NCBI GenBank assembly: GCA_963699135.1 | Contig: OY969415.1 | Location: 1,355,450 to 1,419,449 of the forward strand | Reading direction: 5' to 3' | Length of the DNA stretch: 64,000 bases | Source of the DNA: an uncultured Armatimonadetes bacterium | GTDB lineage: Bacteria > Armatimonadota > Hebobacteria > Hebobacterales > Hebobacteraceae | Shown: positions 1-64,000 of the stretch, in pieces | How the letters are laid out: each line of letters begins with the position of its first letter | How positions within the stretch are numbered: the first letter of the stretch is position 1 | Made by a program: the position numbers and the translations under genes | Notes under the pieces: model-generated | What the model saw: only the letters and a program-made list of their open reading frames with translations | Database searches by the model: none | What the model was told of the DNA's origin: nothing

Positions 1-1948
1 CTCTCCGGTCGGGGCGCTCGCCGGCACCGTAGATCGCCGACTCTTCGGCCACCTCGTCCACCAGCAGATCGCGGATCGCCTTGCGGATGGACTCCGGCGT
101 GATGCCGTGCTCCTCGTTGTACTCCACCTGCCGGCTGCGGCGGCGGTTGGTCTCGTCGATCGCCCGCCGCATGGAGTCGGTCACGTTGTCCGCGTACATG
201 ATGACCTGGCCGCTGCACGTGGCGGGCGGCGCGCCCCATCGTCTGGATCAGCGACATCTCGGAGCGCAGGAAGCCCTCCTTGTCCGCGTCCAGGATCGCC
301 ACCAGGCTGACCTCGGGCAGGTCGAGCCCCTCTCGCAGCAGGTTGATGCCGACCACCACGTCGTACACCCCGAGCCGCAGGTCGCGCAGGATCTCGACGC
401 GCACCAGCGTCTCCACCTCGGAGTGGAGGTAGTGCACCTTGATATCCATCTCCGCCAGGTACTCGGACAGGTCCTCCGCCATCTTCTTCGTGAGCGTGGT
501 GACCAGCGCTCGCTCGCCCCGCTCGACGCGCGCCCTGATCTCGCCGATCAGGTCGTCGATCTGGCCCTTCGTCGGGCCGGACGATGATCTCCGGGTCGAC
601 CAGGCCCGTCGGGCGGATGATCTGCTCGACCACCTGCTGCGGACTGGCGCGGCCTCGTAGGGCCCCGGCGTGGCCGAGGTGAAGATCACCTGGCTGACGC
701 GCTCCTCGAACTCGTCGAAGGTGAGCGGGCGGTTGTCATAGGCCGAAGGCAGCCGGAAGCCGTACTCGCACCAGCGTTATCCTTGCGGGAGCGGTCGCCG
801 CCGTGCTGGCCGGCGATCTGCGGGATCGTCTGGTGGCTCTCGTCGATGATCATCAGGAAGTCGTCCGGGAAGTAGTCCAGCAGCGTGTACGGCGGCTGCC
901 CCGGGCGCGCGGCCGTCGAAGTGCCGGGAGTAGTTCTCGATCCCCTGGCAGTAGCCGATCTCGCGGATCATCTCCATGTCGTAGCGGGTGCGCTGCTCCA
1001 GCCGCTGCGCCTCCAGCAGCATGCCGCGGTCGCTGGAAGTACTTCAGCCGCTCCTCCAGTTCCGCCTCGATGGTCGGCGAGCGCCTGCTCCTGCTGCTCC
1101 AGCGACGGTCACGTAGTGGGAGGCGGGGAAGATCATCGCCCGGTCGCGCTCGTCCTGCGCTTCACCGGTGACCGGGTCGACGGACGAGGATCCGCTCCAC
1201 CTCGTCGCCGAACATCTCGATGCGGGTGATCCGCTCCTCGTCCACCGGGAAGATCTCCAGCACGTCGCCGCGGACCCGGAACGTGCCGCGGGTCAGGTTG
1301 AGGTCGTTGCGCGTCGAACTGCATGTCCACCAGCCGCCGCAGCAGCCGGTCGCGGTCGTAACTCCCGCCGCTTGCTCGCACCTGGAAGGTGAATCGCTCG
1401 TACTCCTCCGGGGAGCCGAGCCCGTAGATGCAGGAGACGCTGGCGACGACGATCACATCCCGGCGCTCGAACAGCGCCTGCGTGGCGAAGTGGCGCAGCC
1501 GGTCGATCTCCTCGTTGATCGAGGAGTCCTTCTCGATGTAGGTGTCGGTCTGCGGGAGGTACGCCTCGGGCTGGTAGTAGTCGTAGTAGGACGACGAAGT
1601 AGTCGACCGCGTTGTCGGGGAAGAACTCGCGGAACTCCCCGCAGAGCTGGGCCGCGAGCGTCTTGTTGTGCGCGATCACCAGCGTCGGGCGCTGCACCCG
1701 CGCGATCACGTTGGCGATGCGTGAACGTCTTGCCCGAGCCGGTCACACCCAGCAGCGTCTGCCGCTTGTGGCCGTCGACGACCCCCTGGGTCAGCTTGCT
1801 CGATCGCCTGCGGCTGATCGCCCTTGGGCTGGTAATCGGAGACCAGCTCGAACTGCTGCGCCACGGCATCTCCCTGCGCGCAGCATCGCCCGCGCTGCGC
1901 CGCACTGCCGACACTATAACATACACACGGGCGTTTGCATAGACCCAT
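1..1948 (-). pseudogene. uvrB: Excinuclease ABC subunit B (UvrB). The C-terminus runs off the window start, and the gene is broken into at least 6 reading-frame segments.
   Basis: The minus-strand ORF fragments 1706-1948, 1453-1926, 1293-1709, 1133-1456, 777-1022 and 181-633 carry successive UvrB motifs in order: [19 protein letters not shown] (Walker A), [71 protein letters not shown] and [12 protein letters not shown]. Each fragment is in a different frame. Confidence 0.8.
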
Positions 1949-2236
1949 CGCGTGGCATGACCGCCACTCCTATGTCACCCCGAGGGAGGCGCTGCCACTG
2001 GGCAGCGGCGACCGTGGGGGTCTCGGCCTGGCCCTCTGAGGAGGGGGTGCCCGCCCGCAATGTCATTCCGAGCCGTCCGCCGAAGGCGGACGAGAGAGGA
2101 ATCCATTCCGGAAGTCGGCGTCCGCCGAGGCGGACGCCACTCCTGCCGTCCCGTAGCGTACCGCAGAGTGGGTCCGCGTGGGCCATTATAGCACGCTCAA
2201 CCGGGGAGAGAGTTCGCTGCGGGCGGCGTCCGGCTA

Positions 2237-4315
2237 CTACTGGCGCGGGGTCAGCTCGAACCAGTAGTGGCGGCCGCCGGAGTAGGTGTAGCCGTAGCCG
2301 AAGGGGCTCAGCCACGGCCGGTCCCCGAAGTCCCCCACGCCTTGCGGCGAGAAGCACAGAGAGGCTTGCATCCGCCCCAGCGCCCGTGCCAGCGAGAACT
2401 TCGTGTTCGCGGCGCCGAAGGACTCGAACCGGGAGAAGAAGTGGTTCATCTCCAGCGACCAGAGCGGCCGCCCCAAGATATCGCGCCCGAGCGGCAGCGG
2501 CTTGCTGAAGAACAGGGATCCGAATCGCCGTCGCCCCGCCAGGTCCTGCGACATGCTCAGGCGCATCACCGCGCCCTTCACCAGAGTGTGGCCGGAAAGG
2601 GTGAAGAGCTGGCGTCCGGTTCTGAAGAGAGAGCCCTGCATCAGGCTGCCGGAGGTGTAGGTGAAGGCGAGCGTGGCGAAGCTGTTCGTGTCGATCCGAT
2701 GATCGAGCAGGAAGCGTCCATCGAGCAGCCCGCGGGAGCCGGTTCCAAGATTCCAGGCATACCCGGTGGTCAGGCCCACGCTGAGGTGGGTGTCGCGCGT
2801 CAGCGTCTTGGTGGGGAAGCTGATGTTGACATCCACGCCGGGCGAGGTCGTGCGCTCCGTCTGCTGGGCGATCACGAGTGGCTCGCCGGTGTCCGGATCG
2901 ATGACCACACCGGAATCCTGGGAGAAGGTGACCGAGTTGCGGAAGCGGAGGGCCGGAGTAACGAGTGCGCCGCCCCCCGACCGAATGCTCTGCAAACGAT
3001 ATTCGGCATCGCTCAGGGTCTGCGCGGAGGCGCCGTAGTCGGAACGCGCTACGGTAAGGGAAAGCCGGCCACTGGACATGGGCCGATAGAAGCCGAAGGT
3101 GTTGGAGCGAAGGCGCGGACCCGATCCCTCGAACTGCACCGAGCTCGCGTCGGCATTCAGGCTCATGCCTCCGCCCAGATCGTGCCGGTGCTCCCACCTC
3201 ATTCCCCGGCCTGGTCGCATCAGGTCATCCAGCTCGAACGCGCCCTCGGTGCGCCCCTCCTGCATGTACTCTTCCCGCATCCCCAACGACCACCCGGGGC
3301 CCCACTGCGATCCGCCCAGAGTCCGGTTGCGACCGAGGTGGAGGGACCCGACGTGGTGGGCATTGGCGCGGTAGTACATGGGGAAATCCAGCGCCACCCC
3401 GGAGGTGGTGCTGAACGCGAGCACCTGGCCGAACACCGCTCCCCCATCCGAGGGATCGAGCACGTGCCGGCGCAGGCTCACCACCTTGGTGTCGTCGACG
3501 TAGAAGGTGGCGTGGTCGAGGATGATCTTCTCCCGGGGGTAGACGATCGCGCGCTTCGCCTTCACCCAAGTGCGCGTCTCCTCGGTCTTCAGTGGGTCCC
3601 ACAGAGCCGCGTCTTCCGACGCGTCGGGAGTCGTAGCAAGCTTCTCGCCCTCCACCGTGAGCCTCTCGGCCGGATCGGCCAGCTTCACCAGCCGGCCCCG
3701 GAGCGCGGTGAGATCGTAGCGCAACGCATCCGCCTGCAAGGTGTGCGCGCCCGACCTGAGAACGACGTTGCCCTGCGCGCATACCAGGCCTGAGTTCATA
3801 TCGTACTGAATGCCGTCGGCGTCGATCTCCATCGCCTGGTGCTTGAGGGCGGCGCGCCAGGTGGCGGCAAACACCTTCTTGTCGGCGCTATAGGCCACCT
3901 CATCGGCCGCCAGCTCGACCACCCGCGAGCCGCGGGCGGCGCTGCCAGGCTCGGCGAGGAATTCCACCTGAATCGTCCGCCTGACCCCGGCGGCGATGGC
4001 GGAGACGACTGCGGTGCCGGCGGCGTTGGAGGCGGTCAGAACTGTCTGGGCAATCCCGCCGACGGTCTGCACGGGCGAGGTGATCTCGCCGAGGGTAGTG
4101 GCGAGGTAGACGGGAGTGCCGTCGGGCGCCGGGCGCCCCATCGCGTCCGCCACCTCGACCAGCACCACGACCGTGCCCTTCCCATCCGCGGGTACGCGGT
4201 CCGGGTCCGCCCGAAGGCGCAGGTTCAGCCCTGGCGCGGCCCAGGCCGCGCCGGAGAAGCCCAGCGCGATGAGGGCGAGAACTGTGAAGGGCCAGCTTGC
4301 GCGGGAGATGCTCAT
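2237..4315 (-). CDS. LptD/OstA-family outer-membrane protein with an N-terminal Ig-like (Big) domain and a C-terminal beta-barrel
   Basis: This is an intact 692-aa ORF. It has an N-terminal signal peptide (FTVLALIALGFSGAAWA). It contains an OstA-N-like segment (AQGNVVLRSGAHTLQADALRYDLTALRG). The C-terminal part is long and Gly/Ser/Thr/aromatic-rich, typical of an OM barrel. Confidence 0.5.
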   Translation of the reverse strand: MSISRASWPFTVLALIALGFSGAAWAAPGLNLRLRADPDRVPADGKGTVVVLVEVADAMGRPAPDGTPVYLATTLGEITSPVQTVGGIAQTVLTASNAAGTAVVSAIAAGVRRTIQVEFLAEPGSAARGSRVVELAADEVAYSADKKVFAATWRAALKHQAMEIDADGIQYDMNSGLVCAQGNVVLRSGAHTLQADALRYDLTALRGRLVKLADPAERLTVEGEKLATTPDASEDAALWDPLKTEETRTWVKAKRAIVYPREKIILDHATFYVDDTKVVSLRRHVLDPSDGGAVFGQVLAFSTTSGVALDFPMYYRANAHHVGSLHLGRNRTLGGSQWGPGWSLGMREEYMQEGRTEGAFELDDLMRPGRGMRWEHRHDLGGGMSLNADASSVQFEGSGPRLRSNTFGFYRPMSSGRLSLTVARSDYGASAQTLSDAEYRLQSIRSGGGALVTPALRFRNSVTFSQDSGVVIDPDTGEPLVIAQQTERTTSPGVDVNISFPTKTLTRDTHLSVGLTTGYAWNLGTGSRGLLDGRFLLDHRIDTNSFATLAFTYTSGSLMQGSLFRTGRQLFTLSGHTLVKGAVMRLSMSQDLAGRRRFGSLFFSKPLPLGRDILGRPLWSLEMNHFFSRFESFGAANTKFSLARALGRMQASLCFSPQGVGDFGDRPWLSPFGYGYTYSGGRHYWFELTPRQ

Positions 4316-4375
4316 TTCGCTCGGGTCAAATGGGGAGACGGGGCCCCGAGGGGGGCCCCGTCAGTGTTCACGTTC

Positions 4376-6344
4376 TCAGTTGGCTCGTAACACCCGGTCT
4401 CCCGTCGGCCCAGGCCGGCTACTGCCGCGCCGTTTCCCGAGGGAGCCTAGTCGACTCACGTCCCTGCTTCGATGCTTGGCAGCATCGAACGTCTGGTTGC
4501 TGGCAAGAGGCAACGGGACCGGATCACCCATCCACACATAGCCATAGTCGTTGAGCAGGTCGAATGGGAAGGGTCGGGGCTGCGTCACATCGGACCGGTT
4601 CCGAAGCCCGATGCGCCACCAGATGAGGTTCGAGGCGGTGCCAGGAAGCTGCGCCTTGAACTCTTTCACCAGGTCGACGGTGAAGGTGTTCTTCCCCGGG
4701 ATCATGCCGGGCACGCGCTTCTCGAAGGTGCGATCTTTGGGGAAGGTTCTATCCGGATCGCGTGCCAACTGCACGATGGCCTCGTCGGCGCCGATTGGAT
4801 CGTAGAGAGAAAAGGTGGCGATATTGGTCGAGGAGACCGCAACGCTGACGGTCTTAGGCGGTGCGACGGCCGTCAGCTTCGCCGTCGGCGGCGAAAACTG
4901 AGTGTCGCGAGCCAGCCGCCACTCAGAGGCCCCGGTGGTCAGCTTGTACTGGAAAGCGACGACCGGCTTGATCTGGTAGTAGTAGGTAAACCCTGGTTGT
5001 AGCCCGCCGTCAAGGAAAGTCCACGTTATCGCCGTGTTCGAGACGACGATACCGAGCGTCCCAGTGCTCGTGGCTCTCGTGAAGGCGAACTGGGGGGAGG
5101 CTTCCGAGGGGTTCTCGATGGTGATGCCGACCGTGAACTGCACCGAGGGCGACATGTCGATGAAATGGTTCTGCGCCAGCAGCTCCATGCCCCCAATGAC
5201 GTTGGTCAGCTGACCGTTCCGGATCACCTCGTAGCCGGCCAGCCGGTTCTTCTCGGTGCCGCTGTATGGGATCCAACTGACGACGACCGCGGGCTGCGCC
5301 GGATCCGAGGAGGCGTATCTCGTGACGATACCGTTCGACAGGTTGCTCGCCTGGAAACCGGGGGCCGCGGTGTCGCCTTCCTTCAGGCCGCTGCTGGTCG
5401 AGGCCAGCTCGGCGACTCCCAGGATCGCGGCTGCGGTCAGGATCAGGTTGTGCGCGCTCTTCCGCTGGCGCTGCGTTCGCTGAGGAGTCGCGGCGGTCGT
5501 GCCGTTAGGGAGCTGGTAGACGGCCCTCAGATGGTCGCCCGTGCGAAGCGGCGGGCCCTGAACGATAGTGGCATAGGAGCCAATCGGGCTCGCCTCGGTG
5601 ATCTCGACCATGCCGATGCGCAGGTTGTCGCGCACCGCCACCATCTTCATGCCTGGCTCGACGCCGGCCCGGCCTCCCACATTGAGGAAGACCGTGGCGT
5701 CACGGGACCACAGCACCATCGCCGTGACCGTGGGCCGCGTCCTCATTTGCTGGACCGCGTCGAAGGCCGCCTGCTGCAAAGCCTTCGTAATCAGCGTATC
5801 ATCGCTCGCCTCGGTCGATGCGGGCCCGCGCGAGGTGATGAGGGCGCCGTTCGTCCCGGCCTGGGCGAGGCGATCGAAGAGCAGCACCGCCAGCGTCACT
5901 TCGCCGTAGCGGCCGTCCTTGCTCTGCACGACGCGCGCAACCCGCACCTGGCCCGTAACCGCCATATTCACTTCCAGCTCGGTGGCGAATCGCGCCAACT
6001 CCTGGTCGGAGAACGGAGGCTTGTATCCGAGGTTGCGAAGCCACATCTCGGAATCGGCCTTGGGGAGGACGTCGAGGTTGAGCCGGTCGCGCAACTCTGT
6101 CGATACCGCGTCGGCCGCCTCTTGCCCAAAGGTCTCCAGTCGGTATCCGCTTCTATTCTCGAACGGCACTACCGCGACAGACTGCGTGGCCGAGGGCCCG
6201 CGTTGACCCCATGCCTCCTGCGGTAGCGATCTGCGCACCTGCCGGTACCGCGCCCAGTGCTAGTAACGCCGCAGAGCAGAGGAAGGCCCCGGTCATGCCG
6301 GGCGCGATTGCTCGGGACACTGCCCCCAGTGAGAACATGCGCAT
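4376..6344 (-). CDS. Secreted/lipoprotein with a TolB-N/LpoB-like N-domain (VAVVPFENRSGY) and Ig/FN3-like C-terminal domains. A probable frameshift lies near 6200.
   Basis: The 620-aa ORF 4376-6238 has no signal peptide. The overlapping out-of-frame ORF 6153-6344 encodes a good signal peptide (MRMFSLGAVSRAIAPGMTGAFLCSAALLALGAVPAGA). I therefore infer a frameshift between the two. Confidence 0.45.
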
Positions 6345-6686
6345 AGTCGGTCGTCTCCTTCGATACGAACTCTAGACCGCCGACGCGAGAATCGAGTCGG
6401 AGGCACTGCCCCCGCTTGCGGCCAGCGATCCGGACGTAAGCCGCGCCCGCCTGCGCGGCTCTACCTCGCGCTTGAACAGCAGACCCCTAACCCTGGGACC
6501 ACCGAGCTAGATACGTCAGGCTGCGTCAAGACCCGCGCCACAGCGACTCGCCAACGCTGCCTCATTCTCGATGCCGTCTTGCAGCGACGGATTCTACCAC
6601 ACGCCCCTATCGTTGTAAAGCAAGCGTTTCGGCCGCCCCGCGGTCCCCGTAACTGCGGCCGGCAACGCGTGGCGCATGGCGCCAAA

Positions 6687-7313
6687 CTAGCGGCGGTCGG
6701 CCGCTAGGCAGCCGGCCGCTTTCTTCACCTCTTCCCAGATGCGATCGAGCTGCCGCTTCGCCGCCTCTAGCCCCTGGGTGGTGTCTACTACCCAGTCGGC
6801 CTGCGGCAACTGCGCGTCCGTGGGCATCTGCGCGGCGATCCGCTGCCTTACCTCCGATTCCGAGAGACCATCGCGAGCCACCACCCGCCGCACTCTCTCG
6901 TCCTCGCTGGCCCACACCACGACCAGGCGGTCGACCAGGCTGCGGCCGCCGACTTCCAGCAGCAGTGGAGCTACCACGCAGGCGATGTCGGTTCCTCCCT
7001 CGCTCCGCAGTCGCTCCAGCCGCTTTCGGACCTCGGCCATGATGGGAGGGTGAGTGAGGGCATTCAGCCTCGCCACCGCCTCGGGATCGCCAAAGACCAT
7101 CCCGGACAGCTTGCGGCGGTCGAGGCTGCCATCGGGCCGTAACACCTCCCGCCCGAAGGCCGTCGCCACCTCTCCCAAAAGAGGAGAGCCCGGGCCCATC
7201 AGATCCCGGGCTACCTCGTCTGCATCGATGACCGCCGCGCCGCGGCTGCGGAGGAACTCCGCCGCTACTGACTTTCCGCTTCCGATTCCGCCGGTGATTC
7301 CGAGGGTGACCAT
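6687..7313 (-). CDS. coaE: Dephospho-CoA kinase
   Basis: 208 aa. It starts with the CoaE P-loop MVTLGITGGIGSGKS and is CoaE-like over its whole length. Confidence 0.85.
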   Translation of the reverse strand: MVTLGITGGIGSGKSVAAEFLRSRGAAVIDADEVARDLMGPGSPLLGEVATAFGREVLRPDGSLDRRKLSGMVFGDPEAVARLNALTHPPIMAEVRKRLERLRSEGGTDIACVVAPLLLEVGGRSLVDRLVVVWASEDERVRRVVARDGLSESEVRQRIAAQMPTDAQLPQADWVVDTTQGLEAAKRQLDRIWEEVKKAAGCLAADRR

Positions 7314-8661
7314 TCCGCGCTCGCAGGCTCAGCCGTCTCGCCTTCGGATTCGCTCGTCTGCTCCAGGCCGGGCTCGCCGACGCCCGCCGCCGCCTGGTCT
7401 TCCTTCGCCCTGGCGTCGGCTTCCGCCGCCGCCTCCTCGAACATGTTGCCGACCAGGTCGCCGATGGTGACTCGGCCGCTGGCCTGCTCCCGATCCATGT
7501 AATCCTTCAGCTCGCGCCGCTCTTGCGCTTGCTGCACTTGTCGCAGGCTCAAGGTCATGCGCCGCTCGGCCGGCCGGATGCTCATGATCTTGGCCTCTAC
7601 CGTCCCGCCCGCGGCCAGCGCATCCTGCGCGCGCTGCCCCCGGCCCCCGGGCAGCTCCGAGTTCGGGATGATCCCCTCGATGCCGCTCTCGAGTCGGACG
7701 AAGGCGCCGAAAGGCACCACCCGCGTCACCGTTCCCGAGACCATCTGGCCGATCTTGAAGGTATCCCGTACCTGCTCCCATGGATCCGGCAGTATTTGCT
7801 TTAGACCGAGCGAGATGCGATTCTGTTCCTTGTCGTGCCGAAGCACGATGACGTCGATCTTGTCTCCGACTTTCACCACGTCGCTCGGGTGGTTGATTCG
7901 CGTCCACGACATCTCGGTGATGTGCAGCAGGCCGTCTACTCCCCCGATATCGACGAACGCGCCGTAATCGGTAAGGCGGCGTACCACGCCCTTGTAGATC
8001 CGGTTCTCTTCGAGGGTGGAGAGGGTCTGATCGCGGCGCTTGCGCCGCTCCTCCTCGACTGCGTCCTTCTGGGAGACGACCACTCGCTTGCGCGCCCGGT
8101 CGACTTCCACGATCTTCACCCGGAGCGACTGCCCCACGAACCGGTCGAGCGCATGCACGTTCTTGGCTCTCACGTGGGAGGCGGGCAGGAAACCACGCAT
8201 CCCCAGGTCGACCACCAGGCCGCCCTTGACGCGGTCGGTCACCATCGCGCTCATGACCTCACCGGTCTCGAACGCATTCGTGAGCCGCTGCCACACGCTC
8301 TCGTAGTCCGCCTTCTTCTTGGAGAGTACGGGGTTGCCCTCGTCGTCCTCCGGCCGGACCACGTAGACGGCGACGCGATCCCCAACCACCAGGGCCTTGC
8401 CCTCTTCGTTGGTGCCGCCGGCCAGCTCTGCGACCGAGATGTGGCCTTCGGATTTGGTGCCTACGTCCACCAGCGCGCCTTGCTCGTCGATGTGTACGAT
8501 CAGCCCTTCGACGATCTGCCCGGCGGCCAATGGGTTTGCGGGCGCTTCGAGCGACTGGGTATCAGGGGCTTCAGCGTTTGCTGTTGGTGTCTCTGGAGTG
8601 GTGTCGTCTGCGGCGGTCTGCTCGGGTCCCGGTGCTTCTTGCACGCTGTCGTGCTCGTCCA
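7265..8661 (-). CDS. rpsA: 30S ribosomal protein S1
   Basis: Contains repeated S1 domains (e.g. GQIVEGLIVHIDEQGALVDVG, GEVMSAMVTDRVKGGLVVDLG). The ORF track extends to 8794, but the likely start is the internal ATG at 8661 (MDEHDS), which is preceded by GAGGAAGG. The C-terminal tail is acidic. Confidence 0.85.
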
Positions 8662-8991
8662 TGATGCAGCCTAACCTTCCTCGCCGGGCCGCACCAGTGC
8701 GAAAAGCAGACCGGGCGCCGGTCCCGCTTCCCTGCCCCTGGAAGAGTCGTGCCTCTTCCCGCTGCCTGCGGCCAAGCATGTGGGAGCGCGGCAAACTACG
8801 GCCGCCTCACCACGCAAAGTCGTGGGCCCGTCAACGAGCCCAGTTTCACGGAACGGACCTCTCGGAAGCTGCTTGCCCCCAACCATCAACCGCTCAGCAG
8901 AACTGGGCGCCCTTCCGTCGGCTCATCCGTGCAGTGTCCCCTTGTTTCGACAGCGCCCTGCGCCTCACCTTCACCCCCCCCAGAGGCTACC

Positions 8992-11656
8992 CTACGCCAC
9001 AGGCGCCATTTGCAGCCAGTTGGAGCCGGCCTTGGTGTCTACCTTCAGGGGCACTTTCAGGTCATAGGCGCGCGACATGCACTCCTCGACGAGCGCCGCC
9101 GTCTGGCGCAGCTCCGGCTCCGGCACTTCCAGCAGCAGCTCATCGTGGACCTGGAGGATCATCTTCGCGCCGAGCCTTTGCGCGATTAGTTGCTCGCTCA
9201 CGCGCAGCATCGCCTGCTTGATGATGTCGGCCGCCGTGCCTTGCATAGGGGTGTTGATCGCCATCCGCTCGGCCGCCGCCCGCAGCGCCGCGTTGCGCGT
9301 GTTCAGCTCCGGCAGGCTTCGCCTGCGGCCGAACAGGGTGCGGACTTCGCCTGTCTCACGCGCCTGCTTGGGCATTTCCTCTATGTACTCACGCACCCTG
9401 GGGAAGCGGGCGAAGTACCGGCTGACATAGCGCGTCGCTTCCTCCCGCGGGAATGCCCATCTCCCGCGCCAGCCGGAAGTCGCTGATCCCGTAGGGGATG
9501 CCGAAGTTCACCATCTTGGCGAAGGCCCGCATCTCCCGCGTGACGTGGTCGCGGTCAACGCTGAAGATCTCCATCGCCGCGGCCAGGTGCAGATCCTCGT
9601 CCTCCTGGAAGACCTGGATCAGGTTCTCGTCGCCGGTGATGTGGGCGAGGATGCGCAGCTCGATCTGCGAGTAGTCGGCGGAGAGCAGCAGATGACCGGG
9701 CAGGCCGGGGACGAAGGCGCGGCGGATCTCCGATCCCAGCTCGCTGCGAATCGGGATGTTCTGAAGGTTCGGATCGCTGCTGCTCAGGCGCCCCGTCGCC
9801 GTCACCGCTTGGTTCAGCGATGTGTGCAGCCGGCCCGTCCCGGGGTTCACCAGCCGCGGCAGCGCGTCCACGTAGGTGGACTTGAGCTTCGTGATCTCCC
9901 GGTACTCCAGAATCCGGGCGACGATCTCCTGCTCCGACAGCCCCGCGAGCACATCGGCGTCTGTCGAGAACCCGGTCTTGGTGCGCTTGGTCTTGTCGGG
10001 CGGCAGCTTCAGCTTCTCGAACAATATCCGCTGGAGCTGCTTGGGCGAGCCGATGGTGAACTCCTCCCCCGCGAGCGCGTAGATGTCCCGCTCCAGCTCG
10101 GTGACTCTCCCGCCGAGGCGGGCCGACAGCGCCTCCAGCGCGGGCACGTCGATGGCGACGCCGATCTGCTCCATCTCCGCCAGCACGGTGACCAGGGGCA
10201 TCTCTAGATCGCCGAAGACACTTCGCAGTTCCAACTGGTCGAGCTGCGGCTGAAGCGTGCTCTGCAGCTCCCGGATCTCGCGCGCCTCGGCGGCCGCCCG
10301 GCTGGGCGCGGACCACTCGCCCAGCGATAGCTCCGCCTGTCCCCCGGTCTGTAGGTGATCGAACGCGGCGGAGTTGAGGTCATGCCTGCGGGCGGGATTC
10401 ACCAGGTAGGAGGCGATCATGGTATCGAAGCTCACGCCGCCGAGCGCTACCCCGCGCCGCGCCAGCAGGATGATGCTGCGCTTCAGGTCGTGGCCCACCT
10501 TGGAGATGGACGGCGACCCCAGCGCGGCCTTCAGCGGCGCCAGCAGCGCGTCGAGTTTGGTCTTGCCTCCGAGCACGATCGCAGGCTGGTCGCCCACCAG
10601 GAAGCAGAGGCCATGCAGTTCCGCCCGCATCGCCGACGCCGGGTCGGCCAGCGGATGCAGGATGAACTCCTGCGCCGTGCCCAGCTCGGCCGCCAGCTTC
10701 TTGGCCTGGTCGACGCGCTCGATCAGCCGGTGCTCTTCGCTCACTTCCACCCGCGCCGGCTCCAGCTTTGGGATCAGCGTGCGGAAGTCGAGGCGGCGGA
10801 AGATCTCCGCCAGGCGCGCCGCCTCCGGGGGACGTCGCCGCAGCGCCTCCTCATCCAGCTCGATTGGCAGATCACGCACGATGATCGTCAGGTCCTTCGA
10901 GCGCCGCGTCAGTTCGGTGTAGGCGGTCAGCGCATCGCCGATGCGCGGCGGCTTCACCTCGTCGGCATGGGCGAGGACGTTCTCCAGGTCGCCATACTTG
11001 ACGACCAGCGCGGCCGCGGTCTTCTCCCCTATCCCCGGCACGCCGGGGATGTTGTCGCTGGTGTCGCCCCGCAGCGCGCGGAAATCCGGCAGGCGCTCGG
11101 GCGGGAAGCCGTATCGCTTCATCACCGCCACGGGATCGTAGATCACGGTGTCGCTTATGCCGCGGCGAGTCATCATCACGGAGACGCGGTCGGACACGAG
11201 TTGGAGTTCGTCGAGATCGCCGGTGACGACCAGCACGCGGCAACCGGCCTGCTCCCCCTTTAGCGAGAGCGTGCCGATGATGTCGTCGGCCTCATAGCGC
11301 TCCATCGAGTAGATGGGGATGTGCATGGCTTCGAGAATCTCGTAGGCCATGCCGATCTGCGGCCCCAACTCCGCCGGCATCTGCTGGCGGGTGGCCTTGT
11401 ACTCGGGGTAGCTCTCGTGCCGGAAGGTGGGAGTGGGGAGATCGAAGGCCACCGCCACCAGATCGGGCTGCTCCTCCTCCAGAATCTTGAGGAGCATGGT
11501 GGTGAAACCATAGGCCCCGTTCGTCACCTCGCCCTTCGCGTTCGTCAGCGGGGGTAGGGCGAAGAACGCGCGGTAAAGCAGGCTGTTGCCGTCGATCAGC
11601 AGCAGCTTGCGAGGCGCGGCATCCGGCGCTGGGTTTTGCTCGGGCGGATCGATCAC
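8992..11656 (-). CDS. polA: DNA polymerase I (5'-3' exonuclease, 3'-5' exonuclease-like and polymerase domains), interrupted by one frameshift near 9415
   Basis: The 755-aa ORF 9389-11656 ends inside the palm domain (..FGIPYGISDFRLAREMGIP). The 134-aa ORF 8992-9396 carries the PolA C-terminus (RAAAERMAINTPMQGTAADIIK..QVHDELLLEV). At the junction the sequence ATTCCCGCGGGAGGAAGCG contains one extra C in a CCC run. Removing it gives an uninterrupted, PolA-like IPREEATRYVSRYFARFPRVREYIEEMPKQ. Confidence 0.85.
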
Positions 11657-12868
11657 CTGTCCGCCGACTCGACTTCGCGCTGCAGCGCGCCCTGGGCGAG
11701 CCGAGCTGCCAGTTCGTCGTAGAGCAGCCCGCCGCTCACCGTCACCTTGCTGCGGCTGCCGGGCCCCGCGTTTCCGAGTAGCCAGCGCAGCAGACCGGGC
11801 TGCCCGACTTCCTTCGCCTTCGCCCTGCCGGGGATGCCCCCCAGCCGGCCGGCCGCGGCGAGCGCGTCCTGCATCCCGCCGAGTTCGTCCACCAGCCCAT
11901 TCGCCTTCGCCTGCTGGCCGCTGTAGATGCGGCCGTCGGCGAGCTTGCGCACGCCTTCGAGCGTCAGGCCCTTGTCCTTGCGGCCGTCGGCGACGGCCTT
12001 GATGAACTGCTGGTGGGTTTCGGTCAGCAGCTTGTCCATCAGGGCGCGCACCTCGGGGGAGATCGGGCCGAAGGGCGACATCATGTCCTTGAACTTGCCC
12101 GCCTTCAGCGTCTCCATCTTGACGCCGATCTTGCCGAAAAGGCCGGAGATGTCCTGATGCTCGGAGATCACGCCGATGCTGCCGGTGATGGTGGCCGGGT
12201 CGGCCCAGATCTCGGTGGCGGGAGCGGAAATGTAGTAGCCACCGGAGGCCGCCACGTCGGCCATGGAGACTACGACGGGCTTGTGCTTACGGGCGCTCTG
12301 GACGGCAGCGTAGATCTTCTTGCGAGGCCGCGGCCGAGCCGCCGGGGCTGTTCACGCGAATCAGGATCGCCTTCGCCTCCCCGTCATCCGCGGCGTCCTG
12401 GATCTGCTGCACGATATCGTCCGACCCGCTGGCGGCGCCGCCGAAGGGCGAGTAGCCTCCCGGCCCGGCGATGATGATGCCGTCGACGCGCACCAGAGCC
12501 ACGCGGTCTCCGCCCACCTCCAGGCCCTTCATCCCGCCGGCGGTGCCGATGAGGCCCAGCACCCCTATCACCAGGATGATGATCACTAGCAGGCACCCGG
12601 CGAGGCCGCAACCGCAGCCCCAACGCCAGGCCGTGTTGCGCTTCTGGGGCGGGGGCGGCGGGTAGTAGTACGGAGGCGCGGCCGGCGGCGGGGGTGGTGG
12701 TGGCGGGACTGACCCGGCCGTTGGCGGCGGTGGCAGGGCCGCGGGCGGAGGTGGCGGCGGCGCCACGGGTGGGGCCGCGGTCTGCGTTGGCGCGGGGGCC
12801 TGCGCTTCCGGCGTCTCGGCAGCCTGATCTTCGGTTGGCGGTTGTGGCGGCTGTTCGGAGGTCACGTT
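11653..12868 (-). CDS. sppA: Signal peptide peptidase SppA (protease IV, 36K type). It has a Pro-rich N-terminal region and a TM helix. One frameshift lies near 12275.
   Basis: ORF 12287-13063 carries ..VALVRVDGIIIAG..IVQQIQDAADDGEAKAILIRVNSPGGS. ORF 11653-12264 carries MADVAASGGYYISAPA..GSIGV.. and the rest of the SppA domain. A plausible GTG start at about 12868 is preceded by GGAGAG. The gene overlaps the polA start by 4 nt (ATGA). Confidence 0.7.
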
Positions 12869-13005
12869 TCTCTCCTGGTGCGAGTGGGGCCGCTCGCCTT
12901 GACACGGCCAATCGACCGACATTATACTGCGTTTGCGTGAAATGCGTAGGGCAGGCCCGCCCCGAGATTGCCGAGGGGAGCGATTCTCCTGCCTGGCAGA
13001 GCCGT

Positions 13006-13091
13006 GCCGGTGTGGCGGAATGGCAGACGCGCCTGACTCAAAATCAGGTGTCCGCAAGGGCATGGAGGTTCGACTCCTCTCACCGGCACCA
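13006..13091 (+). tRNA. tRNA-Leu (anticodon CAA), class II with a long variable arm and an encoded 3' CCA
   Basis: The sequence is GCCGGTGTGGCGGAATGGCAGACGCGCCTGACTCAAAATCAGGTGTCCGCAAGGGCATGGAGGTTCGACTCCTCTCACCGGCACCA. It has a 7-bp acceptor stem and the anticodon loop CTCAAAA. The T-arm is GGTTCGACTCC. Confidence 0.85.
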
Positions 13092-13112
13092 GCACGAGGA
13101 ACCGCCTGCGAG

Positions 13113-13754
13113 TCAGTCGCTGCTCCCGCCTGCCCGGAGGTAACTCATCGGCTGGCGCCTGATCTTGTCAGCCCAGCGTTCGCCGCACTGCCTGCAGGTA
13201 ACCACCGTTGCGACTAGCGCGACTCTCCCCGGCTGTTGCTGACCCGGCACGACAGGCCTGCCGAGCACTTGCCGCTTCTTCGCCAGATCAGAGCTGCCGC
13301 AGTTGGGGCAGTTCTTCCGGCCCTCGAGCATCTTCAGCCCCGGTCTGTCCTTGGTTACAGGACGCTGCGTGGTGAGGTCCAGAGCATAGCCGCAGTTCCT
13401 GCACCGTAGCACTAGCGCCAGTAGCTTCGTTTTCCTGTCGACTGTCTGCCATTCCATGGTGACGTGGAGGCTGCCGCACTTGGCGCAGGCGCGGGCGAAG
13501 AGCTTGCTGCGCTGGGGCGGTCTGGATCCGCGAGTGGGCACTTGTGGGGACCGCCCCCGATCGACTAGCGACGGCAGCGCAGGCTGCGCCCCGCAGGAGC
13601 ATCCCTCTTGCCGCGCCGCGCGCGGCTGCGACTCCCCCAGCAACCGGTGGTGTCCGCGCAGAGGCCGGGCGTCCGGCCACAGGGCCAGCGCGAAGATGCT
13701 GATGAGCACTCCGGCGCAGAACACCCACTGGACACTTGCACAGAGGCGTGCCAT
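13113..13754 (-). CDS. Hypothetical protein with an N-terminal TM helix and two zinc-ribbon motifs
   Basis: 213 aa. The CxxC pairs are CAKCGS..CRNCG and CPNCGS..CRQCG. I recognise no conserved family. Confidence 0.4.
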   Translation of the reverse strand: MARLCASVQWVFCAGVLISIFALALWPDARPLRGHHRLLGESQPRAARQEGCSCGAQPALPSLVDRGRSPQVPTRGSRPPQRSKLFARACAKCGSLHVTMEWQTVDRKTKLLALVLRCRNCGYALDLTTQRPVTKDRPGLKMLEGRKNCPNCGSSDLAKKRQVLGRPVVPGQQQPGRVALVATVVTCRQCGERWADKIRRQPMSYLRAGGSSD

Positions 13755-13965
13755 CGGTTGACCTAGCCCCCTACGAAACGCGAGCTCCGACGTCTAGGTC
13801 TCAACGGCCAGCGGGGACACAAGAAGGGGAACCAAAACCGGCTCAACGGAGCGGCTGGATGGTGCAGCGATACTACTTCGAATCGGGCCGCAAAGCAAGC
13901 CCTGGGGGGTGAACGATGGCCTGGCCACAGACTGCCGGAGCAGCGGGAACAGCAGGAACAGCGGA

Positions 13966-14030
13966 GGGGCTTCGGCAGTAGAACTACCGAAGGAGCGTGA
14001 GGGAGGGGCTTCGGCAGTAGAACTACCGAA
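13966..14030. repeat. Two tandem copies of the hairpin unit GGGGCTTCGGCAGTAGAACTACCGAAG (internal GTAG)
   Basis: The copies lie at 13966-13992 and 14004-14030. Related units (..tagaactaccgaagcaacgg..) recur at about 19585. Confidence 0.8.
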
Positions 14031-14626
14031 GCAACGGGGAGCCGCGGAAATGCACGCATGAAAAGTGGCGTTTTCGCAGATGCGGCGCGATGTTCCACGT
14101 GGAACATTTCGGGGATTTCCGGGGTGTTCACATTGACGGAATCGGAGGGTCGGGTGGGAGGCGGGCGGGAGAGAGGGGGTGAGGGGGCGGAGGGTGGGAA
14201 TTGGCGTAAGTAAGCAAGGTATTGATAGTACAAGAGGCAAGCTGAAATGGAGTCGATTTCCGTACGCGGGGATTTCGCGATTTGCCCTAGAAGGCGGCTG
14301 GATGGGTCCAGGAGAGGGGCGCGAAATGCGTCTCTTTCGCGGGAACGCCGTATTATGAGCTTTTTCGGGGGAGGGCCGGACTATTTCACGTAGGGCAAGC
14401 CAGAGGGGTCAGAGGGGAAGATAGGGGCATTTCGGGGTCTGAGGGGAGGTGCGCGCAGGGGGGCATAGGAGTGCACGAGATGCGTGGTTCGCGGGGCGAG
14501 ATGTGCGTGTTTTCGGTGGCTTTGGGCCGTGCATTTCGGGGGTGGGAAGGGGGCGGAATCGGGGTGTACTAAGGGGTTAGTACAGTGGGTTTGGGCATAG
14601 GCATAAGTGGAGGGAACGGGAACAGC

Positions 14627-14690
14627 ACGGCAACGGCGGTAACCGCAGATTACGCAGATTGCGCAGATTGGCGCCCGCCGATGGCGGGCG
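14627..14690. repeat. Repeat unit acggcaacggcRgtaaccgcagattacgcagattgcgcagatt followed by a GC hairpin. A second copy lies at 17978-18041.
   Basis: The two copies match exactly or nearly so. Each contains a 3x gcagatt mini-repeat and a hairpin (cgcccgccGATggcgggcg, or ggcccgccTAACggcgggc in the second copy). Confidence 0.8.
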
Positions 14691-14768
14691 AAACGGCAAG
14701 GGCGCTCTTGGGGGGGCGGAGGTGGGGGACGCGGGATCGCCGCCCTCCCGGCGGCGGGCGGGCAGGGA

Positions 14769-16091
14769 GGGCGTGATTCATTGTAAAGTAGCAAGACCTC
14801 CTTGACAGTCGTCTAGCAGGACATGGTTGACACTTTTGATCTGGGTAGTCGCAGCGCCAGCGCGCTGGTATCGCGGGTGCGCAAGTCCAGCTCCCGGATC
14901 GCCATCGCCCGGTAGCTGACCACCACCAGGTGTTCCACCTCCTCCACGCACACCGGCTCGCCCGCCAGCGCCTCGCACACAAACCAGCGTCGGCCCCGCC
15001 ACTTCAGGCACCCCTGGCTGTTGAGACGTTGCACCACTCCGGTGTCATAGACCCAGGGCGCTGGCTGCTCCCGGTAGGGCCGGAGCTTCTGGAACGAGTA
15101 GACCTGGCTGGGACACCGCATCCCCAGCGCCTCGTGGGGACGCGCCTGGTTGTACTCCCGGCGGAACCGCGGCGCCCCTTGCCGCCAGCTCTCCAGGTCC
15201 GGCGGCAGCCCCTCATGCCAGGTGCGCGCTTTCAGGGTGCGGTGGAAGCGCTCCACCTTCCCCCGGGTCTGGGGGTGTGAGGGTCGGCCGTAGAGGAGCT
15301 CGATATCCTGGTTCAGCAGCCACACGCTCAGCCGGGTCAGCCCGTAACCGTTGGTGGTCGACCACCACGGCGCCCCCCGATCCATCAGCAGCGCCTCCGG
15401 CACTCCCGGCTCCCGAAAGAGCCCTCCCAGCGCCTCCTGGACCCCCTCCAGCGCGACGCTGGGCAAGGGCCAGCGCCCCACCAGATAGCGGGAGTGATCA
15501 TCGATCAGGCTCAGCGGGTAGCACCAGCCCTGCGCCAGCGCATACTCTCCCTTGAAGTCCATCTGGTGCAGCTGGTTGGGCGCCTCCCGCACAAACCGCC
15601 CCTGCGCCTGGCCCCGTACCGGCCCCGCCATCAGTCGCCCTTGCCGGCGCAGAATCCGGTTGATACTCCACTCCGCCAACGGCACCCCTTCGCGCGCCAG
15701 CAGCACCTGCAACTTCCGGGCTCCCCACCCATACGCCTCCCGCAACGCCACCACCCGCGCCTCCAGTGCCGCTGGGGTCTGCGTCGGCGAACGCCGGGGC
15801 CGGCGGGAGCGCTCCTGCAGCCCGCCGCAGGAGCCACCCTCCTCCAACCGTCTCCGCCAGCCGTAGCCGGTCTGCCGGGAGATCCCGTACTCCGCACACA
15901 ACTGCGCAAAGGGAGCCACCCGCTGCTTCGCCCGCACCAGGAACTCAATGCGTTGATCCATGACACGCGTATCCTTCCAGGGCATGGGCCTCACCTCGCT
16001 GCTAGCAGACCCTTCCGCCCTCCCAAGTGTCAAGGATGTCCTGCTATATCAGTGTCAAGGATCTCATGCTACCGTACAATGAATCACGCCC
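14769..16091 (-). mobile_element. IS481-family insertion sequence (about 1.3 kb) with roughly 55-bp imperfect terminal inverted repeats, inserted into a REP-like hairpin
   Basis: The left end is gggcgtgatTCATTGTAAAGTAGCAAGACCTCCTTGACAGTCGTCTAGCAGGACATGGTTGACAC. The reverse complement of the right end is ..GTGTCAAGGATGTCCTGCTATATCAGTGTCAAGGATCTCATGCTACCGTACAATGAatcacgccc. The flanking halves gggcgtgat / gaatcacgccc together reconstitute the hairpin that is seen intact at 29853-29872. Confidence 0.75.
14813..16033 (-). CDS. IS481-family transposase (DDE/rve integrase with an N-terminal HTH)
   Basis: Intact 406-aa ORF. It has an N-terminal HTH (FAQLCAEYGISRQTGYGWRRR) and a DDE integrase core (..HQMDFKGEY..LIDDHSRY..). 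It also carries the IS481-like C-terminus (FHRTLKARTWHEG..YNQARPHEALG). Confidence 0.8.
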   Translation of the reverse strand: MTLGRAEGSASSEVRPMPWKDTRVMDQRIEFLVRAKQRVAPFAQLCAEYGISRQTGYGWRRRLEEGGSCGGLQERSRRPRRSPTQTPAALEARVVALREAYGWGARKLQVLLAREGVPLAEWSINRILRRQGRLMAGPVRGQAQGRFVREAPNQLHQMDFKGEYALAQGWCYPLSLIDDHSRYLVGRWPLPSVALEGVQEALGGLFREPGVPEALLMDRGAPWWSTTNGYGLTRLSVWLLNQDIELLYGRPSHPQTRGKVERFHRTLKARTWHEGLPPDLESWRQGAPRFRREYNQARPHEALGMRCPSQVYSFQKLRPYREQPAPWVYDTGVVQRLNSQGCLKWRGRRWFVCEALAGEPVCVEEVEHLVVVSYRAMAIRELDLRTRDTSALALRLPRSKVSTMSC

Positions 16092-16210
16092 CTACGTACG
16101 GCGACGGAACAGGAACGACGAGATTGCCACGCGCGCCTCGGCTCCGGTTGGAGCCGAGGCGGCTCGCAATGACAGAGATGGGCGGCAACGGCCGCCCCTC
16201 GCACTGAGAG
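16092..16210. repeat. Composite repeat built from units gattgccacg-[hairpin]-ctcgcaatgaca. Variants recur at about 19627-19682, 25056-25110, 29906-29965 and 18048-18100.
   Basis: Contains cgacgagattgccacgcgcgcctcggctccggttggagccgaggcggctcgcaatgacagagatgggcggcaacggccgcccctcgcactgagagcgg. The inner hairpins GGCTCC-GGTT-GGAGCC and GGGGCGGC-AACG-GCCGCCCC are enclosed by ATTGC/GCAAT. Confidence 0.75.
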
Positions 16211-16215
16211 CGGAG

Positions 16216-17631
16216 CTAGGTCACTTGCACGGTGGTGAGGAGGTGCCAGCCGTCGTCGCAGACTTCCTTGATCGCCAGGCGGACGACGGGGGTGTTGGTG
16301 TCGTCGACGAGGCCGAGGCCGAACTGGGCGCCGCCGGGGCGGAGGGACTTGGGGATGGTGATCTTCTCGGCAAACCAGGAGTAGCCCGGCAGCCACTTGC
16401 GCACGTCCTGGCGCGATAGCACCACCTCTTCATCGGCGCCCTGGCGGAAGAGATACGCGAGTCGGTAGGGGCGGTAGATGGGCGCGACTCCGACGTTGTC
16501 GATCCACACCTCCAGGTCGATGCGCTTGCCGCGCTTGACCTCGATCGGCATCAGCACCTGCCTCAACACGAAGCGATAGCCGAGCTGCTTGTTGAACCGC
16601 TCGATCTTGTCGGCCCAGGCCTCGGGGATGTAGCACGACTTGGGCATGAAGACGGAGGGGTGGTACTTCAGCGCCTGGTCCAGAATCCAGTCGACGTCCC
16701 ATCCCTGCTCGTACCAGTGGCCGACGGTCCAGCAGGTTTCGAGGGTCACGGGGCCGGTGCGCCAGGCCTCCTGCACGCCGTCGGTGAAGATCTCCTTCGG
16801 GTAGGCGTCGTGCATGTGGTTCCAGCAAAGCCGGTCGGGCATGACGCCGCGGCCGTCGGCGCGGAGGTCGCCGATGCAGTCGGCGCGCCAGCCGATGCGG
16901 AGGCCCTTCTTCTTCGCGGCGTAGGCGCAGCCGGGGGTGCCGAGCATGGAGACGAGCTGGGTCTTCGAGAAGCTTCCGAGGTAAGCATCGACGAGGCGGG
17001 CGGCCGTCTCGGGGGTGGCATTCCCACCCATCTCCCCGCACGCGCCGCCATAGGCCACGTCGAAGCTCTCCAGATTCGAGTGGCCGTCGAAACGGGCGGC
17101 GAAGGCGCGGACAAAGTCGCTCCAGTGGTTGATGTAGAGGTCGTGGTTGTGCTCCGGTTCCTTGCGGCCGTTGTCGACGTCCTTCACCATCACCGGGCAG
17201 CCCATCCCCCACAGCCAGGCGGGGAGGTCGTCGTCGATGTAGGGCTGAACGCGAACCTGGAGGGTCTGGCCGCGCAGGCGCGCCGCCTCCAGCGCGCGGT
17301 CGATGATATCCCAGCGGAACTTGCCCTTCTCCGGCTCGATCACCGACCAGAGCCAGCGGCAATAGGAGAGGGTAGTATCGGGGTAGCGGTCATTCCTCCG
17401 GTTGCCATCGAAGGGCGGGAACTCCGTGGGGCCGACGCGGTCATCCCACTGCAAGCCCGGATAGAGCGGGTCGCCGTTGAAGCGCTGGAAGGTGGTCGTC
17501 CCTTTGTGAGGGTTCAGGAGGAAGGCATCGCTCTCGCGAGGCCGGATACGCTGGATGGACTGGTTGGGGGAGTAGCCGGCGGGCCAGCCAGTAACGGGCC
17601 GCTTGCGATCGCACTTCTCGTCAAAGGTCAT
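16216..17631 (-). CDS. Hypothetical protein, possibly glycoside-hydrolase-like (DUF4832/DUF4874-type)
   Basis: Intact 471-aa ORF with no signal peptide. The assignment rests on weak recall of family resemblance only. Confidence 0.35.
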   Translation of the reverse strand: MTFDEKCDRKRPVTGWPAGYSPNQSIQRIRPRESDAFLLNPHKGTTTFQRFNGDPLYPGLQWDDRVGPTEFPPFDGNRRNDRYPDTTLSYCRWLWSVIEPEKGKFRWDIIDRALEAARLRGQTLQVRVQPYIDDDLPAWLWGMGCPVMVKDVDNGRKEPEHNHDLYINHWSDFVRAFAARFDGHSNLESFDVAYGGACGEMGGNATPETAARLVDAYLGSFSKTQLVSMLGTPGCAYAAKKKGLRIGWRADCIGDLRADGRGVMPDRLCWNHMHDAYPKEIFTDGVQEAWRTGPVTLETCWTVGHWYEQGWDVDWILDQALKYHPSVFMPKSCYIPEAWADKIERFNKQLGYRFVLRQVLMPIEVKRGKRIDLEVWIDNVGVAPIYRPYRLAYLFRQGADEEVVLSRQDVRKWLPGYSWFAEKITIPKSLRPGGAQFGLGLVDDTNTPVVRLAIKEVCDDGWHLLTTVQVT

Positions 17632-17735
17632 GGGGGTCTCCTTGGCGCTGCGCGGGAGGTTCGCCGCGGGGAGGGCGGCTACCTAGTGGGGGGGCAACGG
17701 CAGGCCGGGCGCAGAGGGAAGACAACGGCTGGAGA

Positions 17736-17952
17736 TGACTGCCCGGCACGATTGTGCCGGGCAGGAGCCTGTTGGGGGACGACTGGCCGTTCGTCCCCCA
17801 AACCCCCTCACCGGCTTGTGGCGTCCTGACGAAAGCATGAGGTGGCAGCGAGGGGAGTGGGACGCCGCCCCTCGCAACGACAGCGGAGGAGGGAATGGCA
17901 GGACCAAGTCGCCGGAGGCGACCAAGGGTCCTGCCGAACGGGAACCTAGCCA
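17736..17952. repeat. About 215-bp composite repeat (copy 1 of 2; copy 2 at 29646-29847) made of several hairpin modules
   Basis: Modules: TGCCCGGCAC-GATT-GTGCCGGGCA, GGGGGACGA-ctggccg-TTCGTCCCCC and GGCAGGACC..AAGTCGCC-GGAG-GCGACT..GGTCCTGCC. The two copies are roughly 90% identical. Confidence 0.8.
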
Positions 17953-18178
17953 CCTGCGGCGGGAGAGTAACGGCGAAACGGCAACGGCAGTAACCGCAGA
18001 TTACGCAGATTGCGCAGATTAGGCCCGCCTAACGGCGGGCGGAGGGGTACGGTGAGATGGCCACGGGGCGGCAACGGCCGCCCGTCGCGATGCCACCCGC
18101 ACGCTGCGAGCGCGGGTGGCAGGCCGGGGTGATGGGTGTGGCGAAGACTGGGAGTATACCTTTGGGGACAGGGTGGCT

Positions 18179-19306
18179 ATGACTTCACGCGAGCGGTTGT
18201 TGACGGTGCTCAGGGGCGGGGTGCCGGATTGTGTTCCGGTGGCTCCGGATTTCTCGAACATGATCCCGGCGCGGCGAACGGGGAAGCCGTTCTGGGATCT
18301 CTATCTGTATCGCGACCCGCCGATCTGGGAGGCGTACCTCGACTGCGCGAAGCACTTCAACATCGACTCGCTGATGGATGGGTTCTTCCCACTGACTTTC
18401 GGCGACCAGGGAGATGACGGCTGGGAGCGGTATATCGTCGGCCGCACGCCGGAGCGGATCTATGTGCAGTCGTGCCGGATGGAGAACGGGGCGCGACGAT
18501 GGCAGCCGACGGTCACGGTGTACTACATCGCCGATCCGCCGACGGCAAACGTGCCGGTGGGGAAGATCGGGCTCCCGCCGGTGCCGGAGCGATGGGAGCC
18601 GATCGAAGGGATCAAGCCGAAGGACCTAGGGCCGGAGGGGTTCAAGCAGGTGAAGGCGATGATGGGCGACCAAGGGCTGGTCGGCACCGGTGTGGCGTCC
18701 ACGTTTGCGGTGAGCAGTGAGCAGGAGATCTATCGCTACTACGACCACCCGGAGGAGCACGCGCGGTGGGCGGAGCAGCGGATCGAGTGGATGGAGCGGC
18801 GGTTCGCGCAGATCATGACGATGGAGGTGAAGCCGGATTTCCTGTCGGTGGGAGGCTCGGGCACGTTGGTCTACCAGACGGTGGAGATGATGCGGAAGAT
18901 CGCGCTGCCGGCGGTGAAGAGGGCGATCGAGCTGGCGACGGCGGCGGGGCTTCCGACGCACATTCACTCCTGTGGGCCGGAGAAGGAACTCGTCAGGATC
19001 ATGGCCGAGGAGACGAGTCTGACGATCATCGATCCGCTGGAGACGCCGCCGATGGGGGACTGCGATCTGGCGGAGCTGAAGCGGAAGTACGGGCACAAGA
19101 TCACGCTGAAGGGGAATCTGCACACGACGGATGTGATGCTGCGGGGGTCGGTCGCGGAGGTGGTGCGGGCGAGCAAGAAGGCGATCGATGATGCGGCGGC
19201 GGGCGGGCGATTCGTGCTGTCGACGGGGGATCAGTGCGGGAGGGATACGCCGGAGGAGAATATCCACGCAGTGGTGGAGACGGCGCGGACGTATGGGAGG
19301 TATTGA
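18179..19306 (+). CDS. Uroporphyrinogen decarboxylase (URO-D)/MtaA-like family protein
   Basis: Intact ORF. The ORF track starts at 18116, but the likely start is ATG 18179 (MTSRERLL). It has URO-D-fold motifs and the C-terminal ..GRFVLSTGDQCG. Confidence 0.6.
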   Translation: MTSRERLLTVLRGGVPDCVPVAPDFSNMIPARRTGKPFWDLYLYRDPPIWEAYLDCAKHFNIDSLMDGFFPLTFGDQGDDGWERYIVGRTPERIYVQSCRMENGARRWQPTVTVYYIADPPTANVPVGKIGLPPVPERWEPIEGIKPKDLGPEGFKQVKAMMGDQGLVGTGVASTFAVSSEQEIYRYYDHPEEHARWAEQRIEWMERRFAQIMTMEVKPDFLSVGGSGTLVYQTVEMMRKIALPAVKRAIELATAAGLPTHIHSCGPEKELVRIMAEETSLTIIDPLETPPMGDCDLAELKRKYGHKITLKGNLHTTDVMLRGSVAEVVRASKKAIDDAAAGGRFVLSTGDQCGRDTPEENIHAVVETARTYGRY

Positions 19307-19309
19307 GGA

Positions 19310-19690
19310 GGGGAGGGAACGGCGTTCACCGCAGAGACGCAGAGGGCGCAGAGAACGGCAACGGCCTGCCCGCCAGTATCCTGGCGGGCAGAGCCCGCAA
19401 TTGGGGGCGACCGGCGATTCGCCCCCAAGCCCCCCACTCGCCTTTGGCGTTGCTGACAAGAGCGGAGGGTAGCAGCGAGAGAAGGTAGCAGAAGGCAAGT
19501 CACGGGAGGCGACGAGGGCTCCCGCCGAACGGGACCGCGGGGGCTTCGGCAGCCCCTAAGTCCGCCGTAGGCGGACCGGGGTGGCGGCACTTTGCCTAGC
19601 CATAGAACTACCGAAGCAACGGCAACGACGAGATTGCCACGGGGCAGCGGCAGGCCGCTGCCCCTCGCAATGACAGATAGGCGCGTTCAC
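19310..19690. repeat. Intergenic mosaic of hairpin repeats
   Basis: Contains CTGCCCGCCAG-tat-CCTGGCGGGCAG; GGGGGCGA-ccggcgat-TCGCCCCC (a compensatory variant of the 17775 module); GTCCGCC-GTAG-GCGGAC; and the unit gattgccacggggcagcggcaggccgctgcccctcgcaatgaca. Confidence 0.75.
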
Positions 19691-21364
19691 GTGGTCGGAG
19701 GCGGAAGGTGAGGGGGGTGGGGCCGACGGGGGAGCGGAGGGCGAGGCGGTTGGAGGAGGGTGAGGAGGTGTTGTCGGCGGTGTAGGAGTTGAAGGGGCTG
19801 ACGGGATACTCGATGGTGGTCTCGGGGCGAAAGGTCAGGCGGAGGCCGCGGTAGAGGAGGGCGCCGCGGTGTTCGCCGGGCGCGACGGTGAAGGGCTCGT
19901 CGCCGAGGGTGATCTCGCCCCGGCCTTCGATGGTGCAAGTCTCTCCGTGGGACACGGCCGGCACGAGGGTGAGGGTGACGGGGCGGGCGGCATCTGTGAC
20001 CGAGAAGGCGAGTTCGACGCCGCCATCGATGAGGCGAGAGGCCACTCTCGCGTTGAACCCGGAGTAGCGATAGGAAACCACTTCTTCCTCACCCCCCGCT
20101 GACACCAGTTTCGCCTCCAGCGGCATACACGAGGCCCCATCTCCGGCTTGCGAGAAGGTCGCCAGCTCGGGCTGGAACTTGGAGTTGCTGCCGTCGATGA
20201 CGAGGCCGGCCTGCTGATGCCAAACGCTGACGAGGGCCTGGCGGTCGAGGCAGAACTGGTTGTCGGGCCACGGTTCGGAGCACTGACCGGAGAGAGCCAC
20301 CACCCAGGGGTCCTGCTTGCGGAGGGCGGAGGCTCCGTCGAGGGTGGCGCGGTAGGAGGGCTGCTTCTGGGGGGGCGATGTTTCCTCACCTTCTTCCAGC
20401 AGCAGGAAGGCCTCGGCGACGCGGGCGACAGTCTCGCCGGACAGGCCATCGCGGTGGCGGCGAAGCTGCTCCAGCATAAAGCGAACGTAGCCGCGGCCAT
20501 CGGGCCAACGAGTGAAGCCGGCGAGGCCCCACATGAGTGGGCTTGAGAGGTGTTGCATGCGGCCATCGATGCATTCGACGGGGACGCCGTCGGGGTAGGT
20601 CCAGTGGGAGTGGAGGTCGAGCCCGCGGCGGAGGGCGGGGAGGCCGGTCGGGTCGCCGGACCAGATGGTGTACTGGCCGACGCCGTCGTAGGTGAGGAAG
20701 TTGTAGCCGAGGGCGGGGCCGTGGTGCTCCTCCCAATAACCGCCGGGCCGCTGGTCGGCGATGAGGCGTCGCATGAGATCGGCGGAGAGGTCGGCCCACT
20801 CGGGGCGGTCGAACTCGCGGCCGGCGAGCCAGAGCAGCGCGAGATAGAGTGCGAAATGGTTGGTGCCGGTGCCCACCTGGTGGGAGGTGAAGCGCGCGAC
20901 ATCGCGGTGGGGGAGCAGGTGGCGGTGGAGGAGCCAGTCGCAGGCGCGGATGATCTTGTCGCGCCAGGTGGCCTCGTCGGCCGCGGTAGTCGCTCCCGGA
21001 GGAGGCGGTAGGCCTGGAGCCAGGCGCAGGTAAGGCGCTGGCAGACGAAGGGGTGGCTGAGCGTCACGCCGCGCAAGCGCCAGGTCATGGTTCCGTCGTC
21101 GGCGATGCGGCTGGCGATGTGCTCGCCATTTCTCAGGATCGCCTGCCACAGCCGATCATTGCCGCGCCAAGGGTTGCCGGGGCGATCGGAGGTATGGAGC
21201 AGGGCGGCCGCGAGAATGTACTGCTGGTCGAAGAAGTTCCACTCGTTGGTTTCGTGCTCGCGCTCGGTGGAGAAGCGGCCATCGCTCCACTGGAGGTCGA
21301 GAAACTGCTCGGCGCTGCCAGCGACGAGGTCGAGGCTCAGGTCCCGCAAAGTGGGGTTCGGCAT
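19608..21364 (-). CDS. Hypothetical protein, possibly a heparinase II/III-like polysaccharide lyase, with one frameshift near 21030
   Basis: The N-terminal roughly 110 aa are in the frame of ORF 19835-21364 (MPNPTLRDLSLDL..WRLRGVTLSHPF). The rest is in the frame of ORF 19608-21149. The gene starts 10 nt downstream of the LmbE-like gene. The functional call is weak. Confidence 0.35.
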
Positions 21365-21373
21365 TCTCTGCTC

Positions 21374-22855
21374 CTATTGGGTGGCTGTCCGGGGGTCGGG
21401 TCTCAGCAGCACCCAGGCGGTGTGGTCGAGTCCGGTCTTGCCGCGGCGCGTGTCGAGAGCGAGCATGACGCCATCGGGGGGGACGCTGATGCCGCGCATC
21501 TCGATATCGAGGGAGCGGCCCGCGGCGCGGAAGATGACGTCGGGGGTCGGCTTCCCGAGTTGGAGGGTGTAGGTACGCGGCGCGGTGTTGCCGCCGGCGA
21601 GCGGGTAGAGCTGAACGCGGTACTGCACCTCCGGGGAGGGTTTCGCGGCGAGGTCGAGGCGGAGGAGCAGGTTGCCTGAGGAGGCGGCCGCGCGCAGGGC
21701 GAGGAGGTTGGCGGCAGGTGGGATCGGCTCACTGCCCGCGTCCTCGGCGAAGCGAACGATGGCGGTGGGGAGGCCACGCCAACTGGCCTGCGCCGGAGAC
21801 GGGCCGTTGAGCGCGATCTCGGGGAGTCGAGAGGGATCGATCTGGCCGTAGAGTTCGCGCTTTCGGGCGAAGTTGAGCAGGAAGTCGTGCATGAGCAGGA
21901 GTTGGGTGGCGTGCTTCTCGATCGCCTCGCGTTTGCGGCGGGCGGCGTCCTCGGTGAGGGCGAACGAACTCCAACGGGTCTTCACCTCGTCGGCATGCGC
22001 GGGCGGCGCGGTGGGGTCGAGCAGATGCCTGGCGGGCGAGAGCCACTTGCTGGAGGGATGCACGAGATAGAGCCAGAGAGGGACGCTCCCCAGCAGCCCG
22101 CGCTGGCTGAGCGCAGCGAGGGTGAAGCAGTAAAGAGCCCAGTGATCGACATGGGTATCGAGGGGGTGAGGGGCAAGGATCAGAGTGGGCCGAAACTCGG
22201 CGATCACGGCCCCGAGATCCTCGAGCAGGGCGAGGCCGGAATAGGGCCGGCCCGGCCGATAGGCGTTCGGATAGGGCCCATGATCGGTCTTGGTGTAGGG
22301 GCTGGAGTAGGGAGAGGACAGCTCCCAGTGCGACAGCCAGAGGCGGTCGAGGCCGCGATCGGGATAGCCAAGAAAGACGGCCTGGTCGTGGGATAGGCCA
22401 AGCACGGCGAGCGCGGCGAGAGCTTCCCGATGTCGCATCTCGGCCAGCCTCAGGTAATCGCGGCTGGGAACGACGGACTCGGAGAAGATCTTCTGGGCGG
22501 CGGTGCGGAAGGCGTCGCCGTAGGTAGCGTAGACGACTCGCACCTGGGCGCCGGCCGCAACGGCTTCGGAGATGAGGCCGCCGCAGGGGACGGACTCGTC
22601 GTCCGGGTGGGGGGCGAGCACCAGCACGCGGTCGCGACTGGTGGGAGCGAGCAGAGGGGGCGTCGGACGAGCAAAGCCCGGGGCAAGGAGCAGCCGCGGC
22701 GGGGCCGCGCCGAGACCAACCGCGGGAATAGACGCGGCCGCCAGGATCAGCAAGGCCCCGAGGAGGGGCCATCGGGTAGCGCGGTTTCGGCTGACGAGGG
22801 TGGGCCAGCCGGTAACGCGGTTTGGGCTAGCCTGGCTGTTGAGGATAGTCAACAA
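21374..22855 (-). CDS. LmbE/PIG-L family N-acetylglucosaminyl deacetylase with an N-terminal membrane anchor and a C-terminal extension
   Basis: It has the VLVLAPHPDDESV motif and HxxH downstream, plus an N-terminal TM helix (WPLLGALLILAAASIPAVG). At 493 aa it is larger than canonical LmbE proteins. Confidence 0.6.
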   Translation of the reverse strand: MLTILNSQASPNRVTGWPTLVSRNRATRWPLLGALLILAAASIPAVGLGAAPPRLLLAPGFARPTPPLLAPTSRDRVLVLAPHPDDESVPCGGLISEAVAAGAQVRVVYATYGDAFRTAAQKIFSESVVPSRDYLRLAEMRHREALAALAVLGLSHDQAVFLGYPDRGLDRLWLSHWELSSPYSSPYTKTDHGPYPNAYRPGRPYSGLALLEDLGAVIAEFRPTLILAPHPLDTHVDHWALYCFTLAALSQRGLLGSVPLWLYLVHPSSKWLSPARHLLDPTAPPAHADEVKTRWSSFALTEDAARRKREAIEKHATQLLLMHDFLLNFARKRELYGQIDPSRLPEIALNGPSPAQASWRGLPTAIVRFAEDAGSEPIPPAANLLALRAAASSGNLLLRLDLAAKPSPEVQYRVQLYPLAGGNTAPRTYTLQLGKPTPDVIFRAAGRSLDIEMRGISVPPDGVMLALDTRRGKTGLDHTAWVLLRPDPRTATQ

Positions 22856-23005
22856 CCTGCACCTGGAGGTTGCAGATCCAGTAAAGGTAGGCGGGCGAGC
22901 AGGCCACGGGGAGACTGATCGCGGCCAGGAAGATCAGCCATCCAACTGAGCCAGTGAATACCGGTCGGTAGACCTTCATGGGAGGCAACTCCTCTTCTTC
23001 TATGA

Positions 23006-23911
23006 TCAGAGGCCGCGTTGGGCGCCGGCGCGGCGGAGGCGGGCGCGGAGCCAGGCGCGTAGGGCAGGCCCATGCTCGGGGTCGGCGAGACCAAGCTCGG
23101 CGAAGGCCTGGAAGTAGCTGAGGAAGTTGCCGATGTCGAGGCGATGCTCGTTGGGGCGGAGCTTCACGCAGAGGATGTCGTGGCCCTCGGCGAGGAGGAT
23201 GCGGAAGGCATCAGTGAGCCAGAGTTCGCCGCCGATGCCGGGCTTGGTGCGGCGGATGGCATCGAAGACAACCGGCTCCAGCAGATAGCGGCCGGCGGCG
23301 GCGAGATTGCTGGGAGCGCGATCGGGCTTGGGCTTCTCGACGATGTCGCGGATGGCGAAGACGTCGCCCTCGGAGTCGCGGGGGGCGACGATTCCATACC
23401 TGCTGACGGCCTGCCTGGGAACGGCCTCGACGGCGATGGTGACGGCGGGCCGGTGGCGCGCGTGGGCCTCGATCATGCGGGTGAGGAGGGGCCGCTTGGC
23501 CTTCGACACGACGATGGAATCGCCGAGCGCGACCACGAAGGGCTCACCGGCGACGAAGGGCTCGGCAAGGCCGATGGCATCGGCGAGGCCCTTGGGCACG
23601 GTCTGGCGGGCGTGAAAGAACTGGAGCTTCGTCCAGGCCTCGGACTCCTCTCCGTTGGGACCGACCTCGCGGTCGAGATGGTCCTCGATGGCGCGCTTGC
23701 CCTGCCCAGAGATAACGAGGACCTCCTTGAGATCGGCGGCGGCGAGCTCCTCGACGACGTGCTGGATGGTGGGCTTGCGCCCGACGGGCAGCATTTCCTT
23801 GGGCTGGGATCGGGTGGCGGGAAGCAGACGCGTCCCGCGCCCGGCGGCCGGGACGACGGCCTTCACGATGAGAGGTCTTCGATCTGAAGTCTTGGGATCA
23901 GCGCGTTTCAT
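23006..23911 (-). CDS. Nucleotidyltransferase, UTP-glucose-1-phosphate uridylyltransferase (GalU)-like sugar-1-phosphate nucleotidylyltransferase
   Basis: Carries the signature AVVPAAGRGTRLLPATRSQPKEMLPV. It overlaps the upstream GHMP-kinase gene by 4 nt. Confidence 0.7.
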   Translation of the reverse strand: MKRADPKTSDRRPLIVKAVVPAAGRGTRLLPATRSQPKEMLPVGRKPTIQHVVEELAAADLKEVLVISGQGKRAIEDHLDREVGPNGEESEAWTKLQFFHARQTVPKGLADAIGLAEPFVAGEPFVVALGDSIVVSKAKRPLLTRMIEAHARHRPAVTIAVEAVPRQAVSRYGIVAPRDSEGDVFAIRDIVEKPKPDRAPSNLAAAGRYLLEPVVFDAIRRTKPGIGGELWLTDAFRILLAEGHDILCVKLRPNEHRLDIGNFLSYFQAFAELGLADPEHGPALRAWLRARLRRAGAQRGL

Positions 23912-24930
23912 TGGCCATGCACCACGGAGAATCGGTATCCCTTCGCTTCGTAGGCGGCGGCGAGGCCCGGCGGCGGGCGCGACCCGGTGAGCAGGATGAG
24001 GGCGGCCCCGCTGGAGCCGGGGAGTTTGGCCGGCAGCCCGGCGGCGCGCGCGATCTCGACCAGCGCGACGGTGTGGGCGCCGATGAGCTGGTCGCCGAAG
24101 AGACCGCGGCGGAGGTCGAAGTTGCGGTTCATGAGGCGGCCGAGTTCGGCGAAGTCGCGCCGCTGGATGGCGGCACGACCGGCCTCGGCGCAGGCGGCGA
24201 TCTCTCGCATCACCCGGGTAACCTCCGGGTCGCCCGCTTCCCAGCGGCTGCGGATGCCGGCGTGGATATGGCCCGACTCCTGAAGTCCGGTCTGCTCGGT
24301 AAGGTAGGCGATGGCGAACCGGGGCAGCAGGCCGACATCGAGGCGTTGGTAGCTGGGCTGCTCGCCGGAGAAGTCCATGTAGGTGAGCGCCCCAAAGGCC
24401 TGCACCACGCGGTCCTGGAGGCCGGCGGCGATGCCCAGCTCTTTGGATTCGACGCTAAGCGCGAGCGCGGCGAGTTCCTGGGGTGGGACGGCGGCGGCCG
24501 GAACGCGATGGAAGCGAAGCAGGGCGCGGAGGGCGGCGATGATCATGGCGCTGGATCCGCCGAGCCCGGACTGACGAGGAATGGTGGTCTCGTATTCGAG
24601 GGTGAAGTTGGCCTTGCGCAGGCGAAGGCTTCGCTCCTGGCAGTAGGCGACGAAGCGGGCGCAGGTGGCGAAGAGCAGGCGCTGCATGCCGTAGTAGCCA
24701 TGGCGGCGCACGGTGTTCACGAGGTCATCAAGATCGGCGAACTCGGAACGGTCGTGGTCGGGGTGGAGGCGGAAGGTGAGGCTGGGGCTCTCCCAGAGCC
24801 GGACCTGGGCGGCGAAGTCTCGGATGAGGAACGAGATCACCTTCCCGCCGTAGATGTCGGAGGGGTTGCCGAGCAGGCCGGCTCGCGCGTGGGCCTTGCT
24901 GCGTACGATCACGGCCGGCCGCCGGAGCAA
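23908..24930 (-). CDS. GHMP-family sugar kinase (galactokinase/glucuronokinase/heptose-phosphate kinase-like)
   Basis: 340 aa with the GHMP ATP-binding motif PRQSGLGGSSAMIIAAL. It is the first gene of a kinase plus nucleotidyltransferase pair. Confidence 0.65.
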   Translation of the reverse strand: MLRRPAVIVRSKAHARAGLLGNPSDIYGGKVISFLIRDFAAQVRLWESPSLTFRLHPDHDRSEFADLDDLVNTVRRHGYYGMQRLLFATCARFVAYCQERSLRLRKANFTLEYETTIPRQSGLGGSSAMIIAALRALLRFHRVPAAAVPPQELAALALSVESKELGIAAGLQDRVVQAFGALTYMDFSGEQPSYQRLDVGLLPRFAIAYLTEQTGLQESGHIHAGIRSRWEAGDPEVTRVMREIAACAEAGRAAIQRRDFAELGRLMNRNFDLRRGLFGDQLIGAHTVALVEIARAAGLPAKLPGSSGAALILLTGSRPPPGLAAAYEAKGYRFSVVHGQ

Positions 24931-25039
24931 GCCGATGGAACGATCATCCGACGTGCGAGGGGACTTGGCTGCGTCATGATCTCTCCCACGGCGACCTCAT
25001 TTCCGCGGAGAGGGCGGCTGGTCCTGCCGTCGGGGGGCA

Positions 25040-25150
25040 CAGAAACGGAGGGGGAGCACAACGGCGAGATTGCCACGGGGCGGCAACGGCCGCCCCTCGC
25101 AATGACAACTGGGGAAAGGCATGCCGGGGGCGTGCCTACGCGGGTTACCA
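25040..25150. repeat. Repeat units: gattgccacggggcggcaacggccgcccctcgcaatgacaactgggg, plus the hairpin GGCATGCC../GGCGTGCC-tacgcgggtt (related copy at 59825-59865)
   Basis: Direct sequence identity with the units at 16092-16210, 29906-29965 and 59825-59865. Confidence 0.75.
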
Positions 25151-25362
25151 CTCGCTGGCGCTCGTGGCAAATGCGCCAGAGGCGCACAAGCCCACGCCAC
25201 TGGCCGGCGGGAGGCCGCGCGGCGAGCGAGGGGGCCAGGGAAGGGGGGGGGGGAGCGACGTTGGGCAGGAACGGGTTCTGGAGCCGTGGTAGTTAGCCCT
25301 CAGTACCGGTGCGGCCCTCTTTCCATGGTCACACCCCTAGCACCGGCGTCAGCGAGGCAGCG

Positions 25363-27826
25363 ATGTCCACAGGCAGCAGGAAGAAGGGGAAGGCGAGCAA
25401 GAGCGCCGGCGGTCCCCAGAAGCAGCAGCCACAGAAGCAGCAACCGAGGAAGCCAGTCAGGAGCCGGGTCGAGTGGGTGCAGGTGGTGGGACAGGTGGTG
25501 ATAATCCTGCTCATCGTCGCGGTCCCGGTGGTGCTCAATATCAGGTCCAACAACGTGTGTGATGTGAAGGATGTCGTGTTGGGCCTCGGGGTGGCGGCAG
25601 GGCTGGGGTTGTGGCTGCTGGCATCCCTGGCGAAGGGCGAGAATCTCGTGGGCAAAGTCGCGGCTGAATACGGCGGTGCTGGCATTCGTGGCCTGGTCGG
25701 CGGTTAGCATCGTCTATGCTCGCTATCGCTATGTGACGGTCTCGGAACTGGGGAGGCTGGCGTCGAATCTGGCGTTGTTCTGGCTGGTGATCTTGTGCCT
25801 GCGCAGGCTGGCGCAGGTGAGGAGGGTGCTGGGGTGGGCGGCGATCGGCGCGGTGCCCGTACTCGGTTACGCCTTCTACCAGAAGAGTGGCCGGGACTTC
25901 ATCCCTTGGAGCGAGCCCGTCACGCGCGTTTTCTCGTTCCTGGCGAACCCCACGTACTTCGGCGGCTATCTGATGCTGCTGATCCCGGTAATGGTTGCCT
26001 GTGGGGTGATGTACCTCCAGACTGACGAGGAGCAGCCCGAGCGCCGGAAGTCCTGGGGGGCTTACGTGCTGGCCGGGGGCTTCTTCGCGCTGGCCGCGGC
26101 GATGCTGCTCTGCCTCTACCTGTCGGTGACCCTGTCGGGGATGATCGGTTTGGGACTGGCGCTGTTGGTGGCGTTCGTGTTGGTGATCGCCCGGGGCGGG
26201 CGCAGGGCGATCCGCTGGGCGATACCGGCGGCGGCGCTGTTGGCGGTGGTGGTGACGCCGCTGGGCTATCTCGGCTACAGCCATTTGGACGTGGCTCAGC
26301 AGCGGCGCGTGCAGCAGGTGATTCGATTCCAGGATCCCTTCGCGGAAGAGCGGCAACTGCACTGGCGTACGGCGCTGGGGATATTCCGCGAGCGACCCGC
26401 AGTCGGTGAGGGGTATGGCGCGTTCCGCGTCTACTCGCTGGAGAAGATGGCCACGGAGTGGTACGCGCAGGACACGAGGCGCGCACAGACGATGTTGGTC
26501 CCGGGGTACGCGCACAATGAATATCTTCAGATGCTGGCGGACACGGGGCTGATCGGCGGCGTGTTGTTCCTGGGGGTGGCGCTGGGGGCGCTAGGGCTGG
26601 CGGTGTGGCTGACGATACGGCACCCGAGTCGGCGCTGGGCGACACTGTGTCTGGCGATCAGCGCGGCGATGACGGCGTTCCTGTTCCAAAACTTCTTCGG
26701 GGTGACATTCCGGCAGGCGGGAGTGGTGACGTTCTACTGGCTGTGGTTGGGGCTGCTGGTTCTGGCGGCGGCCGCCATACCGCGGCCGGGGAAGGAGGAA
26801 ACTGGGGGCCTGCTCCTCCACTTGACCCGGTTCCGGCCAGTTCCGGCGTGGGGCTGGGCGCCCGCGGGAGCGGCGATCGCGGCGGTGTGGTGGTTCCTGC
26901 TGTGGCCAGTGGCGGTGGACCCGGTATATGCCTCCATGGACGTGCGGCTGGCGAAGCGCCTGGCGGGGCAGGGGGAGTACCGGGTGGCGGCTCAGTTGGC
27001 GGACCACGCGGTCTCGCTCTGTCCCTATTCCTTCGTGGGCTACTACACCTCGGGATTTGCGTGGGGTCAGACGGGCGACTACGAGAAGGCAGTGACGGCG
27101 AACAAGAAGGCGCTGGAGCTGATGCCGGGCAATGCCAGCGTGTACTACAACCTCGGAGTCGCTTACAAAGAGAAGGGTGATCTGGACCAGGCGCTCGCCA
27201 TCTTCAGGCGCGCGGTGGAGCTGATGCCGACCTCCTACAAGCATCAGGCGGCGATGGCGGAGACGCTCGCGAAGCAGGGCAAGCTGAAGGAGGCGCTCCC
27301 GTACGCGCAGGAGGCGGCCAGGCTGTCCCGTCGCAGCAAAGACGAGGCAAGCTGCTATCTGCTGGTGGCCGACATCTGCAACAAGCTGGGCCGGGTCACG
27401 GAGATGACGGCCGCGCTGAAACAGGCGTCGGAGCTGGACCCCAACAGCCCGAAGCTGAAGCAGCAATTGGCATTCCTCTACTTCAAGAACGGCGATGCGC
27501 CGATGGGCGCGAAGATGCTGCGCCAGTGGATCCAGCTGGAGCCGAATGCCGCGATGGCGCACAATGTGTTGGGGACGTACTACCTCGGACGGCAGCAGTA
27601 CCCGGAGGCGAAGGCGGAGTTCGAGCGGGCGGTGCAGATCGATCCCAACTACGCGGTGGCGCGGTTCAACCTGGGGCTGACCTATGGCCGCATGAAAGAC
27701 ATGGGAGCGGCGGTGGCGCAGTTCCGCGAGGTGGCGGCCCGGTCGCCGAGGTCGCCCGAAGCCCAGCGGGCACGGCAAGCGCTGGATAAGCTGGCGCGAC
27801 AGGCGCCGGTGGGGCGGAAGCGATAG
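25363..27826 (+). CDS. O-antigen ligase (Wzy_C) family membrane protein with C-terminal TPR repeats. One frameshift lies near 25660.
   Basis: ORF 25309-25707 gives the N-terminus with the first TM segments (VVIILLIVAVPVVL.., LGLGVAAGLGLWLLASLAKGEN). ORF 25571-27826 gives the remaining TM helices and the TPR region (YYNLGVAYKEKGDLDQALAIFRRAVEL.., NVLGTYYLGRQQYPEAKAEFERAVQIDP). Confidence 0.6.
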
Positions 27827-27879
27827 CCACCCCCCCGGCCCCGCTCGCGCCTACTCCTTACAGCCCCATCAAGAGGGGG

Positions 27880-28449
27880 TTGGACGTATTGGTATCCGGG
27901 GTCTGCCTGGCGCTTTCGCTGCCCTTCTGGGTAGCGATCAGCATCTCCATCCTTCTCTATGACGGCTGGCCGGTGCTCTACTGCCAGCGCCGAGTCGGCA
28001 AAGGGGGCCGCGTCTTCCTGGCCTACAAGTTTCGCTCGATGGTGAAGGAAGCGGAGAGGATGACGGGGGCGATGCTGGCGGTGAAGAATGACCCCAGGAT
28101 CACGCCTGTGGGACGGCTGCTGCGGAAGGCGGCGTTGGATGAGATCCCGCAGTTGCTGAACATCTTCAAGGGCGACATGAGCTGGGTGGGTCCGCGGCCG
28201 GAGCGGCCGGAGTTCGTGAGGCAGTTCCTGGGTCAGATCCCCGCCTATGGGAGGCGCCACCTGGTGACTCCCGGCTTGACGGGGGTGGCACAGGTGCAGG
28301 GGCGCTACCACACCGATCCGATTGACAAGCTGAGATACGATCTCTACTATGTGCGAAATCACAGCCTCCGGCTGGATTTTCGGCTTTTCGTGATGTCCTG
28401 GCTGATCACCGTCAAGGGCCGATGGGATAGCTCCGCCGCGAAGAGATAG
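27880..28449 (+). CDS. Bacterial sugar transferase (polyprenyl-phosphate hexose-1-phosphate transferase, WbaP/WcaJ C-terminal-domain type)
   Basis: 189 aa. It has an N-terminal TM helix and the motifs YKFRSM, KNDPRITPVGRLLRK..LDEIPQLLNIFKGDMSWVGPRP and LRLDFRLF. There is no ATG, so I infer a TTG start. Confidence 0.7.
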   Translation: MDVLVSGVCLALSLPFWVAISISILLYDGWPVLYCQRRVGKGGRVFLAYKFRSMVKEAERMTGAMLAVKNDPRITPVGRLLRKAALDEIPQLLNIFKGDMSWVGPRPERPEFVRQFLGQIPAYGRRHLVTPGLTGVAQVQGRYHTDPIDKLRYDLYYVRNHSLRLDFRLFVMSWLITVKGRWDSSAAKR

Positions 28450-28514
28450 CAGGGGTGTGACCACGGGGAGCGGGACGGCGGCGGAGCGCGACAAGCCCTG
28501 CGCGGAGGAAATCC

Positions 28515-29318
28515 GTGCTTTCCGTCGCAACCGGCGCGCATCCCGTGGGACGCGCCGCAGTGGGGGGGATGGCGCTGCTTGTCCTCGCCAGCGCTCCCGG
28601 CTGCGGAAGGCTGCGCGCCGCTCCAGGTCCGGCCCCACTTCGCAACTCCTCCTCAGTCGGGCAGATCGCGTGGCGCGTCCGGACCAGTAAGAAGGTGGTC
28701 GCGCTGACGCTGGATGACGGCCCGAACCCGAAGTACACGCCGGTCGCGCTGAAGATCGCGCGGGAACACAAGGCGAAGCTGACGTTCTTCGTGCTCGGCC
28801 GGGAGGTGGAGCAACACCCGGAGCTAGTGCGTCAGGCGGTCCGCGAGGGACATGCCATCGCCAACCACGGCTGGGATCACACGCTGCTGACGGAGCGGGG
28901 GTCGCGCAAGGGGACGGCCGGCGGGGGTACCCTCTCGGAGGTGGCGCGCAAGCAGATCCGGAGTTGCGAAGAGGCGGTGGCGAAGGCCTGCCAGGTCCAC
29001 ACCGATATCTTTCGCCCCCCGAAGGGGATGTGGGACAGCGAGACATCGCTGGCGGCGGAAAGCCTGGGTTACCGGATGGCGCTGTGGACGATCACGCTCG
29101 AACACCACTCGGCCCCTTCGCCCCAGGAAATGGCGGATCGCGTGATCGACAGGATCACCCCAGGCACGATCATCTTGGCGCACGATGGGGAGCCGAAGCC
29201 GCCCATCGACCGGCGCAAGACGATAGCGGCGCTGCCGCTGCTGATAGACGGTTTGCGCGAGAAGGGGTATGAGTTCGTGACAGCGCCGGAGCTACTGGCA
29301 CTAGCGAAGGGTGAGTGA
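28515..29318 (+). CDS. Polysaccharide deacetylase (NodB homology/CE4) lipoprotein
   Basis: Carries the motifs ALTLDDGPNP and HGWDH. There is a lipoprotein-like signal at MALLVLASAPGC, so the true start may be ATG 28569. Confidence 0.7.
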   Translation: MLSVATGAHPVGRAAVGGMALLVLASAPGCGRLRAAPGPAPLRNSSSVGQIAWRVRTSKKVVALTLDDGPNPKYTPVALKIAREHKAKLTFFVLGREVEQHPELVRQAVREGHAIANHGWDHTLLTERGSRKGTAGGGTLSEVARKQIRSCEEAVAKACQVHTDIFRPPKGMWDSETSLAAESLGYRMALWTITLEHHSAPSPQEMADRVIDRITPGTIILAHDGEPKPPIDRRKTIAALPLLIDGLREKGYEFVTAPELLALAKGE

Positions 29319-29560
29319 TGGTCAGATCTCTGATGTTGGCCGCGCTGATGGCTATCGGGTCAGTGGCCTCGGCCGCCGCTGGCGGGACGAACGCGCCGGC
29401 TGCGACACCGCTGCCGCAAACCGCGTCCCACCCGCCGGACGGGGCGCTGCTCGATGCCTTCTGGGCGCGGGCCATGGAGGAGACGTACAAGTCGCCGGCG
29501 GAACTGGTGGCGCAGGACCAGCGGGAGCAGCGAGAGGGTTACACTTCCAGACGGTGTCGG
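29318..29560 (+). CDS. Small secreted hypothetical protein (signal peptide MMVRSLMLAALMAIGSVASAAAG). Its 3' end is uncertain because the ORF reads into the repeats.
   Basis: Its start overlaps the deacetylase stop (GTGATGG). The ORF shows no stop until 29860, where it is already inside the REP-like repeats, so the true C-terminus is unclear. Confidence 0.25.
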
Positions 29561-29645
29561 AGATGGCGGCGGCTCAGGGGCTGCACTTGTAGAGCGGGCG
29601 GGGGAAACGGCACTCACCGCAGAGGGGGGCGGTACGGCTGGCACC

Positions 29646-29995
29646 CATTGCCCGGCACGATTGTGCCGGGCAGAAGCCTGCTGGGGGACGACTGGCCGTT
29701 CGTCCCCCAGACCCCCTCACCGGCTTCTGGCCTCCTGGCGGAAGTATGGGGTGGCAGCGGGAGCGATGAAGTAACGAGCGCAATGACAGTGAGGGGATGG
29801 CAGGACCAAGTCGCCGGAGGCGACTGGAGGTCCTGCCGAACGGGAGGAGGGAGGGCGTGATGAATCACGCCCCTACGGGAGGGGGTTCGGCAGCGAATTA
29901 CCGAAGCAGCCAACACCGAGATTGCCACGCACGCCCTGGCTCCGGTCGGAGCCAGGGCGGCTCGCAATGACAACTGGGGCGATGGGGAGAGTGCG
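29646..29995. repeat. Mosaic repeat block: copy 2 of the roughly 215-bp composite (29646-29847), an intact REP-like hairpin GGGCGTGAT-gaa-TCACGCCC-ctac (29853-29876), and gattgccacg..cgcaatgaca units (29906-29965)
   Basis: Direct identity with 17736-17952, with the IS flanks at 14769-14777 and 16081-16091, and with the unit at 16113-16160. Confidence 0.8.
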
Positions 29996-30002
29996 GACGG
30001 CG

Positions 30003-30965
30003 CTACGCGACGTAGTCGCGGATGAGCAGGAGGTTCTCGGGAGGGGTCTCGTAGGGGACGGCGCCGGTGCCGAGGAGGAGGTTGGGCTGCCCGGCGGCAA
30101 GGGCGACGACCTCGTCGACGGCGCGCAGTATCTCTGACTTCGTGCCTCGGGTGTACACCCTTGGGTCGAGGTTCACCCTAACCTTGACGTTGGGGTGAGA
30201 GGCCATCCGCCTGAGAAACTCCCGGCGGTCGGTTTCGGCGGGGCAGATCACGAAGTCGGTGCCGGTCTCGAGCATGGGTTCGATGATGGGCGCGGTGTCG
30301 CCGCCGATGATGCAGGGGACGGCGTGCCCGGCGGCGGTCCCCACCTGCTGCATGGTTGCCTTGAGCGAGGGCAACTCGACCTCGCGGAACTGAGTTGGCG
30401 AGAGCAGGGGCGGGGCGGCGGCGGATTCGAAGAAGGCGACGTCGAGTCCCGCGGCGATGACGGCCGCGGCGAAGGCGACTTGCCCGGGGACGAGTAGAAG
30501 CAGGAACTCGCGGGCGCGGGCGGGGTTAGCGCCACGGAAGTCAGAAGCTCATCCAGCCCGAGCAGGCTGGAGGCGATCGAGAAGGGGCCGCTCACCGGCA
30601 GTCGGACATCGGCCTCGGGGAACTCGTCCTTCAGTCGCCGGGCCACGCGGATGCCAGGGGGAGGCGGCCCGCGGTCGCCGGGTCGAAGGGCGCGAGGTGC
30701 AGCGCCTGCTCGAGGGAGTCGAACACCGGCTGGGTGACGGCAGGGATACCATTTCCCTTGGGTGATCGACGCGCGCCCCGTAGGCCTCGGCTTCGAGGTT
30801 GTAGATGTCGATCCCGATCACTACGGGGAAGTGGCGATAGCGCAGATAGGCCTCGCGGTGGGCCTGCACGAGCAGTTCCTCGCTGCGCGATACCTCCCAC
30901 GGCGTGCGGCCGATCAGGCGGGCGGCGTGCTCGTAGACTGAGATCGAGAAGGGGATCCTCGCCAC
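30003..30965 (-). pseudogene. URO-D/MtaA-like family protein (second paralog), broken by at least 3 frameshifts
   Basis: The fragments 30549-30980, 30631-30978, 30248-30646 and 30003-30374 carry consecutive URO-D-fold segments. These run MARIPFSISVYEHAARLIG.., ..ARRLKDEFPEADVRLPVSGPFSIASSLLGLDELL.. and ..AGHAVPCIIGGDTAPIIEPMLETGTDFVICPAETD.. Confidence 0.55.
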
Positions 30966-31207
30966 ACTGAACCTCCACAAGAGATTACTGCGCGGGGTCG
31001 CGTCCTCCCTCGCTCCCGCCGCCTGTCTGACTAATGATACGCGGCGGGGATCGATGTGCCTCTATTGTCACAGGAGTCGAGGCATCGTCGCCTAACCTGC
31101 CGCTTGCCTGTAGCAATATTGCCGCGGAGTGAGCACGCTGGGCGCGGAAGAGCGCTCTCTGACATGCGAGAGCCAGCACCCGGCGCCGCGAGACCAGGAG
31201 GAAACAG

Positions 31208-31588
31208 ATGCCAGCGTTTCTCGATCCGTTCCCGGGGCTGGTTCCCCGGAAGATGACGAAGTCGGAGTTGGTCAGGGCCCTGCGGCTGAACCTCGCGGCG
31301 GAACTGGAGGCGGTGCACCTCTACACCTCGCACGCGGAGGCCGCGGATGATCCGCTGACCAAGAAGATGCTGCTGGACGTGGCCGACGAGGAGAGGGTGC
31401 ACGCGGGTGAGTTCCTGGAGCTGATCCGGAGGCTGGCGCCGGAGGAGCAACAGCTTCTCGACGAAGGCAGCCAGGAAGTGCAGGCGATGGCGGCGGGCAT
31501 GGCGGCGGAGCCGCCGCCGGCCGCGACGATGCCCGACCTGACGATGACAGTCGGCAGCCTGCGAGAGGCGCCGAAGGAGGGTGAGTGA
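31208..31588 (+). CDS. Encapsulin cargo: ferritin-like protein (EncFtn/Flp type) with a C-terminal encapsulin targeting peptide
   Basis: 126 aa. It has two E-x-x-H motifs (EAVHLY, EERVHAGE) typical of encapsulated ferritins. It has a flexible Ala/Pro linker and the C-terminal TVGSLREAP, which matches the TVGSL/GSL cargo-loading consensus. Confidence 0.75.
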   Translation: MPAFLDPFPGLVPRKMTKSELVRALRLNLAAELEAVHLYTSHAEAADDPLTKKMLLDVADEERVHAGEFLELIRRLAPEEQQLLDEGSQEVQAMAAGMAAEPPPAATMPDLTMTVGSLREAPKEGE

Positions 31589-31589
31589 G

Positions 31590-32411
31590 ATGCGCTACCT
31601 ACCACGCGAAGCCGCGCCCATCGGCGACGCAACCTGGGGGATGATCGAAGAGGCGGTGGTGGGGCCGGCGAAGATGCAGCTCGCGGGCCGACGGCTGCTC
31701 GACATCCAGGGGCCGTTCGGGCTCGGGATGAGAGTGCTGGACCACAAGGAACGGGAGACGGCGGCCGAGGCGAGCTTCGGCGACGCGAAGGCGAGGATGT
31801 CGGCGCCGGAGACGACGCCGATTCCGTTGATCTACTCGGAATTCACGCTGTCCATCCGCGAGATCGCGGCGGCGGAAGAGCGGGGCAGCCTGCTAGACCT
31901 CGATGCTCCCGCGAAGGCCGCCATCGCTTGCTCGCGGCTCGAAGACAATCTGATCTTCGGCGGCAACAAGGAGCTGCGGATCGATGGCCTGATGACCGCG
32001 CCGAAGGCGTCGAAGGTGAAGCTCGGCGACTGGGAGCAGATGGGCCAGCCGATGGAGGACCTGATCAAGGCCGCGAACGCGCTGGACGCGGCCGGCTTCC
32101 CGGGCCCCTACAGCGCGGCACTCGCGCCGTCGCTGTTCAACGCGCTCTACCGGCGGTATGAGGAGGCGAGCCTGACCCAGCTCGAGCACGCCCGGCAGTT
32201 GATCACGGGAGGCCTGGTGAAGGCGCCGACGCTGGCGTCGGGCGGTGTGGTGCTGGCGTCGCTGCGGCACTTCGCCTCGCTGGTGATCGGCCTGGACATG
32301 ACGCCGGCGTTCGTCGGGCCGACACCGACAGGCTACCAGTTCGTGATCATGGAGAGCATCACGCCCAGGATCACGGTGCCGGAAGCGATCTGCGTGCTGA
32401 CTGGGAAGTAG
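31590..32411 (+). CDS. Family 1 encapsulin nanocompartment shell protein (linocin M18-like, HK97 fold)
   Basis: 273 aa. It matches the Thermotoga encapsulin pattern: GRRLLDIQGPFGLG versus GRKFVDVEGPYGW, IPLIYSEFTLSIREI versus LPLIELRATFTL, EDNLIFGG versus EDEVIFRG, and GPYSAAL versus GPYTLV. An AAGGAGG ribosome-binding site lies 9 nt upstream of ATG 31590. The stop of the cargo gene overlaps this start region. Confidence 0.8.
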   Translation: MRYLPREAAPIGDATWGMIEEAVVGPAKMQLAGRRLLDIQGPFGLGMRVLDHKERETAAEASFGDAKARMSAPETTPIPLIYSEFTLSIREIAAAEERGSLLDLDAPAKAAIACSRLEDNLIFGGNKELRIDGLMTAPKASKVKLGDWEQMGQPMEDLIKAANALDAAGFPGPYSAALAPSLFNALYRRYEEASLTQLEHARQLITGGLVKAPTLASGGVVLASLRHFASLVIGLDMTPAFVGPTPTGYQFVIMESITPRITVPEAICVLTGK

Positions 32412-32434
32412 CGAGCGAACACGGAGAGGACGAG

Positions 32435-32776
32435 ATGGCAGACACCATCACTCGCGAGGAGCTGAAGCGGAAGATAGAGGCGGGGGAGGACTTCCTGCTG
32501 ATCGACGTGCTGCTGACCGATTCCTATCCGCGGGAGCACCTTCCGGGCGCGATCAACCTCCCGCTGTACGAGATCGGTGACGCAACCACGGCGTCGATCC
32601 CGAAGGACAAGGAAGTCATCGTCTACTGCGGGAGCTTTGCGTGCCAGGCGAGTCCGGCGGCGGCCGCGAAGCTGAGAGAGATGGGGTTCACGCGCGTGCT
32701 CGACTTCGAGGGCGGGCTCGCGGACTGGAAGGATGCCGGCTACCCGATGGAGCGAGCGGAGGCGGCGAAGCGCTGA
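32435..32776 (+). CDS. Single-domain rhodanese-like sulfurtransferase
   Basis: 113 aa with the active-site loop VIVYCGSFACQAS (the Cys in CGS is catalytic). Confidence 0.75.
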   Translation: MADTITREELKRKIEAGEDFLLIDVLLTDSYPREHLPGAINLPLYEIGDATTASIPKDKEVIVYCGSFACQASPAAAAKLREMGFTRVLDFEGGLADWKDAGYPMERAEAAKR

Positions 32777-32794
32777 GGAGGAAAGGGGAGGGCG

Positions 32795-33123
32795 ATGCCG
32801 GCGGTGATGGAGATCAGCGTGTTCCCGGCGGGCAAGCAGGGCGCCAGCTTGGGAGACGTGATGGTCGAGGTGCTGAAGGTCGCGGAGAAGCACGGCGCGA
32901 ACTATGAGCTGACGGCGATGGGGACTTGCCTGGAGGGCGAGCTCAGACGCGCTGTTCGCGATCGCGCGGGAGATGCACGAGGTGTGCTTCGAGCTGGGCT
33001 ACCCGCGGGTGCTGACGACGATCCGGGTGGACGACCGGCGGGACAAGGCGCTGACGATGAAGCACAAAGTGGATTCGGTGAAGGAGAAGCTGGCGAAGTC
33101 GGCGCTGCATATCAGTGAGAGTT
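32795..33123 (+). CDS. MTH1187/YkoF-family (DUF77) protein with one frameshift near 32945
   Basis: ORF 32795-33118 starts [42 protein letters not shown]. The +1 frame continues [50 protein letters not shown] and reaches a stop at 33121-33123. Confidence 0.6.
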
Positions 33124-33135
33124 GAGGTATCTGAA

Positions 33136-33186
33136 GCGAAAAGAGCCGGAGCGCGCGATGCGCGCTCCCGGCTTCGTCGTTTGTTG
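33136..33186. terminator. Bidirectional rho-independent terminator between the convergent YkoF-like and amidohydrolase genes
   Basis: The hairpin is GCCGGAGCGCGC-GAT-GCGCGCTCCCGGC with one bulge. It is followed by TTCGTCGTTTGTT on the + strand and preceded by AAAAGAG (which reads CTCTTTTCGCTTC on the - strand). Confidence 0.55.
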
Positions 33187-33210
33187 CTGCGGGTCGTGGA
33201 GCAGCGGCCG

Positions 33211-33991
33211 CTACTTCAGCCCGAAGAGTTTGGTGGCGTTGCCGCGGTTGACTCTCTCGCGGATCGCCGGGGAGGCGCCGACGGCGTCGAAGAGGGCGTC
33301 GTAGAACTTGAAGTAGGGCTGGAAGCCCTCGTTGTCTGTCTGAAGACACTGACGTCGCTGGCGAAGAGGAGCTTTGTTCAGGCTGGACTCGTCGAGGTTG
33401 CCGTTGGGGGCGAACATCTCTCGCCCACATCATGAGGGAGCGTTGGTAGGCGGTGCCGCCGCTGAGTTCGGCGTAGACGTTGGGCACGGACCACGTGATC
33501 TTCCAGGCTTCCTCCCACCAGGGGTTGCCGAAGTGGGCCATGAGGATCTTGAGGTCCGGGTGGCGGCGGCTCATGCAGTCGATGGCGGCCGGGGCGCATG
33601 AGGGTGATGTCGGTGTGGGCGGGCGGGCTCGAAGACGCCGATCCCCAGGTAGCCGGTGTGGAACATGGCGACTTTGCCCTTGGTCGGAGATGGCGGCGTA
33701 GAGCGGATCGTAGCGGGTGTCGCCGTAGGAGAACTGAGGGTCGATGAACTTGATGCCGGCGGCGCCGCCGTCGAGGATCTCGTTGATCTCCTTGACCGTG
33801 ATCTTGTCGATGTCGATCCAGGGAACGGGGATGATGAAGTCGGGCAGGGCCCGATAGGCCTCCATCGTCGGCTCGGGGTCCTGGATGAGGAGCACCCTTT
33901 CCACGCCCCGGTCGCGGCATTTCTTGACGTAATCCTGGGGCGATCCCTGGAGCTTCGAGAAGTCACCATGTACGTGCGCGTCGATTCGCAT
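33211..33991 (-). pseudogene. Amidohydrolase-2 family metal-dependent hydrolase (copy 1 of a tandem pair), with at least 3 frameshifts
   Basis: The N-terminus MRIDAHVHGDFSKLQGSPQDYVKKCRDRGVERVLLIQDPEPT..GIKFIDPQFSYGDTRYDPLYAAISDQG lies in ORF 32999-34102. The middle and C-terminal parts (KVAMFHTGYL.., PAAIDCMSRRHPDLKILMAHFGNPWWEEAWKITWSVPNVYAELSGGTAY.., ..NRGNATKLFGLK) lie in other frames. Confidence 0.6.
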
Positions 33992-34047
33992 TTCTGTCTC
34001 CCTGTATGAGTCACTAGGGGGCCCGAAGTGGGCCCGCGGCTTGTCGG

Positions 34048-34825
34048 TCAGGCGAGTCCGAACAGCTTGAGAGCAGTGCCCCGGTTGATCCGCTCCCGCC
34101 ACTCCGGCGAGGCGCCGATGGCATCGTAGACAGCGTCATAGAACTCGAAGTAATCCTCGAAGCCCTCGTGCTCCCTGAAGACGCTCATGTCGCTGGCGAA
34201 GAGGAGCTTCTTGAGGCTGTCCTCGTCGAGCACGCCATTGGGGGCGAAGGTCTCGGCCCACATGGAGATCGACCGCTTGTAGGCAGTGCCGCCGCTGAGC
34301 TCGGCGTAGACGTTGGGGACGGACCACATGATCTTCCAGGCCTCTTCCCACCAGGGGTTGCCGAAATGGGCCATGAGGATCCTGAGGTCGGGGTGACGGC
34401 GGCTCATGCAGTCGATGGCGGCGGGTCGCATGAGGGCGATATCGGTGGGGCGCGGCGGGCTCGGAGCGGCGGGCGAGGTAGCCGGTGTGGAACATGGCGA
34501 CTTTGCCCTTGGCGGAAATGGCGGCATAGAGTGGGTCGTAGCGCGTATCGCCATAGGAGAACTGGGGGTCGATGAACTTGATGCCGAGGGCGCCGGCGTC
34601 GATGATCTCGTTGATCTCGCGCACGGTGACCTTGTCGATGTCGACCCGCGGCACCGGGATGATGAAGTCGGGCAGGGCTTTGAAAGCGGCGAGGGTTGAG
34701 TCCGGCTCGGAGATCAGGACGACCTTCTCGATCCCCTGGGCGCGGCATTTCTTCACGTACTCCGCGGGCACGCCCTGGAACTTGCTGAAGTCGCCGTGAA
34801 TGTGGGCGTCGATACGCATATCCAT
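34048..34825 (-). CDS. Amidohydrolase-2 family metal-dependent hydrolase (copy 2, a paralog of 33211-33991), with 1-2 frameshifts near 34450-34500
   Basis: ORF 34136-34825 (MDMRIDAHIHGDFSKFQGVPAEYVKKCRAQGIEKVVLISEPDST..KGKVAMFHTGYLA) and ORF 34048-34554 (..ALMRPAAIDCMSRRHPDLRILMAHFGNPWWEEAWKIMWSVPNVYAELSGGTAYKRS..RINRGTALKLFGLA). It is roughly 80% identical to copy 1. Confidence 0.6.
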
Positions 34826-36201
34826 CTCAGCACCTCCGGAGTGAGATCAAACCGCGCGAGTAAATCGAATCCGGTCCCGCGCAACAACCTGTCAGGGATG
34901 GTTCCGCCCGCGCAGGGGTTTCCCTTTGTGGCGAAGGCGCTACTCGGCGTCGCGCAGGCCGGGGCGCGCCACCAGGAAACGGCGGCGGCGACGAGACAGA
35001 TGGCGCCGTCGATGGCGACGGCCCATCGCGGCCCCAGCCACTGGGCGGCGGCCCCGATCTGGAGGTTGCCCAGGGGTGACATGCCGGCGAAGACGAAGGC
35101 GCGCAGGCCCATCACTCTCCCGCGAAGCTCATCGGGAGGGGATTTCTGCAGGATGGTGTTCGAGGTGGTGTTGAACGACATCATGCCGAGGCCGACGAAG
35201 AAGAGAAAGGCGACGGCGATGGAGTAGGAGGAGGCGCTGGCGAGGAGCATGAGGCCGATGGGGAAGACGAAGGAGCCGAGGACGGTGATGGCGCCGATGC
35301 GGAAGCGGTGCCCGATGGCGGTCATAGTCATGGCGGCGAGGAGGGAGCCGAAGGCCGGGGCGGACATGAGGAACCCGTATCCCCGGGGGCCGGTGTGGAA
35401 GACTTCCTGGGCGAAGAGGGGCATGAGGGTGGCGTAGGGCATGGCGAAGAGGCTGGAGAACCCGGTGAGGATGAGCAGGGCCTTGGCGACAGGCTGGCTG
35501 CGCACCCACTTCACGCCGCCGCCGATGTGCTCGAACATGGAGCCGGACATGCGGGGGCGAGGGGGCCGGGGGGTGATGGTGGTGAGGATGACGATCAGGG
35601 GCAGGAAAGAGATGGCGTTGATGAGGAAGCAGCCGGCCATCCCGGCGGCGGCGAGCAGGATCCCCGCGACCGAAGGCCCGATTACCCGGCCGGAGTTGAA
35701 GGCGGACGAGTTGAGGGCGACGGCGTTGAAAATGTCCTCTCGCTCCACCAGGTCCATCACCATGGACTGACGGGTGGGCATGTCGAAGGCGTTGATGACG
35801 CCGAGGAGGGCGGCAAGGGTCATCACGTGCCAGACGCGCACCGTGTCGGTGTAGACGAGGAGCGCGAGGACGCCCGCCTGGAGGGCGGCCAGGCTCTGGG
35901 TGATGAAGACGATGCGGTGCTTGCTGAAGCGATCGGCAACGACCCCGGCAGGAAGGGAGAGCAGCAGAATGGGAAACGCGCCGCAGGCGCCGACGAGGCC
36001 GAGGTAGAGGGGTGACTTAGTGAGCTGGTAGACCAGCCACCCCTGGGCCGCGTTCTGCATCCAGGTGCCGGTGACGGAGAGGACGAGGCCGATCCAGAAT
36101 CGGCGGAAGTCGCGATGGCGCAGCGAACGCAGGGCCATCGGCCACCGCGTCTGGCGCGCTTCCTCTGCGATCTCCGGAGGGACCTGGAACTCGTCAGCCA
36201 C
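34753..36201 (-). CDS. MFS transporter (EntS/YbdA-like 12-TM)
   Basis: Mostly hydrophobic 12-TM protein with ..DFRRFWIGLVLSVTGTWM.. and ..AGVVADRFSKHRI... The last roughly 70 aa overlap the adjacent amidohydrolase gene. They may be a frameshift artefact. Confidence 0.65.
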   Translation of the reverse strand: MADEFQVPPEIAEEARQTRWPMALRSLRHRDFRRFWIGLVLSVTGTWMQNAAQGWLVYQLTKSPLYLGLVGACGAFPILLLSLPAGVVADRFSKHRIVFITQSLAALQAGVLALLVYTDTVRVWHVMTLAALLGVINAFDMPTRQSMVMDLVEREDIFNAVALNSSAFNSGRVIGPSVAGILLAAAGMAGCFLINAISFLPLIVILTTITPRPPRPRMSGSMFEHIGGGVKWVRSQPVAKALLILTGFSSLFAMPYATLMPLFAQEVFHTGPRGYGFLMSAPAFGSLLAAMTMTAIGHRFRIGAITVLGSFVFPIGLMLLASASSYSIAVAFLFFVGLGMMSFNTTSNTILQKSPPDELRGRVMGLRAFVFAGMSPLGNLQIGAAAQWLGPRWAVAIDGAICLVAAAVSWWRAPACATPSSAFATKGNPCAGGTIPDRLLRGTGFDLLARFDLTPEVLRWICVSTPTFTATSASSRACPRST

Positions 36202-36265
36202 CGCGGACCTCGGCCGATGGCGGGCCGGTCGACTCCGAGGGGATCACGTCAACACCGCGCGCCCG

Positions 36266-37078
36266 CTAGCTCGGCTTCAGTCCCGCTTTCCGCAGGGCTT
36301 CTTTCCCTTCCTCTCCGGTCAGGAAATCGACGAAAGCGCGAGCGACCGGTTGCTGAGGTCCGGCGCCAAGGGCGGCGGCGCGATAGGGGACGGGAGGGTA
36401 GAGATCGAGTGGCATCTCGCCCGCGATGCGGATGGTCTTGGGGGGCGATCCACCCTCGAGCAGGCAGTCTCGGAAGACGACGGCGGCGTCGGCCTTCTTC
36501 TCCACGATGTCGCTGAGAACCATGACGCCGGACTTGGGGGCGGCGACCCTAGCTCGCACCTTCTCCCACAGCCCCAGCTTCTCGAAGGCCTGCTTGGCGG
36601 CGGCGCCGAGGCTGCTCTTCGCCGGATCGTCGATGAGGAGGCGCTTCACCGCGGGCTTCGCCAGATCGTCGAGCGACTTGAGGCCGACTCCGCCCTCGGC
36701 GGCGGTGACGACGGCCAAGGGGTAGGTGTTGATGGCGAACGTCTTCGCGTCGTCGCGGTTCACGACGCCGGCGCGGACGAGGGAGGCCATCTCGATATCG
36801 CCGGCGGTGATGACTATCGTCGGGCCCTTGCTGGTGGCGGGGAGTTCGGAGGGCTTGTAGGTCTGGAACGCGAACTGGACCTTGGGGTGCTTGGCCTCAT
36901 AGGTGGCGATCACTTTCCTGAAGGGGCCGCCGAGCACGCAGGGGGTGTAGAGTGCGACGGTCACTGGCTCGGCGGGTTCGGGCGGCGGGGCTGGGGGTTT
37001 GCTCGCGCCGCCGCAGCCCCCCAGGAGGAGGGCTGCGGCGAGCAGAACTGCAAAGCCGACCAGCGCGGCCAGGCGCAT
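36266..37078 (-). CDS. modA: Molybdate/tungstate ABC-transporter periplasmic substrate-binding lipoprotein (ModA/WtpA family)
   Basis: It has a lipoprotein signal (..LLLGGCGG) and ModA-family architecture along its length (PVTVALYTP.., TIVITAGDIEMASL.., DAAVVFRD). No modB or modC gene lies adjacent. Confidence 0.65.
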   Translation of the reverse strand: MRLAALVGFAVLLAAALLLGGCGGASKPPAPPPEPAEPVTVALYTPCVLGGPFRKVIATYEAKHPKVQFAFQTYKPSELPATSKGPTIVITAGDIEMASLVRAGVVNRDDAKTFAINTYPLAVVTAAEGGVGLKSLDDLAKPAVKRLLIDDPAKSSLGAAAKQAFEKLGLWEKVRARVAAPKSGVMVLSDIVEKKADAAVVFRDCLLEGGSPPKTIRIAGEMPLDLYPPVPYRAAALGAGPQQPVARAFVDFLTGEEGKEALRKAGLKPS

Positions 37079-37560
37079 TACTTCGCCTTTGCCTTCGCCT
37101 TAGTCTTCGACTCGGCGACGATCTGCTTCACGACTGTCTCGAAGTCCTGGCGCGACCAGTAGACGTCCATGCGCTTCAGAAAATCGACGCTCTCGGTCTT
37201 GCCGTTCGCCCGCTTGATGTCCCACTTCGTCTTGCCATTGACGAAGACGCCGGAGCAACTCAGGCCCGGTCTTCATCCAGGCCTTGCGTCCCTCGGGCGT
37301 CTGCTGATCGTAGAGCTCGAGGGTGACGTCTTTGGCATGGGCCTTCTGGTACTTCTTCAGGTAGTCGGCGATGAACTTGTGCTGGGAGCTGAACGGGTAG
37401 TAGGCCTGCACAAGCACGGGGGTCTTCTGCTGAGCCTTCGCGACGGTGGCCTTGGGGGCCGACTTCTGCCTGGCATCGGCGCCAGCGAACGCAACCTGCA
37501 CGGCGACCGCCATGATGATGCAGGCGCAGAACAGGGACAGTCTCGACTTCATCCGCATCC
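37078..37560 (-). CDS. Thioredoxin-fold/DsbA-like secreted protein with one frameshift near 37265
   Basis: ORF 37100-37948 contains MRMKSRLSLFCACIIMAVAVQVAFAGADA..YYPFSSQHKFIADYLKKYQKAHAKDVTLELYDQQTPEGRKAWMKTG. The shifted frame continues LSCSGVFVNGKTKWDIKRANGKTESVDFLKRMDVYWSRQDFETVVKQIV..* and ends with TAATG overlapping the modA start. Confidence 0.4.
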
Positions 37561-37587
37561 TTCTTCCTCCTCGTGAGGTGCTACTTG

Positions 37588-38390
37588 CTATATTCGACGC
37601 GGGCGGAGTGGGTCCACCCGTTCCCAGTTGCTCTTCTGTCCACAGGCCGGACAATCGGGGTTCTTGGCGATGGGATAGGTATCGAACTCGGTATCGGCGC
37701 CGCTCCAGACGAGGAGCTTGCCCTTCAGGTTTTCGCCCACGCCGGCGAGGTACTTCAGCGCCTCGATTGCCTGGAGGCAGCCGATCACGCCCGGGGTGGC
37801 GCCGAGCACGGGGAAGAGGGCGGGCGGGGGCGCGCTGGGGAAGAGGCAGCGCAGGCATGGGGTTTCGGGGGAGTGGATGAAAGTGAGCCGGCCCTCCAAA
37901 CCCCAGACGCTGGCGTGAACGAAGGGGAGGTGCTTGCGGATCGCGCACTCGTTCAGCAGGTAGCGGGTGGGGTAGTTGTCCATGCAGTCGAGGATGAGCT
38001 GGGCGTCGCCGACCAGGTCATCGACGTTGTTGGCCTCGATGCGGGTGGAGATGGCGGTCACGTTGATGGTGGGGTTCAGCTCGCGGAGGGTAAGCTGCCC
38101 GGAGACGGCCTTATTCATCCCGATGCGAGAGTCGCTGTGCAGGATCTGGCGGTTCAGGTTCGATAGCTCCGGCTTGTCGAAGTCGCAGAGGGTGAGGTTG
38201 CCGACGCCGGCCACCGCGAGGTAGATGGAGGCCGGGGATCCCAGGCCACCGGCTCCCGCGACGAAGATGCGGGAGGCCTTGATCTTGGCCTGGCCGGATT
38301 CGCCCCAGCCGCCGATCATCATCTGCCGGTGGTATCTCTTCAGGTCGATCTCGGTGAGTGCAGCCACTACGTTGTCCTTTGCGTGCGGTC
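37588..38390 (-). CDS. moeB: ThiF/MoeB-family E1-like adenylyltransferase (molybdopterin-synthase or sulfur-carrier adenylyltransferase)
   Basis: It has LKRYHRQMMIGGWGESGQAKIKASRIFVAGAGGLGSPASIYLAVAGVG (a nucleotide-binding GxGxxG) and a C-terminal zinc motif CLRC..CPAC. The upstream part of the track ORF (to 38544) overlaps the porin gene and is probably not translated. Confidence 0.7.
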
Positions 38391-38399
38391 TGTCGTAGC

Positions 38400-39789
38400 C
38401 TAGTAGACGACCTGCAACTGCACGATAGCGGAGTTCCCATCCCACTTCGTGAACTCGGAGAATTTCGGCTCCGCGTCGCGCTTCTCGAAGGCGAAGGTCA
38501 GCCGGGTGGCCTTGTCCAGGTTGTACCAGTAGCCGAAGCTCCATCGCTTGAACAGGTCATTGGGCGCGGCGCGATTCTCATCGTAAGTATCGTATTTCGC
38601 GAAGAGCAGGTTCGGCTGCTTCTTCGCGATGGGATGACCGACCTGGCCGTACCAGCCGCGGACGTCTCTGCCTTTGTCGTTGCCGGTGACGAATTCGCCC
38701 AGGAACTGGGTGCCGCCCCAGTGATAGCGGGCGCTCACGGCGTTGCGGTCCTGGCGGGTGCGGGCGGTGCCCTCGTTGTTGGTGCCGGTGTAGCCGGAGA
38801 GGGCGACGGAGCCGCTCTTCAGGGGGAAGTCAACGCGGGCCATCAGGTTCTGGTGGTTGTTGTTGTCGGTCACGTCGATGCCGGTGCCGTTGAACGCGCC
38901 AACATCGAGCTTCGGTGCCTTCGGCGACTGACGGTAGTTGAGATCCAGCCCCAGGTCCCGCTGATCGGGGAAGAGCCGGTCCATGAAGAATGCCGCGCTC
39001 GCCCGACCACAGTTCCTGCGTCGGCTCCTCCAGCTCGTACCCCCAGGGAAGCGTCATTTGTCCCATGCGAACGCGGGACTCGGGGGTGGCCTGATAGTCG
39101 ATGTAGGCGCTTCGCAGTTGAGCCTTGCTGCCGGGGCCTTTGCCGGTCTCTTTCGAGTCGAACTGCATCTCGATGCGGTAGGAGGTGCGGTCGCTGACCG
39201 GTCCGCGAACGTTCACGCGAGCGGTTCGGACCAGGAACTCCTTCCGGCCGAGAGTCGCCTTGTCGTCGCGGAAGCGCAACTGCATGTAGCCGTCGATCTG
39301 GTGCTGCTTGCGCTCGGCCTCGACTTTGGCGAGGCGCTGCTGCGTATCCTTGAGGGCGGTGGCGAGGTCGTCGACGCGGGCGCCCATGGTCACGAGTTCG
39401 GTGCGGAACTCCTGGATCAGCTTCTCGACGCGGGCCACATCCTCTAGCGTCGCGCCGGCAGGAACAACGGGCGCGGCGGCGGTCCCTTCCTCGGCGGGGA
39501 GGGTCTCGGCGCGGGCGATCTGCTGGAGAGCCTGCCCCTGCTCCTGATAGGCTTTGCCCAATCCTTCGACGGCGCGCAGGGTCAGCGAGGCGGCCTCGAA
39601 CCGGGTGAGCTGCTGGGTCCAATCAGCGAGAGCTCCCTTGGGATGCCCGATCAGCAGGCCTGCGCGCGCGAGCGCGTCGAGGTCCTGGAACTGCCAGTCC
39701 GCCGGCCCGATGACCGGAGCCGCGGCCCAGGCCGAGCCGAAGCACAAGAGGATAAGCAGTACATTGATTGCGATCTGTCGCTTCAGCAT
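38400..39789 (-). CDS. Outer-membrane porin with an N-terminal SLH-like domain, a coiled coil and a C-terminal beta-barrel (OprB/SlpA-like). One frameshift lies near 38950.
   Basis: ORF 38830-39789 has a signal peptide, a segment WQFQDLDALARAGLLIGHP and heptad-rich coil. ORF 38400-38984 has alternating beta-strand sequence ending ..NSAIVQLQVVY. Confidence 0.5.
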
Positions 39790-39898
39790 CGAGACATTCT
39801 TCCTCGCCCGGATGATGATTGCTCCATTGCATCAGCTTGGCGGACAGACGTGAATCGGCGATGGCGGAAGCCGGAAGCTTATGTTAACCGCCAGGCGG

Positions 39899-41210
39899 TT
39901 ACTCCAGAGTGAGTGTGAGGGCGTTCTGCCCGCCGCTGACAAGATCCATCTCCTTGGTCACAGACCGGTCGCCGACGGTGGCGACGACGCGGTAGTGGCC
40001 GAGGAAGCCGCGGAAGTGAGCGACGCCGCTGCTGTCGGCCTGGGCGTCGAGGCGGGTCCACCACTTGCCCTTGACCAGAGCCATCAGGCGCTGATAGGCC
40101 GGCTTGGGGGTGAGGTCGGCGCGGACCAGGCCGGCGGGCGCGCCCTGCCATTCGCCATCGTTGAAGTCCCACCAGGTGATGGCGCGGACGGCGGGGTGGG
40201 AGAAGAGGACGGTGTAAAGCCGCTCGACGTACTGGGCCTGGGCGGCCTCGCCCTCGGGGGTGCTGGGCCACGGCTGGGGCCGCTCCCAGCCGTGCTCGCC
40301 GGAGAGCACGGTGACCTCGGTGAAGTGCAGCGGGCGGCCGAACCGCGAGTAGGTTTCGCAGGCTTCCCAGAGCTTCGTGATGGGCCATTCCTCGCGATGC
40401 ATGTGGCTCTGAATGCCGAAGACGTCGACGGTGTTCGCCTTCACCAGCTCGGCGGCGAGGCGTTCGTAATCCTCGCCGAGGTTGTATTCGTTGTAGATGA
40501 GCGTCGCTCTCGGGTTGGCGGCCCGCGCCCAGGAAAGGGCTTCGATCACCATGGCGGCCGCGCGCCTTCTCCTTGGCCCAGTGGCCAACACCGTTGTCGA
40601 CTCCGGCGGAAACGGTGGCCTCGTTCACGACATCCCAGGTGTCGATGAGGCCCGCGAGCTTCGACACGATCTCGCCGACGCGGGCGCGCAGCTTCCCGCG
40701 GGTCTCCTCGACGCCGGAGGGAGCCCAGGCGGGATACACCTCATGCCAGACGAGGGGATGGCCTTTGACCGTGATCCCGTGGTCGCGGCACCACTGGGCC
40801 TGACGGCGGAGATGCTTCTCGAGGGTGCGACCGGGCTCGGGCTCGTAGGCGGCCCAGTAGAAGCCGAGGGTGGCGTAGTTGAAGAGGTCGGCGAACTCAC
40901 GCTCGTAGCGGGCCTCCATGGTAGCGTCATCGGAGCGGAGCACGGGGAAGGCGTTGCAGCCGAAAAGGAAGGCGTGACGCGTCTGCTCGATGCGCAGGCC
41001 GGCGTTGGGCACAGGCTGCCCCTTGGCGTCGACCACGCGCAGGGCGGCATCGCCCTTCCGGTATTGCTCGATGCGAGTACCGGCCGTGGTGAGGATAGCC
41101 TCTTCGCTCATTCCGCGCCTTTCGTCGCTGCGGCCGGGAGCGCCAGAGGCGAGGGCTGCGAGCAGGAGGGCCGCGAGCAGCGGTCGCGGCGCGCGCAGAC
41201 GCCCGAGCAT
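39899..41210 (-). CDS. Glycoside hydrolase family 10 endo-1,4-beta-xylanase (secreted), with one frameshift near 40580
   Basis: ORF 39879-41510 has a signal peptide (MLGRLRAPRPLLAALLLAALASG) and the GH10 N-half (..HPLVWHEVYPAWAP.., DTWDVVNEAT). ORF 39899-40591 has the GH10 C-half (..IYNEYNLGEDYERL..VDVFGIQSHMH..ITEVTV..TWWDFNDGEWQG). Confidence 0.7.
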
Positions 41211-41304
41211 AGTGGATGCGCCCCCTTCACGATGGTCGCAGTTGGCGACGAGCATGGTTTTCGCTTTCGTTGGCGCAACGTCCTGCCGGCCGGAGAGGGC
41301 GGCG

Positions 41305-43347
41305 TCAGGCCGGCGGCACAGCCGCTGCCGAGACCCGGTCGCGGCCGCGGCGGGGGTGGAGAGACAGGCCACAAGCGGCGCAACGTTCGAGTTCGGCCAG
41401 CTTGTCGACGTAGTCGAGAACGGCGGTGGAGTATTCGGCGTGGCTCCAGGTGAGGGGGGAGACGCTGAGCGGCTGGTCGCTGTAAGGGTGGACCTGCTCG
41501 GCGAGGACACCGCTGGGGAGGGCGCGAGAGACGATCCATTCGAGGATCTCCCGCGCGGGTTTCAGCTCGTCCACCGTTCGGGCGCGGGCGATGTACCACT
41601 GGGCGAGCCAGGCGGTGCAGACGAACCACGGGTTGCCGGGCACATTGGCAAGGTCGCGGCTGATCTGGAAGTAGTTGTCGTCCTCGTGGCGGGCGAGGCC
41701 GCCGACATCGGTCTTCACCCAGAGCCGGTCTCGCATCGCGGTGAGCGTGGAGACGACGCGCTCCTCATCGGGCGGGAACATCCCGAACCGATAGAGGCCG
41801 CAGAGGGAGGAGTCGAGCACGAGGTCGGGCTCAAGCACGTCCCCCGATCTGCGATAGAGGGTCCTGGCAAACCGGCCGGCGGAGTCGAGCCAGAGGTGCC
41901 GGCAGGCGGCCTCGCGGAGAGAGATGGCGGTGGCGGCGTAGCGGTCGGCGAGATCGGTTTCGCCGAAGGCGCGGGCGAAGTTGGCGGCGCCCATCAGCCC
42001 GCCAAACACGGCGCCGATGGTGAAGGCGTGGATGCCATAGCGCACTTCCCAGAGATCGTAGGAGGGGCGAGGCAGGCCGGTCTGCTCATCCCGGTAGTCG
42101 CACAGCCAGTTGGCGGCGCGGGTGACGAGAGGGCGATAGAGGGGCTTGATGACCTCGACATCGCGGAAGCGGTCGAAGTGTTCCCAGAGAGCCCAGATCA
42201 CCAGCGCGGTCTCATCCTCCTGAACGGGCAGGTCGCCATCCTCCGGGTAGACCCAGGGGTGCCAGGAGCTGCCGAGGCTGCCGTCGGCGTTGTACTTGTG
42301 GAGGAAGAAGCCCTCCTTGGTGATGATCTCGCCGCAGAACTCGAAAAAGCGAGCGGTGGGCTGAGAGAACCCGGCGAGGTCGAGGGCGTGAGCGACGAGG
42401 GCGCCGTCGCGGGGCCACATGTAGGAGTAAGTGTCGCGGCCGAACTGCTCGATGTCGCTGTCGTTGGCGGCGATGATGGCGCCGGTCTCGTCGACCTGGG
42501 TGCGCATGAGCAGGAGGCTGCGCTTGTGCAGGTCGATCGCGTCGGCCGGCAGGTCCCCGTAGGTGTCCTCTTCTTTGTTGACCCAGAGCCGCCAGTAGTT
42601 GGCGGTGCGGCGAATCAGCTCGGCGGGGGTCTTGGCGACGACGAGCTGATTGAGCAGGCGCACCGCGTCATAGGTGATTCCAGCGGCGATCCAATAGTGG
42701 ACGTCGGCCCGGCCCTGCGGAGGCACGGTGACATGCACGGCGACGGCGGAGTCGACAGATCCCTGGGCGATGGGGTTCGACTGCAGCACTCCGTCCTCGG
42801 CGTCGCGCCAGGTGCCCTCGAACCCGGCGATCTCCTTGTTGCCGGTGGTGTACTGGTCGAGGCCGCAGGCGCGCTCGGTGCAGGCATTGATGGCGAAGTA
42901 GCGCGGACCTTTGTAGTGGATCAGCAGGCGTTCCCAGGGCCGGAAGTAGGCGGTGTCGCCGAGGGCCGACTCGGAGATGTGGAAGTCGTGACAGAAGAAC
43001 AGCCGGACTTCTCGCTCGCGGTCGGCCAGGTTCTCTGCCTGCACGTGGCGGAGGTAGACGTCCTCATGGAAGTCGACGGCATCGCAGCAACGAAGCCGGA
43101 GGCCCAGCTTCTGGTTGGTGAGGACAGCTTCGGACGCCAGGGTCTCGGAGCGGTAGCGCAGGTCGCGCTGCCAGTCGTCGCTCTCGATCCAGGAGATAGC
43201 GCCCTCACACCAGACACCGAACCGGAAGGGATGGCCGGCGGTGTGGTTCTCTTTGCCAACGTGAGGATAGGAGAAATCCCGCAGGCGATAGCTGCTGTCG
43301 AAGTTGACCAGCAGGCGGCCGTTCCCGAGCGGCAAGTCTCGCGGCAT
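41305..43347 (-). CDS. Glycoside hydrolase family 15 (glucoamylase/glucodextranase/trehalase-like)
   Basis: Intact 680 aa. It has an N-terminal beta-sandwich domain followed by an (alpha/alpha)6 catalytic domain with ..YSYMWPRDGALVAHAL.. and ..PLTWSHAEY... Confidence 0.7.
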   Translation of the reverse strand: MPRDLPLGNGRLLVNFDSSYRLRDFSYPHVGKENHTAGHPFRFGVWCEGAISWIESDDWQRDLRYRSETLASEAVLTNQKLGLRLRCCDAVDFHEDVYLRHVQAENLADREREVRLFFCHDFHISESALGDTAYFRPWERLLIHYKGPRYFAINACTERACGLDQYTTGNKEIAGFEGTWRDAEDGVLQSNPIAQGSVDSAVAVHVTVPPQGRADVHYWIAAGITYDAVRLLNQLVVAKTPAELIRRTANYWRLWVNKEEDTYGDLPADAIDLHKRSLLLMRTQVDETGAIIAANDSDIEQFGRDTYSYMWPRDGALVAHALDLAGFSQPTARFFEFCGEIITKEGFFLHKYNADGSLGSSWHPWVYPEDGDLPVQEDETALVIWALWEHFDRFRDVEVIKPLYRPLVTRAANWLCDYRDEQTGLPRPSYDLWEVRYGIHAFTIGAVFGGLMGAANFARAFGETDLADRYAATAISLREAACRHLWLDSAGRFARTLYRRSGDVLEPDLVLDSSLCGLYRFGMFPPDEERVVSTLTAMRDRLWVKTDVGGLARHEDDNYFQISRDLANVPGNPWFVCTAWLAQWYIARARTVDELKPAREILEWIVSRALPSGVLAEQVHPYSDQPLSVSPLTWSHAEYSTAVLDYVDKLAELERCAACGLSLHPRRGRDRVSAAAVPPA

Positions 43348-43457
43348 CTGTGTGCGCCCCCGAACCTGGAGTGCCTCGCTGAGGAGATCACTACTGGGTT
43401 CGGAGCCGAAGCAGCGAAACCCTCAGCCGCTTTGTGCGGTTCACCTGACGCGTCGGG

Positions 43458-44344
43458 CTAGGTGAGGGGCTTCGACCACTCGTTGAGGTTGTGCTTGCGG
43501 CGGAAGCCGGCCCTCTCGTAGGCGCGGAGGGCCGGGACGTTCTCGAAGCCGGTACTGATGAGGACGAGGCCCGCGCCCCACTCCCGCAGGCGGTGGAGGG
43601 CGCGGGAGACGAGGGCGGTCGCCAGGCCCTTGCCGCGGTGGGCTTGGTCGGTACCGACGAAACCGAGCTGGCCGATGGGCTTGTCGGCGGCGCGTAGATC
43701 GGGATAGAGGCGGCCGCCGCAGGTGGCGGCTTCCTTGCCCTGGGAGAGCGCGACGAGCCGGAACACGCGCGCCTTGAACTCCGGATCGGCGTTGGCGTCG
43801 GCGATCTCGTAGCCGGCCGGGGCGCGAACTGCGGCGGATCGGCCGACAGGTCGGCGACCAGGAACGCCTCCGACTGGGTCATGACGAAGCCGGACTGGAC
43901 GAAGGCGTTGGTGGCATCGGCCGCCCAATGGGGGTGATAGGGCTCGAGGCCGAGGAGGTACCCTCCATAGAACGCGCCGGAGGAGCAAGTGGGACCGCAG
44001 ATACCCTTGGCTCCGGCGGCGCGGGCGCGGCACTCGATTTCGGTGAGCAGGGCCACTCCCTCAGCTACCGCGCCGGGGGCGAGCGCGAGGAGATGCACGA
44101 AGAACTCCCGGCCGCGGCTCTCGCCGTGGGCGAAGGCGAGAGGTCTGCCCGCGGCGTAGGCGATGAGCATGTTCTCGGGCTGATATCTGTCGCCGAGGGT
44201 GGGCCAGTGGGCGAGCAGCGCGGCGTCGATGGGCCGCGTGTAGGGCCAGCCGCGGGTGTAGGCGTTGACGAGGGCCGCCATATCGGCCTCGGTGGCGGGG
44301 GAGACGGAGGCGATTGTCAGGTCGCTCGCGGTCACGATCCGCTC
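43458..44344 (-). CDS. GNAT family N-acetyltransferase with one frameshift near 43800
   Basis: The C-terminal frame carries the acetyl-CoA motif QLGFVGTDQAHRGKGLATALVSRALHRL..ENVPALRAYERAGF. The N-terminal part lies in the frame of ORF 43391-44449, with a GTG start at about 44344. Confidence 0.55.
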
Positions 44345-45394
44345 ACGAATAGCGCCCGACCTTCCAGCCCTCGTCGAGCATGGCGAGGTAGTTGGCGACG
44401 GGAATGTAGTTGGCGACGGTGTTGCCGGAGCCGAGGGCGTAGCCGCCACCGGGGGCGCAGCCTTCGATGCAGCGGCGGGTGTAGGCGCGGACCTGGTCTT
44501 CGCTGCCGCGGGCGAGCACGTCCATGTCCACGCCGCCGAGGAGGGCGCATGCGGTCGGCCCCACTGGCCTTCGCCTCCCAGACCGGCATGATGACGTCCT
44601 CGAAGGAGTGCTTGGCGTCGATGCCAACGTCGTCGATGAGGTCGTCGATGATCTCGTCGAGCTTGCCGCAGGAGTGCAGCAGCACGGGCTTGCCGCGGCG
44701 GTGGGCGATCTCGCAGATCCGCTTCTGCGTCGGGAAGACGTACTTGCCGAGCGCCTCCGGGGAGGCCATGGGTCCGCCCTTGAACCCCATGTCATCGTTG
44801 AGCCACTGGGCGCCGACGCAGTCCATCGCCGAAGTGATCTCGACCAGATCGCAGAGCGACCTGGCCGACCTTATGAGCGATGGCGGCAACGAGGTCGGGC
44901 TGGTCGACGAGGGCGTAGCTGAAGGCCTCGAAGCCCATGAGGAAGGTGAGGTTCTCGAATGGCCCGCCAGGAATGGTGGCGCAGATCTTCATGCCATCGG
45001 GGAGATGGCGGGAAAGGGTCTCGATGGAGCGGACGGCGCCGGGGGTCACCTCGGGCCAGGGGTAGTTCTCGAAGTCCTCCCAGGTCGTGATCGGCCCGGT
45101 GGATTCGTTCTGCCAACCGCGCTCGCCATGGGAGAGGGGAGCGGTGTCGGCGACCCGGAGGCTGGTGGTGGGGAAGCCGATGTCGGTTCCCTGGGTGATG
45201 TAGTCATAGCCGAGGTCGCGCCAGAACTTCGCGCGCCAGGCGGCCGCGCTATCGGGGTCGGAGGGCGAGGGGCCCTGAATGGCGGCCATGATCTCGTAAT
45301 CGTGGGAGAACTCGGCGAAGGGGACGCGTTCCGGCTCTCCCTGGCGGCGCACGACCCTGAGGAATCGCTCGAAGTTGGGATCGGGCTTTCTCAT
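44343..45394 (-). CDS. URO-D/MtaA-like family protein (third paralog), with about 2 frameshifts
   Basis: ATG 45394 begins MRKPDPNFERFLRVVRRQGEPERVPFAEF..KICATIPGGPFENLTFLMGFEAF. The rest lies in ORF 44332-44889 (..LLHSCGKLDEIIDDLIDDVGIDAKHSFEDVIMPV) and ORF 44343-44795 (..CIEGCAPGGGYALGSGNTVANYIPVANYLAMLDEG..). Confidence 0.55.
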
Positions 45395-46852
45395 GTTGAC
45401 TCCCGGATGACGATGACGCTGTCGATGCCGAGGGCGTCGGCGATCTTCTGAATGGTCCCGGCGTGGTGGCCCAGACCCAGGGCGAAGTGATGGGTCGGGC
45501 CCTCCGCGATCCAGCGCTTCAGGAACGTCTTGACGTCGGGCTGGAAGAAGCCGCGGGTGTTGGTGTTGCCAGTGGCGGGGATGGGGCCGGCGACAGATTC
45601 GCCCTCGGCGATGACGAACTTGAACCGGCCGTCGTGGGTCTGGGTGAGGCCGAGCATGGTGATGGGGCCTTCCTTGATCTTGAACTCGACGGAGGCTCCC
45701 GATCCGGGCTTGCCGTGGTACTTGGTGAGGCTGCGCAGCACGGGCCGGCCCTCCGCGATGCTGATGTGGTGGGGCCCGTCGTGGCCGACGAGCACGAAGC
45801 CCTCGGCGAAGTCGACGGGATGGAACTCGGCGAAGCTGCCGCCGATGTCGAGTCGGTCCAGGATGAGCATGGCGACGCAGGTCTTGAGATCGCACTCACC
45901 GCACATCGGGAAGCCGGCGGCGGTGAGGAGGGAGTTGCCGACGATGAGGTTGCTGACGACCTGCCGCATCTCGCTGCCCTCCTCCGCCTCGTAGTAGTAG
46001 GCGAGGCCGTCGAGCTTCTGCGTGGCTACGAACTTGTCGAGGGCAACGGCCACCCGGGCCGCGGTCCGCAGGTCATCGTCGGTGAGCTTCCGCGTCACCG
46101 GGTCTGCTCTGGGGTCGGGGGTGTCGAAAAAGCCAAGGATTTCCTGGCTCTTCGCGGCGATCTCCGGGTCGGTGACGGCGCGGTATTGCCGCAGAATCTC
46201 ATCGGGTTCGGTCTGGACGACGTGGAGGCCGAAGTGAGCAGTGAAAGCAGTGGGGTCGCTGTGCATGTCGAGCATGGCTTCGAGCACGTGGCCCATCTGG
46301 CCGATGCGAGCGCCGCGGAGATCGTGCAGCACCTTGGCGACGTCGCACCAGTCGGCGATCTCACCCCGCGCTCCGGCGTCATCGTGCAGGGTGCCGATGA
46401 CGAGGGCGGCGGGCGCTTGCCGAGGCGGACGGCGACGCCGGAGAACTCCGGGAGGGAGCAGATGTTGTCGTTGGCGAGCTGCATGCAGGTGGTGGCGCGG
46501 GCGTAGTCCATGGCACCGAGAGGCTGGAGCGCGACCAGTACGATGGGGACGGTAAGCTCGCGGCACGATCAGGCCGAAGGTGGAGCTGGTGGCGTAGGTG
46601 AGCATGTCGCAGAAGACCAGGTCGAGGTCGGCCGCCTTCAGGCGCTTGAGGGCGGATTGCGCGGACTCGGCCTCATCCACCAGGCCGACGTTGACGACCT
46701 CGACGTCGTTCGCCCAGACCATCTCCTCGAAGAGGTCGAGGTAGCCGAGCAGCTCCTCCCGGAGGCCGGCGAACTGGTCCCAATAGGTGTGGTGGCCGAC
46801 GCCGAAGACGCCGACTCTGGCGGTGCGCGGTTTGCGTCGCGGGACTTGCATA
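45391..46852 (-). pseudogene. L-arabinose/L-fucose isomerase-family sugar isomerase with at least 3 frameshifts
   Basis: MQVPRRKPRTARVGVFGVGHHTYWDQFAGL..DLDLVFCDMLTYATSSTFG lies in the frame of ORF 45391-47577. MDYARATTCMQLANDNICSLPEFSGV lies in ORF 46095-46511. The C-terminal two thirds (..IGQMGHVLEAMLDMHSD..GFPMCGECDLKTCVAMLILDRL..) are back in the first frame. Confidence 0.5.
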
Positions 46853-47040
46853 TCTCGTCTCTGCCACTCCGGCGAAGAGAGTTCGCGGCTCTCTCTTCCA
46901 CTGGGGCGGGCGGGAACCTGCCCCGCGCCGGGGAGGAGGGCCCTGCCGCCGCGTTGAAGAGACGACATGGCCCGGTGGGCGCAAGGTATGCGGTCCACTC
47001 TCAGGTCGATGGGCAACCTCCCGAAGGTAGAGCCTTCTCG

Positions 47041-48999
47041 GTGAAACTGACTCCCCGCGCGCTGATCGTCGGTCTGGTCGGCATCGTCCTGGTATCGCTG
47101 GTGGTCGCGTGGGCGGAGCTGGTGTACGGGCAGATCATGATCGGCCTGCTCCAGATGCCGCCCATGGTGGTGTTCTGCGCTGTTTGCCCTGGTGCTGCTG
47201 AACAAGGGGGCGAAGCGCGTCTCGCCGCGGCTGGTCGCTGCAGCCGGGCGAGATCGCGGTGGTGTACTGCATGCTGGTGGTGGCGGCGATGCTGTCGTCG
47301 CACGGGCTGATGCAGCGGCTGATGCCCGACGCTGGTGGGGGTGAACTACTATGCCGACCCCGGCAACCGGTGGGACCGACTGTTCTTCCCGAACGTCCAT
47401 CCCTGGATGGTGCCGTGGGACCCAGGCAGCGGCGCGCACCAATGGACGGCGACTGCTTTCTATGAGGGGTTGAGGGAAGGCGAGAAGCTCCCGTGGCTGC
47501 GTGTGGCTGAAGCCGCTGGGCGCGTGGATGATCCTGGCGATTGCGATCTTCGGGGCCTTCTTCTGCTTCGCGACCATCGTCCGCCGGCAGTGGAGCGAGA
47601 ACGAGCGGCTGTCCTATCCGCTGGTGCAGCTCCCCGTGGAGCTGATCCGGGAGCAGCCGGGGCGATCTTTCCTCAGCAACCCGCTGACCTGGATCGGGTT
47701 CGCCGTCCCCACCATCGTGTACGGGATCAACGGGCTGCACAACTGGGATCCGTCGCTGCCGCAGATCAACCTGGCGATCTACATCAACGACTACCTGACG
47801 GATCGCGCCCTGGTCCGACATCTCGTGGTTCACGGCCTACATCTCGCCGGGGGCGGTCGGCTTCTTCTACCTGTTGCCGCTGGAGCTGCTGCTGAGCTTC
47901 TGGGTGTTCCTGCTGCTGGCGAAGGCGCAGGATGTGGTGGTGTCGGCGCTGGCGCTGCCCCCGATGGACGCCCAGCACGCGGGCGCCAACGGCTACATGG
48001 CCTACCAGACGACGGGCGCCTACTTCATGCTGGTGATCTACCTCGGGCGCGGTGGCGTGGCCGCACCTGAAGAGCATCCTGCGGCGGGCGGTCGGGCTGG
48101 GCGGGCCGGATGGGCAAGCAGGAGATGATCTCCTACCGGGCTGCTTTCTGGGGCCTGGTCGCGGCGCTGGTCGATTGCGGTGGTCTGGCTGCTCCAGTCG
48201 GGAATGACCATCGGCTACGCGGTGTTGGTGCTGCTGATCTACGTCTTCGTCGAGGCGGTGGTGATGGCGAGGGGCGTGCGCGGAGGGCGGGCTGCCGATG
48301 ACGGAGGGGTGCTTCATCCCGATGGACGTCGTGGCGCTGGGGGTGCCGCAGATCAGCCTGGGGCCGAGCAACCTGACGAGTTCGGCCTTCTTCGACGCCA
48401 TGTTCACCCGCGACCTGCGGGGCATGCTGCTCCCCGCCTTCCTCGACGGGCAGAAGCTCGGCGACGAGATCGGCGTGCAGCGGCGCACCCTGGCCGCGGT
48501 GTTCGCCATCGCGGTGCTGGTGACGATTCCGGTGGCGGCCTTCATCCAGCTCTCGCTGCCCTATCACCGCGGCGCGCCTCGACGCTGGGTCGCTCCTATA
48601 TGCTGCAGGCACCAGAACATTCAGTTCTTCCGGGAGAACTCGGCCTGGCTGCAGGGGCGAGAGTCCGCACCTCTCCGGGCGCGCTGATCTAGCTTCCTCG
48701 CGGGCGGCGCGGTCGACGGCGCTGCTGGCCTTCCTGCGGGTGCGCTACGTGGGGTGGCCCTTCCATCCCATCGGGTACGTGCTCTGCACCTCCTGGACGG
48801 TGCTTAGCTACTGGTTCCCGATGCTGGTGGCCTGGGTGATCAAGTCACTCGTCGTGCACTACGGCGGGATGCGGCTTTACGGACCAGGCTGCGGCCGCTA
48901 TTCCTGGGGCTGATCTTCGGCGAGTTCACATCGGCGGTGATGTGGACGCTGATCACGGTGTTCTGGCACGTTCGCGCGCCGTTCTTCCCGTGGACGTAG
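47041..48999 (+). pseudogene. Large polytopic membrane protein of unknown family, broken into at least 8 frame segments
   Basis: The hydrophobic and coding-like fragments on + lie in ORFs 46510-47310 (tail), 47335-47895, 47501-48070, 47874-48128, 48110-48301, 48180-48692 and 48298-48687. A further terminal segment ends ..FFPWT*. Confidence 0.35.
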
Positions 49000-49038
49000 A
49001 GAGGGCCGCGGAGCGCGCTCAGGACTGCGAGGCTCTTC

Positions 49039-49620
49039 CTAGACGCGGTGGAACGCGGCGTAGTCTGGCTTGTCGTACGGCGTACCCAGGCCGGTGACGA
49101 AGCTTGGCACACCAATCGGCGGACGGCCCGCCAGCAGATCGCGGGCGAGCGCTCTCAGTTCGCAGGGAAACAGCGGCTCCTCCTCGATCTGTTCGAGAGG
49201 CACCCATTCCGCTGACTCGCCGACGCCGTCCATGAGGCCGGGCCGGATGGAATCCTGCTCGCACAGGTCTGCGCGCAGGTAGACCTCCAGGCCGTAGGCA
49301 TGACCAGGGAGATCATCCTCCTGCTTGAACCCCCAGGCTTCGAGGCTCGGCCTGATCTCGGCAATCGAAACCATCTTCGGCACAATCCACTCGCGCAGGA
49401 ACGCAACTGACCGAACCTCCACATGCAGTCCAGTCTCCTCGAACACCTCTCGCTCGCCGGCCTCGTACAGGCTCTCATTGGGTTCCAGGCCCCCGCCTGG
49501 CAGGCAGCGGTAAGGCGGCAGCCCACGTTCATCGGAGCAGGGGGCGTGGAGCAGCATCTTGCCCTTGTGGACGACGATCACTCGCGTCCGGATGTTGCGG
49601 TAGATGTTGTGGGTGAACAT
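49039..49620 (-). CDS. NUDIX hydrolase
   Basis: Intact 193 aa with the Nudix box GGGLEPNESLYEAGEREVFEETGL. Confidence 0.8.
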   Translation of the reverse strand: MFTHNIYRNIRTRVIVVHKGKMLLHAPCSDERGLPPYRCLPGGGLEPNESLYEAGEREVFEETGLHVEVRSVAFLREWIVPKMVSIAEIRPSLEAWGFKQEDDLPGHAYGLEVYLRADLCEQDSIRPGLMDGVGESAEWVPLEQIEEEPLFPCELRALARDLLAGRPPIGVPSFVTGLGTPYDKPDYAAFHRV

Positions 49621-49712
49621 GGTCGCTCCCTCCCGTGGCGCCTAGCGCGACAGGCGCGTGTCCTTCGCCCTGCAGGCGCTATCGAACCAGCGCCGCCAGC
49701 CCCAACGCGCGC

Positions 49713-50800
49713 TCAGCACCCCTCGTTGTAGAACACGTACAGCCCGTCCTTGCCGGGGGCGACGATGTCGAGGCGGCCGGTGCCGCGCAGGTCGGCGATG
49801 GCGAAGTGGATGCCGCAGCCGGTGCCGACGCGGGTCGGGCCGTAGTCGATCACCTGCTTGGCGAACGACTCGCCGGTCCACTTGAAGTAGTAGATGCCGA
49901 CGTCGTCGTACTCGCCGGGGTCGTTGCCGCAGTGGGCGCGGTAGCGCTTGCCGGTGACCAGTTCGCAGGCGCCGTCGCCGTCGATGTCCACCCACTGCAG
50001 GTCGTGGTACTGCGCGTTGTAGGGGTCGATGGGATGCTTGGTCCAGGTGCGGCTGCCGGCGGCGTCGCGGCCCTGCTCCCACCAGTCCAGGCCGTAGTCG
50101 TGGGCCTGCCCGACGATGAGGTCGTTCAGCCCGTCGCCGTTGACGTCGACGACGAGGATGGGGATGCTGGCGCTGGCCGAGGTCGAAGTCCTGGTGGAAG
50201 CGTCCACTCGCCGCCGAGGGGATCGTCGGGCGCCTCCAGCCAGCCGTGCGCGAGGACGAAGTCGCCGCGGCCGTTGCCGGTGATGTCGCCGAAGCCGAGG
50301 CCGTGCCCCTGGGGCTCGGTCGCAGATCGTGTGGCTGGCGAAGGTCCCGTGCCCTTGCCCGCCGCGTCGGTGACGAGCTTGTAAGCGACGAGCGGCCCAC
50401 CGGGCGTGTTGGGGACGATCTCGAGCTGGCCGTCGCCATCCACGTCCCAGGCGCGGGTGGTCTCGACGTTGCCGACCTCGGCGATGACGTGCTCCGGCCA
50501 CTCCTCGCCCGTCGGCGCCGGGGTTCTCGCGCCAGCGGAGCGTGTTGCCCCACCAGCCGCCGGTGATGAAGTCCAGGTAGCCGTCGCCGTTGACGTCCAT
50601 GGGGATGGTGGAGAAGTCGTCGAAGTACTCGCCGGCCGCCAGCACCTCGCCGATGCGAGTGCTGCCTGCCGGAAGTCCGGCCCTTGGTACCAGTAGGCGC
50701 CGGAGACGATGTCGAGCACGCCGTCGTTGTTGACGTCGAACACGCCCGCGGACTCGTAGCGCTCGTCGGCGATGAGGGTCTTGCGGAACTTCAGCGGCAT
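49713..50800 (-). pseudogene. FG-GAP/VCBS-repeat (ASPIC/UnbV-like) beta-propeller protein with at least 4 frameshifts
   Basis: Repeated DxDGDG-type motifs lie in three frames. These are FDVNNDGVLDIVSGAYW, MDVNGDGYLDFITGGWW, WDVDGDGQLEIV, GDITGNGRGDFVLAHGW, VVDVNGDGLNDLIVGQ and VDIDGDGACELVTG. The C-terminus is ..DIVAPGKDGLYVFYNEGC*. Confidence 0.5.
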
Positions 50801-50822
50801 AGCTGCTCCCGGAGAACTGTGG

Positions 50823-51383
50823 CTACTTCGCGGCCAGGAACTGGACCTCGAAGATGAGGGTGGAGTTGGGCGGGATGGGGCCGACGGCGCGGGGGCCGTA
50901 ACCGAGGGTGGGAGGCACGATCAGCTTGCGCACGCCGCCCGGCTTCATGCCGGCGACGCCTTCATCCCATCCCTTGATAACCTGGCCGGCGCCGAGGCCG
51001 AAGCTGAAGGGCTGGCCGCGGTCGACGGAGCTGTCGAACTTGTTGCCGTTTACGAGCCATCCGGTGTAGTGGACGGAGACCATCTGGCCGGCCTTCGCGG
51101 CGGCGCCGTCGCCGACCTTCACGTCGATGTACTCGAGCCCGGAGGGGGTCTTCACCACCGGGTTGGTGGACGGCGTGCCGAGCTTACGGGCGGCGGCAAC
51201 GGCCTCGCTCTCGGGGGCCTTGGCTTCTGGCGCGACCGGCTTCTCGGCCGGGGGTTGAGTCACAGTCGTCTCCTTTGGTGGGGCAGGGGTAGTCGTGGTC
51301 GCCTGCTGCTTCTCACAGCCGAGGAAGGCGAGGGCCGCGATCAGCAGAAGGGCGAGGATGAGGTACCGGGTTGCGTCTTTCAT
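50823..51383 (-). CDS. FKBP-type peptidyl-prolyl cis-trans isomerase lipoprotein
   Basis: The likely start is MKDATRYLILALLLIAALAFLGC (lipobox). The FKBP domain is GLEYIDVKVGDGAAAKAGQMVSVHYTGWLVNGNKFDSS..PFSFGLGAGQVIKGWDEGVAGMKPGGVRKLIVPP. Confidence 0.8.
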   Translation of the reverse strand: MKDATRYLILALLLIAALAFLGCEKQQATTTTPAPPKETTVTQPPAEKPVAPEAKAPESEAVAAARKLGTPSTNPVVKTPSGLEYIDVKVGDGAAAKAGQMVSVHYTGWLVNGNKFDSSVDRGQPFSFGLGAGQVIKGWDEGVAGMKPGGVRKLIVPPTLGYGPRAVGPIPPNSTLIFEVQFLAAK

Positions 51384-51595
51384 GGGTGGTTCACCTCCAC
51401 GGGAATCCGAGTCGAGATGATAGCACGGGGAGGGGAGAGGGGCAAGGAGGGGGGGCGGGAACCCAGCAATGCACCCAGGCGCGCCTTTCCGTTGACACCC
51501 CTGCACCCCTTCTGGTATACTCCTTGCACCACAGCGGGCCTGGGGCCGGTTGCAGTGGCCTGGGCGCGCTACTTGTCTGTGGAGGTGATCGGGAC

Positions 51596-52444
51596 ATCGA
51601 ACGTGAGGTCAGGGTGAACGAGCGCATACGCGCTCGGGAGGTGCGTGTCATCGATGAGAATGGCGCGCAATTGGGGGTTTTTCCCACCCGCGATGCGGTG
51701 AGGATTGCTCGCGAGCGGGAACTCGACCTGATCGAAGTGGCCCCGAACTCGCAGCCGCCGGTTTGCCGGATCATGGATTACGGCAAGCACAAGTATCAGC
51801 AGGCGAGGCGAGAGCGGGAGCAGCACAAGCGAAGCAAGGCGACGGAAGTCCGTCTGCTTCGCCTGAAGCCACAGATCGGGCCGCACGACCTGGATATCAA
51901 GATCAAGAAGCTCCGGGAGCTTCTCGCGGAAGGCAACAAGGTTCGCATTCAGTTGCGGTTCCGGGGACGGGAGCTGAGTCACCCGGAGTTGGGGACAAAG
52001 CTCCTCAACAGGATCGCGGAGGCGCTGGTCGAGGTCTCGCAGGTCGAGTCGTCGCCCCGGTTCGAGGGGCGGATGATGAACATGCTGCTGACGCCGAAGG
52101 TGCGGCCGAAGGCGGCGGCGCCGGCGACAGGTCCGGCGCAACCGGCCGCGGCGAAGCCAGCCGCTCCTGCGAAGGCGGAGGCTCCAGTCGCGAGCCAGCC
52201 GCAGCCAGCGGCCGCGGCGGCTCCGGCCGCAGTCGCAACGCCGGTAGCGGCAGCGCCCGCGCAGCCGGCGGCAGCGGGGCCTGTCGCCCCGCAACAGGCG
52301 GTAGCAACTGGGCCTACGAGCCCACAGACGGCGAAGACAGCGGGGCCTGCGGGTTCCGAAGGGATGGTTTCTGATGGCAAACAGCAAGTCCAGCGGCCGC
52401 GGGCCGAAAATGCGGACGCAGAAGACAGCGGCGAAGCGGGTTAA
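51596..52444 (+). CDS. infC: Translation initiation factor IF-3. It has a probable non-AUG (ATC) start and an unusual roughly 115-aa Ala/Pro/Gln-rich C-terminal extension.
   Basis: The IF3 core is ..VNERIRAREVRVIDENGAQLGVF..ELDLIEVAPNSQPPVCRIMDYGKHKY..KIKKLRELLAEGNKVRIQLRFRGRE..RMMNMLLTPK. The only in-frame start with a ribosome-binding site is GGAGGTGA-N7-ATC at 51596 (GTG 51614 is the alternative). The ORF reads on to 52444 and overlaps rpmI. Confidence 0.7.
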   Translation: MEREVRVNERIRAREVRVIDENGAQLGVFPTRDAVRIARERELDLIEVAPNSQPPVCRIMDYGKHKYQQARREREQHKRSKATEVRLLRLKPQIGPHDLDIKIKKLRELLAEGNKVRIQLRFRGRELSHPELGTKLLNRIAEALVEVSQVESSPRFEGRMMNMLLTPKVRPKAAAPATGPAQPAAAKPAAPAKAEAPVASQPQPAAAAAPAAVATPVAAAPAQPAAAGPVAPQQAVATGPTSPQTAKTAGPAGSEGMVSDGKQQVQRPRAENADAEDSGEAG

Positions 52445-52604
52445 GCGCACGGGGACGGGGAAGTTGCGAATCCGCCACGCCTGTAAGAGCCACCTGCTGA
52501 CGCGGAAGGGCACGGAGCGGTTGCGGCGGCTGCGTAAGCCGGGCCTGGTTTCGGCCAGCGACATCAAGCAGTTCAACCGTCTGGTTCCGCCGGCACATAG
52601 CTGA
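52374..52604 (+). CDS. rpmI: 50S ribosomal protein L35
   Basis: ..PKMRTQKTAAKRVKRTGTGKLRIRHACKSHLL..KRLRKPGLVSASD.. aligns to L35 (MPKIKT..AAKRFKKTG..). The start is ATG 52374 or the internal ATG 52409. Confidence 0.75.
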   Translation: MANSKSSGRGPKMRTQKTAAKRVKRTGTGKLRIRHACKSHLLTRKGTERLRRLRKPGLVSASDIKQFNRLVPPAHS

Positions 52605-52683
52605 TTCCGGGGCAGTTGCACGCCCGATCACATCGTAGGGCCAGGGCGCTCGATGCGCCCTGCCTTATTCAGGGAGCTGTAGG

Positions 52684-53043
52684 ATGCCACGCGTAAAACG
52701 AGGGACGATGACGCACAAGCGGCACAAGGCGGTGCTGAAGGAGGCCGCGGGGTTTGTGGGCGGCCGGCGCCGTCTGTTCAAGTCCGCCAAAGAAACCTTG
52801 ATGCGGGCGAAGCGGTACGCTTACCGCGACCGCAAGGTGCGCAAGCGGGAGTTCCGCAATCTGTGGATTGCCCGGATCAACGCCGCGGTGCGCGAGCAGG
52901 GCATCACCTACAGCCGATTCATGAACGCGCTGAAGACGGCGGGCATCGCGCTCGATCGCCGTTCGCTGGCCGACCTGGCGGTGAAGGATCGGGCCGCCTT
53001 CGATCAGGTAGTGGCAACGGCGAAGGCGGCGATGGAGGGGTAG
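52684..53043 (+). CDS. rplT: 50S ribosomal protein L20
   Basis: [68 protein letters not shown].. Confidence 0.9.
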
Positions 53044-53072
53044 GCGTCCGGCCCTGCCGAACGGATACAGAT

Positions 53073-53106
53073 GCGGCGAGCGGAGATCCGCTCGCCGCTT
53101 GCTTTT
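53073..53106 (+). terminator. Rho-independent terminator after rplT
   Basis: GCGGCGAGCGG-AGAT-CCGCTCGCCGC (11-bp stem) followed by TTGCTTTT. Confidence 0.7.
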
Positions 53107-53166
53107 GGCCGGAATGCAGGCGCGGCGAGTCACGTTCGGGCGAACGCCAGCCCTGCGCAGACGGCG

Positions 53167-53409
53167 TTACGCGCTCGGGGGGCCGGTCTCCCCCGGCGGG
53201 GGCGAAGGGAGTTCAACGATGGGCGGCTCTTCGTTGCCGGCGCGCAGTTCGCTGAGCCCGAAAACGAAGATGCCAAGGCCGATGATGATCGCCATGATCA
53301 CCACCGCGGCCTTGATGAACGCCACCACATCCGAGCGCCAGGCGATGACGCCCCAGACGCCCAAGGCAATCAGAATGAGCCCAATCAGGATGGACAGAGC
53401 TTTACCCAT
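53167..53409 (-). CDS. Small membrane protein (2 TM), hypothetical
   Basis: 80 aa with two hydrophobic helices (ILIGLILIALGVWGVIAW; VVIMAIIIGLGIFVFGL) and a Pro-rich tail. Its coding status is uncertain. Confidence 0.35.
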   Translation of the reverse strand: MGKALSILIGLILIALGVWGVIAWRSDVVAFIKAAVVIMAIIIGLGIFVFGLSELRAGNEEPPIVELPSPPPGETGPPSA

Positions 53410-53567
53410 GTGTCGCGCCTCCCACTCCCAGGCCTGACGGCCAGCATTGCAGCCAGCGATTCATTCCGCGCTTGCTTGTTGATTCCTCTTACCTTGTGGC
53501 CAGGTTCTGTTCGCATGGGGAGCTGTCGGTCCCCGCACGCTTCGGCTCCGCCGAGACGCGCGGGAGT

Positions 53568-53597
53568 TTGACACCACTGTCGCGGCGTTGCTATACT
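53568..53597 (+). promoter_or_regulatory. Sigma-70-like promoter for the TauE-like gene
   Basis: TTGACA (53568-53573), an 18-nt spacer, then TATACT (53592-53597). Downstream lie AGGAGG and the GTG start at 53657. Confidence 0.5.
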
Positions 53598-53656
53598 GCC
53601 GCGCGGCCGGTACTACGCTTCGGGCGCAGCCTATTGCTCTCCCAGGAGGTTTCCGC

Positions 53657-54100
53657 GTGAAAGCATTTCCGCTCAGATATGGTGTGTTCGCGCTTGTCGG
53701 CGTCGTGGTGGGCGTGTTCGCGGGTCTGTTCGGGGTCGGTGGGGGGATCATCATGGTGCCGGTGCTGGTGGTGCTGGCAGGATACACGCAGCACATGGCG
53801 CAGGGCATCTCCCTCGCGGTGATCATCCCGACGTCGCTGGTGGCGGCGTTCGGCTACTTCAAGAAGGGCAACCTGGACCTGGCGGTCGCGATCGCGCTCG
53901 CGGTGGGGTCGATCCCCGGCGCCTATGTGGGTCAGGATATCGCCCAGCGCCTGCCGCAGTCGACCTTACGCACGCTGTTTGCGCTCTTCATGGTGGCGAT
54001 GGCCGCGCGTATCATGCCGTCGGCCAGCCTGCGCTCGATGAGCCTGCTGCTGGGGATGTCGCTGGTGGCGGTGGGGGTGAGGCTGATGCTGGTGAAGTAG
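53657..54100 (+). CDS. TSUP (TauE/SafE, DUF81) family membrane transporter, half-size
   Basis: It has the GTG start VKAFPLRYGVFALVGVVVGVFAGLFGVGGGIIMVPVLV. There are four TM helices with the conserved G-rich helix-1 motif. The track ORF begins earlier, at 53588. Confidence 0.55.
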   Translation: MKAFPLRYGVFALVGVVVGVFAGLFGVGGGIIMVPVLVVLAGYTQHMAQGISLAVIIPTSLVAAFGYFKKGNLDLAVAIALAVGSIPGAYVGQDIAQRLPQSTLRTLFALFMVAMAARIMPSASLRSMSLLLGMSLVAVGVRLMLVK

Positions 54101-54132
54101 GGCCCACTTGAGGATCTGGGGAAAGCATGATG

Positions 54133-54169
54133 AACGGGCCCCGCTGCGGCGGGGTCCGTTCCTTTTGGG
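54133..54169 (+). terminator. Rho-independent terminator after the TauE-like gene
   Basis: GAACGGGCCCCGC-TGCG-GCGGGGTCCGTTC (13-bp stem with one G-U pair) followed by CTTTTGG. Confidence 0.65.
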
Positions 54170-54346
54170 ATGAACCGGGTCCGCCGGCCTATAGGCAGAT
54201 ATGGGCAGGAGCACTCCGGCTGCGCCGAAGTGCGAGCCGTCGTGGATAGGCCAAGACAAAATGAACCGGCTTCGCCAGAGGCGAAGCCGGTTCATAAGAT
54301 CCTCACGCAGCCACGCGGTGAAGAACTCTTTCGGTGAGGCTATTCC

Positions 54347-55051
54347 CTATTTCGCGTTGAAGGTGTAGCTGGCGCCAACCCAGGTGTGGCCGCCGTAGGT
54401 GCCGCCCTTGATGGTGGGCCAGGTCGGCTCGTGGGTGTAGGTGAGGGCGGTGATGATGTCGTTGCCGTCATAGAGGGCGACGACGCCGACCTGCGGGAAG
54501 GTAGGCTTCGCCAGCACCTGGAGGCCTCCGAAGAGACCCTCATGCCGACCCTCGCCGAAGAGGGTGTTGTCCTCGGTGCCGAGGCTGAGGTGCAGCCGGT
54601 AGATGGGGCCGGTGGGAGGGCCGCCGACGGGCGGATTCAGGGTCTTGGCGGCAGACACGAAGTAGGAGGCGTGTCCGAAGACGCGGGAGATGTCGCGGCC
54701 GCCGACGACGATGATCGGGCGCTTCAGATCCTCGGGCTGAACGACGACGGTGGTGTTGAAGATGGTGTCGGCGCCGACCTTGTCCACGTCATAGCGATGG
54801 ACATCCAGCTCGATCCGGTTGGTGAGCCCGGCATAGAGCGTCTGGGCGCGCACGAACCCGATGTCGAACGGGCGCAGGGGAGCGATCAGCGCTTCGTTGT
54901 CCACGCTGATGTAGTACACAGCAACGTCGGTCTCGCCAGCCTTGACCTGGTTCGCAGTCGGGACGGTGACGATGTCTCCCGCCACTGCCGCGCCCGCCAG
55001 GATGGCCATCAGGGCCAGGGCCAGCAACATGGGTAGATAAGGCCTTCGCAT
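54347..55051 (-). CDS. Exported hypothetical protein (signal peptide MRRPYLPMLLALALMAILAGAAVA)
   Basis: Roughly 234 aa mature region. I recognise no family. The track ORF extends to 55192. Confidence 0.4.
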   Translation of the reverse strand: MRRPYLPMLLALALMAILAGAAVAGDIVTVPTANQVKAGETDVAVYYISVDNEALIAPLRPFDIGFVRAQTLYAGLTNRIELDVHRYDVDKVGADTIFNTTVVVQPEDLKRPIIVVGGRDISRVFGHASYFVSAAKTLNPPVGGPPTGPIYRLHLSLGTEDNTLFGEGRHEGLFGGLQVLAKPTFPQVGVVALYDGNDIITALTYTHEPTWPTIKGGTYGGHTWVGASYTFNAK

Positions 55052-55263
55052 TGCGTTTTTCCTCGCCACTTGGATTCGCTTCGAGCCTGGTCGGAGGAGG
55101 GGCGACAGATGCGGGCACGGGCCGACGACCCACCCGTCAGAAGGTCGTGGGTCTCCCGCCCTCTCGATCTTCCCCAGCCGCAGGTGAAGCAAGCGGGGGC
55201 ACTATAGCAGGGGGGCGCGGGAATGTCAAACCGCCGCGAAGGGCGCCCCGCGGGCGCGTACGG

Positions 55264-56340
55264 CTACGGATGGAAGCGCACGAGAACGACGTCGCCCTCT
55301 TGCACCTGGTAGTCCTTGCCCTCGGTGCGCACCGCGCCGAGCTTGTGGGCCTGCTGCCAGGAGCCGGCCGCGGTCAGGCTATCGAAGTCGATGACCTCGG
55401 CGCGGATGAAGCCGCGCTCCATGTCGGTATGGATGCGGCCGGCAGCGGTAGTGAGAAGGGTGCCGCGGGGGACGGTCCAGGCGCGGGCTTCGGCGCCGAC
55501 GCCGGTGAAGAACGTCACCAGTCCGAGCGCCTGGTAGCAGGCGTGGATCACCTGCTCCAGACCGGTCTCGCCTCCTTCCATCTCGGCCGCGAAGTCCTCC
55601 CGATCCGCCTCGTCCAGTTCCGCGAGATCGGCCTCGAGCTTGGCGGGGACCGCGACCACTGGACCGTGGAGCTTCCCCTCGGCCTGCGTGACGGCGCGGC
55701 CGGCTTCCCCCCGCGCTTCTCCGGTGTTCAGCAGATACACCTCGGGCTTAGCGGTGAGCAGGAAGAGCTGCGCCTGGGGCAGCACCTCGTCCCTCTGGGG
55801 AAGCACGCGGGCGGGGCGCTGCGCGTCGAGATGCCGCTCGAGAAGCTCTAGGGCTTCGGCCTCGCGCAGCGCTTCGGCGGCGCGCGCCTTGAGCCCGGCA
55901 GCGAGACGCTCGCGGCGTCGCTGCACGCTCCCGAGGTCGGCGAGGATGAGTTCGAGTTCGACGATCCCGGCGTCGCGGACGGGATCGGTGCTGCCCTCGG
56001 AGTATGGCACCTGCGGGTTCTCGAAAGCCCTGAGGACATGCAGGATGGCGTCGACCTCGCGGATGGCAGCGAGGAACTGATTGCCGAGCCCCTCGCCGCG
56101 GCTGGCGCCCTTGACGAGGCCGGCGACATCAACGAACTCGATGGTGGCGGGGGTGGCCTGAGACTGCTCGAAGATGGCCGCGACTCGGGCCAACCGCGGG
56201 TCCGGAACGGCGACCACGCCGTGGTTAGGCTCGATGGTGCAGAAGGCGTAGTTGGAGACCTTGGCCCCGCCCCGGCAAAGCGCGTTGAAGACAGTCGACT
56301 TGCCTGCGTTGGGCAGTCCGACGATGCCTACGCTCAGCAT
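55264..56340 (-). CDS. ychF: Ribosome-binding ATPase YchF (Obg-family GTPase)
   Basis: MLSVGIVGLPNAGKSTVFNAL..NYAFCTIEPNHGVVAVPDPRL..EFVDVAGLVKGAS.GEGLGNQFL.. and the C-terminal TGS domain ..GKIHTDMERGFIRAEV.. Confidence 0.9.
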   Translation of the reverse strand: MLSVGIVGLPNAGKSTVFNALCRGGAKVSNYAFCTIEPNHGVVAVPDPRLARVAAIFEQSQATPATIEFVDVAGLVKGASRGEGLGNQFLAAIREVDAILHVLRAFENPQVPYSEGSTDPVRDAGIVELELILADLGSVQRRRERLAAGLKARAAEALREAEALELLERHLDAQRPARVLPQRDEVLPQAQLFLLTAKPEVYLLNTGEARGEAGRAVTQAEGKLHGPVVAVPAKLEADLAELDEADREDFAAEMEGGETGLEQVIHACYQALGLVTFFTGVGAEARAWTVPRGTLLTTAAGRIHTDMERGFIRAEVIDFDSLTAAGSWQQAHKLGAVRTEGKDYQVQEGDVVLVRFHP

Positions 56341-56363
56341 GGCGTCGCCCGAGTCACCCGCGC

Positions 56364-56978
56364 TCAGAGCGCGGGTGAATTGAGGTTATCCAGCTTGGCC
56401 TCGGCCTGCTCGATGAGCGAGGCCAGCCGCAGGCAGGCGCGGGCGTCTTCCTCCAACAGCAACTGGCCGGCCATCACCCGGTCGGCCATCCGAGAGAGCC
56501 ATTCGAGACCGGTGTAGAGATCGAGCAGCCGCTGACGGTCCTTGACCTTGGGCAGTTGCTCGCGGATCCGGCCGCCGAGCCCGTCGAGCATATCGGCCTG
56601 CTCGGTGAGGAAGTCGTCTCGCTTCTGCTCGATGGAGGTGGCGAGATCATCGGCGCGGCGGCGGCGGGCCGAGAGGTGCTGCTCCACTTCCTTGGCCGCT
56701 CGCCGCAGGCCGGGCGTGTGCTTGAGCGCCTGCTGGATCAGGAGCACGCGATGGAGCGAATCAAAGTCATAGGAGCGGCGGGCCGCGTCGTCGGAATCGT
56801 CCTCGTCCTCGCTCTCCAGAGATGCTACTATCCCGGTGTCGGTCCAGTAGCAGAGTTGCCGGCGGGATACCCCGCAGAATTGCGCTGCCTTGCCTGTAGT
56901 AAGCTTGAGTTGTTGTAAGAGGGTGGCGGGCTCAACCGGCTCCAGTACGTCCTTCTCCTCGCCCTGCTTGTCAGCCAT
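56364..56978 (-). CDS. MerR-family transcriptional regulator
   Basis: The N-terminal HTH is LKLTTGKAAQFCGVSRRQLCYWTDTGIV. It is followed by an acidic linker and a coiled-coil C-terminus. Confidence 0.65.
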   Translation of the reverse strand: MADKQGEEKDVLEPVEPATLLQQLKLTTGKAAQFCGVSRRQLCYWTDTGIVASLESEDEDDSDDAARRSYDFDSLHRVLLIQQALKHTPGLRRAAKEVEQHLSARRRRADDLATSIEQKRDDFLTEQADMLDGLGGRIREQLPKVKDRQRLLDLYTGLEWLSRMADRVMAGQLLLEEDARACLRLASLIEQAEAKLDNLNSPAL

Positions 56979-57176
56979 TCAGCCTCCCCTTTGTCTCGGC
57001 ACGCCCCAAGAGAGACACTATTGGTCCCATGTCGCGACACGATGGGCCGCTGCCTCAGACTGGCACGATCATTGTAGCCGGTATTATACGGACAGCTCCC
57101 GAAAACGTCAAGCTAGTCGTACAGAAAAGTCCGCGCCACCGGAGACCAAGGGACAATTCCCCCCGCCGGGCCACGG

Positions 57177-58776
57177 CTAGCCTCGCTGATCCAGCATCGC
57201 CAGTATCTGCTGCCGTCGCTCCTGAATCCACGCCTCAGACCGCGGGAACTCGGCGTAGTCCTGGATCTCCGAGAGCATCGCGTCAGACGGATCGATGCCG
57301 GCCGCCTGCAGCAGCGCGTAGTCCTGGAGGCTCTCGGCCCAGACTTCCCACCGGATCGAGTCCACGGGGCCGGCCTCGCCGGGGTAGACTACGAACGTGT
57401 CCCCGTAAGGGAGATCGGGGTCCTTCCCATCGCCCGACTGGTAGGGGTCGAGCAGCTCGGAGGTCTGGAATCGGTACCAGTAGTTGTGGCCCCAGTGGAG
57501 GAAGCCGCGGGCGCGATTCCTGTAGAAGAGCCAGCCCGCCATGCGAGTCTTCACCAGAAGGGTGTCCATCAGGCGGTTCAGGTAACGGCGGCGCGGCTCC
57601 AGACAGAAGTAGGCCCAGGCCGGGAAGCCTTCGCTCACGAACTGAGGGGCCTCGCTGATGACCGCGATGGGGACGTCGGTCAGGCCCTCCCGGGCGAACT
57701 CGATCTGAGAGAGCGCGTCCATCACCTTCATCCAGGGCGCGACCTCGCGGAGCATCTGACGCGGCGAGGCGGTAGTTGGCGCGATGCTCGTCACCGTGGG
57801 GCTCATCGGAGAGGTGGAAGAAGCTGGCCTCGAAGATGCCCTCGGCATCGAGGAACCGCTTGAACTCCGGCAGGTACTGGGCGAGGAAGTCGCGGTAGAT
57901 CGGGGAGACGCCGAGGGTCTCGGGATCCCAGAGCAGCTTCTTGGTCTCGCCGTGGCCCTCGTAGACGCGGATGGCGAACTTGGCGCCCCACTGGGTGAAG
58001 AGATGGTTCCACTCGTAGCGGGTGAGGCCGGCCGCCTGCGCGGTCTTGATCCAGCGCTTCACCAGCGTCCAGTCGAAGGTATAGCGATCCCCCTGCTTGC
58101 CGACGCCGAGAAGCTGGGTCGGGCGCTTCACGCCGTCGGTCGGGGGCGTGAAGGCGGGGACATGGGTGGTGTCGTGATAATGGGAGGACAGGTTCTTCAG
58201 GTACGCCTCCAGCAGCGGCCAGAAGGACTCCTGCCAGAGTTCCGTGTGGTACCAGTCACAGAGCGCGTCGGCATAGAACCAGTGAGTGACAGGGAAGTCG
58301 CGGCGCGGCGCGGCCATCGCCTTGTGCACGACCACGGTTGCAGCCAGACTGACAGGCTCCAGCTTCCCGGCGGTGAGCGTCACCACCGCCTTGCGCCGGC
58401 CCGGCCTGGCGTCGACGGGGACGCGCACGGTGATCCAGAAAGCGTTGGTGGCGTAGGGCCCGCTCATGATCTCGGAACCCGGAAGCAGAGGGTCGGGCAC
58501 GAGGCCGGGCAGATGGCCGACCCCATCGAGTTCGTCGACCGGCGTGTCGGTCGAAACGTGGCGGAACGGCACGAAGCCGACATGGCGCACCTGGACGGAG
58601 AGGCCGGCGGAGGCCTCGGCGGACGCCTGCACCTTCGCGGCCTCGGCCTCGGTGCGGAAGCACACCTGGAAGGAGACGGTCTCGCCGCGGGCGGCGTGAA
58701 GCACGAGCGTCCTGCGCTTCTGGGCGCGCGACGTCGGGTAGTTGCGAACCAGGGAACTCGCAAGCCAAGATTGCAT
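57177..58776 (-). CDS. Hypothetical protein, possibly DUF4091/glycoside-hydrolase-like, with one frameshift near 57800
   Basis: ORF 57283-58776 gives the N-terminal roughly 330 aa (..THWFYADALCDWYHTELWQESFWPLLEAYLKNL..FFHLSDEPHGDEH). ORF 57177-57848 gives the C-terminus (..GFLHWGHNYWYRFQTSELLDPYQ..). Confidence 0.35.
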
Positions 58777-58904
58777 GTCTGTGCCTCCGACGCAGAGTTC
58801 GGGGCAGTCGAGAGGCGGTCCTGCCGGCGATCCCGGCCAACGCGGGCCACGGGAAGAGGGAAGCGCAGCCGGATTGGGGAAGCCTCGGCGCGGGAGGAAA
58901 TGAC

Positions 58905-59741
58905 ATGAGACTTGGCGGGCCGGTGTTCATAGACTCGGAGGATCCGGAGCAAATCGCGCAGGCGCATCGCGCGCTGGGCTACCGGGGTGGCTACTGCCCA
59001 CACGTGGAGTTGGAGGACAAGGAGCACATTCGCGCCATTCGCGAGGCGTTCGCGAAGCACGACGTCACCATCGCCGAGGTGGGGGTTTGGAACAACCTGC
59101 TGGAGGCGGACGCGGCGAAGCGGAAGGCGAACATGACGGCGATGAAGCGGGCGCTGGCCTTGGCGGACGAAGTGGGCGCGCTCTGCTGCACGAACATCGC
59201 CGGCTCGCGCAATCCGCAGCTCTGGGCCGGGCTGGACGCGGAGAACCTGACCCAGGGGAGCTTCGACGCGATCGTGGCGAACGCGCGAGAGATCATCGAC
59301 GAAGTGAAGCCGAAGCGAGCAAAGCTGACCTTTGAGATGATGCCCTGGTGCTTCCCAGACACGGCCGATTCATACCTGGATCTGATGAAGGCGATAGACC
59401 GCAAGGGATTCGCGGTGCATCTCGATATCGTGAACGTCATCAACAGCCCGCGGCGGTACTTCGATACCACCTCGATCATCCGCGAGTGCTTCGCCAAGCT
59501 CGGCCCGCATATCCTCGCTTGCCACCTCAAGGACATCCGCCTGCAGGGCGAACTGACCACGCACCTGGACGAGGTGCTGGTGGGGGAGGGCGGATTCGAC
59601 ATCGCCACCTACCTGCGGGAGGCGGACAAGCTGCCGCAGCAGCCGCCGATGCTGCTGGAGCACCTGCAGACCGCGGAGCAGTACGAGCAAGCGCGGCAGT
59701 ACGTCGTGAAGCTGGCGGCGAAGATCGGCGTAGGGCTGTAG
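58905..59741 (+). CDS. Sugar phosphate isomerase/epimerase (xylose-isomerase-like TIM barrel)
   Basis: Intact 278 aa. It has AP-endonuclease-2/TIM-barrel hallmarks (..FEMMPW..HLDIVNV..ACHLKD..LLEHLQ). Confidence 0.6.
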   Translation: MRLGGPVFIDSEDPEQIAQAHRALGYRGGYCPHVELEDKEHIRAIREAFAKHDVTIAEVGVWNNLLEADAAKRKANMTAMKRALALADEVGALCCTNIAGSRNPQLWAGLDAENLTQGSFDAIVANAREIIDEVKPKRAKLTFEMMPWCFPDTADSYLDLMKAIDRKGFAVHLDIVNVINSPRRYFDTTSIIRECFAKLGPHILACHLKDIRLQGELTTHLDEVLVGEGGFDIATYLREADKLPQQPPMLLEHLQTAEQYEQARQYVVKLAAKIGVGL

Positions 59742-59789
59742 GGGTTCCGGGAAGGCGCGGGTTCGGGGTCGGAGATCCCGGGGTAGGGG

Positions 59790-59870
59790 CGCAACTGGTT
59801 GAATCACGCCCCTACGTACGGAGGGAGAGGCACGCCGTGGGCGTGCCTACGCGGGTTGCGGCGGTGCCCG
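59790..59870. repeat. REP-like units: gaatcacgcccctacgtacgg (identical to the IS right flank at 16081-16101) and the hairpin GGCACGCC-GTG-GGCGTGCC-tacgcgggtt (copy of 25123-25150)
   Basis: Exact 21-nt match to 16081-16101, and near-identity to 25123-25150. Confidence 0.75.
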
Positions 59871-60401
59871 CCGCGAACCCACGCCACTGGACGGCGGGGG
59901 GTTGCACGGCGAAGGCAGACGCCAGACGCGAGCAAGGTGCGGTACCTGGGTTCACGTCCAGGCGTAGGCGATCACTGGATGCAGAGCGCAGCTCAGTGGC
60001 GTGGGCTTGCCCGCCGGCCTTGAGGAGGGTTTGCGGCGGGAACCGCTGTAACCCGCGTTCGCCCCGGAGGGGCAGATTGGGAGGGACGGTGCGGAGGTGG
60101 AGGACAGGAGGCAGGGTGCAGGGCGCGTAGGGCAGGAAGCAAGCCGGACGTGGGGAACCCAGGCCACGAGGGATGCTCCCGCTCTGAGTTCCATTCGCAG
60201 TCCCAGCGGCAGATCATGTGCTGCAGCGCGAGGAGGCGGGGGGAATGAGCAGCGGGGATGGTCACGGTGTTTCCGGGAGGGGGAGCTATCCTCGGAAGGC
60301 GCGGCGGACCAGCGACTCGGCTTCGGGTGGGGGGTTCTCTGGATCATCGCTGCGTTCTTTCAGGGAGGGATAGCGTTAGTCTTCGGGTTCGGGCTAGGGA
60401 T

Positions 60402-60645
60402 GAGGACGGAGTACTTACCCAACAGGCCTTTCAGTCTTTTTCTGGGCTTGGCCTTGGTGGGATCGGCTTACGGCCTACTGAAGCGCAGGAGATACGGGCT
60501 GTACCTGGCACAGGCACTGGCCACTTTCGCGGTCCTGACGGGAATCGCGGGGGCAGTGCTAGGGCATCTCATCAGCATCGTGAGCGCCTTCGCGGGGAGT
60601 TTGTGGCTGGCGTACTTCTACAAACGTCGCGACTGGTTCGCGTAG
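60402..60645 (+). CDS. Small hypothetical membrane protein
   Basis: Hydrophobic segments (FSLFLGLALVGSAYGLL; FAVLTGIAGAVLGHLISIVSAF). The track ORF starts earlier, at 60097, so the start is uncertain. Confidence 0.25.
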
Positions 60646-60700
60646 GGCATGGAGGGCGGGCGGTTGGCGGGGAGAGGGCGGCGCCAAGGAGCGAGGGCCA

Positions 60701-61000
60701 ATGGGTAGAGGCAAGTGGGCCCCGGTGACTCTCGGGCTCCTGACCTGCACGGCGCTCACAGTGGCATTCTTGTTGAACCAGCAAGCGAAGATTACTTCCA
60801 CGCAGGTAGAGTGGTTACTCGGGATATGGGCAGCCGCGCTCATCCCGTGCGCCGCGCTCGTGTTCCAGGCTGTGATGGGAAGACCCCGGGGTGCGAGGCT
60901 CCGGTGGGCGGTGTTCGTCGTGGTGGAGCTGGCGCTGGCCGTCTGCATCTGGCTCGCCGCGTGCTTCGTTCTGACCTGTCGCTTGCTACTCGCCGGCTGA
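60701..61000 (+). CDS. Small hypothetical membrane protein (3 TM)
   Basis: 99 aa with three hydrophobic helices. I recognise no family. Confidence 0.3.
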   Translation: MGRGKWAPVTLGLLTCTALTVAFLLNQQAKITSTQVEWLLGIWAAALIPCAALVFQAVMGRPRGARLRWAVFVVVELALAVCIWLAACFVLTCRLLLAG

Positions 61001-61147
61001 CCCGGACCTTAGGCAGTCAGATGCGGGGTTGCGTCGTCGGGTTGCTGCCGGAAGAAGGCGGGCAAGCCCCCACCCTATGTGAGGTTGGAGGATAGAGATA
61101 GATCCCCCCCACCCGGGGTGGGCGCAGGGCGGGAAGGGTGGCGTTAG

Positions 61148-61175
61148 CCCGTAGGGCAGGAGCTTGTCTCCTGCC
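61148..61175 (+). repeat. REP element, 5' copy flanking the RAYT gene: GTAG tetranucleotide plus hairpin GGCAGGAG-cttgt-CTCCTGCC
   Basis: cccGTAGggcaggagcttgtctcctgcc. The exact reverse complement occurs at 61690-61717. Confidence 0.8.
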
Positions 61176-61192
61176 ACTGAACCTGAGACGCT

Positions 61193-61675
61193 ATGCTCTA
61201 CCGAAGGCTTCCTCGGTTCGATCTGCCGAACGCAACGTACTTCATCACCTCCTGCACCGAAAGGCGCCGCAAGCTTCTCTCACGCCCTGACTTCACCGAT
61301 CTGTTGGTCAGCCTCTACGCGGACCTGCGCGATCGCGGTGACATCGCGCTCCATGGCTACGTCATCATGCCGGACCACTACCACGTCGTCTTCGCGCTCC
61401 GAGAGGAGAGGTTGGTGAGCATGGCGGTCCGGAAGGTTCACGGTCCCTTTGCGCGTCACTACCGCCGCGCGGTCGGCCCGACAGATCGGGTGTGGCAGCG
61501 ACGTTTCCGGGATCATGTGGTGCGGGACGATGCAGACTGGCGCACGAAGATGGAGTACCTTCACGCCAATCCGGTGCGGGCCGGATTGGTGGAGGATCCG
61601 ATCGAGTACCGGTGGTCGAGCGCGCGTTTCTGGCTGACTGGCACCGGGCCGGTGGCGTGCGACCCGGCGTGGTGA
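61193..61675 (+). CDS. REP-associated tyrosine transposase (RAYT), IS200/IS605-like TnpA
   Basis: 160 aa. The HuH motif is MPDHYHVV. The catalytic-Tyr region is near the C-terminus (IEYRWSSARF). The size and the flanking inverted REPs are typical of RAYTs. Confidence 0.75.
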   Translation: MLYRRLPRFDLPNATYFITSCTERRRKLLSRPDFTDLLVSLYADLRDRGDIALHGYVIMPDHYHVVFALREERLVSMAVRKVHGPFARHYRRAVGPTDRVWQRRFRDHVVRDDADWRTKMEYLHANPVRAGLVEDPIEYRWSSARFWLTGTGPVACDPAW

Positions 61676-61689
61676 GGGGAAGGAGGGAT

Positions 61690-61717
61690 GGCAGGAGACA
61701 AGCTCCTGCCCTACGGG
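61690..61717 (-). repeat. REP element, 3' copy flanking the RAYT gene (inverted relative to 61148-61175)
   Basis: ggcaggagacaagctcctgccctacggg is the exact reverse complement of 61148-61175. Confidence 0.8.
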
Positions 61718-61786
61718 CCTATGCGCAGGCCGCCATCCCGGCCGCCGATGGTGGCCTAGGGACTCCTGCCCAACGGGCTCACCCCC

Positions 61787-62032
61787 CTACGGCTTGCACA
61801 CCTTGCACGCCGTGTACCCCTTCTTGACGGCGTCCTGCCGGGTGATTTCGGTCTTCTTGCTCTTCTTGATGGTCCGGCAGGTGGTGCGGTGGTACTTCTT
61901 TCCGCTCTTGGTGATGTAGACGATGTCTTTGACGGGCTTGGTGGTGGGGCGCGGCGGGGCGGAGTGGCCGAGTGACGCAAAGGCGAGCATCGCGAGCATC
62001 ACCAGGACCAGGGCCAGTACTAGTTGCTTCAC
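61787..62032 (-). CDS. Small secreted Lys/Cys-rich protein (signal peptide plus a KKYH..C..C..CKVCKP motif)
   Basis: 81 aa. The signal is MKQLVLALVLVMLAMLAFASLG. The mature part has 4 Cys and is Lys-rich. Confidence 0.45.
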   Translation of the reverse strand: MKQLVLALVLVMLAMLAFASLGHSAPPRPTTKPVKDIVYITKSGKKYHRTTCRTIKKSKKTEITRQDAVKKGYTACKVCKP

Positions 62033-62050
62033 AGCCCCCTCTTTCCGAGG

Positions 62051-63040
62051 CGATTAGGCCTCCACGAAGTGCCCGAACCCTCTCAGCTTCTGGTATCTCG
62101 CGGCAACCAGCTCGTCGACGGGCAGGGCCCGCAGGCGCGCGAGGTTGCGGGTGATGGCTTCCTTGAGCGTCTGGGCAGCGGCCGCGGAGTCTTTGTGGGC
62201 GCCGCCGAGGGGTTCGGGGACGATCTCGTCGACCGCGCCGAGCGAGAGGGTCTGCTTCGCCGAGAGCCGCAGGGCTTCGGCCGCCTCGGGGCCGCGGCTC
62301 GGCGTCGCGGCCGAAGGCGTTGAGGATGACCGCGCACGACTCCGGCGGGATGACGGAGTAGATGGCGTGCTCCAGCATCATCACGTGGTCGCCCGACGGC
62401 GAGCCCGATGGCGCCGCCGCTGCCGCCCTCGCCGATGATGGTGACGACGATCGGGGTGCGGAGCGCGGACATCAGCATCCATGTTCTCGGCGATGGCGTT
62501 GGCGATGCCCCGCTCTTCCGCCTCCAGGCGCGACTCGGCCGCGGGGGTGTCCACGAAGCTGATCACGGGACAGCCGCATCTTCTCCGCCAGCTTCATCAC
62601 GCGGGCCGCCTTGCGGTAGCCCTCGGGCCGGGCGCTGCCGAAGTTGCGGAACTGCCGCTCCTTCACGTCCCGGCCCTTCTGGTGGCCGACGACCGCCACC
62701 GCGCTGCCCATCCAGCGGAGGCCAGTCCGGCCACGATCGCGGGGTCGTCGCCGAAGCGCCGGTCGCCGTGCAGCTCGACGAAGTCGCTCGAACATGGCGC
62801 CGATGTAGTCCAGCGTGTAGGGCCGGTCCTGGTGACGGGCGAGCAGCACGTTATCCCATGGCGGTTAGCATCGTGAAGACCTCACGCGTGACCTGCTCCT
62901 GCCGTGCGCTTGAGCGTCGTTCGACCTGCGCCTCGAGCCGAGCCCGCCGCTCGTCGCTGATGCTCGGCGGCGGTCAGCAGGCGCTCCATTTTCTGGATGT
63001 CCGCGTCCACCTCGCGCAATTGCCGGTCGAAGTGGAAGCC
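62051..63040 (-). pseudogene. accA: Acetyl-CoA carboxylase carboxyltransferase alpha subunit (AccA) with at least 3 frameshifts
   Basis: The fragments carry these motifs. ..FHFDRQLREVDADIQKMERLL.. and ..[17 protein letters not shown].. are one set. ..[38 protein letters not shown].. is another. ..[27 protein letters not shown].. and ..SALRTPIVVTIIGEGGSGGA..MMLEHAIYSVIPPESCAVIL.. follow. The C-terminus is ..GFGHFVEA*. They lie in several frames. Confidence 0.65.
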
Positions 63041-63042
63041 AC

Positions 63043-63902
63043 CTACCCATCGGCTCGTCCCTCCTCGTCGGCCTGCCGCTCGCCGTCGAGCGAGAGGATG
63101 CGGAGCAGACGGACCAGCAGCGGGCGCAACTCCTCGCGGTTGACGACGGTGTCGATCATCCCGTGCTGGTGCTGGAACTCGGTGGTGTGACTGCCGGGCG
63201 GCAGCTTGATCTTGAAGGCTTTCTCGATCACCCGGGGGCCGGCGAACCCGACCAGCGCGTTCTGCTCGGCGATCGTCACGTCGCCCAGGGAGGCGAAGCT
63301 GGCGAAGACGCCGGCGGTGAGGGGATCGGTGGCGACGATGAGGAACGGGATGCCCGCCTGGTGCAGGCGGCCGACGACGGCCGCGGTCTTCGCCATCTGC
63401 AGCAGCGAGACGATGCCCTCCTGCATGCGGGCGCCGCCGGAGCAGGCGAAGGTCAGCAGGGGCACGCCCCGCGCGATGGCGCGCTCGGCGGCGCGAGCGA
63501 ACTTCTCGCCCATCACCGCGCCCATGCTGCCGCCCAGGAAGCGGAAGTCCATGACCGCCAGCACCACGGGGAGGCCGTCGAGGGCGCAGTCTCCGCAGAC
63601 CAGCGAGTCGGAGAGGCCGCTGCGGCCCTCGTCGTCGGACAGCTTCTCGGGGTAGCCGGGGAAGTGCAGCGGGTCGCTCGACCTCAGTCCGCGGTCATGC
63701 TCCTGGAAAGTGCCGCTGTCGGCGGTGATGGCGATCCGCTCCCGCGCTGCAGGCGGCGGTGGTGGCCGCAGTGGCGGCAGACGTACAGATCCTCCTCCAG
63801 CTCCCGCTGGTAGAGCATCTCGCCGCACTTCTGGCACTTGGCCCAGAGTCCGTCGGGCACGCCATTGGGGAGCGGCGATCTGTTAGCGCGCTGTTCGCTC
63901 AA
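63043..63902 (-). CDS. accD: Acetyl-CoA carboxylase carboxyltransferase beta subunit (AccD) with one frameshift near 63800
   Basis: ORF 63684-63902 carries the N-terminal zinc ribbon (CQKCGEMLY..CRHCGHH). ORF 63043-63837 carries the CT domain (..MDFRFLGGSMGAVMGEKF..FACSGGARMQEGIVSLLQMAKT..GFAGPRVIEKA..). Confidence 0.75.
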
Positions 63903-64000
63903 AGTGTGTCTCCTCGTTCCTGGTGCGTCCTGTCTGGTTCGACTGCTGCTTCTGGGAGGATCGGGGGACGGCGTTCCCGGCCGGCGCCCAGAGGTGAGAG

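Follow-up and report, generated by a model that had tools for sequence, protein, structure and literature searches.

A probable clade-conserved variant of the Family 1 iron-storage encapsulin operon with rhodanese and MTH1187-family genes

In M. xanthus, the EncA/EncB/EncC system functions as an iron-storage encapsulin, and a small secondary cargo, the ferric reductase EncD, was described for it in 2024 (PMC11126975); ferredoxins with an N-terminal TVGSL are another precedent for secondary cargo (PMC8346489). Flp of T. maritima (3DKT) and EncFtn of R. rubrum and H. ochraceum likewise belong to Family 1 systems, in which a C-terminal peptide loads the ferritin-like cargo (PMC8346489). Rhodaneses have been placed next to encapsulins in a different setting: the Family 2A desulfurase operons (e.g., Ab-RLD of A. 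baumannii) carry a single-domain rhodanese beside the shell gene, with no evidence of rhodanese encapsulation (PMC11284452, PMC8346489), and all encapsulin-associated rhodaneses found in one study formed a single cluster within Family 2A four-gene operons (PMC11284452).

Here we analyzed a 64 kb stretch of DNA (hereafter the window) in which an encapsulin shell gene is preceded by a gene for a ferritin-like protein and followed by a rhodanese and an MTH1187-family gene. All four lie on the + strand, at about the coordinates proposed in an earlier sequence-only reading, and the following features were delimited:

31070..31096, + strand, conserved motif ACAGGA..GGC.T..T.GCCTAAC upstream of the operon, within the divergent intergenic region
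31208..31588, + strand, encapsulated ferritin-like cargo of the EncB/EncC family, 126 aa (Pfam, NCBIfam and PDB matches)
31590..32411, + strand, Family 1 encapsulin shell protein, 273 aa, HK97 fold family (Linocin_M18, encap_f1)
32435..32776, + strand, single-domain rhodanese, 113 aa (Pfam Rhodanese, PF00581, 62.3 bits)
32795..33125, + strand, MTH1187-family protein (Pfam Thiamine_BP, TIGR00106), 109 aa after frame correction (profile matches)
33143..33174, no strand assigned, GC-rich hairpin between convergent units (terminator scan and fold)

Gene neighbourhoods were compared in 169 related loci, sampled from metagenomic contigs that are in part short. Loci with a shell identity of at least 55% were treated as the clade of the window, the named members of which are Armatimonadota.

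Shell, cargo and operon boundaries

The shell protein (31590-32411) matched Pfam Linocin_M18 (PF04454) with 208.7 bits over residues 1-258 of 273 and NF041155 encap_f1 with 218 bits (cut-off 100), upholding the encapsulin assignment of the sequence-only reading, and its top PDB matches were solved Family 1 shells. That reading had likened the protein to the Thermotoga shell, which holds as far as Family 1 is concerned, but M. xanthus EncA is closer (4PT2/7S20, 161 bits, as compared to 55 bits for T. maritima), followed by the Q. thermotolerans-type shell 6NJ8. The nearest solved shell relatives form T=3 or T=4 particles. A prophage HK97 major capsid protein in place of an encapsulin is hardly credible: although the protein weakly matched Pfam Major_capside (20.8 bits, below the cut-off of 26.8), its score clears the equivalog model of encapsulin family 1, the immediately preceding gene encodes a dedicated cargo with a targeting peptide, there are no phage genes nearby, and the pairing of EncFtn with the shell recurs in 160+ loci.

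For the cargo (31208-31588), both Pfam EncFtn-like (PF22277, 35.4 bits, cut-off 27) and NCBIfam EncB_fam (NF058679, 118 bits, cut-off 90) were reached, TIGR04535 stayed under its cut-off (85.9 bits, cut-off 125), and the comparison with M. xanthus EncC (PDB 7S8T) gave E=1.6e-23. The targeting peptide MTVGSLR is encoded at nt 31544-31564, sits on an Ala/Pro-rich linker and is followed by a 7-residue tail. The C-terminus reads ...TMPDLTMTVGSLREAPKEGE, just as quoted before, and the end ...AAEPPPAATMPDLTMTVGSLR aligns with the LTVGSLR peptide of EncC, which bears out the earlier description of an EncFtn-type protein with a TVGSL-type peptide; the motif T[VI]G.[LM][RK] is kept near the cargo C-terminus in all clade members. 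As expected for the EncFtn/EncB family, the ferroxidase residues (Glu, and Glu..His) are conserved, AELE and DEERVH aligning with AELD and DEEREH of EncC. The claim of two ExxH motifs survives only in part, as EERVH corresponds to the ferroxidase motif of both M. xanthus EncC and the P. furiosus protein, whereas the His of ELEAVH is an Asn in both. Similarly, the stop codon of the cargo gene (31586-31588) and the ATG of the shell gene (31590) are 1 nt apart, and the overlap reported earlier is obtained only with an alternative GTG at 31581.

The loading of a ferritin-like cargo through a C-terminal peptide is shared with the Family 1 systems of T. maritima, R. rubrum and H. ochraceum, yet these are much farther away in sequence (55 bits for the T. 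maritima shell, E=2.7e-4 for H. ochraceum EncFtn), and the best solved matches for both shell and cargo are EncA and EncB/EncC of M. xanthus (4PT2, 7S20, 7S8T). With EncB/EncC the cargo shares the N-terminal segment NPF..LVPRKMT, the ferroxidase AEL and EE..H, the Ala/Pro-rich linker and the LTVGSLR-type peptide (PMC11126975). Unlike in M. xanthus, the shell gene is directly preceded by just one cargo gene and followed by the non-cargo rhodanese and MTH1187 genes, and neither an EncD-like ferric reductase nor a second protein with a targeting peptide was found in the 64 kb window. We are fairly confident, on the basis of these comparisons, that the core of the locus would best be explained as a Family 1 iron-storage encapsulin of the M. 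xanthus EncA/EncC type, i.e., of a known kind.

The four genes follow each other on one strand with gaps of 1, 23 and 18 nt, and with similarly good confidence 31208-33125 can be read as a four-gene operon placed between the divergent intergenic region and a terminator-like hairpin. The upstream motif (31070..31096), which may serve the operon as promoter or operator, occurs once in the 64 kb window (0 expected in shuffled sequences) and was found in its strict form upstream of encFtn in three relatives (L001, L081, L084), with variants recognized by eye in three others (L083, L004, L161). No promoter was returned by a sigma-70 consensus scan, and an Rfam scan of 30500-33600 (E<=1) gave no match, so that no riboswitch, TPP included, was detected. 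At the distal end, the terminator scan matched 33148-33168 (- strand) and the fold of 33126-33195 reached -33.7 kcal/mol (z=-2.5), with a stem at 33143-33174, then UUCGUCGUUUGUUG; this hairpin is a likely bidirectional terminator closing the operon.

The rhodanese and MTH1187-family genes

The single-domain rhodanese with a CGSFAC loop, already recognized from sequence directly downstream of the shell, was confirmed by its Pfam match, and its gene begins 23 nt past the shell stop. The six-residue active-site loop C-G-S-F-A-C (in the context YCGSFACQAS) opens with the predicted catalytic Cys. All clade rhodanese copies (14/14) carry the loop YC[AGT][STN][FL].C[QTM]AS with two invariant Cys, and among solved structures a C....C loop was seen only in BH2092 (3NHV). 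The protein stayed below the cut-offs of all NCBIfam equivalog models, coming closest with rhodanese_LYCAU (52 bits vs. 115).

The resemblance to Family 2 desulfurase systems drawn in the sequence-only reading is conceptual only. A single-domain rhodanese beside the shell is indeed shared with Family 2A, but there the shell is of a different family and comes with a cysteine desulfurase cargo bearing an N-terminal targeting domain and with a serine O-acetyltransferase, whereas here the shell is of Family 1 and the genes adjacent to it encode EncFtn, the rhodanese and the MTH1187 protein, none of them a desulfurase. The rhodaneses also differ in type, that of the window having 113 aa and CGSFAC, those of Family 2A ~162 aa and CRSG/AxR (PMC11284452).

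The MTH1187/YkoF-like gene was correctly placed as to family, but its end lies at 33125 rather than 33123, and it does not form one intact ORF in the window, the frame being shifted by a 1-nt insertion near 32944 (window GAGCTCAGAC vs. GAGCT-GGAC in the three aligned relatives L081, L001 and L004). Because frame correction restores a protein already present in the database (P0121, 100% identity), and because the window shows 58 alignment gaps in 10.6 kb against L081, many of them within genes and including changes in G-run length, we consider the insertion probably an assembly error; it could also be a true mutation and a real loss of the gene. The frame-corrected protein matched Thiamine_BP (PF01910) with 104.8 bits, TIGR00106 with 92.6 bits (cut-off 54.7) across the full model (positions 2-97 of 97), and PDB 1LXN with E=8e-16. 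An AF2 model had a mean pLDDT of 88, and its predicted ferredoxin-like beta-alpha-beta fold units agree with those of the family (1LXN, 2EKY, 1YQH, 1LXJ). Unlike these solved members, the clade proteins bear the signature EMHEVCF.LGYPRV and, in most copies, a clade-specific C-terminal tail, A.QALHIRES, which starts where the 1LXN chain stops; both are also absent from the non-encapsulin relatives. The function of the family is poorly established, its members being referred to as a "possible thiamine binding protein" (PMC6393860), and the title of a paper on TM0486 cited in that work associates thiamine binding and the oxidative response with a protein of this family. Only some of the members are known to bind thiamine or a related ligand.

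In order to find further cargo, every ORF of 60 aa or more in the window was searched for [LIVMTA][TS][VIL]G[SGDNA][LM][RK I]-type motifs, and EncFtn was the only one to carry such a motif. The sequence-only reading had proposed to look for GSL-type peptides at the ends of the rhodanese and YkoF homologs in related genomes; none of the rhodaneses or MTH1187 proteins of the clade has one at its termini, hence both are rejected as canonical cargo, and most likely they would be cytosolic, co-transcribed accessory proteins. A non-canonical contact, with the MTH1187 tail and/or the rhodanese binding the shell as secondary cargo or docking on its outside, appears very unlikely. Most clade copies keep the tail, which is missing from non-encapsulin relatives and solved members, and EncD (PMC11126975) and the N-terminal TVGSL ferredoxins (PMC8346489) are precedents for secondary cargo; yet the tail does not resemble an LTVGSLR-type peptide, is not preceded by a flexible Ala/Pro linker and extends the last helix in the model, several encapsulin-linked copies do without it (P0133, P0139 and a 103-aa protein in L171), and the rhodanese termini show no conservation.

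Conservation of the neighbourhood

The EncFtn-shell pair was present in 122 of the 126 distant loci with sufficient upstream sequence. A rhodanese and/or MTH1187 gene directly downstream of the shell was found in 18 of the 22 informative distinct clade loci (shell identity of at least 55%), the rhodanese immediately following the shell in 13 distinct clade loci, and in none of the 120 distant EncFtn-encapsulin loci (<50% shell identity, >=500 nt downstream). The association, which the sequence-only reading had suggested to be fixed and had exposed to a test of its conservation in relatives, therefore passed this test within the clade but is not general. The block persists over shell identities of 96% to 55%, always in the same order and on the same strand, and the flanks vary (Polysacc_deac/Amidohydro_2, LVIVD-SLH/Pribosyltran, CxxCxxCC/TrmO_N, DUF6785/Cu-oxidase, Prismane/flavodiiron protein), the block of three to four genes being the sole part of the neighbourhood retained across the clade. 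These observations indicate what is probably a clade-conserved operon variant of the iron-storage encapsulin in a probable Armatimonadota lineage.

Unrelated genes inherited beside the encapsulin operon, with no mechanistic or regulatory tie to it, are a possible explanation for the same pattern, although we hold it to be the less probable one. Four clade loci have the two core genes alone and either accessory gene may be missing singly, so that neither is obligatory; the gaps in several relatives (~220 nt between shell and rhodanese, ~180 nt between shell and MTH1187) make separate promoters possible; targeting peptides are lacking in both proteins; and the closest non-encapsulin rhodanese relatives occur in Patescibacteria in unrelated contexts (glutaredoxin, PCMT). 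Pairwise identities track those of the shell (r=0.77 for the rhodanese and r=0.67 for MTH1187, as compared to r=0.65 for the true cargo), a correlation that simple vertical descent of adjacent genes would produce as well. Against mere passengers stand the persistence of the block while the other flanking genes change, its invariant order and strand, and the MTH1187 subfamily, which is more conserved than the shell (63-98% vs. 50-96% identity) and of which no member was seen away from an encapsulin: all homologues of at least 61% identity with a visible context adjoin one, and the next outgroup (P0145) does not.

The ThiF/MoeB and ModA genes, by contrast, proposed earlier as associated genes, were ruled out as operon partners by strand, by the terminator-like hairpin and by missing synteny. 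A ThiF gene is indeed present at 37588-38390, but its longest ORF extends to 38544 (37588-38544, - strand). It belongs to a minus-strand convergent unit beyond the hairpin that comprises ThiF, a hypothetical gene, ModA, an MFS transporter and amidohydrolases. ThiF/ModA synteny was observed only in L081, L001 and L167 (shell identity of at least 80%), and the genes were found neither in the 8 kb flanks of L083 and L004 nor in the available flanks (5-8 kb) of more distant clade members; being retained only in these close relatives and lying in a convergent unit, they are not part of the system. ThiF/MoeB enzymes take sulfur from rhodanese-type donors, the rhodanese of the window weakly matches the rhodanese domains of the MoeB and MoeZ models while the ThiF here has no such domain, all genes fall inside 7.5 kb, and in L161 genes for ThiC and an AIRS-domain protein occur 3-4 kb upstream. 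Nevertheless, with the position of the ThiF-ModA unit and its narrow synteny, and with ModA and a MoeB-like protein making a simpler molybdate/molybdopterin pair, it is very improbable that encapsulin, rhodanese, YkoF-like protein, ThiF/MoeB and ModA form a single iron/sulfur-stress or thio-cofactor unit, and the neighbourhood analysis largely refutes it. The label "iron/sulfur-stress module" is kept as a hypothesis.

In the searched literature, no paper paired encapsulin with "thiamine-binding" or "Armatimonadota", and among the papers that combine "encapsulin" and "rhodanese", those examined concern Family 2A, the other matches being judged by title and abstract. Likewise, the part of the 2021 encapsulin census supplement that was consulted holds no PF01910 and no Armatimonadetes entry. 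Within this literature, the pairing of a Family 1 iron-storage encapsulin with rhodanese and MTH1187 genes is previously undescribed.

Possible roles of the accessory genes

By homology to characterised systems (PMC11126975, PMC8346489), the ferritin-like cargo would form decamers with ferroxidase centres between subunits, and the C-terminal MTVGSLR on its Ala/Pro-rich linker would tether it within the self-assembling HK97-fold shell. There it would oxidise Fe2+ and lay down a ferric mineral, a sequestration that would limit oxidative damage. The functional tie of the accessory genes to the compartment is inferred. As presumably co-transcribed, non-cargo proteins of the cytosol, the rhodanese and the MTH1187 protein may share with the compartment a regulon for oxidative stress and iron/sulfur homeostasis. 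In such a regulon the rhodanese would deal with sulfur in persulfide or thiol form, for instance in Fe-S cluster repair or in the reductive mobilisation of stored iron, and the MTH1187-family protein would bind a small ligand such as thiamine. One relative (L168) has the operon beside genes for a flavodiiron protein, ferritin, rubrerythrin, OsmC and a hybrid-cluster protein.

A stronger proposal, which we put forward only tentatively and regard as rather unlikely, is that the two-cysteine rhodanese and the tailed MTH1187 protein are dedicated partners of an iron-storing Family 1 encapsulin in this Armatimonadota-named clade, possibly providing a persulfide- or thiol-based pathway by which stored iron is mobilised, or by which iron and sulfur are handed on to Fe-S cluster repair, with the MTH1187 tail possibly docking on the shell. 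If true, Family 1 would have in this locus its own equivalent of the EncD ferric reductase and also of the desulfurase-rhodanese pairing of Family 2A. Should no link exist, the locus is one more Family 1 ferritin encapsulin, and if the link is only regulatory, it marks an oxidative-stress/iron regulon in an almost uncultured phylum. The exit of iron from encapsulin stores and the cytosolic partners involved are a largely open question, M. xanthus EncD being the sole characterised release factor found. A sulfurtransferase and a small ligand-binding protein kept with an iron-storage encapsulin are two testable accessory candidates for this role, and the link would give the poorly understood MTH1187/DUF77 family a defined genomic partner.

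Operon layout and predicted iron-storage core

In the window, which has a G+C content of ~67%, four plus-strand genes lie head to tail, separated by spacers of 1, 23, and 18 nt:

30981-31207, divergent intergenic region, the 5' boundary of the four-gene run
31070-31096, 27-nt motif ACAGGA..GGC.T..T.GCCTAAC (ACAGGAGTCGAGGCATCGTCGCCTAAC) upstream of encFtn, single occurrence in the window
31208-31588 (+), gene 1, EncFtn-like cargo, 126 aa; Pfam EncFtn-like 35.4 bits (cut-off 27)
31590-32411 (+), gene 2, encapsulin shell, 273 aa; Linocin_M18 208.7 bits
32435-32776 (+), gene 3, single rhodanese domain, 113 aa; 62.3 bits
32795-33125 (+), gene 4, MTH1187-family protein; Thiamine_BP 104.8 bits, TIGR00106 92.6 bits (cut-off 54.7)
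33143-33174, GC-rich hairpin between the convergent units; -33.7 kcal/mol, z = -2.5

Gene 1 additionally scored 118 bits against NCBIfam EncB_fam (cut-off 90), and gene 2 218 bits against the NCBIfam equivalog "family 1 encapsulin nanocompartment shell protein" (cut-off 100). The four genes described in the sequence-only reading are thus real, as the family-model scores far exceed the curated thresholds and make a chance explanation unnecessary. The 27-nt motif was also present 5' of encFtn in the related loci L001, L081, and L084, with variants in L083, L004, and L161, while scans found neither a sigma-70 consensus promoter nor Rfam families. Just 5' of encFtn, locus L152 (58% identity) carries two long near-perfect palindromes (7457-7514 and 7539-7580; arms of 26 nt at 92% and 19 nt at 100% complementarity, common core TGCATTA/TAATGCA) that are absent from the window and could be candidate operator sites or a leader structure.

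The closest solved shell was Myxococcus xanthus EncA (4PT2/7S20; 161 bits, E = 4e-46), followed by the T=4-type shell 6NJ8, whereas the Thermotoga maritima protein, previously named as the counterpart, reached only 55 bits. For the cargo, the closest solved structure was M. xanthus EncC (7S8T, E = 1.6e-23), in an alignment spanning the N-terminal NPF..LVPRKMT, the ferroxidase residues AEL and DEER.H, and the C-terminal peptide. The proposed targeting peptide was borne out, with MTVGSLR aligning to LTVGSLR of EncC and carried, as is usual in Family 1 cargos, on an Ala/Pro-rich linker; no other ORF of the 64 kb window has a targeting peptide of this type. Of the two ExxH motifs reported in the cargo, EERVH alone corresponds to a ferroxidase motif that the solved relatives conserve; at the position of the His in ELEAVH, the P. 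furiosus protein and EncC both have Asn. Both EncB and EncC form decamers with ferroxidase activity and fill the shell with ferric mineral (PMC11126975). By homology, the core would be an iron-storing, oxidative-stress-protecting Family 1 encapsulin, in which, as in characterised homologues, the cargo would act as a ferroxidase and be loaded into a self-assembled shell where iron is mineralised. As such, the core is a fresh member of a well-known kind.

Gene 4 is not the single open frame it had been taken for, as frame 1 runs up to ...CLEGEL and frame 2 on to ...HISES, with one surplus base near 32944 (window GAGCTCAGAC vs. GAGCT-GGAC in three aligned relatives). A true mutation is possible, but an assembly error is favoured because correcting the frame yields a protein with 100% identity to the public entry P0121, the window differs from L081 (96% identity) by 58 alignment gaps in 10.6 kb (many intragenic, several of them G-run length changes), and the source contig is 4.66 Mb long. 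Besides 32944, many single-base indels relative to L081 occur in coding regions at 30338-30757, 33373-33684, 34457, and 34961; a URO-D-like gene (30003-30980, minus strand), the two amidohydrolase genes, and the tail of the MFS gene all appear as frameshifted ORFs. This pattern looks like error-prone long-read assembly.

Conservation of the accessory genes

Related loci were sampled by shell alignment (80 in species-representative genomes, 80 in metagenomes), with 14 further loci added via exact-protein look-ups, and their six-frame ORFs were searched with single sequences and clade-built HMMs. Shell identity to the window was bimodal, with 29 loci at 55-96% (close clade), 140 at < 50% (distant loci), and none between. 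Where members of the close clade are named, they are Armatimonadota MAGs (loci L001, L004; database proteins P0026, P0036), while the distant group consists mostly of Anaerolineae, Planctomycetota, and Methanomicrobia. The EncFtn-shell pair was near-universal (122/126 distant loci with enough upstream sequence). The rhodanese/MTH1187 adjacency, suggested earlier as a fixed association, held within the close clade, where 18 of 22 informative distinct loci (duplicates merged, one truncated contig left out) have one or both genes, but not beyond it, as none of the 120 distant loci with at least 500 nt downstream has a same-strand rhodanese or MTH1187 gene directly 3' of the shell.

Genes following the shell in the 22 close-clade loci
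Rhodanese and MTH1187: 8 loci (L081, L001, L083, L167, L084, L004, L152, L171)
MTH1187 only: 5 loci (L003, L087, L088, L093, L161)
Rhodanese only: 2 loci (L168, L170)
Rhodanese, then contig end: 3 loci (L089, L091, L095)
Neither, convergent genes instead: 4 loci (L085, L090, L092, L094)

Flanking genes vary between sub-lineages of the close clade, and therefore the block of 3-4 genes was retained while the remaining synteny decayed. Pairwise identities of the rhodanese (r = 0.77) and MTH1187 (r = 0.67) correlated with those of the shell no less closely than did those of the cargo (r = 0.65), which fits an ancestral operon with later losses.

The ThiF and ModA genes, also noted as nearby, do not belong to it: together with an MFS transporter they lie on the opposite strand, convergent with the operon, and are syntenic (at least 80% identity) only in L081, L001, and L167. 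ModA scores above the cut-off of the molybdate-binding model; the ThiF-family protein reaches no NCBIfam equivalog cut-off but comes closest to MoeB models. The two are better explained as a putative molybdate/molybdopterin pair. The minus-strand run (34753-38544) comprises, in order, the ThiF/MoeB-like gene, a short hypothetical gene (~37100-37560) whose N-terminus resembles that of lipoproteins, ModA, an MFS_3 transporter, and amidohydrolases. The latter are tandem Amidohydro_2-type paralogs (33214-33991 and 34054-34819, minus strand), each split by a frameshift and ~69-75% identical to the single copy of L167; L081 seemingly has two copies.

Rhodanese and MTH1187-family protein

The loop reads YC[AGT][STN][FL].C[QTM]AS in all 14 clade rhodaneses. 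It has the six residues typical of rhodanese length and ends in a second invariant Cys, a position usually occupied by Arg, Thr, or Ser. The one solved structure in which this C....C pattern was seen is that of BH2092, an uncharacterised protein. Rhodaneses associated with encapsulins are known from Family 2A desulfurase operons (mean 162 aa, CRSG/AxR loop; PMC11284452, also PMC8346489), and every one found by those authors falls in that one cluster (PMC11284452). In contrast, the rhodanese of the window has 113 aa and a C-G-S-F-A-C loop and accompanies a Family 1 shell; it thus represents another rhodanese type, paired with another family of encapsulins. The nearest relatives of this rhodanese beyond the clade come from Patescibacteria and adjoin glutaredoxin and PCMT genes. 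Two such non-encapsulin loci, L173 (3683-4904) and L174 (4001-4987, a Candidatus Spechtbacteria MAG), encode rhodaneses of ~57% identity next to protein-L-isoaspartate methyltransferase genes, that of L173 also beside a glutaredoxin/thioredoxin-like gene, a hint that the two-cysteine type may function in redox chemistry or protein repair.

The clade MTH1187 proteins form a tight subfamily (63-98% identity), conserved more than the shell, with a common signature EMHEVCF.LGYPRV and, in most, a C-terminal extension A.QALHIRES that is absent in non-encapsulin relatives and solved members. All members of at least 61% identity with visible context adjoin an encapsulin, unlike P0145 (KD3-62), the next outgroup. 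The tail was considered as a cargo signal and rejected, being modelled as a helix continuation and not as linker-plus-peptide: in the AlphaFold2 model (pLDDT 88) it prolongs the last helix with falling confidence. Since, moreover, some encapsulin-linked copies have no tail, canonical encapsulation of this protein appears unlikely. In L161 (1-1285, 6347-6709), where MTH1187 occurs without a rhodanese, the genes 3-4 kb upstream include ThiC and one with an AIRS domain (ThiL/PurM-like), and 40 nt beyond MTH1187 comes a TrmO_N-only gene; the ThiC/AIRS neighbourhood may reflect a thiamine link or coincidence.

Possible role in iron and oxidative stress

Beyond family memberships, targeting peptide, operon layout, and clade-restricted conservation, which come from sequence and comparison, we hypothesise that the rhodanese and the MTH1187 protein would act in the cytosol in a shared iron and oxidative-stress response. 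Two observations hint at this. In L168 (57% identity, 1-10825), EncFtn-shell-rhodanese is flanked by Prismane (hybrid-cluster), flavodiiron, ferritin, rubrerythrin, and OsmC genes, which amounts to an oxidative/nitrosative-stress island, and TM0486 is linked to thiamine binding and oxidative response in the title of a work cited in PMC6393860. A precedent for accessory factors is the ferric reductase EncD, as iron-storage encapsulins need release factors (PMC11126975). No paper on a rhodanese or MTH1187 gene with a Family 1 ferritin operon was found, including the text and part of the supplement of the 2021 census and the 2024 rhodanese study, and this extension appears to be new and clade-conserved. 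Although an operon variant would be no great surprise to a specialist, the rhodanese and the MTH1187 protein are two candidates for accessory factors that work with iron-storage encapsulins.

Follow-up and report, generated by a model that had tools for sequence, protein, structure and literature searches.

The Pfam matches for IF3_N, IF3_C, L35 and L20 identify the locus analysed here as the infC-rpmI-rplT operon of an Armatimonadota bacterium, contained in the window, that is, the whole 64,000-nucleotide stretch of DNA under analysis. Both rpmI and rplT lie directly downstream of infC, an order that is kept in relatives, and the three genes are flanked by a candidate promoter and by a terminator, as follows:

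51492..51521, + strand: candidate sigma-70-type infC promoter, TTGACA-18 nt-TATACT with a TG before the -10 hexamer (11/12 consensus matches)
51596..52444, + strand: infC, coding for an IF3 of 282 aa, with a predicted ATC start and a TAA stop at 52442-52444 (Pfam and homologues)
52374..52604, + strand: rpmI, coding for an L35 of 76 aa whose N-terminus carries an extra Ser/Lys-rich stretch of 10 residues (Pfam Ribosomal_L35p, E 1.5e-20, residues 11-70)
52684..53043, + strand: rplT, coding for ribosomal protein L20, the last gene of the operon (Pfam Ribosomal_L20, E 1.1e-42)
53073..53108, + strand: intrinsic terminator after rplT, an 11-pair stem (10 G-C pairs) followed by a T-rich run

Sites such as the promoter candidate are expected 0.1 times in shuffled sequence, and TTGACA-N17/18-TATACT was found upstream of infC in 10/12 clade loci. 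In a scan of genome contigs, the closest named genome among the matches listed was an Armatimonadetes MAG, and these matches included at least one clade member. A scan of metagenomes gave 267 stretches carrying the motif that closes this IF3, 9 of which were confirmed against the window's own tail. All the elements described in the original prediction, which was made from the letters of this DNA, were found in the sequence where it had placed them.

It had been claimed that infC starts at ATC (51596-51598), with no standard start codon and ribosome-binding site ahead of it. The elements involved in this question are:

51581..51590, + strand: extended Shine-Dalgarno sequence GGAGGTGATC for infC, complementary over 10 nt to the usual 16S 3' end and separated from the ATC by 5 nt
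51614..51616, + strand: in-frame GTG at which the public annotation starts infC, probably a Val codon inside the gene, without a conserved ribosome-binding site

The infC frame is open upstream as far as TTG 51371, and no in-frame ATG, GTG or TTG exists between the promoter-like site (51492-51521) and ATC 51596, which bears out the claim for this interval. The choice of the ATC itself also finds support in the relatives. Thus, GGAGGTGA(T/C), followed after 5-8 nt by ATC (10 loci) or ATA (6 loci), is present in 16/16 related loci; the codons after this ATH (E R x V/L R) vary mostly synonymously across loci, the pattern expected of translated sequence; and in one locus (L091) the frame is closed by a TGA located three codons ahead of the ATA. 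When read from ATC, the N-terminus has the same length as that of Thermus IF3, query residues 4-167 being aligned with residues 3-166 of 5lmn_X.

The public annotation proposes a different start. The identical public protein (P0001), of 276 aa, begins MNERIRA at GTG 51614, a codon absent from the original prediction, which lies six codons downstream of the ATC, where the Pfam IF3_N match has its position 1. If infC started there, the ATC would be an untranslated upstream triplet. GTG is a standard start, it has been chosen by gene callers in many homologues, and the GAGGTCAGG that stands before it in the window looks like a weak ribosome-binding site. However, this putative site varies in relatives (GAA GTT CGG, CAA GTC CGT, CAA CTG CGG), the GTG is replaced by ATT in one locus (L095), and the six codons preceding it change in a synonymous, coding-like manner, whereas the strong GGAGGTGA site is positioned for the ATH codon in all 16 loci. 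Furthermore, misannotation of this start is documented: infC begins with ATT in E. coli and with ATC in Streptomyces, is autoregulated, and is often misannotated (PMC5472188). Initiation at the GTG is considered improbable, and the comparative data support a near-cognate ATC start at 51596, behind a strong extended ribosome-binding site.

The protein read from this ATC consists of a canonical IF3 core, as had been stated, and of a long C-terminal extension with two parts:

51614..52099, + strand: folded IF3 core, with IF3_N (residues 7-76), a linker helix and IF3_C (residues 84-168) (Pfam, AlphaFold and structure matches)
52100..52357, + strand: Ala/Pro-rich low-complexity tail linker, variable in length and sequence between relatives
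52412..52441, + strand: conserved acidic IF3 tip ADAEDSGEAG, the same bases encoding L35 (M)RTQKTAAKRV

The core is recognised by Pfam (IF3_N, E 5.7e-34; IF3_C, E 2.3e-29), query residues 4-168 match the solved IF3 structures 5lmn_X and 5me0_Y (E 1.7e-49), and the AlphaFold pLDDT of the 10-residue blocks covering residues 11-170 is 79-97, mostly >90. The Pfam core ends at residue 168 (nt 52099), and the frame runs 114 further codons to the TAA at 52442-52444, in agreement with the extension of about 115 codons initially described. This tail (residues 169-282) contains 33% Ala and 17% Pro, the composition of the linkers of the clade being A 26%, P 24%, K 16% and E 10%. With an AlphaFold pLDDT of about 50-55 and no secondary structure, the approximately 114 residues of the tail are predicted to be disordered. 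The predicted C-terminal peptide of the IF3 of the window ends ...AENADAEDSGEAG.

Two origins had been offered for this extension, either a genuine disordered tail or a 1-bp indel that had removed the native stop, and the comparison with orthologues decides for the first. A tail is present in 118/120 of the closest homologues, which come from many independent assemblies; its length takes 43 distinct values, all in frame, and the different tails share the C-terminal motif ...E-D-[S/G]-G-E-[A/T]-G. In 105 parsed tails the residues of this motif are E 104, D 105, S 75/G 30, G 105, E 105, A 99/T 6 and G 105, so that the acidic tip, E-D-x-E-D-S/G-G-E-A-G, is almost invariant. An assembly error or 1-bp indel near 52100, with the real IF3 ending at ..TPK, could appeal to the fact that indel errors do occur in the clade, as in a long-read MAG with a 1-nt insertion (L001) and in a public protein with a frameshifted tail (P0068), as well as to the somewhat low GC3 of the linker. 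Nevertheless, the indel of L001 has a different appearance, destroying the end of IF3_C and the tip motif. Two independent metagenome contigs (L081 and L082, 93.5% nucleotide identity) carry the same ORF with no indel within infC, no clade orthologue terminates at ..TPK, and the position of the stop inside rpmI is kept in 18/18 loci. The artefact is refuted by these comparative data, and we give it practically no credence.

The two parts of the genuine tail differ in how they change. The linker codons show 14 synonymous and 13 nonsynonymous changes with respect to L081, which suggests a constraint weaker than that of the core and less change than under full neutrality, these being small counts, set against no calculated neutral value. 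The GC3 of the IF3 frame is 0.69 in the linker vs 0.81-0.85 in the neighbouring genes, and this low value fits a weak constraint on the linker sequence; as a test of the linker frame it is uninformative, since the first two codon positions are already set by Ala and Pro.

The end of the tail lies inside the next gene, where two further elements have to be considered:

52359..52363, + strand: rpmI ribosome-binding site AAGGG, inside the infC reading frame, a conserved AAGG-type motif
52374..52444, + strand: dual-coding overlap of 71 nt, comprising the last 23 infC codons and the stop, and the first 24 rpmI codons

An overlap of 35-70 nt had been anticipated, and its long version appears to be the real one. 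The candidate starts of rpmI are ATG 52374 (71-nt overlap) and ATG 52410 (35-nt overlap). The upstream ATG is found in 14/14 loci, being the only canonical start in 5 of them, and AAGG-type purine motifs lie 8-14 nt ahead of it in all 14; the internal Met codon varies among loci (M/L/V/Q/A/I). Judged from this conservation, rpmI starts at ATG 52374 and not at 52410. The infC frame consequently reads across the ribosome-binding site and the ATG of rpmI to stop 71 nt inside this gene, and overlaps of 53-104 nt are found in 14/14 loci. In a codon-level alignment of 18 loci the L35 frame runs one base ahead of the IF3 frame, and the infC stop falls at the same L35 codons in every locus, the TAA of the window being formed from L35 GTT-AAG. 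Thus, the conserved IF3 tip results from reading the DNA of the L35 N-terminus (KTQKTAAKRVK) in a frame shifted by one base, a relationship that had not been noticed before. Two other arrangements were discarded on sequence grounds: a programmed frameshift fusing IF3 to L35, as no slippery or shift-prone site was seen in the overlap, and coupling by termination-reinitiation, as the rpmI ATG lies 71 nt upstream of the infC stop.

The overlapping DNA is nearly invariant in the codon alignment (GAA GAC [G/A]CA GAA GAC [A/G]GC GGC GAA [G/A]CG GGT TA[A/G]). Along its 23 sense codons (69 nt) there is 1 nucleotide change vs L081, from which the window diverges overall by about 6.5%. The four-fold codons of L35 within the overlap are GCG 14/14, GCG 14/14, CGG 14/14, GTT 14/14 and ACA 12/ACG 2, and it is the rare GTT that creates the infC stop. 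Downstream in L35, the 16 invariant four-fold codons all have a variable wobble, with C preferred. Frozen wobbles thus amount to 4/6 of the invariant four-fold codons in the overlap, vs 0/16 in downstream L35 and 2/39 in the IF3 core (Fisher test, 4/6 vs 2/55, p = 4e-4, the loci being phylogenetically related and the counts therefore not independent events). In outgroup Armatimonadota, which have a normal infC-rpmI spacer, the wobble varies at the same L35 codons. There are therefore two conserved same-strand ORFs in different frames, with synonymous variation reduced where they overlap. Taking into account that the IF3 tip and the basic L35 N-terminus share their bases, the freezing of silent L35 positions argues for selection on the IF3 frame too, and the overlap is apparently under selection in both frames across the clade.

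The frozen wobble could also be due to the RNA and not to the IF3 protein, for instance if the 5' end of rpmI formed a regulatory structure. RNA structure was examined both in the leader of the operon, which contains one candidate element, and around the overlap:

51533..51570, + strand: GC-rich hairpin in the infC 5' leader (centroid fold; weak evidence)

The RNAalifold consensus of 10 loci keeps an 8-pair stem for this hairpin, with a few double changes and weak covariation; the 5' leader of the window folds no better than shuffled sequence (z = 0.47), and the hairpin matches no Rfam family. Rfam scans of the whole window at the gathering score, and of the operon at E up to 1, found no L20 leader, the matches being one tRNA elsewhere in the window and chance microRNA matches. 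As for the invariant block of the overlap, RNAduplex detected no consistent pairing partner in the operon mRNA of 11 loci: the best partners lie at inconsistent positions, with energies typical of GC-rich sequence. With neither an Rfam match nor such a partner, no L20-binding leader or operator was recognised, and since a consistent pairing partner is lacking, the explanation based on RNA structure was not adopted. Invariant bases cannot reveal covariation either way.

Considering these results together, an explanation can be proposed in which infC starts at ATC, its tail is genuine and conserved, its overlap with rpmI is apparently selected in both frames, and regulatory roles are predicted for these features; as a whole, we regard it as very probable. 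According to it, the ATC start would allow IF3 to repress its own translation, as occurs in E. coli (AUU) and Streptomyces (AUC). The tail may act as a flexible tether or spacer, whereas its acidic tip probably modulates the binding of IF3 to the ribosome or its release from it, or makes contact with some basic partner, as the extensions of chloroplast and mitochondrial IF3 suggest by analogy. The ribosomes translating infC would pass through the initiation site of rpmI, and the synthesis of L35 and L20 would thereby be tied to the translation of infC.

A more specific version of this explanation is put forward tentatively. The tip, EDxEDSGEAG, would be a short functional motif overprinted on the basic L35 N-terminus (KTQKTAAKRVK) and carried by a long disordered tether; it would regulate IF3 either by bending back onto the RNA-binding surface of that protein or through attachment to some basic partner in the ribosome, and the shared DNA would tie together the synthesis of IF3, L35 and L20.

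Alternatively, the tail might be translated into a functionless peptide, the infC stop and the spacer having been lost and the open frame having been kept for the delivery of ribosomes to rpmI (translational coupling), so that the end of the tail would mirror the conservation of L35 or an RNA element at the 5' end of rpmI. The wide variation of the linker, in length and in sequence, and its relaxed constraint and low GC3 agree with this idea, and L35 in any case already dictates two thirds of the bases of the tip. Moreover, the 3' part of infC holds RNA elements controlling rpmI in E. coli (PMC1888825), and the outgroups have a spacer with a hairpin in place of the linker of the clade. However, a functionless peptide leaves unexplained the particular bases at which the L35 wobbles are frozen, namely G in three codons, together with the rare codons GTT and ACA. 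It is this specific set that keeps Arg, Lys, Gln and Cys out of the IF3 tip and fixes its stop, while the wobble bases that give small neutral IF3 residues (A/T/P/S, S/G, A/T) do vary. To this have to be added the lack of a conserved RNA partner and of an Rfam match in the searches described above, and linker substitutions that look conservative and fewer than we would expect under neutrality, an impression and not a computed value. A by-product of this kind is judged rather unlikely.

The arrangement proposed here can be compared with known systems. The Dsg protein of Myxococcus xanthus (InfC/IF3) has a 66-residue C-terminal extension that is reported to be dispensable for translation and needed for development (PMC2129111; PMC2241858); the first of these described it in 2007 as unique. 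Both Dsg and the protein studied here are bacterial IF3s in which a normal core is followed by a long additional tail at the C-terminus, but the latter belongs to another phylum, and its tail is longer (about 114 aa), Ala/Pro-rich, and finished by a clade-invariant acidic tip that overlaps rpmI; no such overlap is described for Dsg in these two papers. IF3 tails were common among the loci retrieved.

A function is attributed to the tail because the extensions of organellar IF3s tune the interaction with the ribosome. Those of Euglena IF3chl cut 30S binding about 100-fold, and those of IF3mt lower the affinity for the large subunit (PMC2241858; PMC6321546). Euglena IF3chl, mammalian IF3mt and yeast Aim23p share with our protein an IF3 core followed by a C-terminal extension. 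However, they are eukaryotic and organelle-targeted, have N-terminal extensions as well, show an unrelated tail sequence and involve no gene overlap, and the only part of the query to which the solved IF3mt structures correspond is its core (residues 7-155).

With regard to expression, the AT(C/A) start, the strong ribosome-binding site and the infC-rpmI-rplT operon recall the AUU- and AUC-started infC of E. coli and Streptomyces (PMC5472188), with the differences that ATA is used in 6/16 clade members and that autorepression is here a prediction. In E. coli, the 3' part of infC and the spacer between infC and rpmI belong to the operator through which L20 controls rpmI-rplT (PMC1888825). As in that bacterium, rpmI depends for its expression on signals located in the 3' part of infC, and rplT comes after rpmI, although here there is no spacer, the rpmI start site is within translated infC, and no L20 leader or operator was detected.

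Long same-strand, out-of-frame overlaps (overprinting) are best known from viruses. The overlap described here shares with them the coding of two proteins in two frames by one stretch of DNA and the suppression of synonymous variation, but both genes involved are cellular translation genes, universal and essential, and the arrangement is maintained throughout a clade of bacteria. Gene overlaps in bacteria typically span 1-4 nt (PMC6728339), and our literature search found no paper on Armatimonadota IF3 tails or on an infC-rpmI overlap.

These data have consequences for the annotation of these genomes. The public annotations of the clade appear, in most cases, to place the infC start six codons too late, and rpmI is absent in 5/7 loci with gene calls, often being omitted because of its overlap with infC. 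Although once thought to exist only in Myxococcus, IF3 tails appear to occur widely in Armatimonadota, Chloroflexota and Actinomycetota. Among bacteria it is unusual for two essential and universal translation genes to overlap out of frame by 53-104 nt with apparent selection on both readings, and the arrangement offers a clean natural system, in which one protein can be altered by single-base changes that leave the other as it is. Should the acidic tip regulate IF3, bacteria would have an equivalent of the extensions that regulate IF3 in organelles, and, if the reading of the tip as an overprinted motif is true, two universal translation genes would share an overlap selected in both frames throughout this clade.

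The IF3 gene infC lies in the window with the genes for ribosomal proteins L35 (rpmI) and L20 (rplT), in the following arrangement:

51371 to 52442-52444, forward strand: open reading frame of infC, from a TTG to the TAA stop
Residues 7-76 and 84-168, numbered from the ATC, forward strand: IF3_N and IF3_C domains of infC (Pfam)
52374-52604, forward strand: rpmI, L35 (Pfam)
52684-53043, forward strand: rplT, L20 (Pfam)
51492-51521, forward strand: near-consensus promoter (TTGACA, 18 nt, TATACT) upstream of infC
53073-53098, forward strand: strong terminator 3' of rplT

With a promoter before infC and a terminator after rplT, the three genes therefore form a self-contained operon. The G+C content of the window is 65-69%. 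Among the matches listed, the closest named genome locus belongs to a chromosome-level uncultured Armatimonadetes MAG (L001; core identity 78%), other Armatimonadota coming next at about 52-56% identity. In most clade loci a TTGACA-N17/18-TATACT promoter, followed immediately by a GC-rich leader hairpin (51492-51570), is kept upstream of infC; no Rfam family matched this hairpin. Back to back with the promoter lies a promoter-like site (51445-51417, reverse strand) of a divergent gene (50823-51383, reverse strand), whose product resembles a secreted or lipoprotein FKBP-type peptidyl-prolyl isomerase, with a signal peptide ending in a lipobox-like ...AFLGC motif in the ORF translation. The 79-nt rpmI-rplT spacer (52605-52683) contains a strong hairpin (52642-52662) limited to the subgroup of the window and loci L084, L086 and L087, the sequences of its stems differing while pairing is kept; it may act as an attenuator or bind a protein. 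Elsewhere in the clade these spacers measure 10-41 nt. After rplT, a predicted 80-aa membrane protein (53167-53409, reverse strand), with homologues that weakly match the MamI Pfam family, and a TauE-family gene (53588-54100, forward strand) keep their order in seven of the eight relatives with gene calls, the TauE match of L092 being only faint.

The original prediction described infC as having a probable ATC start, without any canonical start and ribosome-binding site upstream, and a frame continuing through a long tail, and this description agrees with the sequence. No canonical in-frame start occurs between the promoter and the ATC at 51596-51598, which is preceded, across a 5-nt spacer, by GGAGGTGATC (51581-51590), whose 10 nt are complementary to the usual 16S rRNA 3' end. 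Autoregulation through a non-canonical start is classically known from infC, which begins with ATT in E. coli and with ATC in Streptomyces, whose infC start is often misannotated (PMC5472188). All 16 loci compared have GGAGGTGA(T/C), a gap of 5-8 nt, ATC (10 loci) or ATA (six loci), and then GAA CGN, and the codons after these vary mostly synonymously (CGT/CGA/CGC; AGG/CGG/CGA/CGT), a pattern as in coding sequence. In locus L091 an in-frame TGA stands three codons 5' of the ATA, and the N-terminus counted from the ATC equals in length that of Thermus thermophilus IF3. Taking into account the site and ATC/ATA conserved in 16/16 loci, translation very probably begins at the ATC at 51596. The public entry for the identical protein, P0001 (276 aa, MNERIRA...), is annotated from an in-frame GTG that the original prediction does not mention (51614, six codons 3' of the ATC). 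This start is improbable and would be six codons short: it has coding-like codons upstream, no conserved ribosome-binding site before it across the clade loci compared, and ATT at its position in L095. Within codons 51623-51634 (CGC ATA CGC GCT), the wobble bases of Arg10 (CGC) and Ala13 (GCT, usually a rare type of codon in DNA this rich in G+C) are invariant in 11 loci, possibly owing to a constraint on the RNA close to the start; these are the only two of the 39 invariant four-fold codons of the IF3 core with a fixed wobble.

Beyond the core, residues 169-282 form a tail made of an Ala/Pro-rich linker and an acidic C-terminal tip. Two origins had been envisaged for it, a genuine disordered extension or a 1-bp indel that removed the native stop. 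Of 5.8 billion proteins searched, 1532 matched, and the best 120 of these, from which tail counts were taken, are all 205-342 aa long and thus exceed bare IF3, which has about 170 aa. Among these 120, 118 end in [E/Q/A/K]-[D/N]-x-E-D-[S/G]-G-E-[A/T]-G; the remaining two, P0068 and P0077, have tails that look frameshifted. The low-complexity linker (A 26%, P 24%, K 16% and E 10% in the clade; Ala 33% and Pro 17% in the window) occurs in 43 different lengths, each in frame to the same end. An AlphaFold run with an alignment of 81 sequences was confident for core residues 11-170, where means over blocks of 10 residues are 79-97 and mostly exceed 90, and gave a tail with pLDDT of about 50-55 and without secondary structure. 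Two independent JGI contigs, L081 and L082 (93.5% nucleotide identity), show zero indels within infC. The tail is thus genuine, and its origin as an assembly or indel artefact is ruled out by the conserved in-frame tails and these contigs. A 1-nt insertion does occur in L001 (OY970296.1, 2940-2960; ACT C GAG ATG versus ACT GAG ATG), where it destroys the IF3_C end and the tip motif; it is probably a sequencing error of that long-read assembly, and the window has nothing like it. Between the window and L081, the core differs by 17 synonymous and 8 nonsynonymous codon changes, the linker by 14 and 13, and the overlap with rpmI by 0 and 1; from these small counts, taken without a computed neutral expectation, the linker looks weakly constrained, although not neutral, and the overlap close to frozen.

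This overlap, predicted at 35-70 nt, holds in its long form, at 71 nt. In 14/14 loci an ATG in the L35 frame (52374 in the window) lies 53-104 nt before the infC end, with a purine-rich AAGG-type site 8-14 nt 5' of it, and in five loci it is the sole canonical start within the open L35 frame. The second candidate, ATG 52410 (M of PKM), is M, L, V, Q, A or I in relatives and was rejected. Therefore, L35 is extended at its N-terminus in this clade by a short stretch rich in Ser, Lys and Arg, and the long overlap is correct. Evidently because of it, rpmI is left out of the automatic gene calls in five of the seven clade loci with calls (L090, L093, L094, L095 and L096). The calls for the infC start are inconsistent as well, using GTG or far-upstream codons. 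Upstream of the tip, what the IF3 frame reads as the conserved tail residues E-K-[V/A] and, further on, [D/H]-[G/A/V]-x-[E/Q]-Q-V is the DNA of the rpmI ribosome-binding site, of its ATG (xAT Gxx) and of the S-K-S codons of L35. The tail peptide might also be a by-product of keeping the frame open, an alternative judged somewhat less likely than a functional role of the tail.

Selection on the tip itself can be followed in a codon alignment of 18 clade loci anchored on the infC stop, with wobble counts from 14 non-redundant loci. The DNA is near-invariant, GAA GAC [G/A]CA GAA GAC [A/G]GC GGC GAA [G/A]CG GGT TA[A/G], and, shifted one base later, encodes the L35 N-terminus K-T-Q-K-T-A-A-K-R-V-K/R. 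The first base of each IF3 codon is an L35 wobble position and is therefore free as far as L35 alone goes. The L35 codons across the 14 loci are nevertheless CAG 14, AAG 14, ACA 12/ACG 2, GCG 14, GCG 14, AAG 13/AAA 1, CGG 14 and GTT 14, of which ACA and GTT are expected to be little used in a genome so rich in G+C; the infC stop takes its T from GTT. Just 3' of the stop, 16/16 invariant four-fold-degenerate L35 codons have a variable wobble, with C preferred (for instance Arg C10 A2 G2 and Thr C9 G4 T1). Counting these 16 and the 39 of the IF3 core together, a fixed wobble occurs in 2/55 codons, versus 4/6 in the overlap (Fisher p = 4e-4). In outgroup Armatimonadota infC ends at a normal stop, a spacer of 50-90 nt follows, and L35 begins MPK(M/I/L)KT..KTAAKRF, with GCC GCA, GCG GCG, GCA GCC, CGC/CGG and TTC/TTT at the matching codons, and 32 loci of other phyla are likewise varied there. 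In 105 parsed tails, tip variants are small neutral residues (A/T/P/S, S/G and A/T at three positions), and Arg, Lys, Gln and Cys, the products of C, A or T wobbles, are essentially absent, save for one Gln at the first tip Glu (E 104/Q 1). The pattern fits selection on the IF3 peptide, for its negative charge, glycines and exact end, and the freezing of the L35 wobble bases suggests that both frames are under selection. An RNA-level constraint could conceivably have frozen these bases too, but no consistent pairing partner for the invariant block was found in the operon mRNA of 11 loci, and no Rfam family matched in the whole window at gathering score or in the operon at E up to 1.

Precedents exist for IF3 tails (Dsg of Myxococcus xanthus), for non-canonical start codons of infC and for sequences in the 3' part of infC that control rpmI (PMC1888825). 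In the literature searched, neither a clade-wide IF3 tail with an invariant acidic tip nor a conserved 53-104 nt out-of-frame infC-rpmI overlap with apparent two-frame selection was found. A 2007 paper termed the Myxococcus tail unique (PMC2129111), whereas tails of 20-140 residues occur commonly in Ktedonobacteria, Dehalococcoidia, Acidimicrobiia and some other Armatimonadota among 80 genome loci, a sample biased by the tail-bearing query used to gather it. Nearly all of these stop before, or a few nt into, the L35 core start, except in L064, where infC ends about 98 nt past it. The tails found among L004-L079 are acidic or Ala/Pro/Thr-rich and often end in E-G-type residues, resembling a translated rpmI ribosome-binding site.

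Experimentally, extensions lower 30S binding of Euglena chloroplast IF3 about 100-fold and the large-subunit affinity of mitochondrial IF3 (PMC2241858), at least one is required in yeast Aim23p (PMC6321546), and the Myxococcus IF3 tail is reported to have a role in development, not core translation (PMC2129111). By analogy, the tail described here would be a flexible tether whose acidic tip modulates IF3-ribosome interactions or contacts a basic partner, a function that is proposed only tentatively. Sequence and comparison establish the layout of the genes, the signals for their starts, the overlap, and a conserved disordered tail that ends in an acidic tip. As the rpmI ATG sits 71 nt 5' of the infC stop, ribosomes that terminate there are unlikely to reinitiate at rpmI. 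As established for infC elsewhere, IF3 would repress its own AUC-initiated translation; infC ribosomes would translate through the rpmI initiation site, so that rpmI-rplT expression would depend on, and be modulated by, the translation of infC.

Follow-up and report, generated by a model that had tools for sequence, protein, structure and literature searches.

A RAYT gene enclosed by inverted GTAG hairpins in an Armatimonadota-like, high-GC genome

Introduction

REPs of the GTAG super-family are extragenic palindromes of 20 to 40 nt that carry an unpaired 5′ GT[AG]G tag. Two inverted REPs separated by a short spacer, abundant and replicated as a unit, form the REPIN of Bertels and Rainey. Elements of the IS200/IS605 family end in left-end and right-end subterminal hairpins that differ from each other and lie on one strand. 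The RAYT of Escherichia coli (TnpA_REP, or YafM; structure 4ER8) belongs to Quentin subclass 2.2, or Bertels group 2, and is flanked by REP/BIME sequences. Its active site comprises Y115, H59-M60-H61, N119, H123, and E161, and cleavage or binding is lost when the GTAG is altered or the stem randomized (PMC3479197). Across the wider family, Y---NP is the signature of class 2 Y1 enzymes, an Asp at the position of E. coli E100 is found in subclasses 2.5 and 2.7, and subclass 2.1 consists of long proteins with a C-terminal HTH extension, encoded by genes without REP-like hairpin flanks (PMC6006769).

A tyrosine-transposase gene flanked by GTAG stem-loops, single or multiple, has been called a “REPtron” (Di Nocera et al. 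2013; PMC3733652). The same survey recorded GT[AG]G tag variants in the GTAG-REP super-family and found its hosts among Proteobacteria, Cyanobacteria, Chloroflexi, and PVC (PMC3733652). Surveys of RAYTs and GTAG-REPs together name these groups and a few other phyla (PMC3733652, PMC6006769, PMC12306157), and Armatimonadota are not mentioned as hosts in any of the three papers. REP-associated RAYT groups are reported to be mostly single-copy and vertically inherited (PMC5581495), and REP copy number is usually above 100 per genome (Nunvar 2010). We describe a RAYT gene with two flanking REPs in an Armatimonadota-like, high-GC genome, found in a 64-kb stretch of DNA that was analyzed as a whole (hereafter, the window), and we compare it with these systems.

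Results

A RAYT Gene between Two Inverted REPs

What does the locus contain? Three features lie within 572 nt:

61147..61176, + strand: left REP, GCCC-GTAG-GGCAGGAG-cttgt-CTCCTGCC-A, with GTAG facing outward (GTAG 61151-61154; stem 61155-61162, GGCAGGAG; loop 61163-61167, CTTGT; stem 61168-61175, CTCCTGCC)
61193..61675, + strand: RAYT / TnpA_REP gene, 160 aa, ATG start, ORF intact
61689..61718, - strand: right REP, reverse-complementary to the left REP without a mismatch, with CTAC outward (stem 61690-61697; loop 61698-61702, ACAAG; stem 61703-61710; CTAC 61711-61714)

We are highly confident that 61147-61718 is a REP-RAYT-REP unit (i.e., a class 2 Y1 HUH endonuclease gene together with its two cognate REPs).

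The protein scored 126.4 bits against the NCBIfam model for REP-associated enzymes (NF047646, REP_Tyr_transpos; cutoff 80), with the match spanning protein residues 7-142 and profile positions 3-146 of 146. It also matched the Pfam Y1_Tnp family (PF01797) at 33.9 bits, with no additional Pfam domain in the ORF, and on the IS200 model (NF033573) it reached 22 bits, short of the cutoff of 55. E. coli TnpA_REP was its sole significant solved relative by sequence (phmmer against the PDB; 4ER8, E = 4e-11). An AlphaFold2 model built with 48 homologs as input (pLDDT 93.9, pTM 0.88) found the same structure as its best Foldseek match (4er8_A, E = 4.4e-10, TM 0.75/0.73), as against a TM of ~0.53 to IS200/IS605 transposases; the ISDra2 and IS608 transposases resembled it weakly in both sequence and structure. 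The sequence-only reading, which had named the gene a RAYT and called for a comparison with Y1-transposase and RAYT profiles, is thus borne out by profile, sequence, and fold.

The residues expected of such an enzyme are largely in place. The HUH motif, which had been recognized in MPDHYHVV, is H62-Y63-H64, within an intact ORF of the length originally given. In the alignment to 4ER8, H62/H64 correspond to H59/H61, Y122 to Y115, N126 to N119, and A130 to H123, and the GTAG contacts of the E. coli enzyme (W94, Q95, E100, and R104) have W101, Q102, D107, and R111 at their positions. When 35 or 48 homologs are aligned, the only invariant columns are P60, H62, H64, Y122, N126, and P127, and Y122-x-x-x-N126-P127, within MEYLHANPV, is the class 2 Y1 signature. 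Because Y122 aligns with E. coli Y115, is invariant across homologs, and sits in this signature, we take it to be the catalytic tyrosine. The C-terminal YRWSS, initially proposed as the catalytic-tyrosine region, is present, but several homologs have W, C, or F in place of its tyrosine (Y139), and that part of the proposal must be given up.

A separate assembly (run ERR15459707) also contains the identical protein. An 81-aa ORF neighbors the RAYT gene. The adjoining accA and accD genes are frameshifted, each split over several reading frames, which may point to indel errors in the assembly; the RAYT ORF itself is unbroken.

The two flanks form a perfect inverted repeat of 30 nt (repeat finder; arms 512 nt apart). 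The 28-nt sequence that had first been noticed, CCCGTAGGGCAGGAGCTTGTCTCCTGCC, is found without a mismatch at 61148-61175 (+) and 61690-61717 (-), so that the exact reverse complementarity claimed for it holds and in fact extends one step further, to 30 nt. No other occurrence with three or fewer mismatches was found in the 64-kb window, and two matches arose in 0 of 100 dinucleotide-preserving shuffles. Each flank has the anatomy of a REP, as had been read from the letters: a GTAG beside an 8-bp stem with a 5-nt loop, sited between ORFs. The two loops are mutual reverse complements, and each arm reads identically on its own strand. Both arms are predicted to fold into a hairpin as single-stranded DNA (left REP, -11.3 kcal/mol, z = -3.0). 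The left REP is separated from the ATG by 16 nt, and 13 nt lie between the stop codon and the right REP.

Searches for other kinds of signal around the gene gave little. A T-run follows neither REP, and a promoter scan returned no sigma-70-like promoter above chance. The sole terminator-like site between 60600 and 62100 lies at 61837-61852, a count at chance level. One tRNA aside, no Rfam family reached its gathering score; a Clostridiales-2 match over the right REP was rejected as sub-threshold (25.8 bits vs. 58.6) and probably a chance hit.

REP Conservation around Homologous Genes

Is the flanking symmetry peculiar to this locus? Homologs of the RAYT in metagenomes numbered 826 at E ≤ 1e-3, with at least 546 loci confirmed. 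Inverted GGCAGGAG hairpins with the tag outward stand on both sides of every listed homolog of at least 48% identity for which both flanks are covered. The possibility that the symmetry was a one-off, raised at the outset as part of one way in which the reading could fail, is thereby answered, and the inverted GTAG hairpin pair around the gene, claimed as the canonical RAYT/REP arrangement, is conserved in relatives. The tag is GTAG at L117 (87%), L201 (84%), L118-L120 (60%), L122 (57%), and L125 (48%), and also at L010 (56%), where three REPs stand on one side of the gene and two on the other. It is GTTC at L121 (58%) and GTGG at L124 (49%). Further out, L127 (40%) still has GTAG and a hairpin, but the stem is another one altogether (CCACGGTT/AACCGTGG), and homologs at 27-37% identity are flanked not by REPs but by GGGTGCCCCA-type terminal inverted repeats.

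The stem GGCAGGAG is invariant within the clade of at least 48% identity—among homologs, L127 alone has a fully replaced stem—and stem covariation is therefore unobservable there. The left REP is identical or nearly so at L117, L201, L202, and L123. When four or five homologous units are aligned, the REPs do not vary while the coding sequence stands at 75-88% nucleotide identity, the spacers vary, and the sequence outside the REPs diverges completely. An invariant REP beside a diverging gene is what one would expect if selection maintains the REP as a recognition site.

REP Copies in the Window and in Other Genomes

How far has the REP spread? The exact cognate REP has two copies in the window, those on either side of the single RAYT gene. 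A partial copy and three more distantly related elements accompany them:

61763..61778, - strand: partial third REP copy, consisting of the right arm and tag, CTCCTGCC-CAAC-GGGC (tag GTTG)
17889..17943, - strand: GTTC-tagged REP-like element with a long loop, TCCC-GTTC-GGCAGGACC-(22-nt loop with its own hairpin)-GGTCCTGCC-ATTCCCTC
29791..29845, - strand: second GTTC-tagged long-loop copy, 91% identical to 17889-17943
19480..19534, - strand: degenerate third long-loop copy, outer stem lost, CTCCCGCC-GAACGGGA end kept

The partial copy forms a direct repeat with the same 16-mer of the right REP, 60 nt past it, and it also came up as a one-mismatch hit. The first two long-loop elements fold well (-16.3 kcal/mol, z = -4.4, and -16.8 kcal/mol, z = -5.6, respectively); the degenerate one, at 19480-19534, folds no better than its shuffles. 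All three have an outer flank, GAGGGA(A)T-GGCAGGA, and an end, TCCTGCC-NNAC-GGG, in common with the right REP, and the window holds 4 GGCAGGA...TCCTGCC pairs where 0.045 are expected. The long-loop elements form the end of a composite repeat of ~250 nt and so may have spread as part of a larger unit. The window RAYT may have made the GTTC-tagged copies, but the E. coli enzyme needs GTAG and the stem, and the loops here are much longer, so that these copies may belong to another RAYT.

The window contains 84 perfect hairpins (stem ≥7, loop 3-9), and a GTAG adjoins them at 4 of 168 flanks, against ~0.5 expected by our own arithmetic (395 GTAG in 128,000 positions). Two of these four GTAG-tagged hairpins are the RAYT flanks, and the other GTAG-tagged hairpins carry different stems. 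We rejected the idea that all GTAG-plus-hairpin sites in the window form one family, as their stems differ (GGCAGGAG vs. GGGCGTGAT, GCACGCC, CAGGGCGC, and AGCCGCGC). Most other intergenic hairpins likewise have other stems and belong to unrelated families, and apart from the pair around the gene the window has no inverted doublet of the cognate REP of the kind that defines a REPIN. It had been suggested that the RAYT would explain the REP-like repeats that fill the intergenic space. Within the window this could hold at most in part, for the partial copy and the three related long-loop elements; the cognate REP itself is confined to the flanks.

Other genomes tell more of its dispersal. We searched species-representative genomes for the pattern GTAGGGCAGGAG-N3-7-CTCCTGCC and recovered at least 137 sites in at least 116 stretches, where about 5 would be expected by chance (our own estimate). 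One 3.15-Mb Armatimonadota chromosome carries at least 10 sites in at least seven separate 8-kb stretches. Among the matches listed, multiple sites also occur in at least four other Armatimonadota metagenome-assembled genomes (MAGs), at least three MAGs of Hebobacteria (a class of Armatimonadota), at least two high-GC “Bacillota” MAGs, Chloroflexota, Zixibacteria, and Ignavibacteria. At L123, where the RAYT is 77% identical, at least nine REPs identical to the 28- to 30-mer of the window are packed into the 1.1 kb upstream of the gene, including two inverted REP doublets of ~157 nt. The tags GTTC, GTTG, and GTGG also occur on the GGCAGGAG stem in relatives. The GGCAGGAG REP is thus a true multicopy family in relatives of this genome.

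These matches bear on the host as well. The sequence-only reading took two envelope genes, an SLH-anchored porin and an LptD-like protein, as a hint of a lineage other than the Proteobacteria. The different lineage is plausible, the nearest named carriers of the RAYT clade and its REP among the matches listed being Armatimonadota MAGs, including Hebobacteria; no SLH or LptD domain was found in the ten large window ORFs that were scanned. Among the at least 116 stretches, one listed genome locus (L041, in a MAG) is syntenic with the window, over 35.6-39 kb at 55-75% amino acid identity.

Position of the Unit in Close Relatives

Has the unit moved as a whole? At L117, homology to the window runs from outer REP end to outer REP end (61146-61718). 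Beyond its right REP, the sequence matches window positions 14725-14180 at 77.5% identity on the opposite strand, 47 kb away. L202 (75%) shares this alternative flank (window 14767-14713), and L201 (84%) has the left flank of the window itself in common, from 61069. In the window, the alternative site is occupied by a different GTAG-tagged palindrome, GGGCGTGATTCA / TGAATCACGCCC-CTACG, with an IS481-family element inserted in its loop. Breakpoints that fall at REPs, with two loci among close relatives, imply either that the whole cassette has moved or that a REP-bounded rearrangement has taken place.

An autonomous mobile element offers one way to read this picture: a 572-nt REP-RAYT-REP cassette that is not domesticated, with identical ends that attest recent transposition. 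We consider it possible but doubtful. It overlaps with the REP-RAYT reading given above and differs from it only in what is mobilized. The outer REP ends that bound the L117 homology, the right flanks of L117 and L202 that match a window locus 47 kb off while L201 keeps the left flank of the window, and the arms that are 100% identical over 30 nt would all suit it, as would the RAYT 3′ fragment that, together with a REP, lies upstream of the intact RAYT copy at L123. However, rearrangement at the two loci, or recombination between their REPs, would leave the same traces, the cassette is single-copy in 64 kb, and REP-associated RAYTs are reported to be mostly single-copy and vertically inherited (PMC5581495). 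The identity of the arms need not be recent either, because they are just as invariant when genomes with RAYTs 13-25% apart are compared, and selection explains this.

A bolder version, which we hold to be unlikely, is that the cassette of the Armatimonadota-like clade is still self-mobilizing. GTAG-GGCAGGAG is common to genomes of at least five phyla and to RAYTs only ~33% identical to one another. If this version is true, one REP type would either have spread horizontally time and again or have been conserved to an extreme degree over long periods, at odds with the current view that REP/RAYT systems stay within lineages, pass on vertically, and occur mainly in Proteobacteria.

An Active Enzyme or a Relic?

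The gene could instead be inactive or exapted, with hairpins that act only structurally, as mRNA stabilizers or terminators, and with no ongoing mobilization of REPs. The cognate REP is undispersed in the 64 kb, its dispersed relatives there are divergent or degenerate, and the left hairpin, 16 nt from the start codon, could affect translation. Against this, the ORF is full length with all catalytic and DNA-contact residues intact, the REPs are strongly conserved relative to the gene, and a terminator role fits poorly with REPs that lack a T-run and with a lone terminator-like site (61837-61852) at chance level. An inactive relic is disfavored by the intact catalytic set, and we regard this reading as improbable. 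A classical autonomous Y1 transposon of the IS200/IS605 family can be dismissed as very improbable: the match to the common Y1_Tnp family and the weak likeness to the ISDra2 and IS608 transposases are outweighed by the profile scores (22 bits vs. a cutoff of 55 for the IS200 model, 126 for the RAYT model), the class 2 tyrosine motif (Y---NP), ends that are identical inverted hairpins on opposite strands, the lack of a tnpB, and a TM of 0.53 as against 0.75 to TnpA_REP.

Discussion

The locus is an ordinary example of a known system, the RAYT with its REPs, in an Armatimonadota-like, high-GC genome, and standard annotation pipelines would already name the gene correctly. Its interest lies elsewhere. 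First, GTAG-REP/RAYT systems gain an Armatimonadota-like lineage in their documented host range. Second, it defines a compact REP type, with a perfect 8-bp stem and the tag variants GTAG, GTGG, GTTC, and GTTG. Third, an invariant REP beside a diverging enzyme makes a convenient substrate-enzyme pair for testing how the tetranucleotide and the stem are read. Finally, the differing positions of the cassette in close relatives bear on whether RAYTs are fully domesticated or still mobile along with their REPs.

How might the enzyme work? If it behaves as E. coli TnpA_REP does, it would bind the REP hairpin in single-stranded DNA and read the 5′ GTAG tetranucleotide base-specifically, the two flanking REPs being its likely cognate sites. 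H62, H64, and N126 would coordinate a divalent metal. This protein, which has Ala at 130 and a shorter C-terminal tail, offers no clear counterpart to two metal ligands of the E. coli enzyme, H123 and E161. The enzyme would then cut the same strand beside the hairpin, with Y122 forming a 5′-phosphotyrosine link, before rejoining, and the resulting strand transfer could copy or move REPs around the genome, one at a time or in inverted pairs. Both the catalytic activity and the position of the cut are thus predicted from the E. coli enzyme.

Set beside E. coli TnpA_REP, the window RAYT has the same Y1 HUH fold (TM 0.75), the HUH histidines, a catalytic tyrosine on helix alpha-D, the Asn metal ligand, the W, Q, and R residues that contact GTAG, and inverted GTAG-tagged hairpins as flanks. 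It differs in that sequence identity is just 24-25%, H123 is replaced by Ala and E100 by Asp, the tail is shorter, and E161 has no obvious equivalent. The REPs differ as well: binding of the E. coli REP depends on a mismatch within its long stem, whereas the window REP is short and perfect, with no bulge.

Membership in subclass 2.1 (TIRYT) was considered and ruled out. At 160 aa, the window RAYT lacks the C-terminal HTH extension of that subclass, and its flanks are of the REP type (i.e., GTAG hairpins). It is the distant homologs (27-37% identity), with their GGGTGCCCCA-type inverted-repeat flanks, that are TIRYT- or subclass 2.1-like.

The unit has the same architecture as the REPtrons of Di Nocera et al., a gene with GTAG stem-loop flanks, although the GTTC and GTTG tags of the window and of L121 fall outside their GT[AG]G consensus. 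The stem GGCAGGAG itself returned only unrelated eukaryotic primer matches in a literature search. Also close in character are subclasses 2.5 (Bertels group 3; Pseudomonas/Xanthomonas) and 2.7 of Quentin 2018, with which the window RAYT shares the Asp at the E100 position. Their motifs are DH[LF]H, WQ, and YI[VI]ANP, as against DHYH, WQ, and YLHANP here; their proteins are ~151 aa long, as against 160 aa; and the foot and stem of their REPs add up to 10-13 nt, a range that includes the 12 nt (4+8) of the window REP. The hosts are different: mostly Xanthomonads and Pseudomonads for 2.5, Cyanobacteria and a few other phyla for 2.7, and an Armatimonadota-like bacterium for the window. Judged by its motifs, its length, and its short REP alone, the RAYT appears to resemble subclass 2.5 most.

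REP Arrays Beside Closely Related RAYT Genes

REPs identical to the 28-30-mer that brackets the window's RAYT gene form arrays upstream of the RAYT genes of two close relatives, L123 (77% identical RAYT; positions 99-1073) and L202 (75%; positions 21-100). These upstream arrays include two inverted REP doublets of ~157 nt, and a 3' fragment of a RAYT gene, accompanied by a REP, lies at 663-743 of L123. In L117, whose RAYT is 87% identical, the sequence that flanks the RAYT unit (870-1421) is 77% conserved with a G-rich, non-coding stretch of 1 kb at window positions 13755-14768.

Hairpins and Composite Repeats Within the Window

Which other repeated elements does the window hold? They are as follows:

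14769-16091: IS481-family insertion sequence with 67-nt imperfect inverted repeats
14813-16033, minus strand: IS481-family transposase (rve/HTH), 406 aa
17690-17945, 29600-29845 and 19330-19535: three copies of a composite intergenic repeat, ~250 nt
16125-16215, 17843-17888, 18058-18090, 19630-19675, 25068-25113 and 29925-29970: additional family of intergenic hairpins

A GTAG-tagged palindrome carries the IS481-family element in its loop and reads GGGCGTGATTCA / IS / TGAATCACGCCCCTACG; further copies of this palindrome occur at 29853-29876 and 59795-59820. The composite repeat, which had no match in Rfam, terminates in the GTTC-tagged REP-like hairpin, the long-loop relative of the window REP; in two of the hairpins inside it, compensatory changes in the third copy preserve the pairing. 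Members of the additional hairpin family have conserved flanks (ATTGCCACG ... CTCGCAATGACAG) and variable but compensated stems, and in the window they carry no GTAG tag. Separately, adjacent direct repeats of 115-300 nt (75-89% identity, spacing 828-837 nt) at 33218-34805 look like a tandem gene duplication.

Immediate Surroundings of the RAYT Unit

The right REP and the small hairpin next to it are spanned by a match to the Rfam Clostridiales-2 RNA (RF02937; 61676-61755) that, at 25.8 bits, falls below the gathering score of 58.6 and is probably due to chance. Beyond it, on the minus strand (62050-63902), accA is broken across four or more reading frames, accD across two, with the carboxyltransferase domain and the zinc-ribbon N-terminus of accD in different frames. 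This points either to indels introduced during assembly or to pseudogenes.

More Distant RAYT Homologs

In L118, whose RAYT homolog is 60% identical, the REP-RAYT-REP unit is bracketed by a 22-nt direct repeat, CTGACGGGGTTGAAAGGATGAG (about 4871-4892 and 5540-5565), which is also found in L119 and L120; target duplications are not expected from Y1 transposases. An Ignavibacteriaceae MAG (L056) encodes an E. coli-like RAYT at 1634-2041 that is just 33% identical to the window protein; it has REP doublets on either side, and their foot, GTAGGGCAGG, is the same as that of the window REP.
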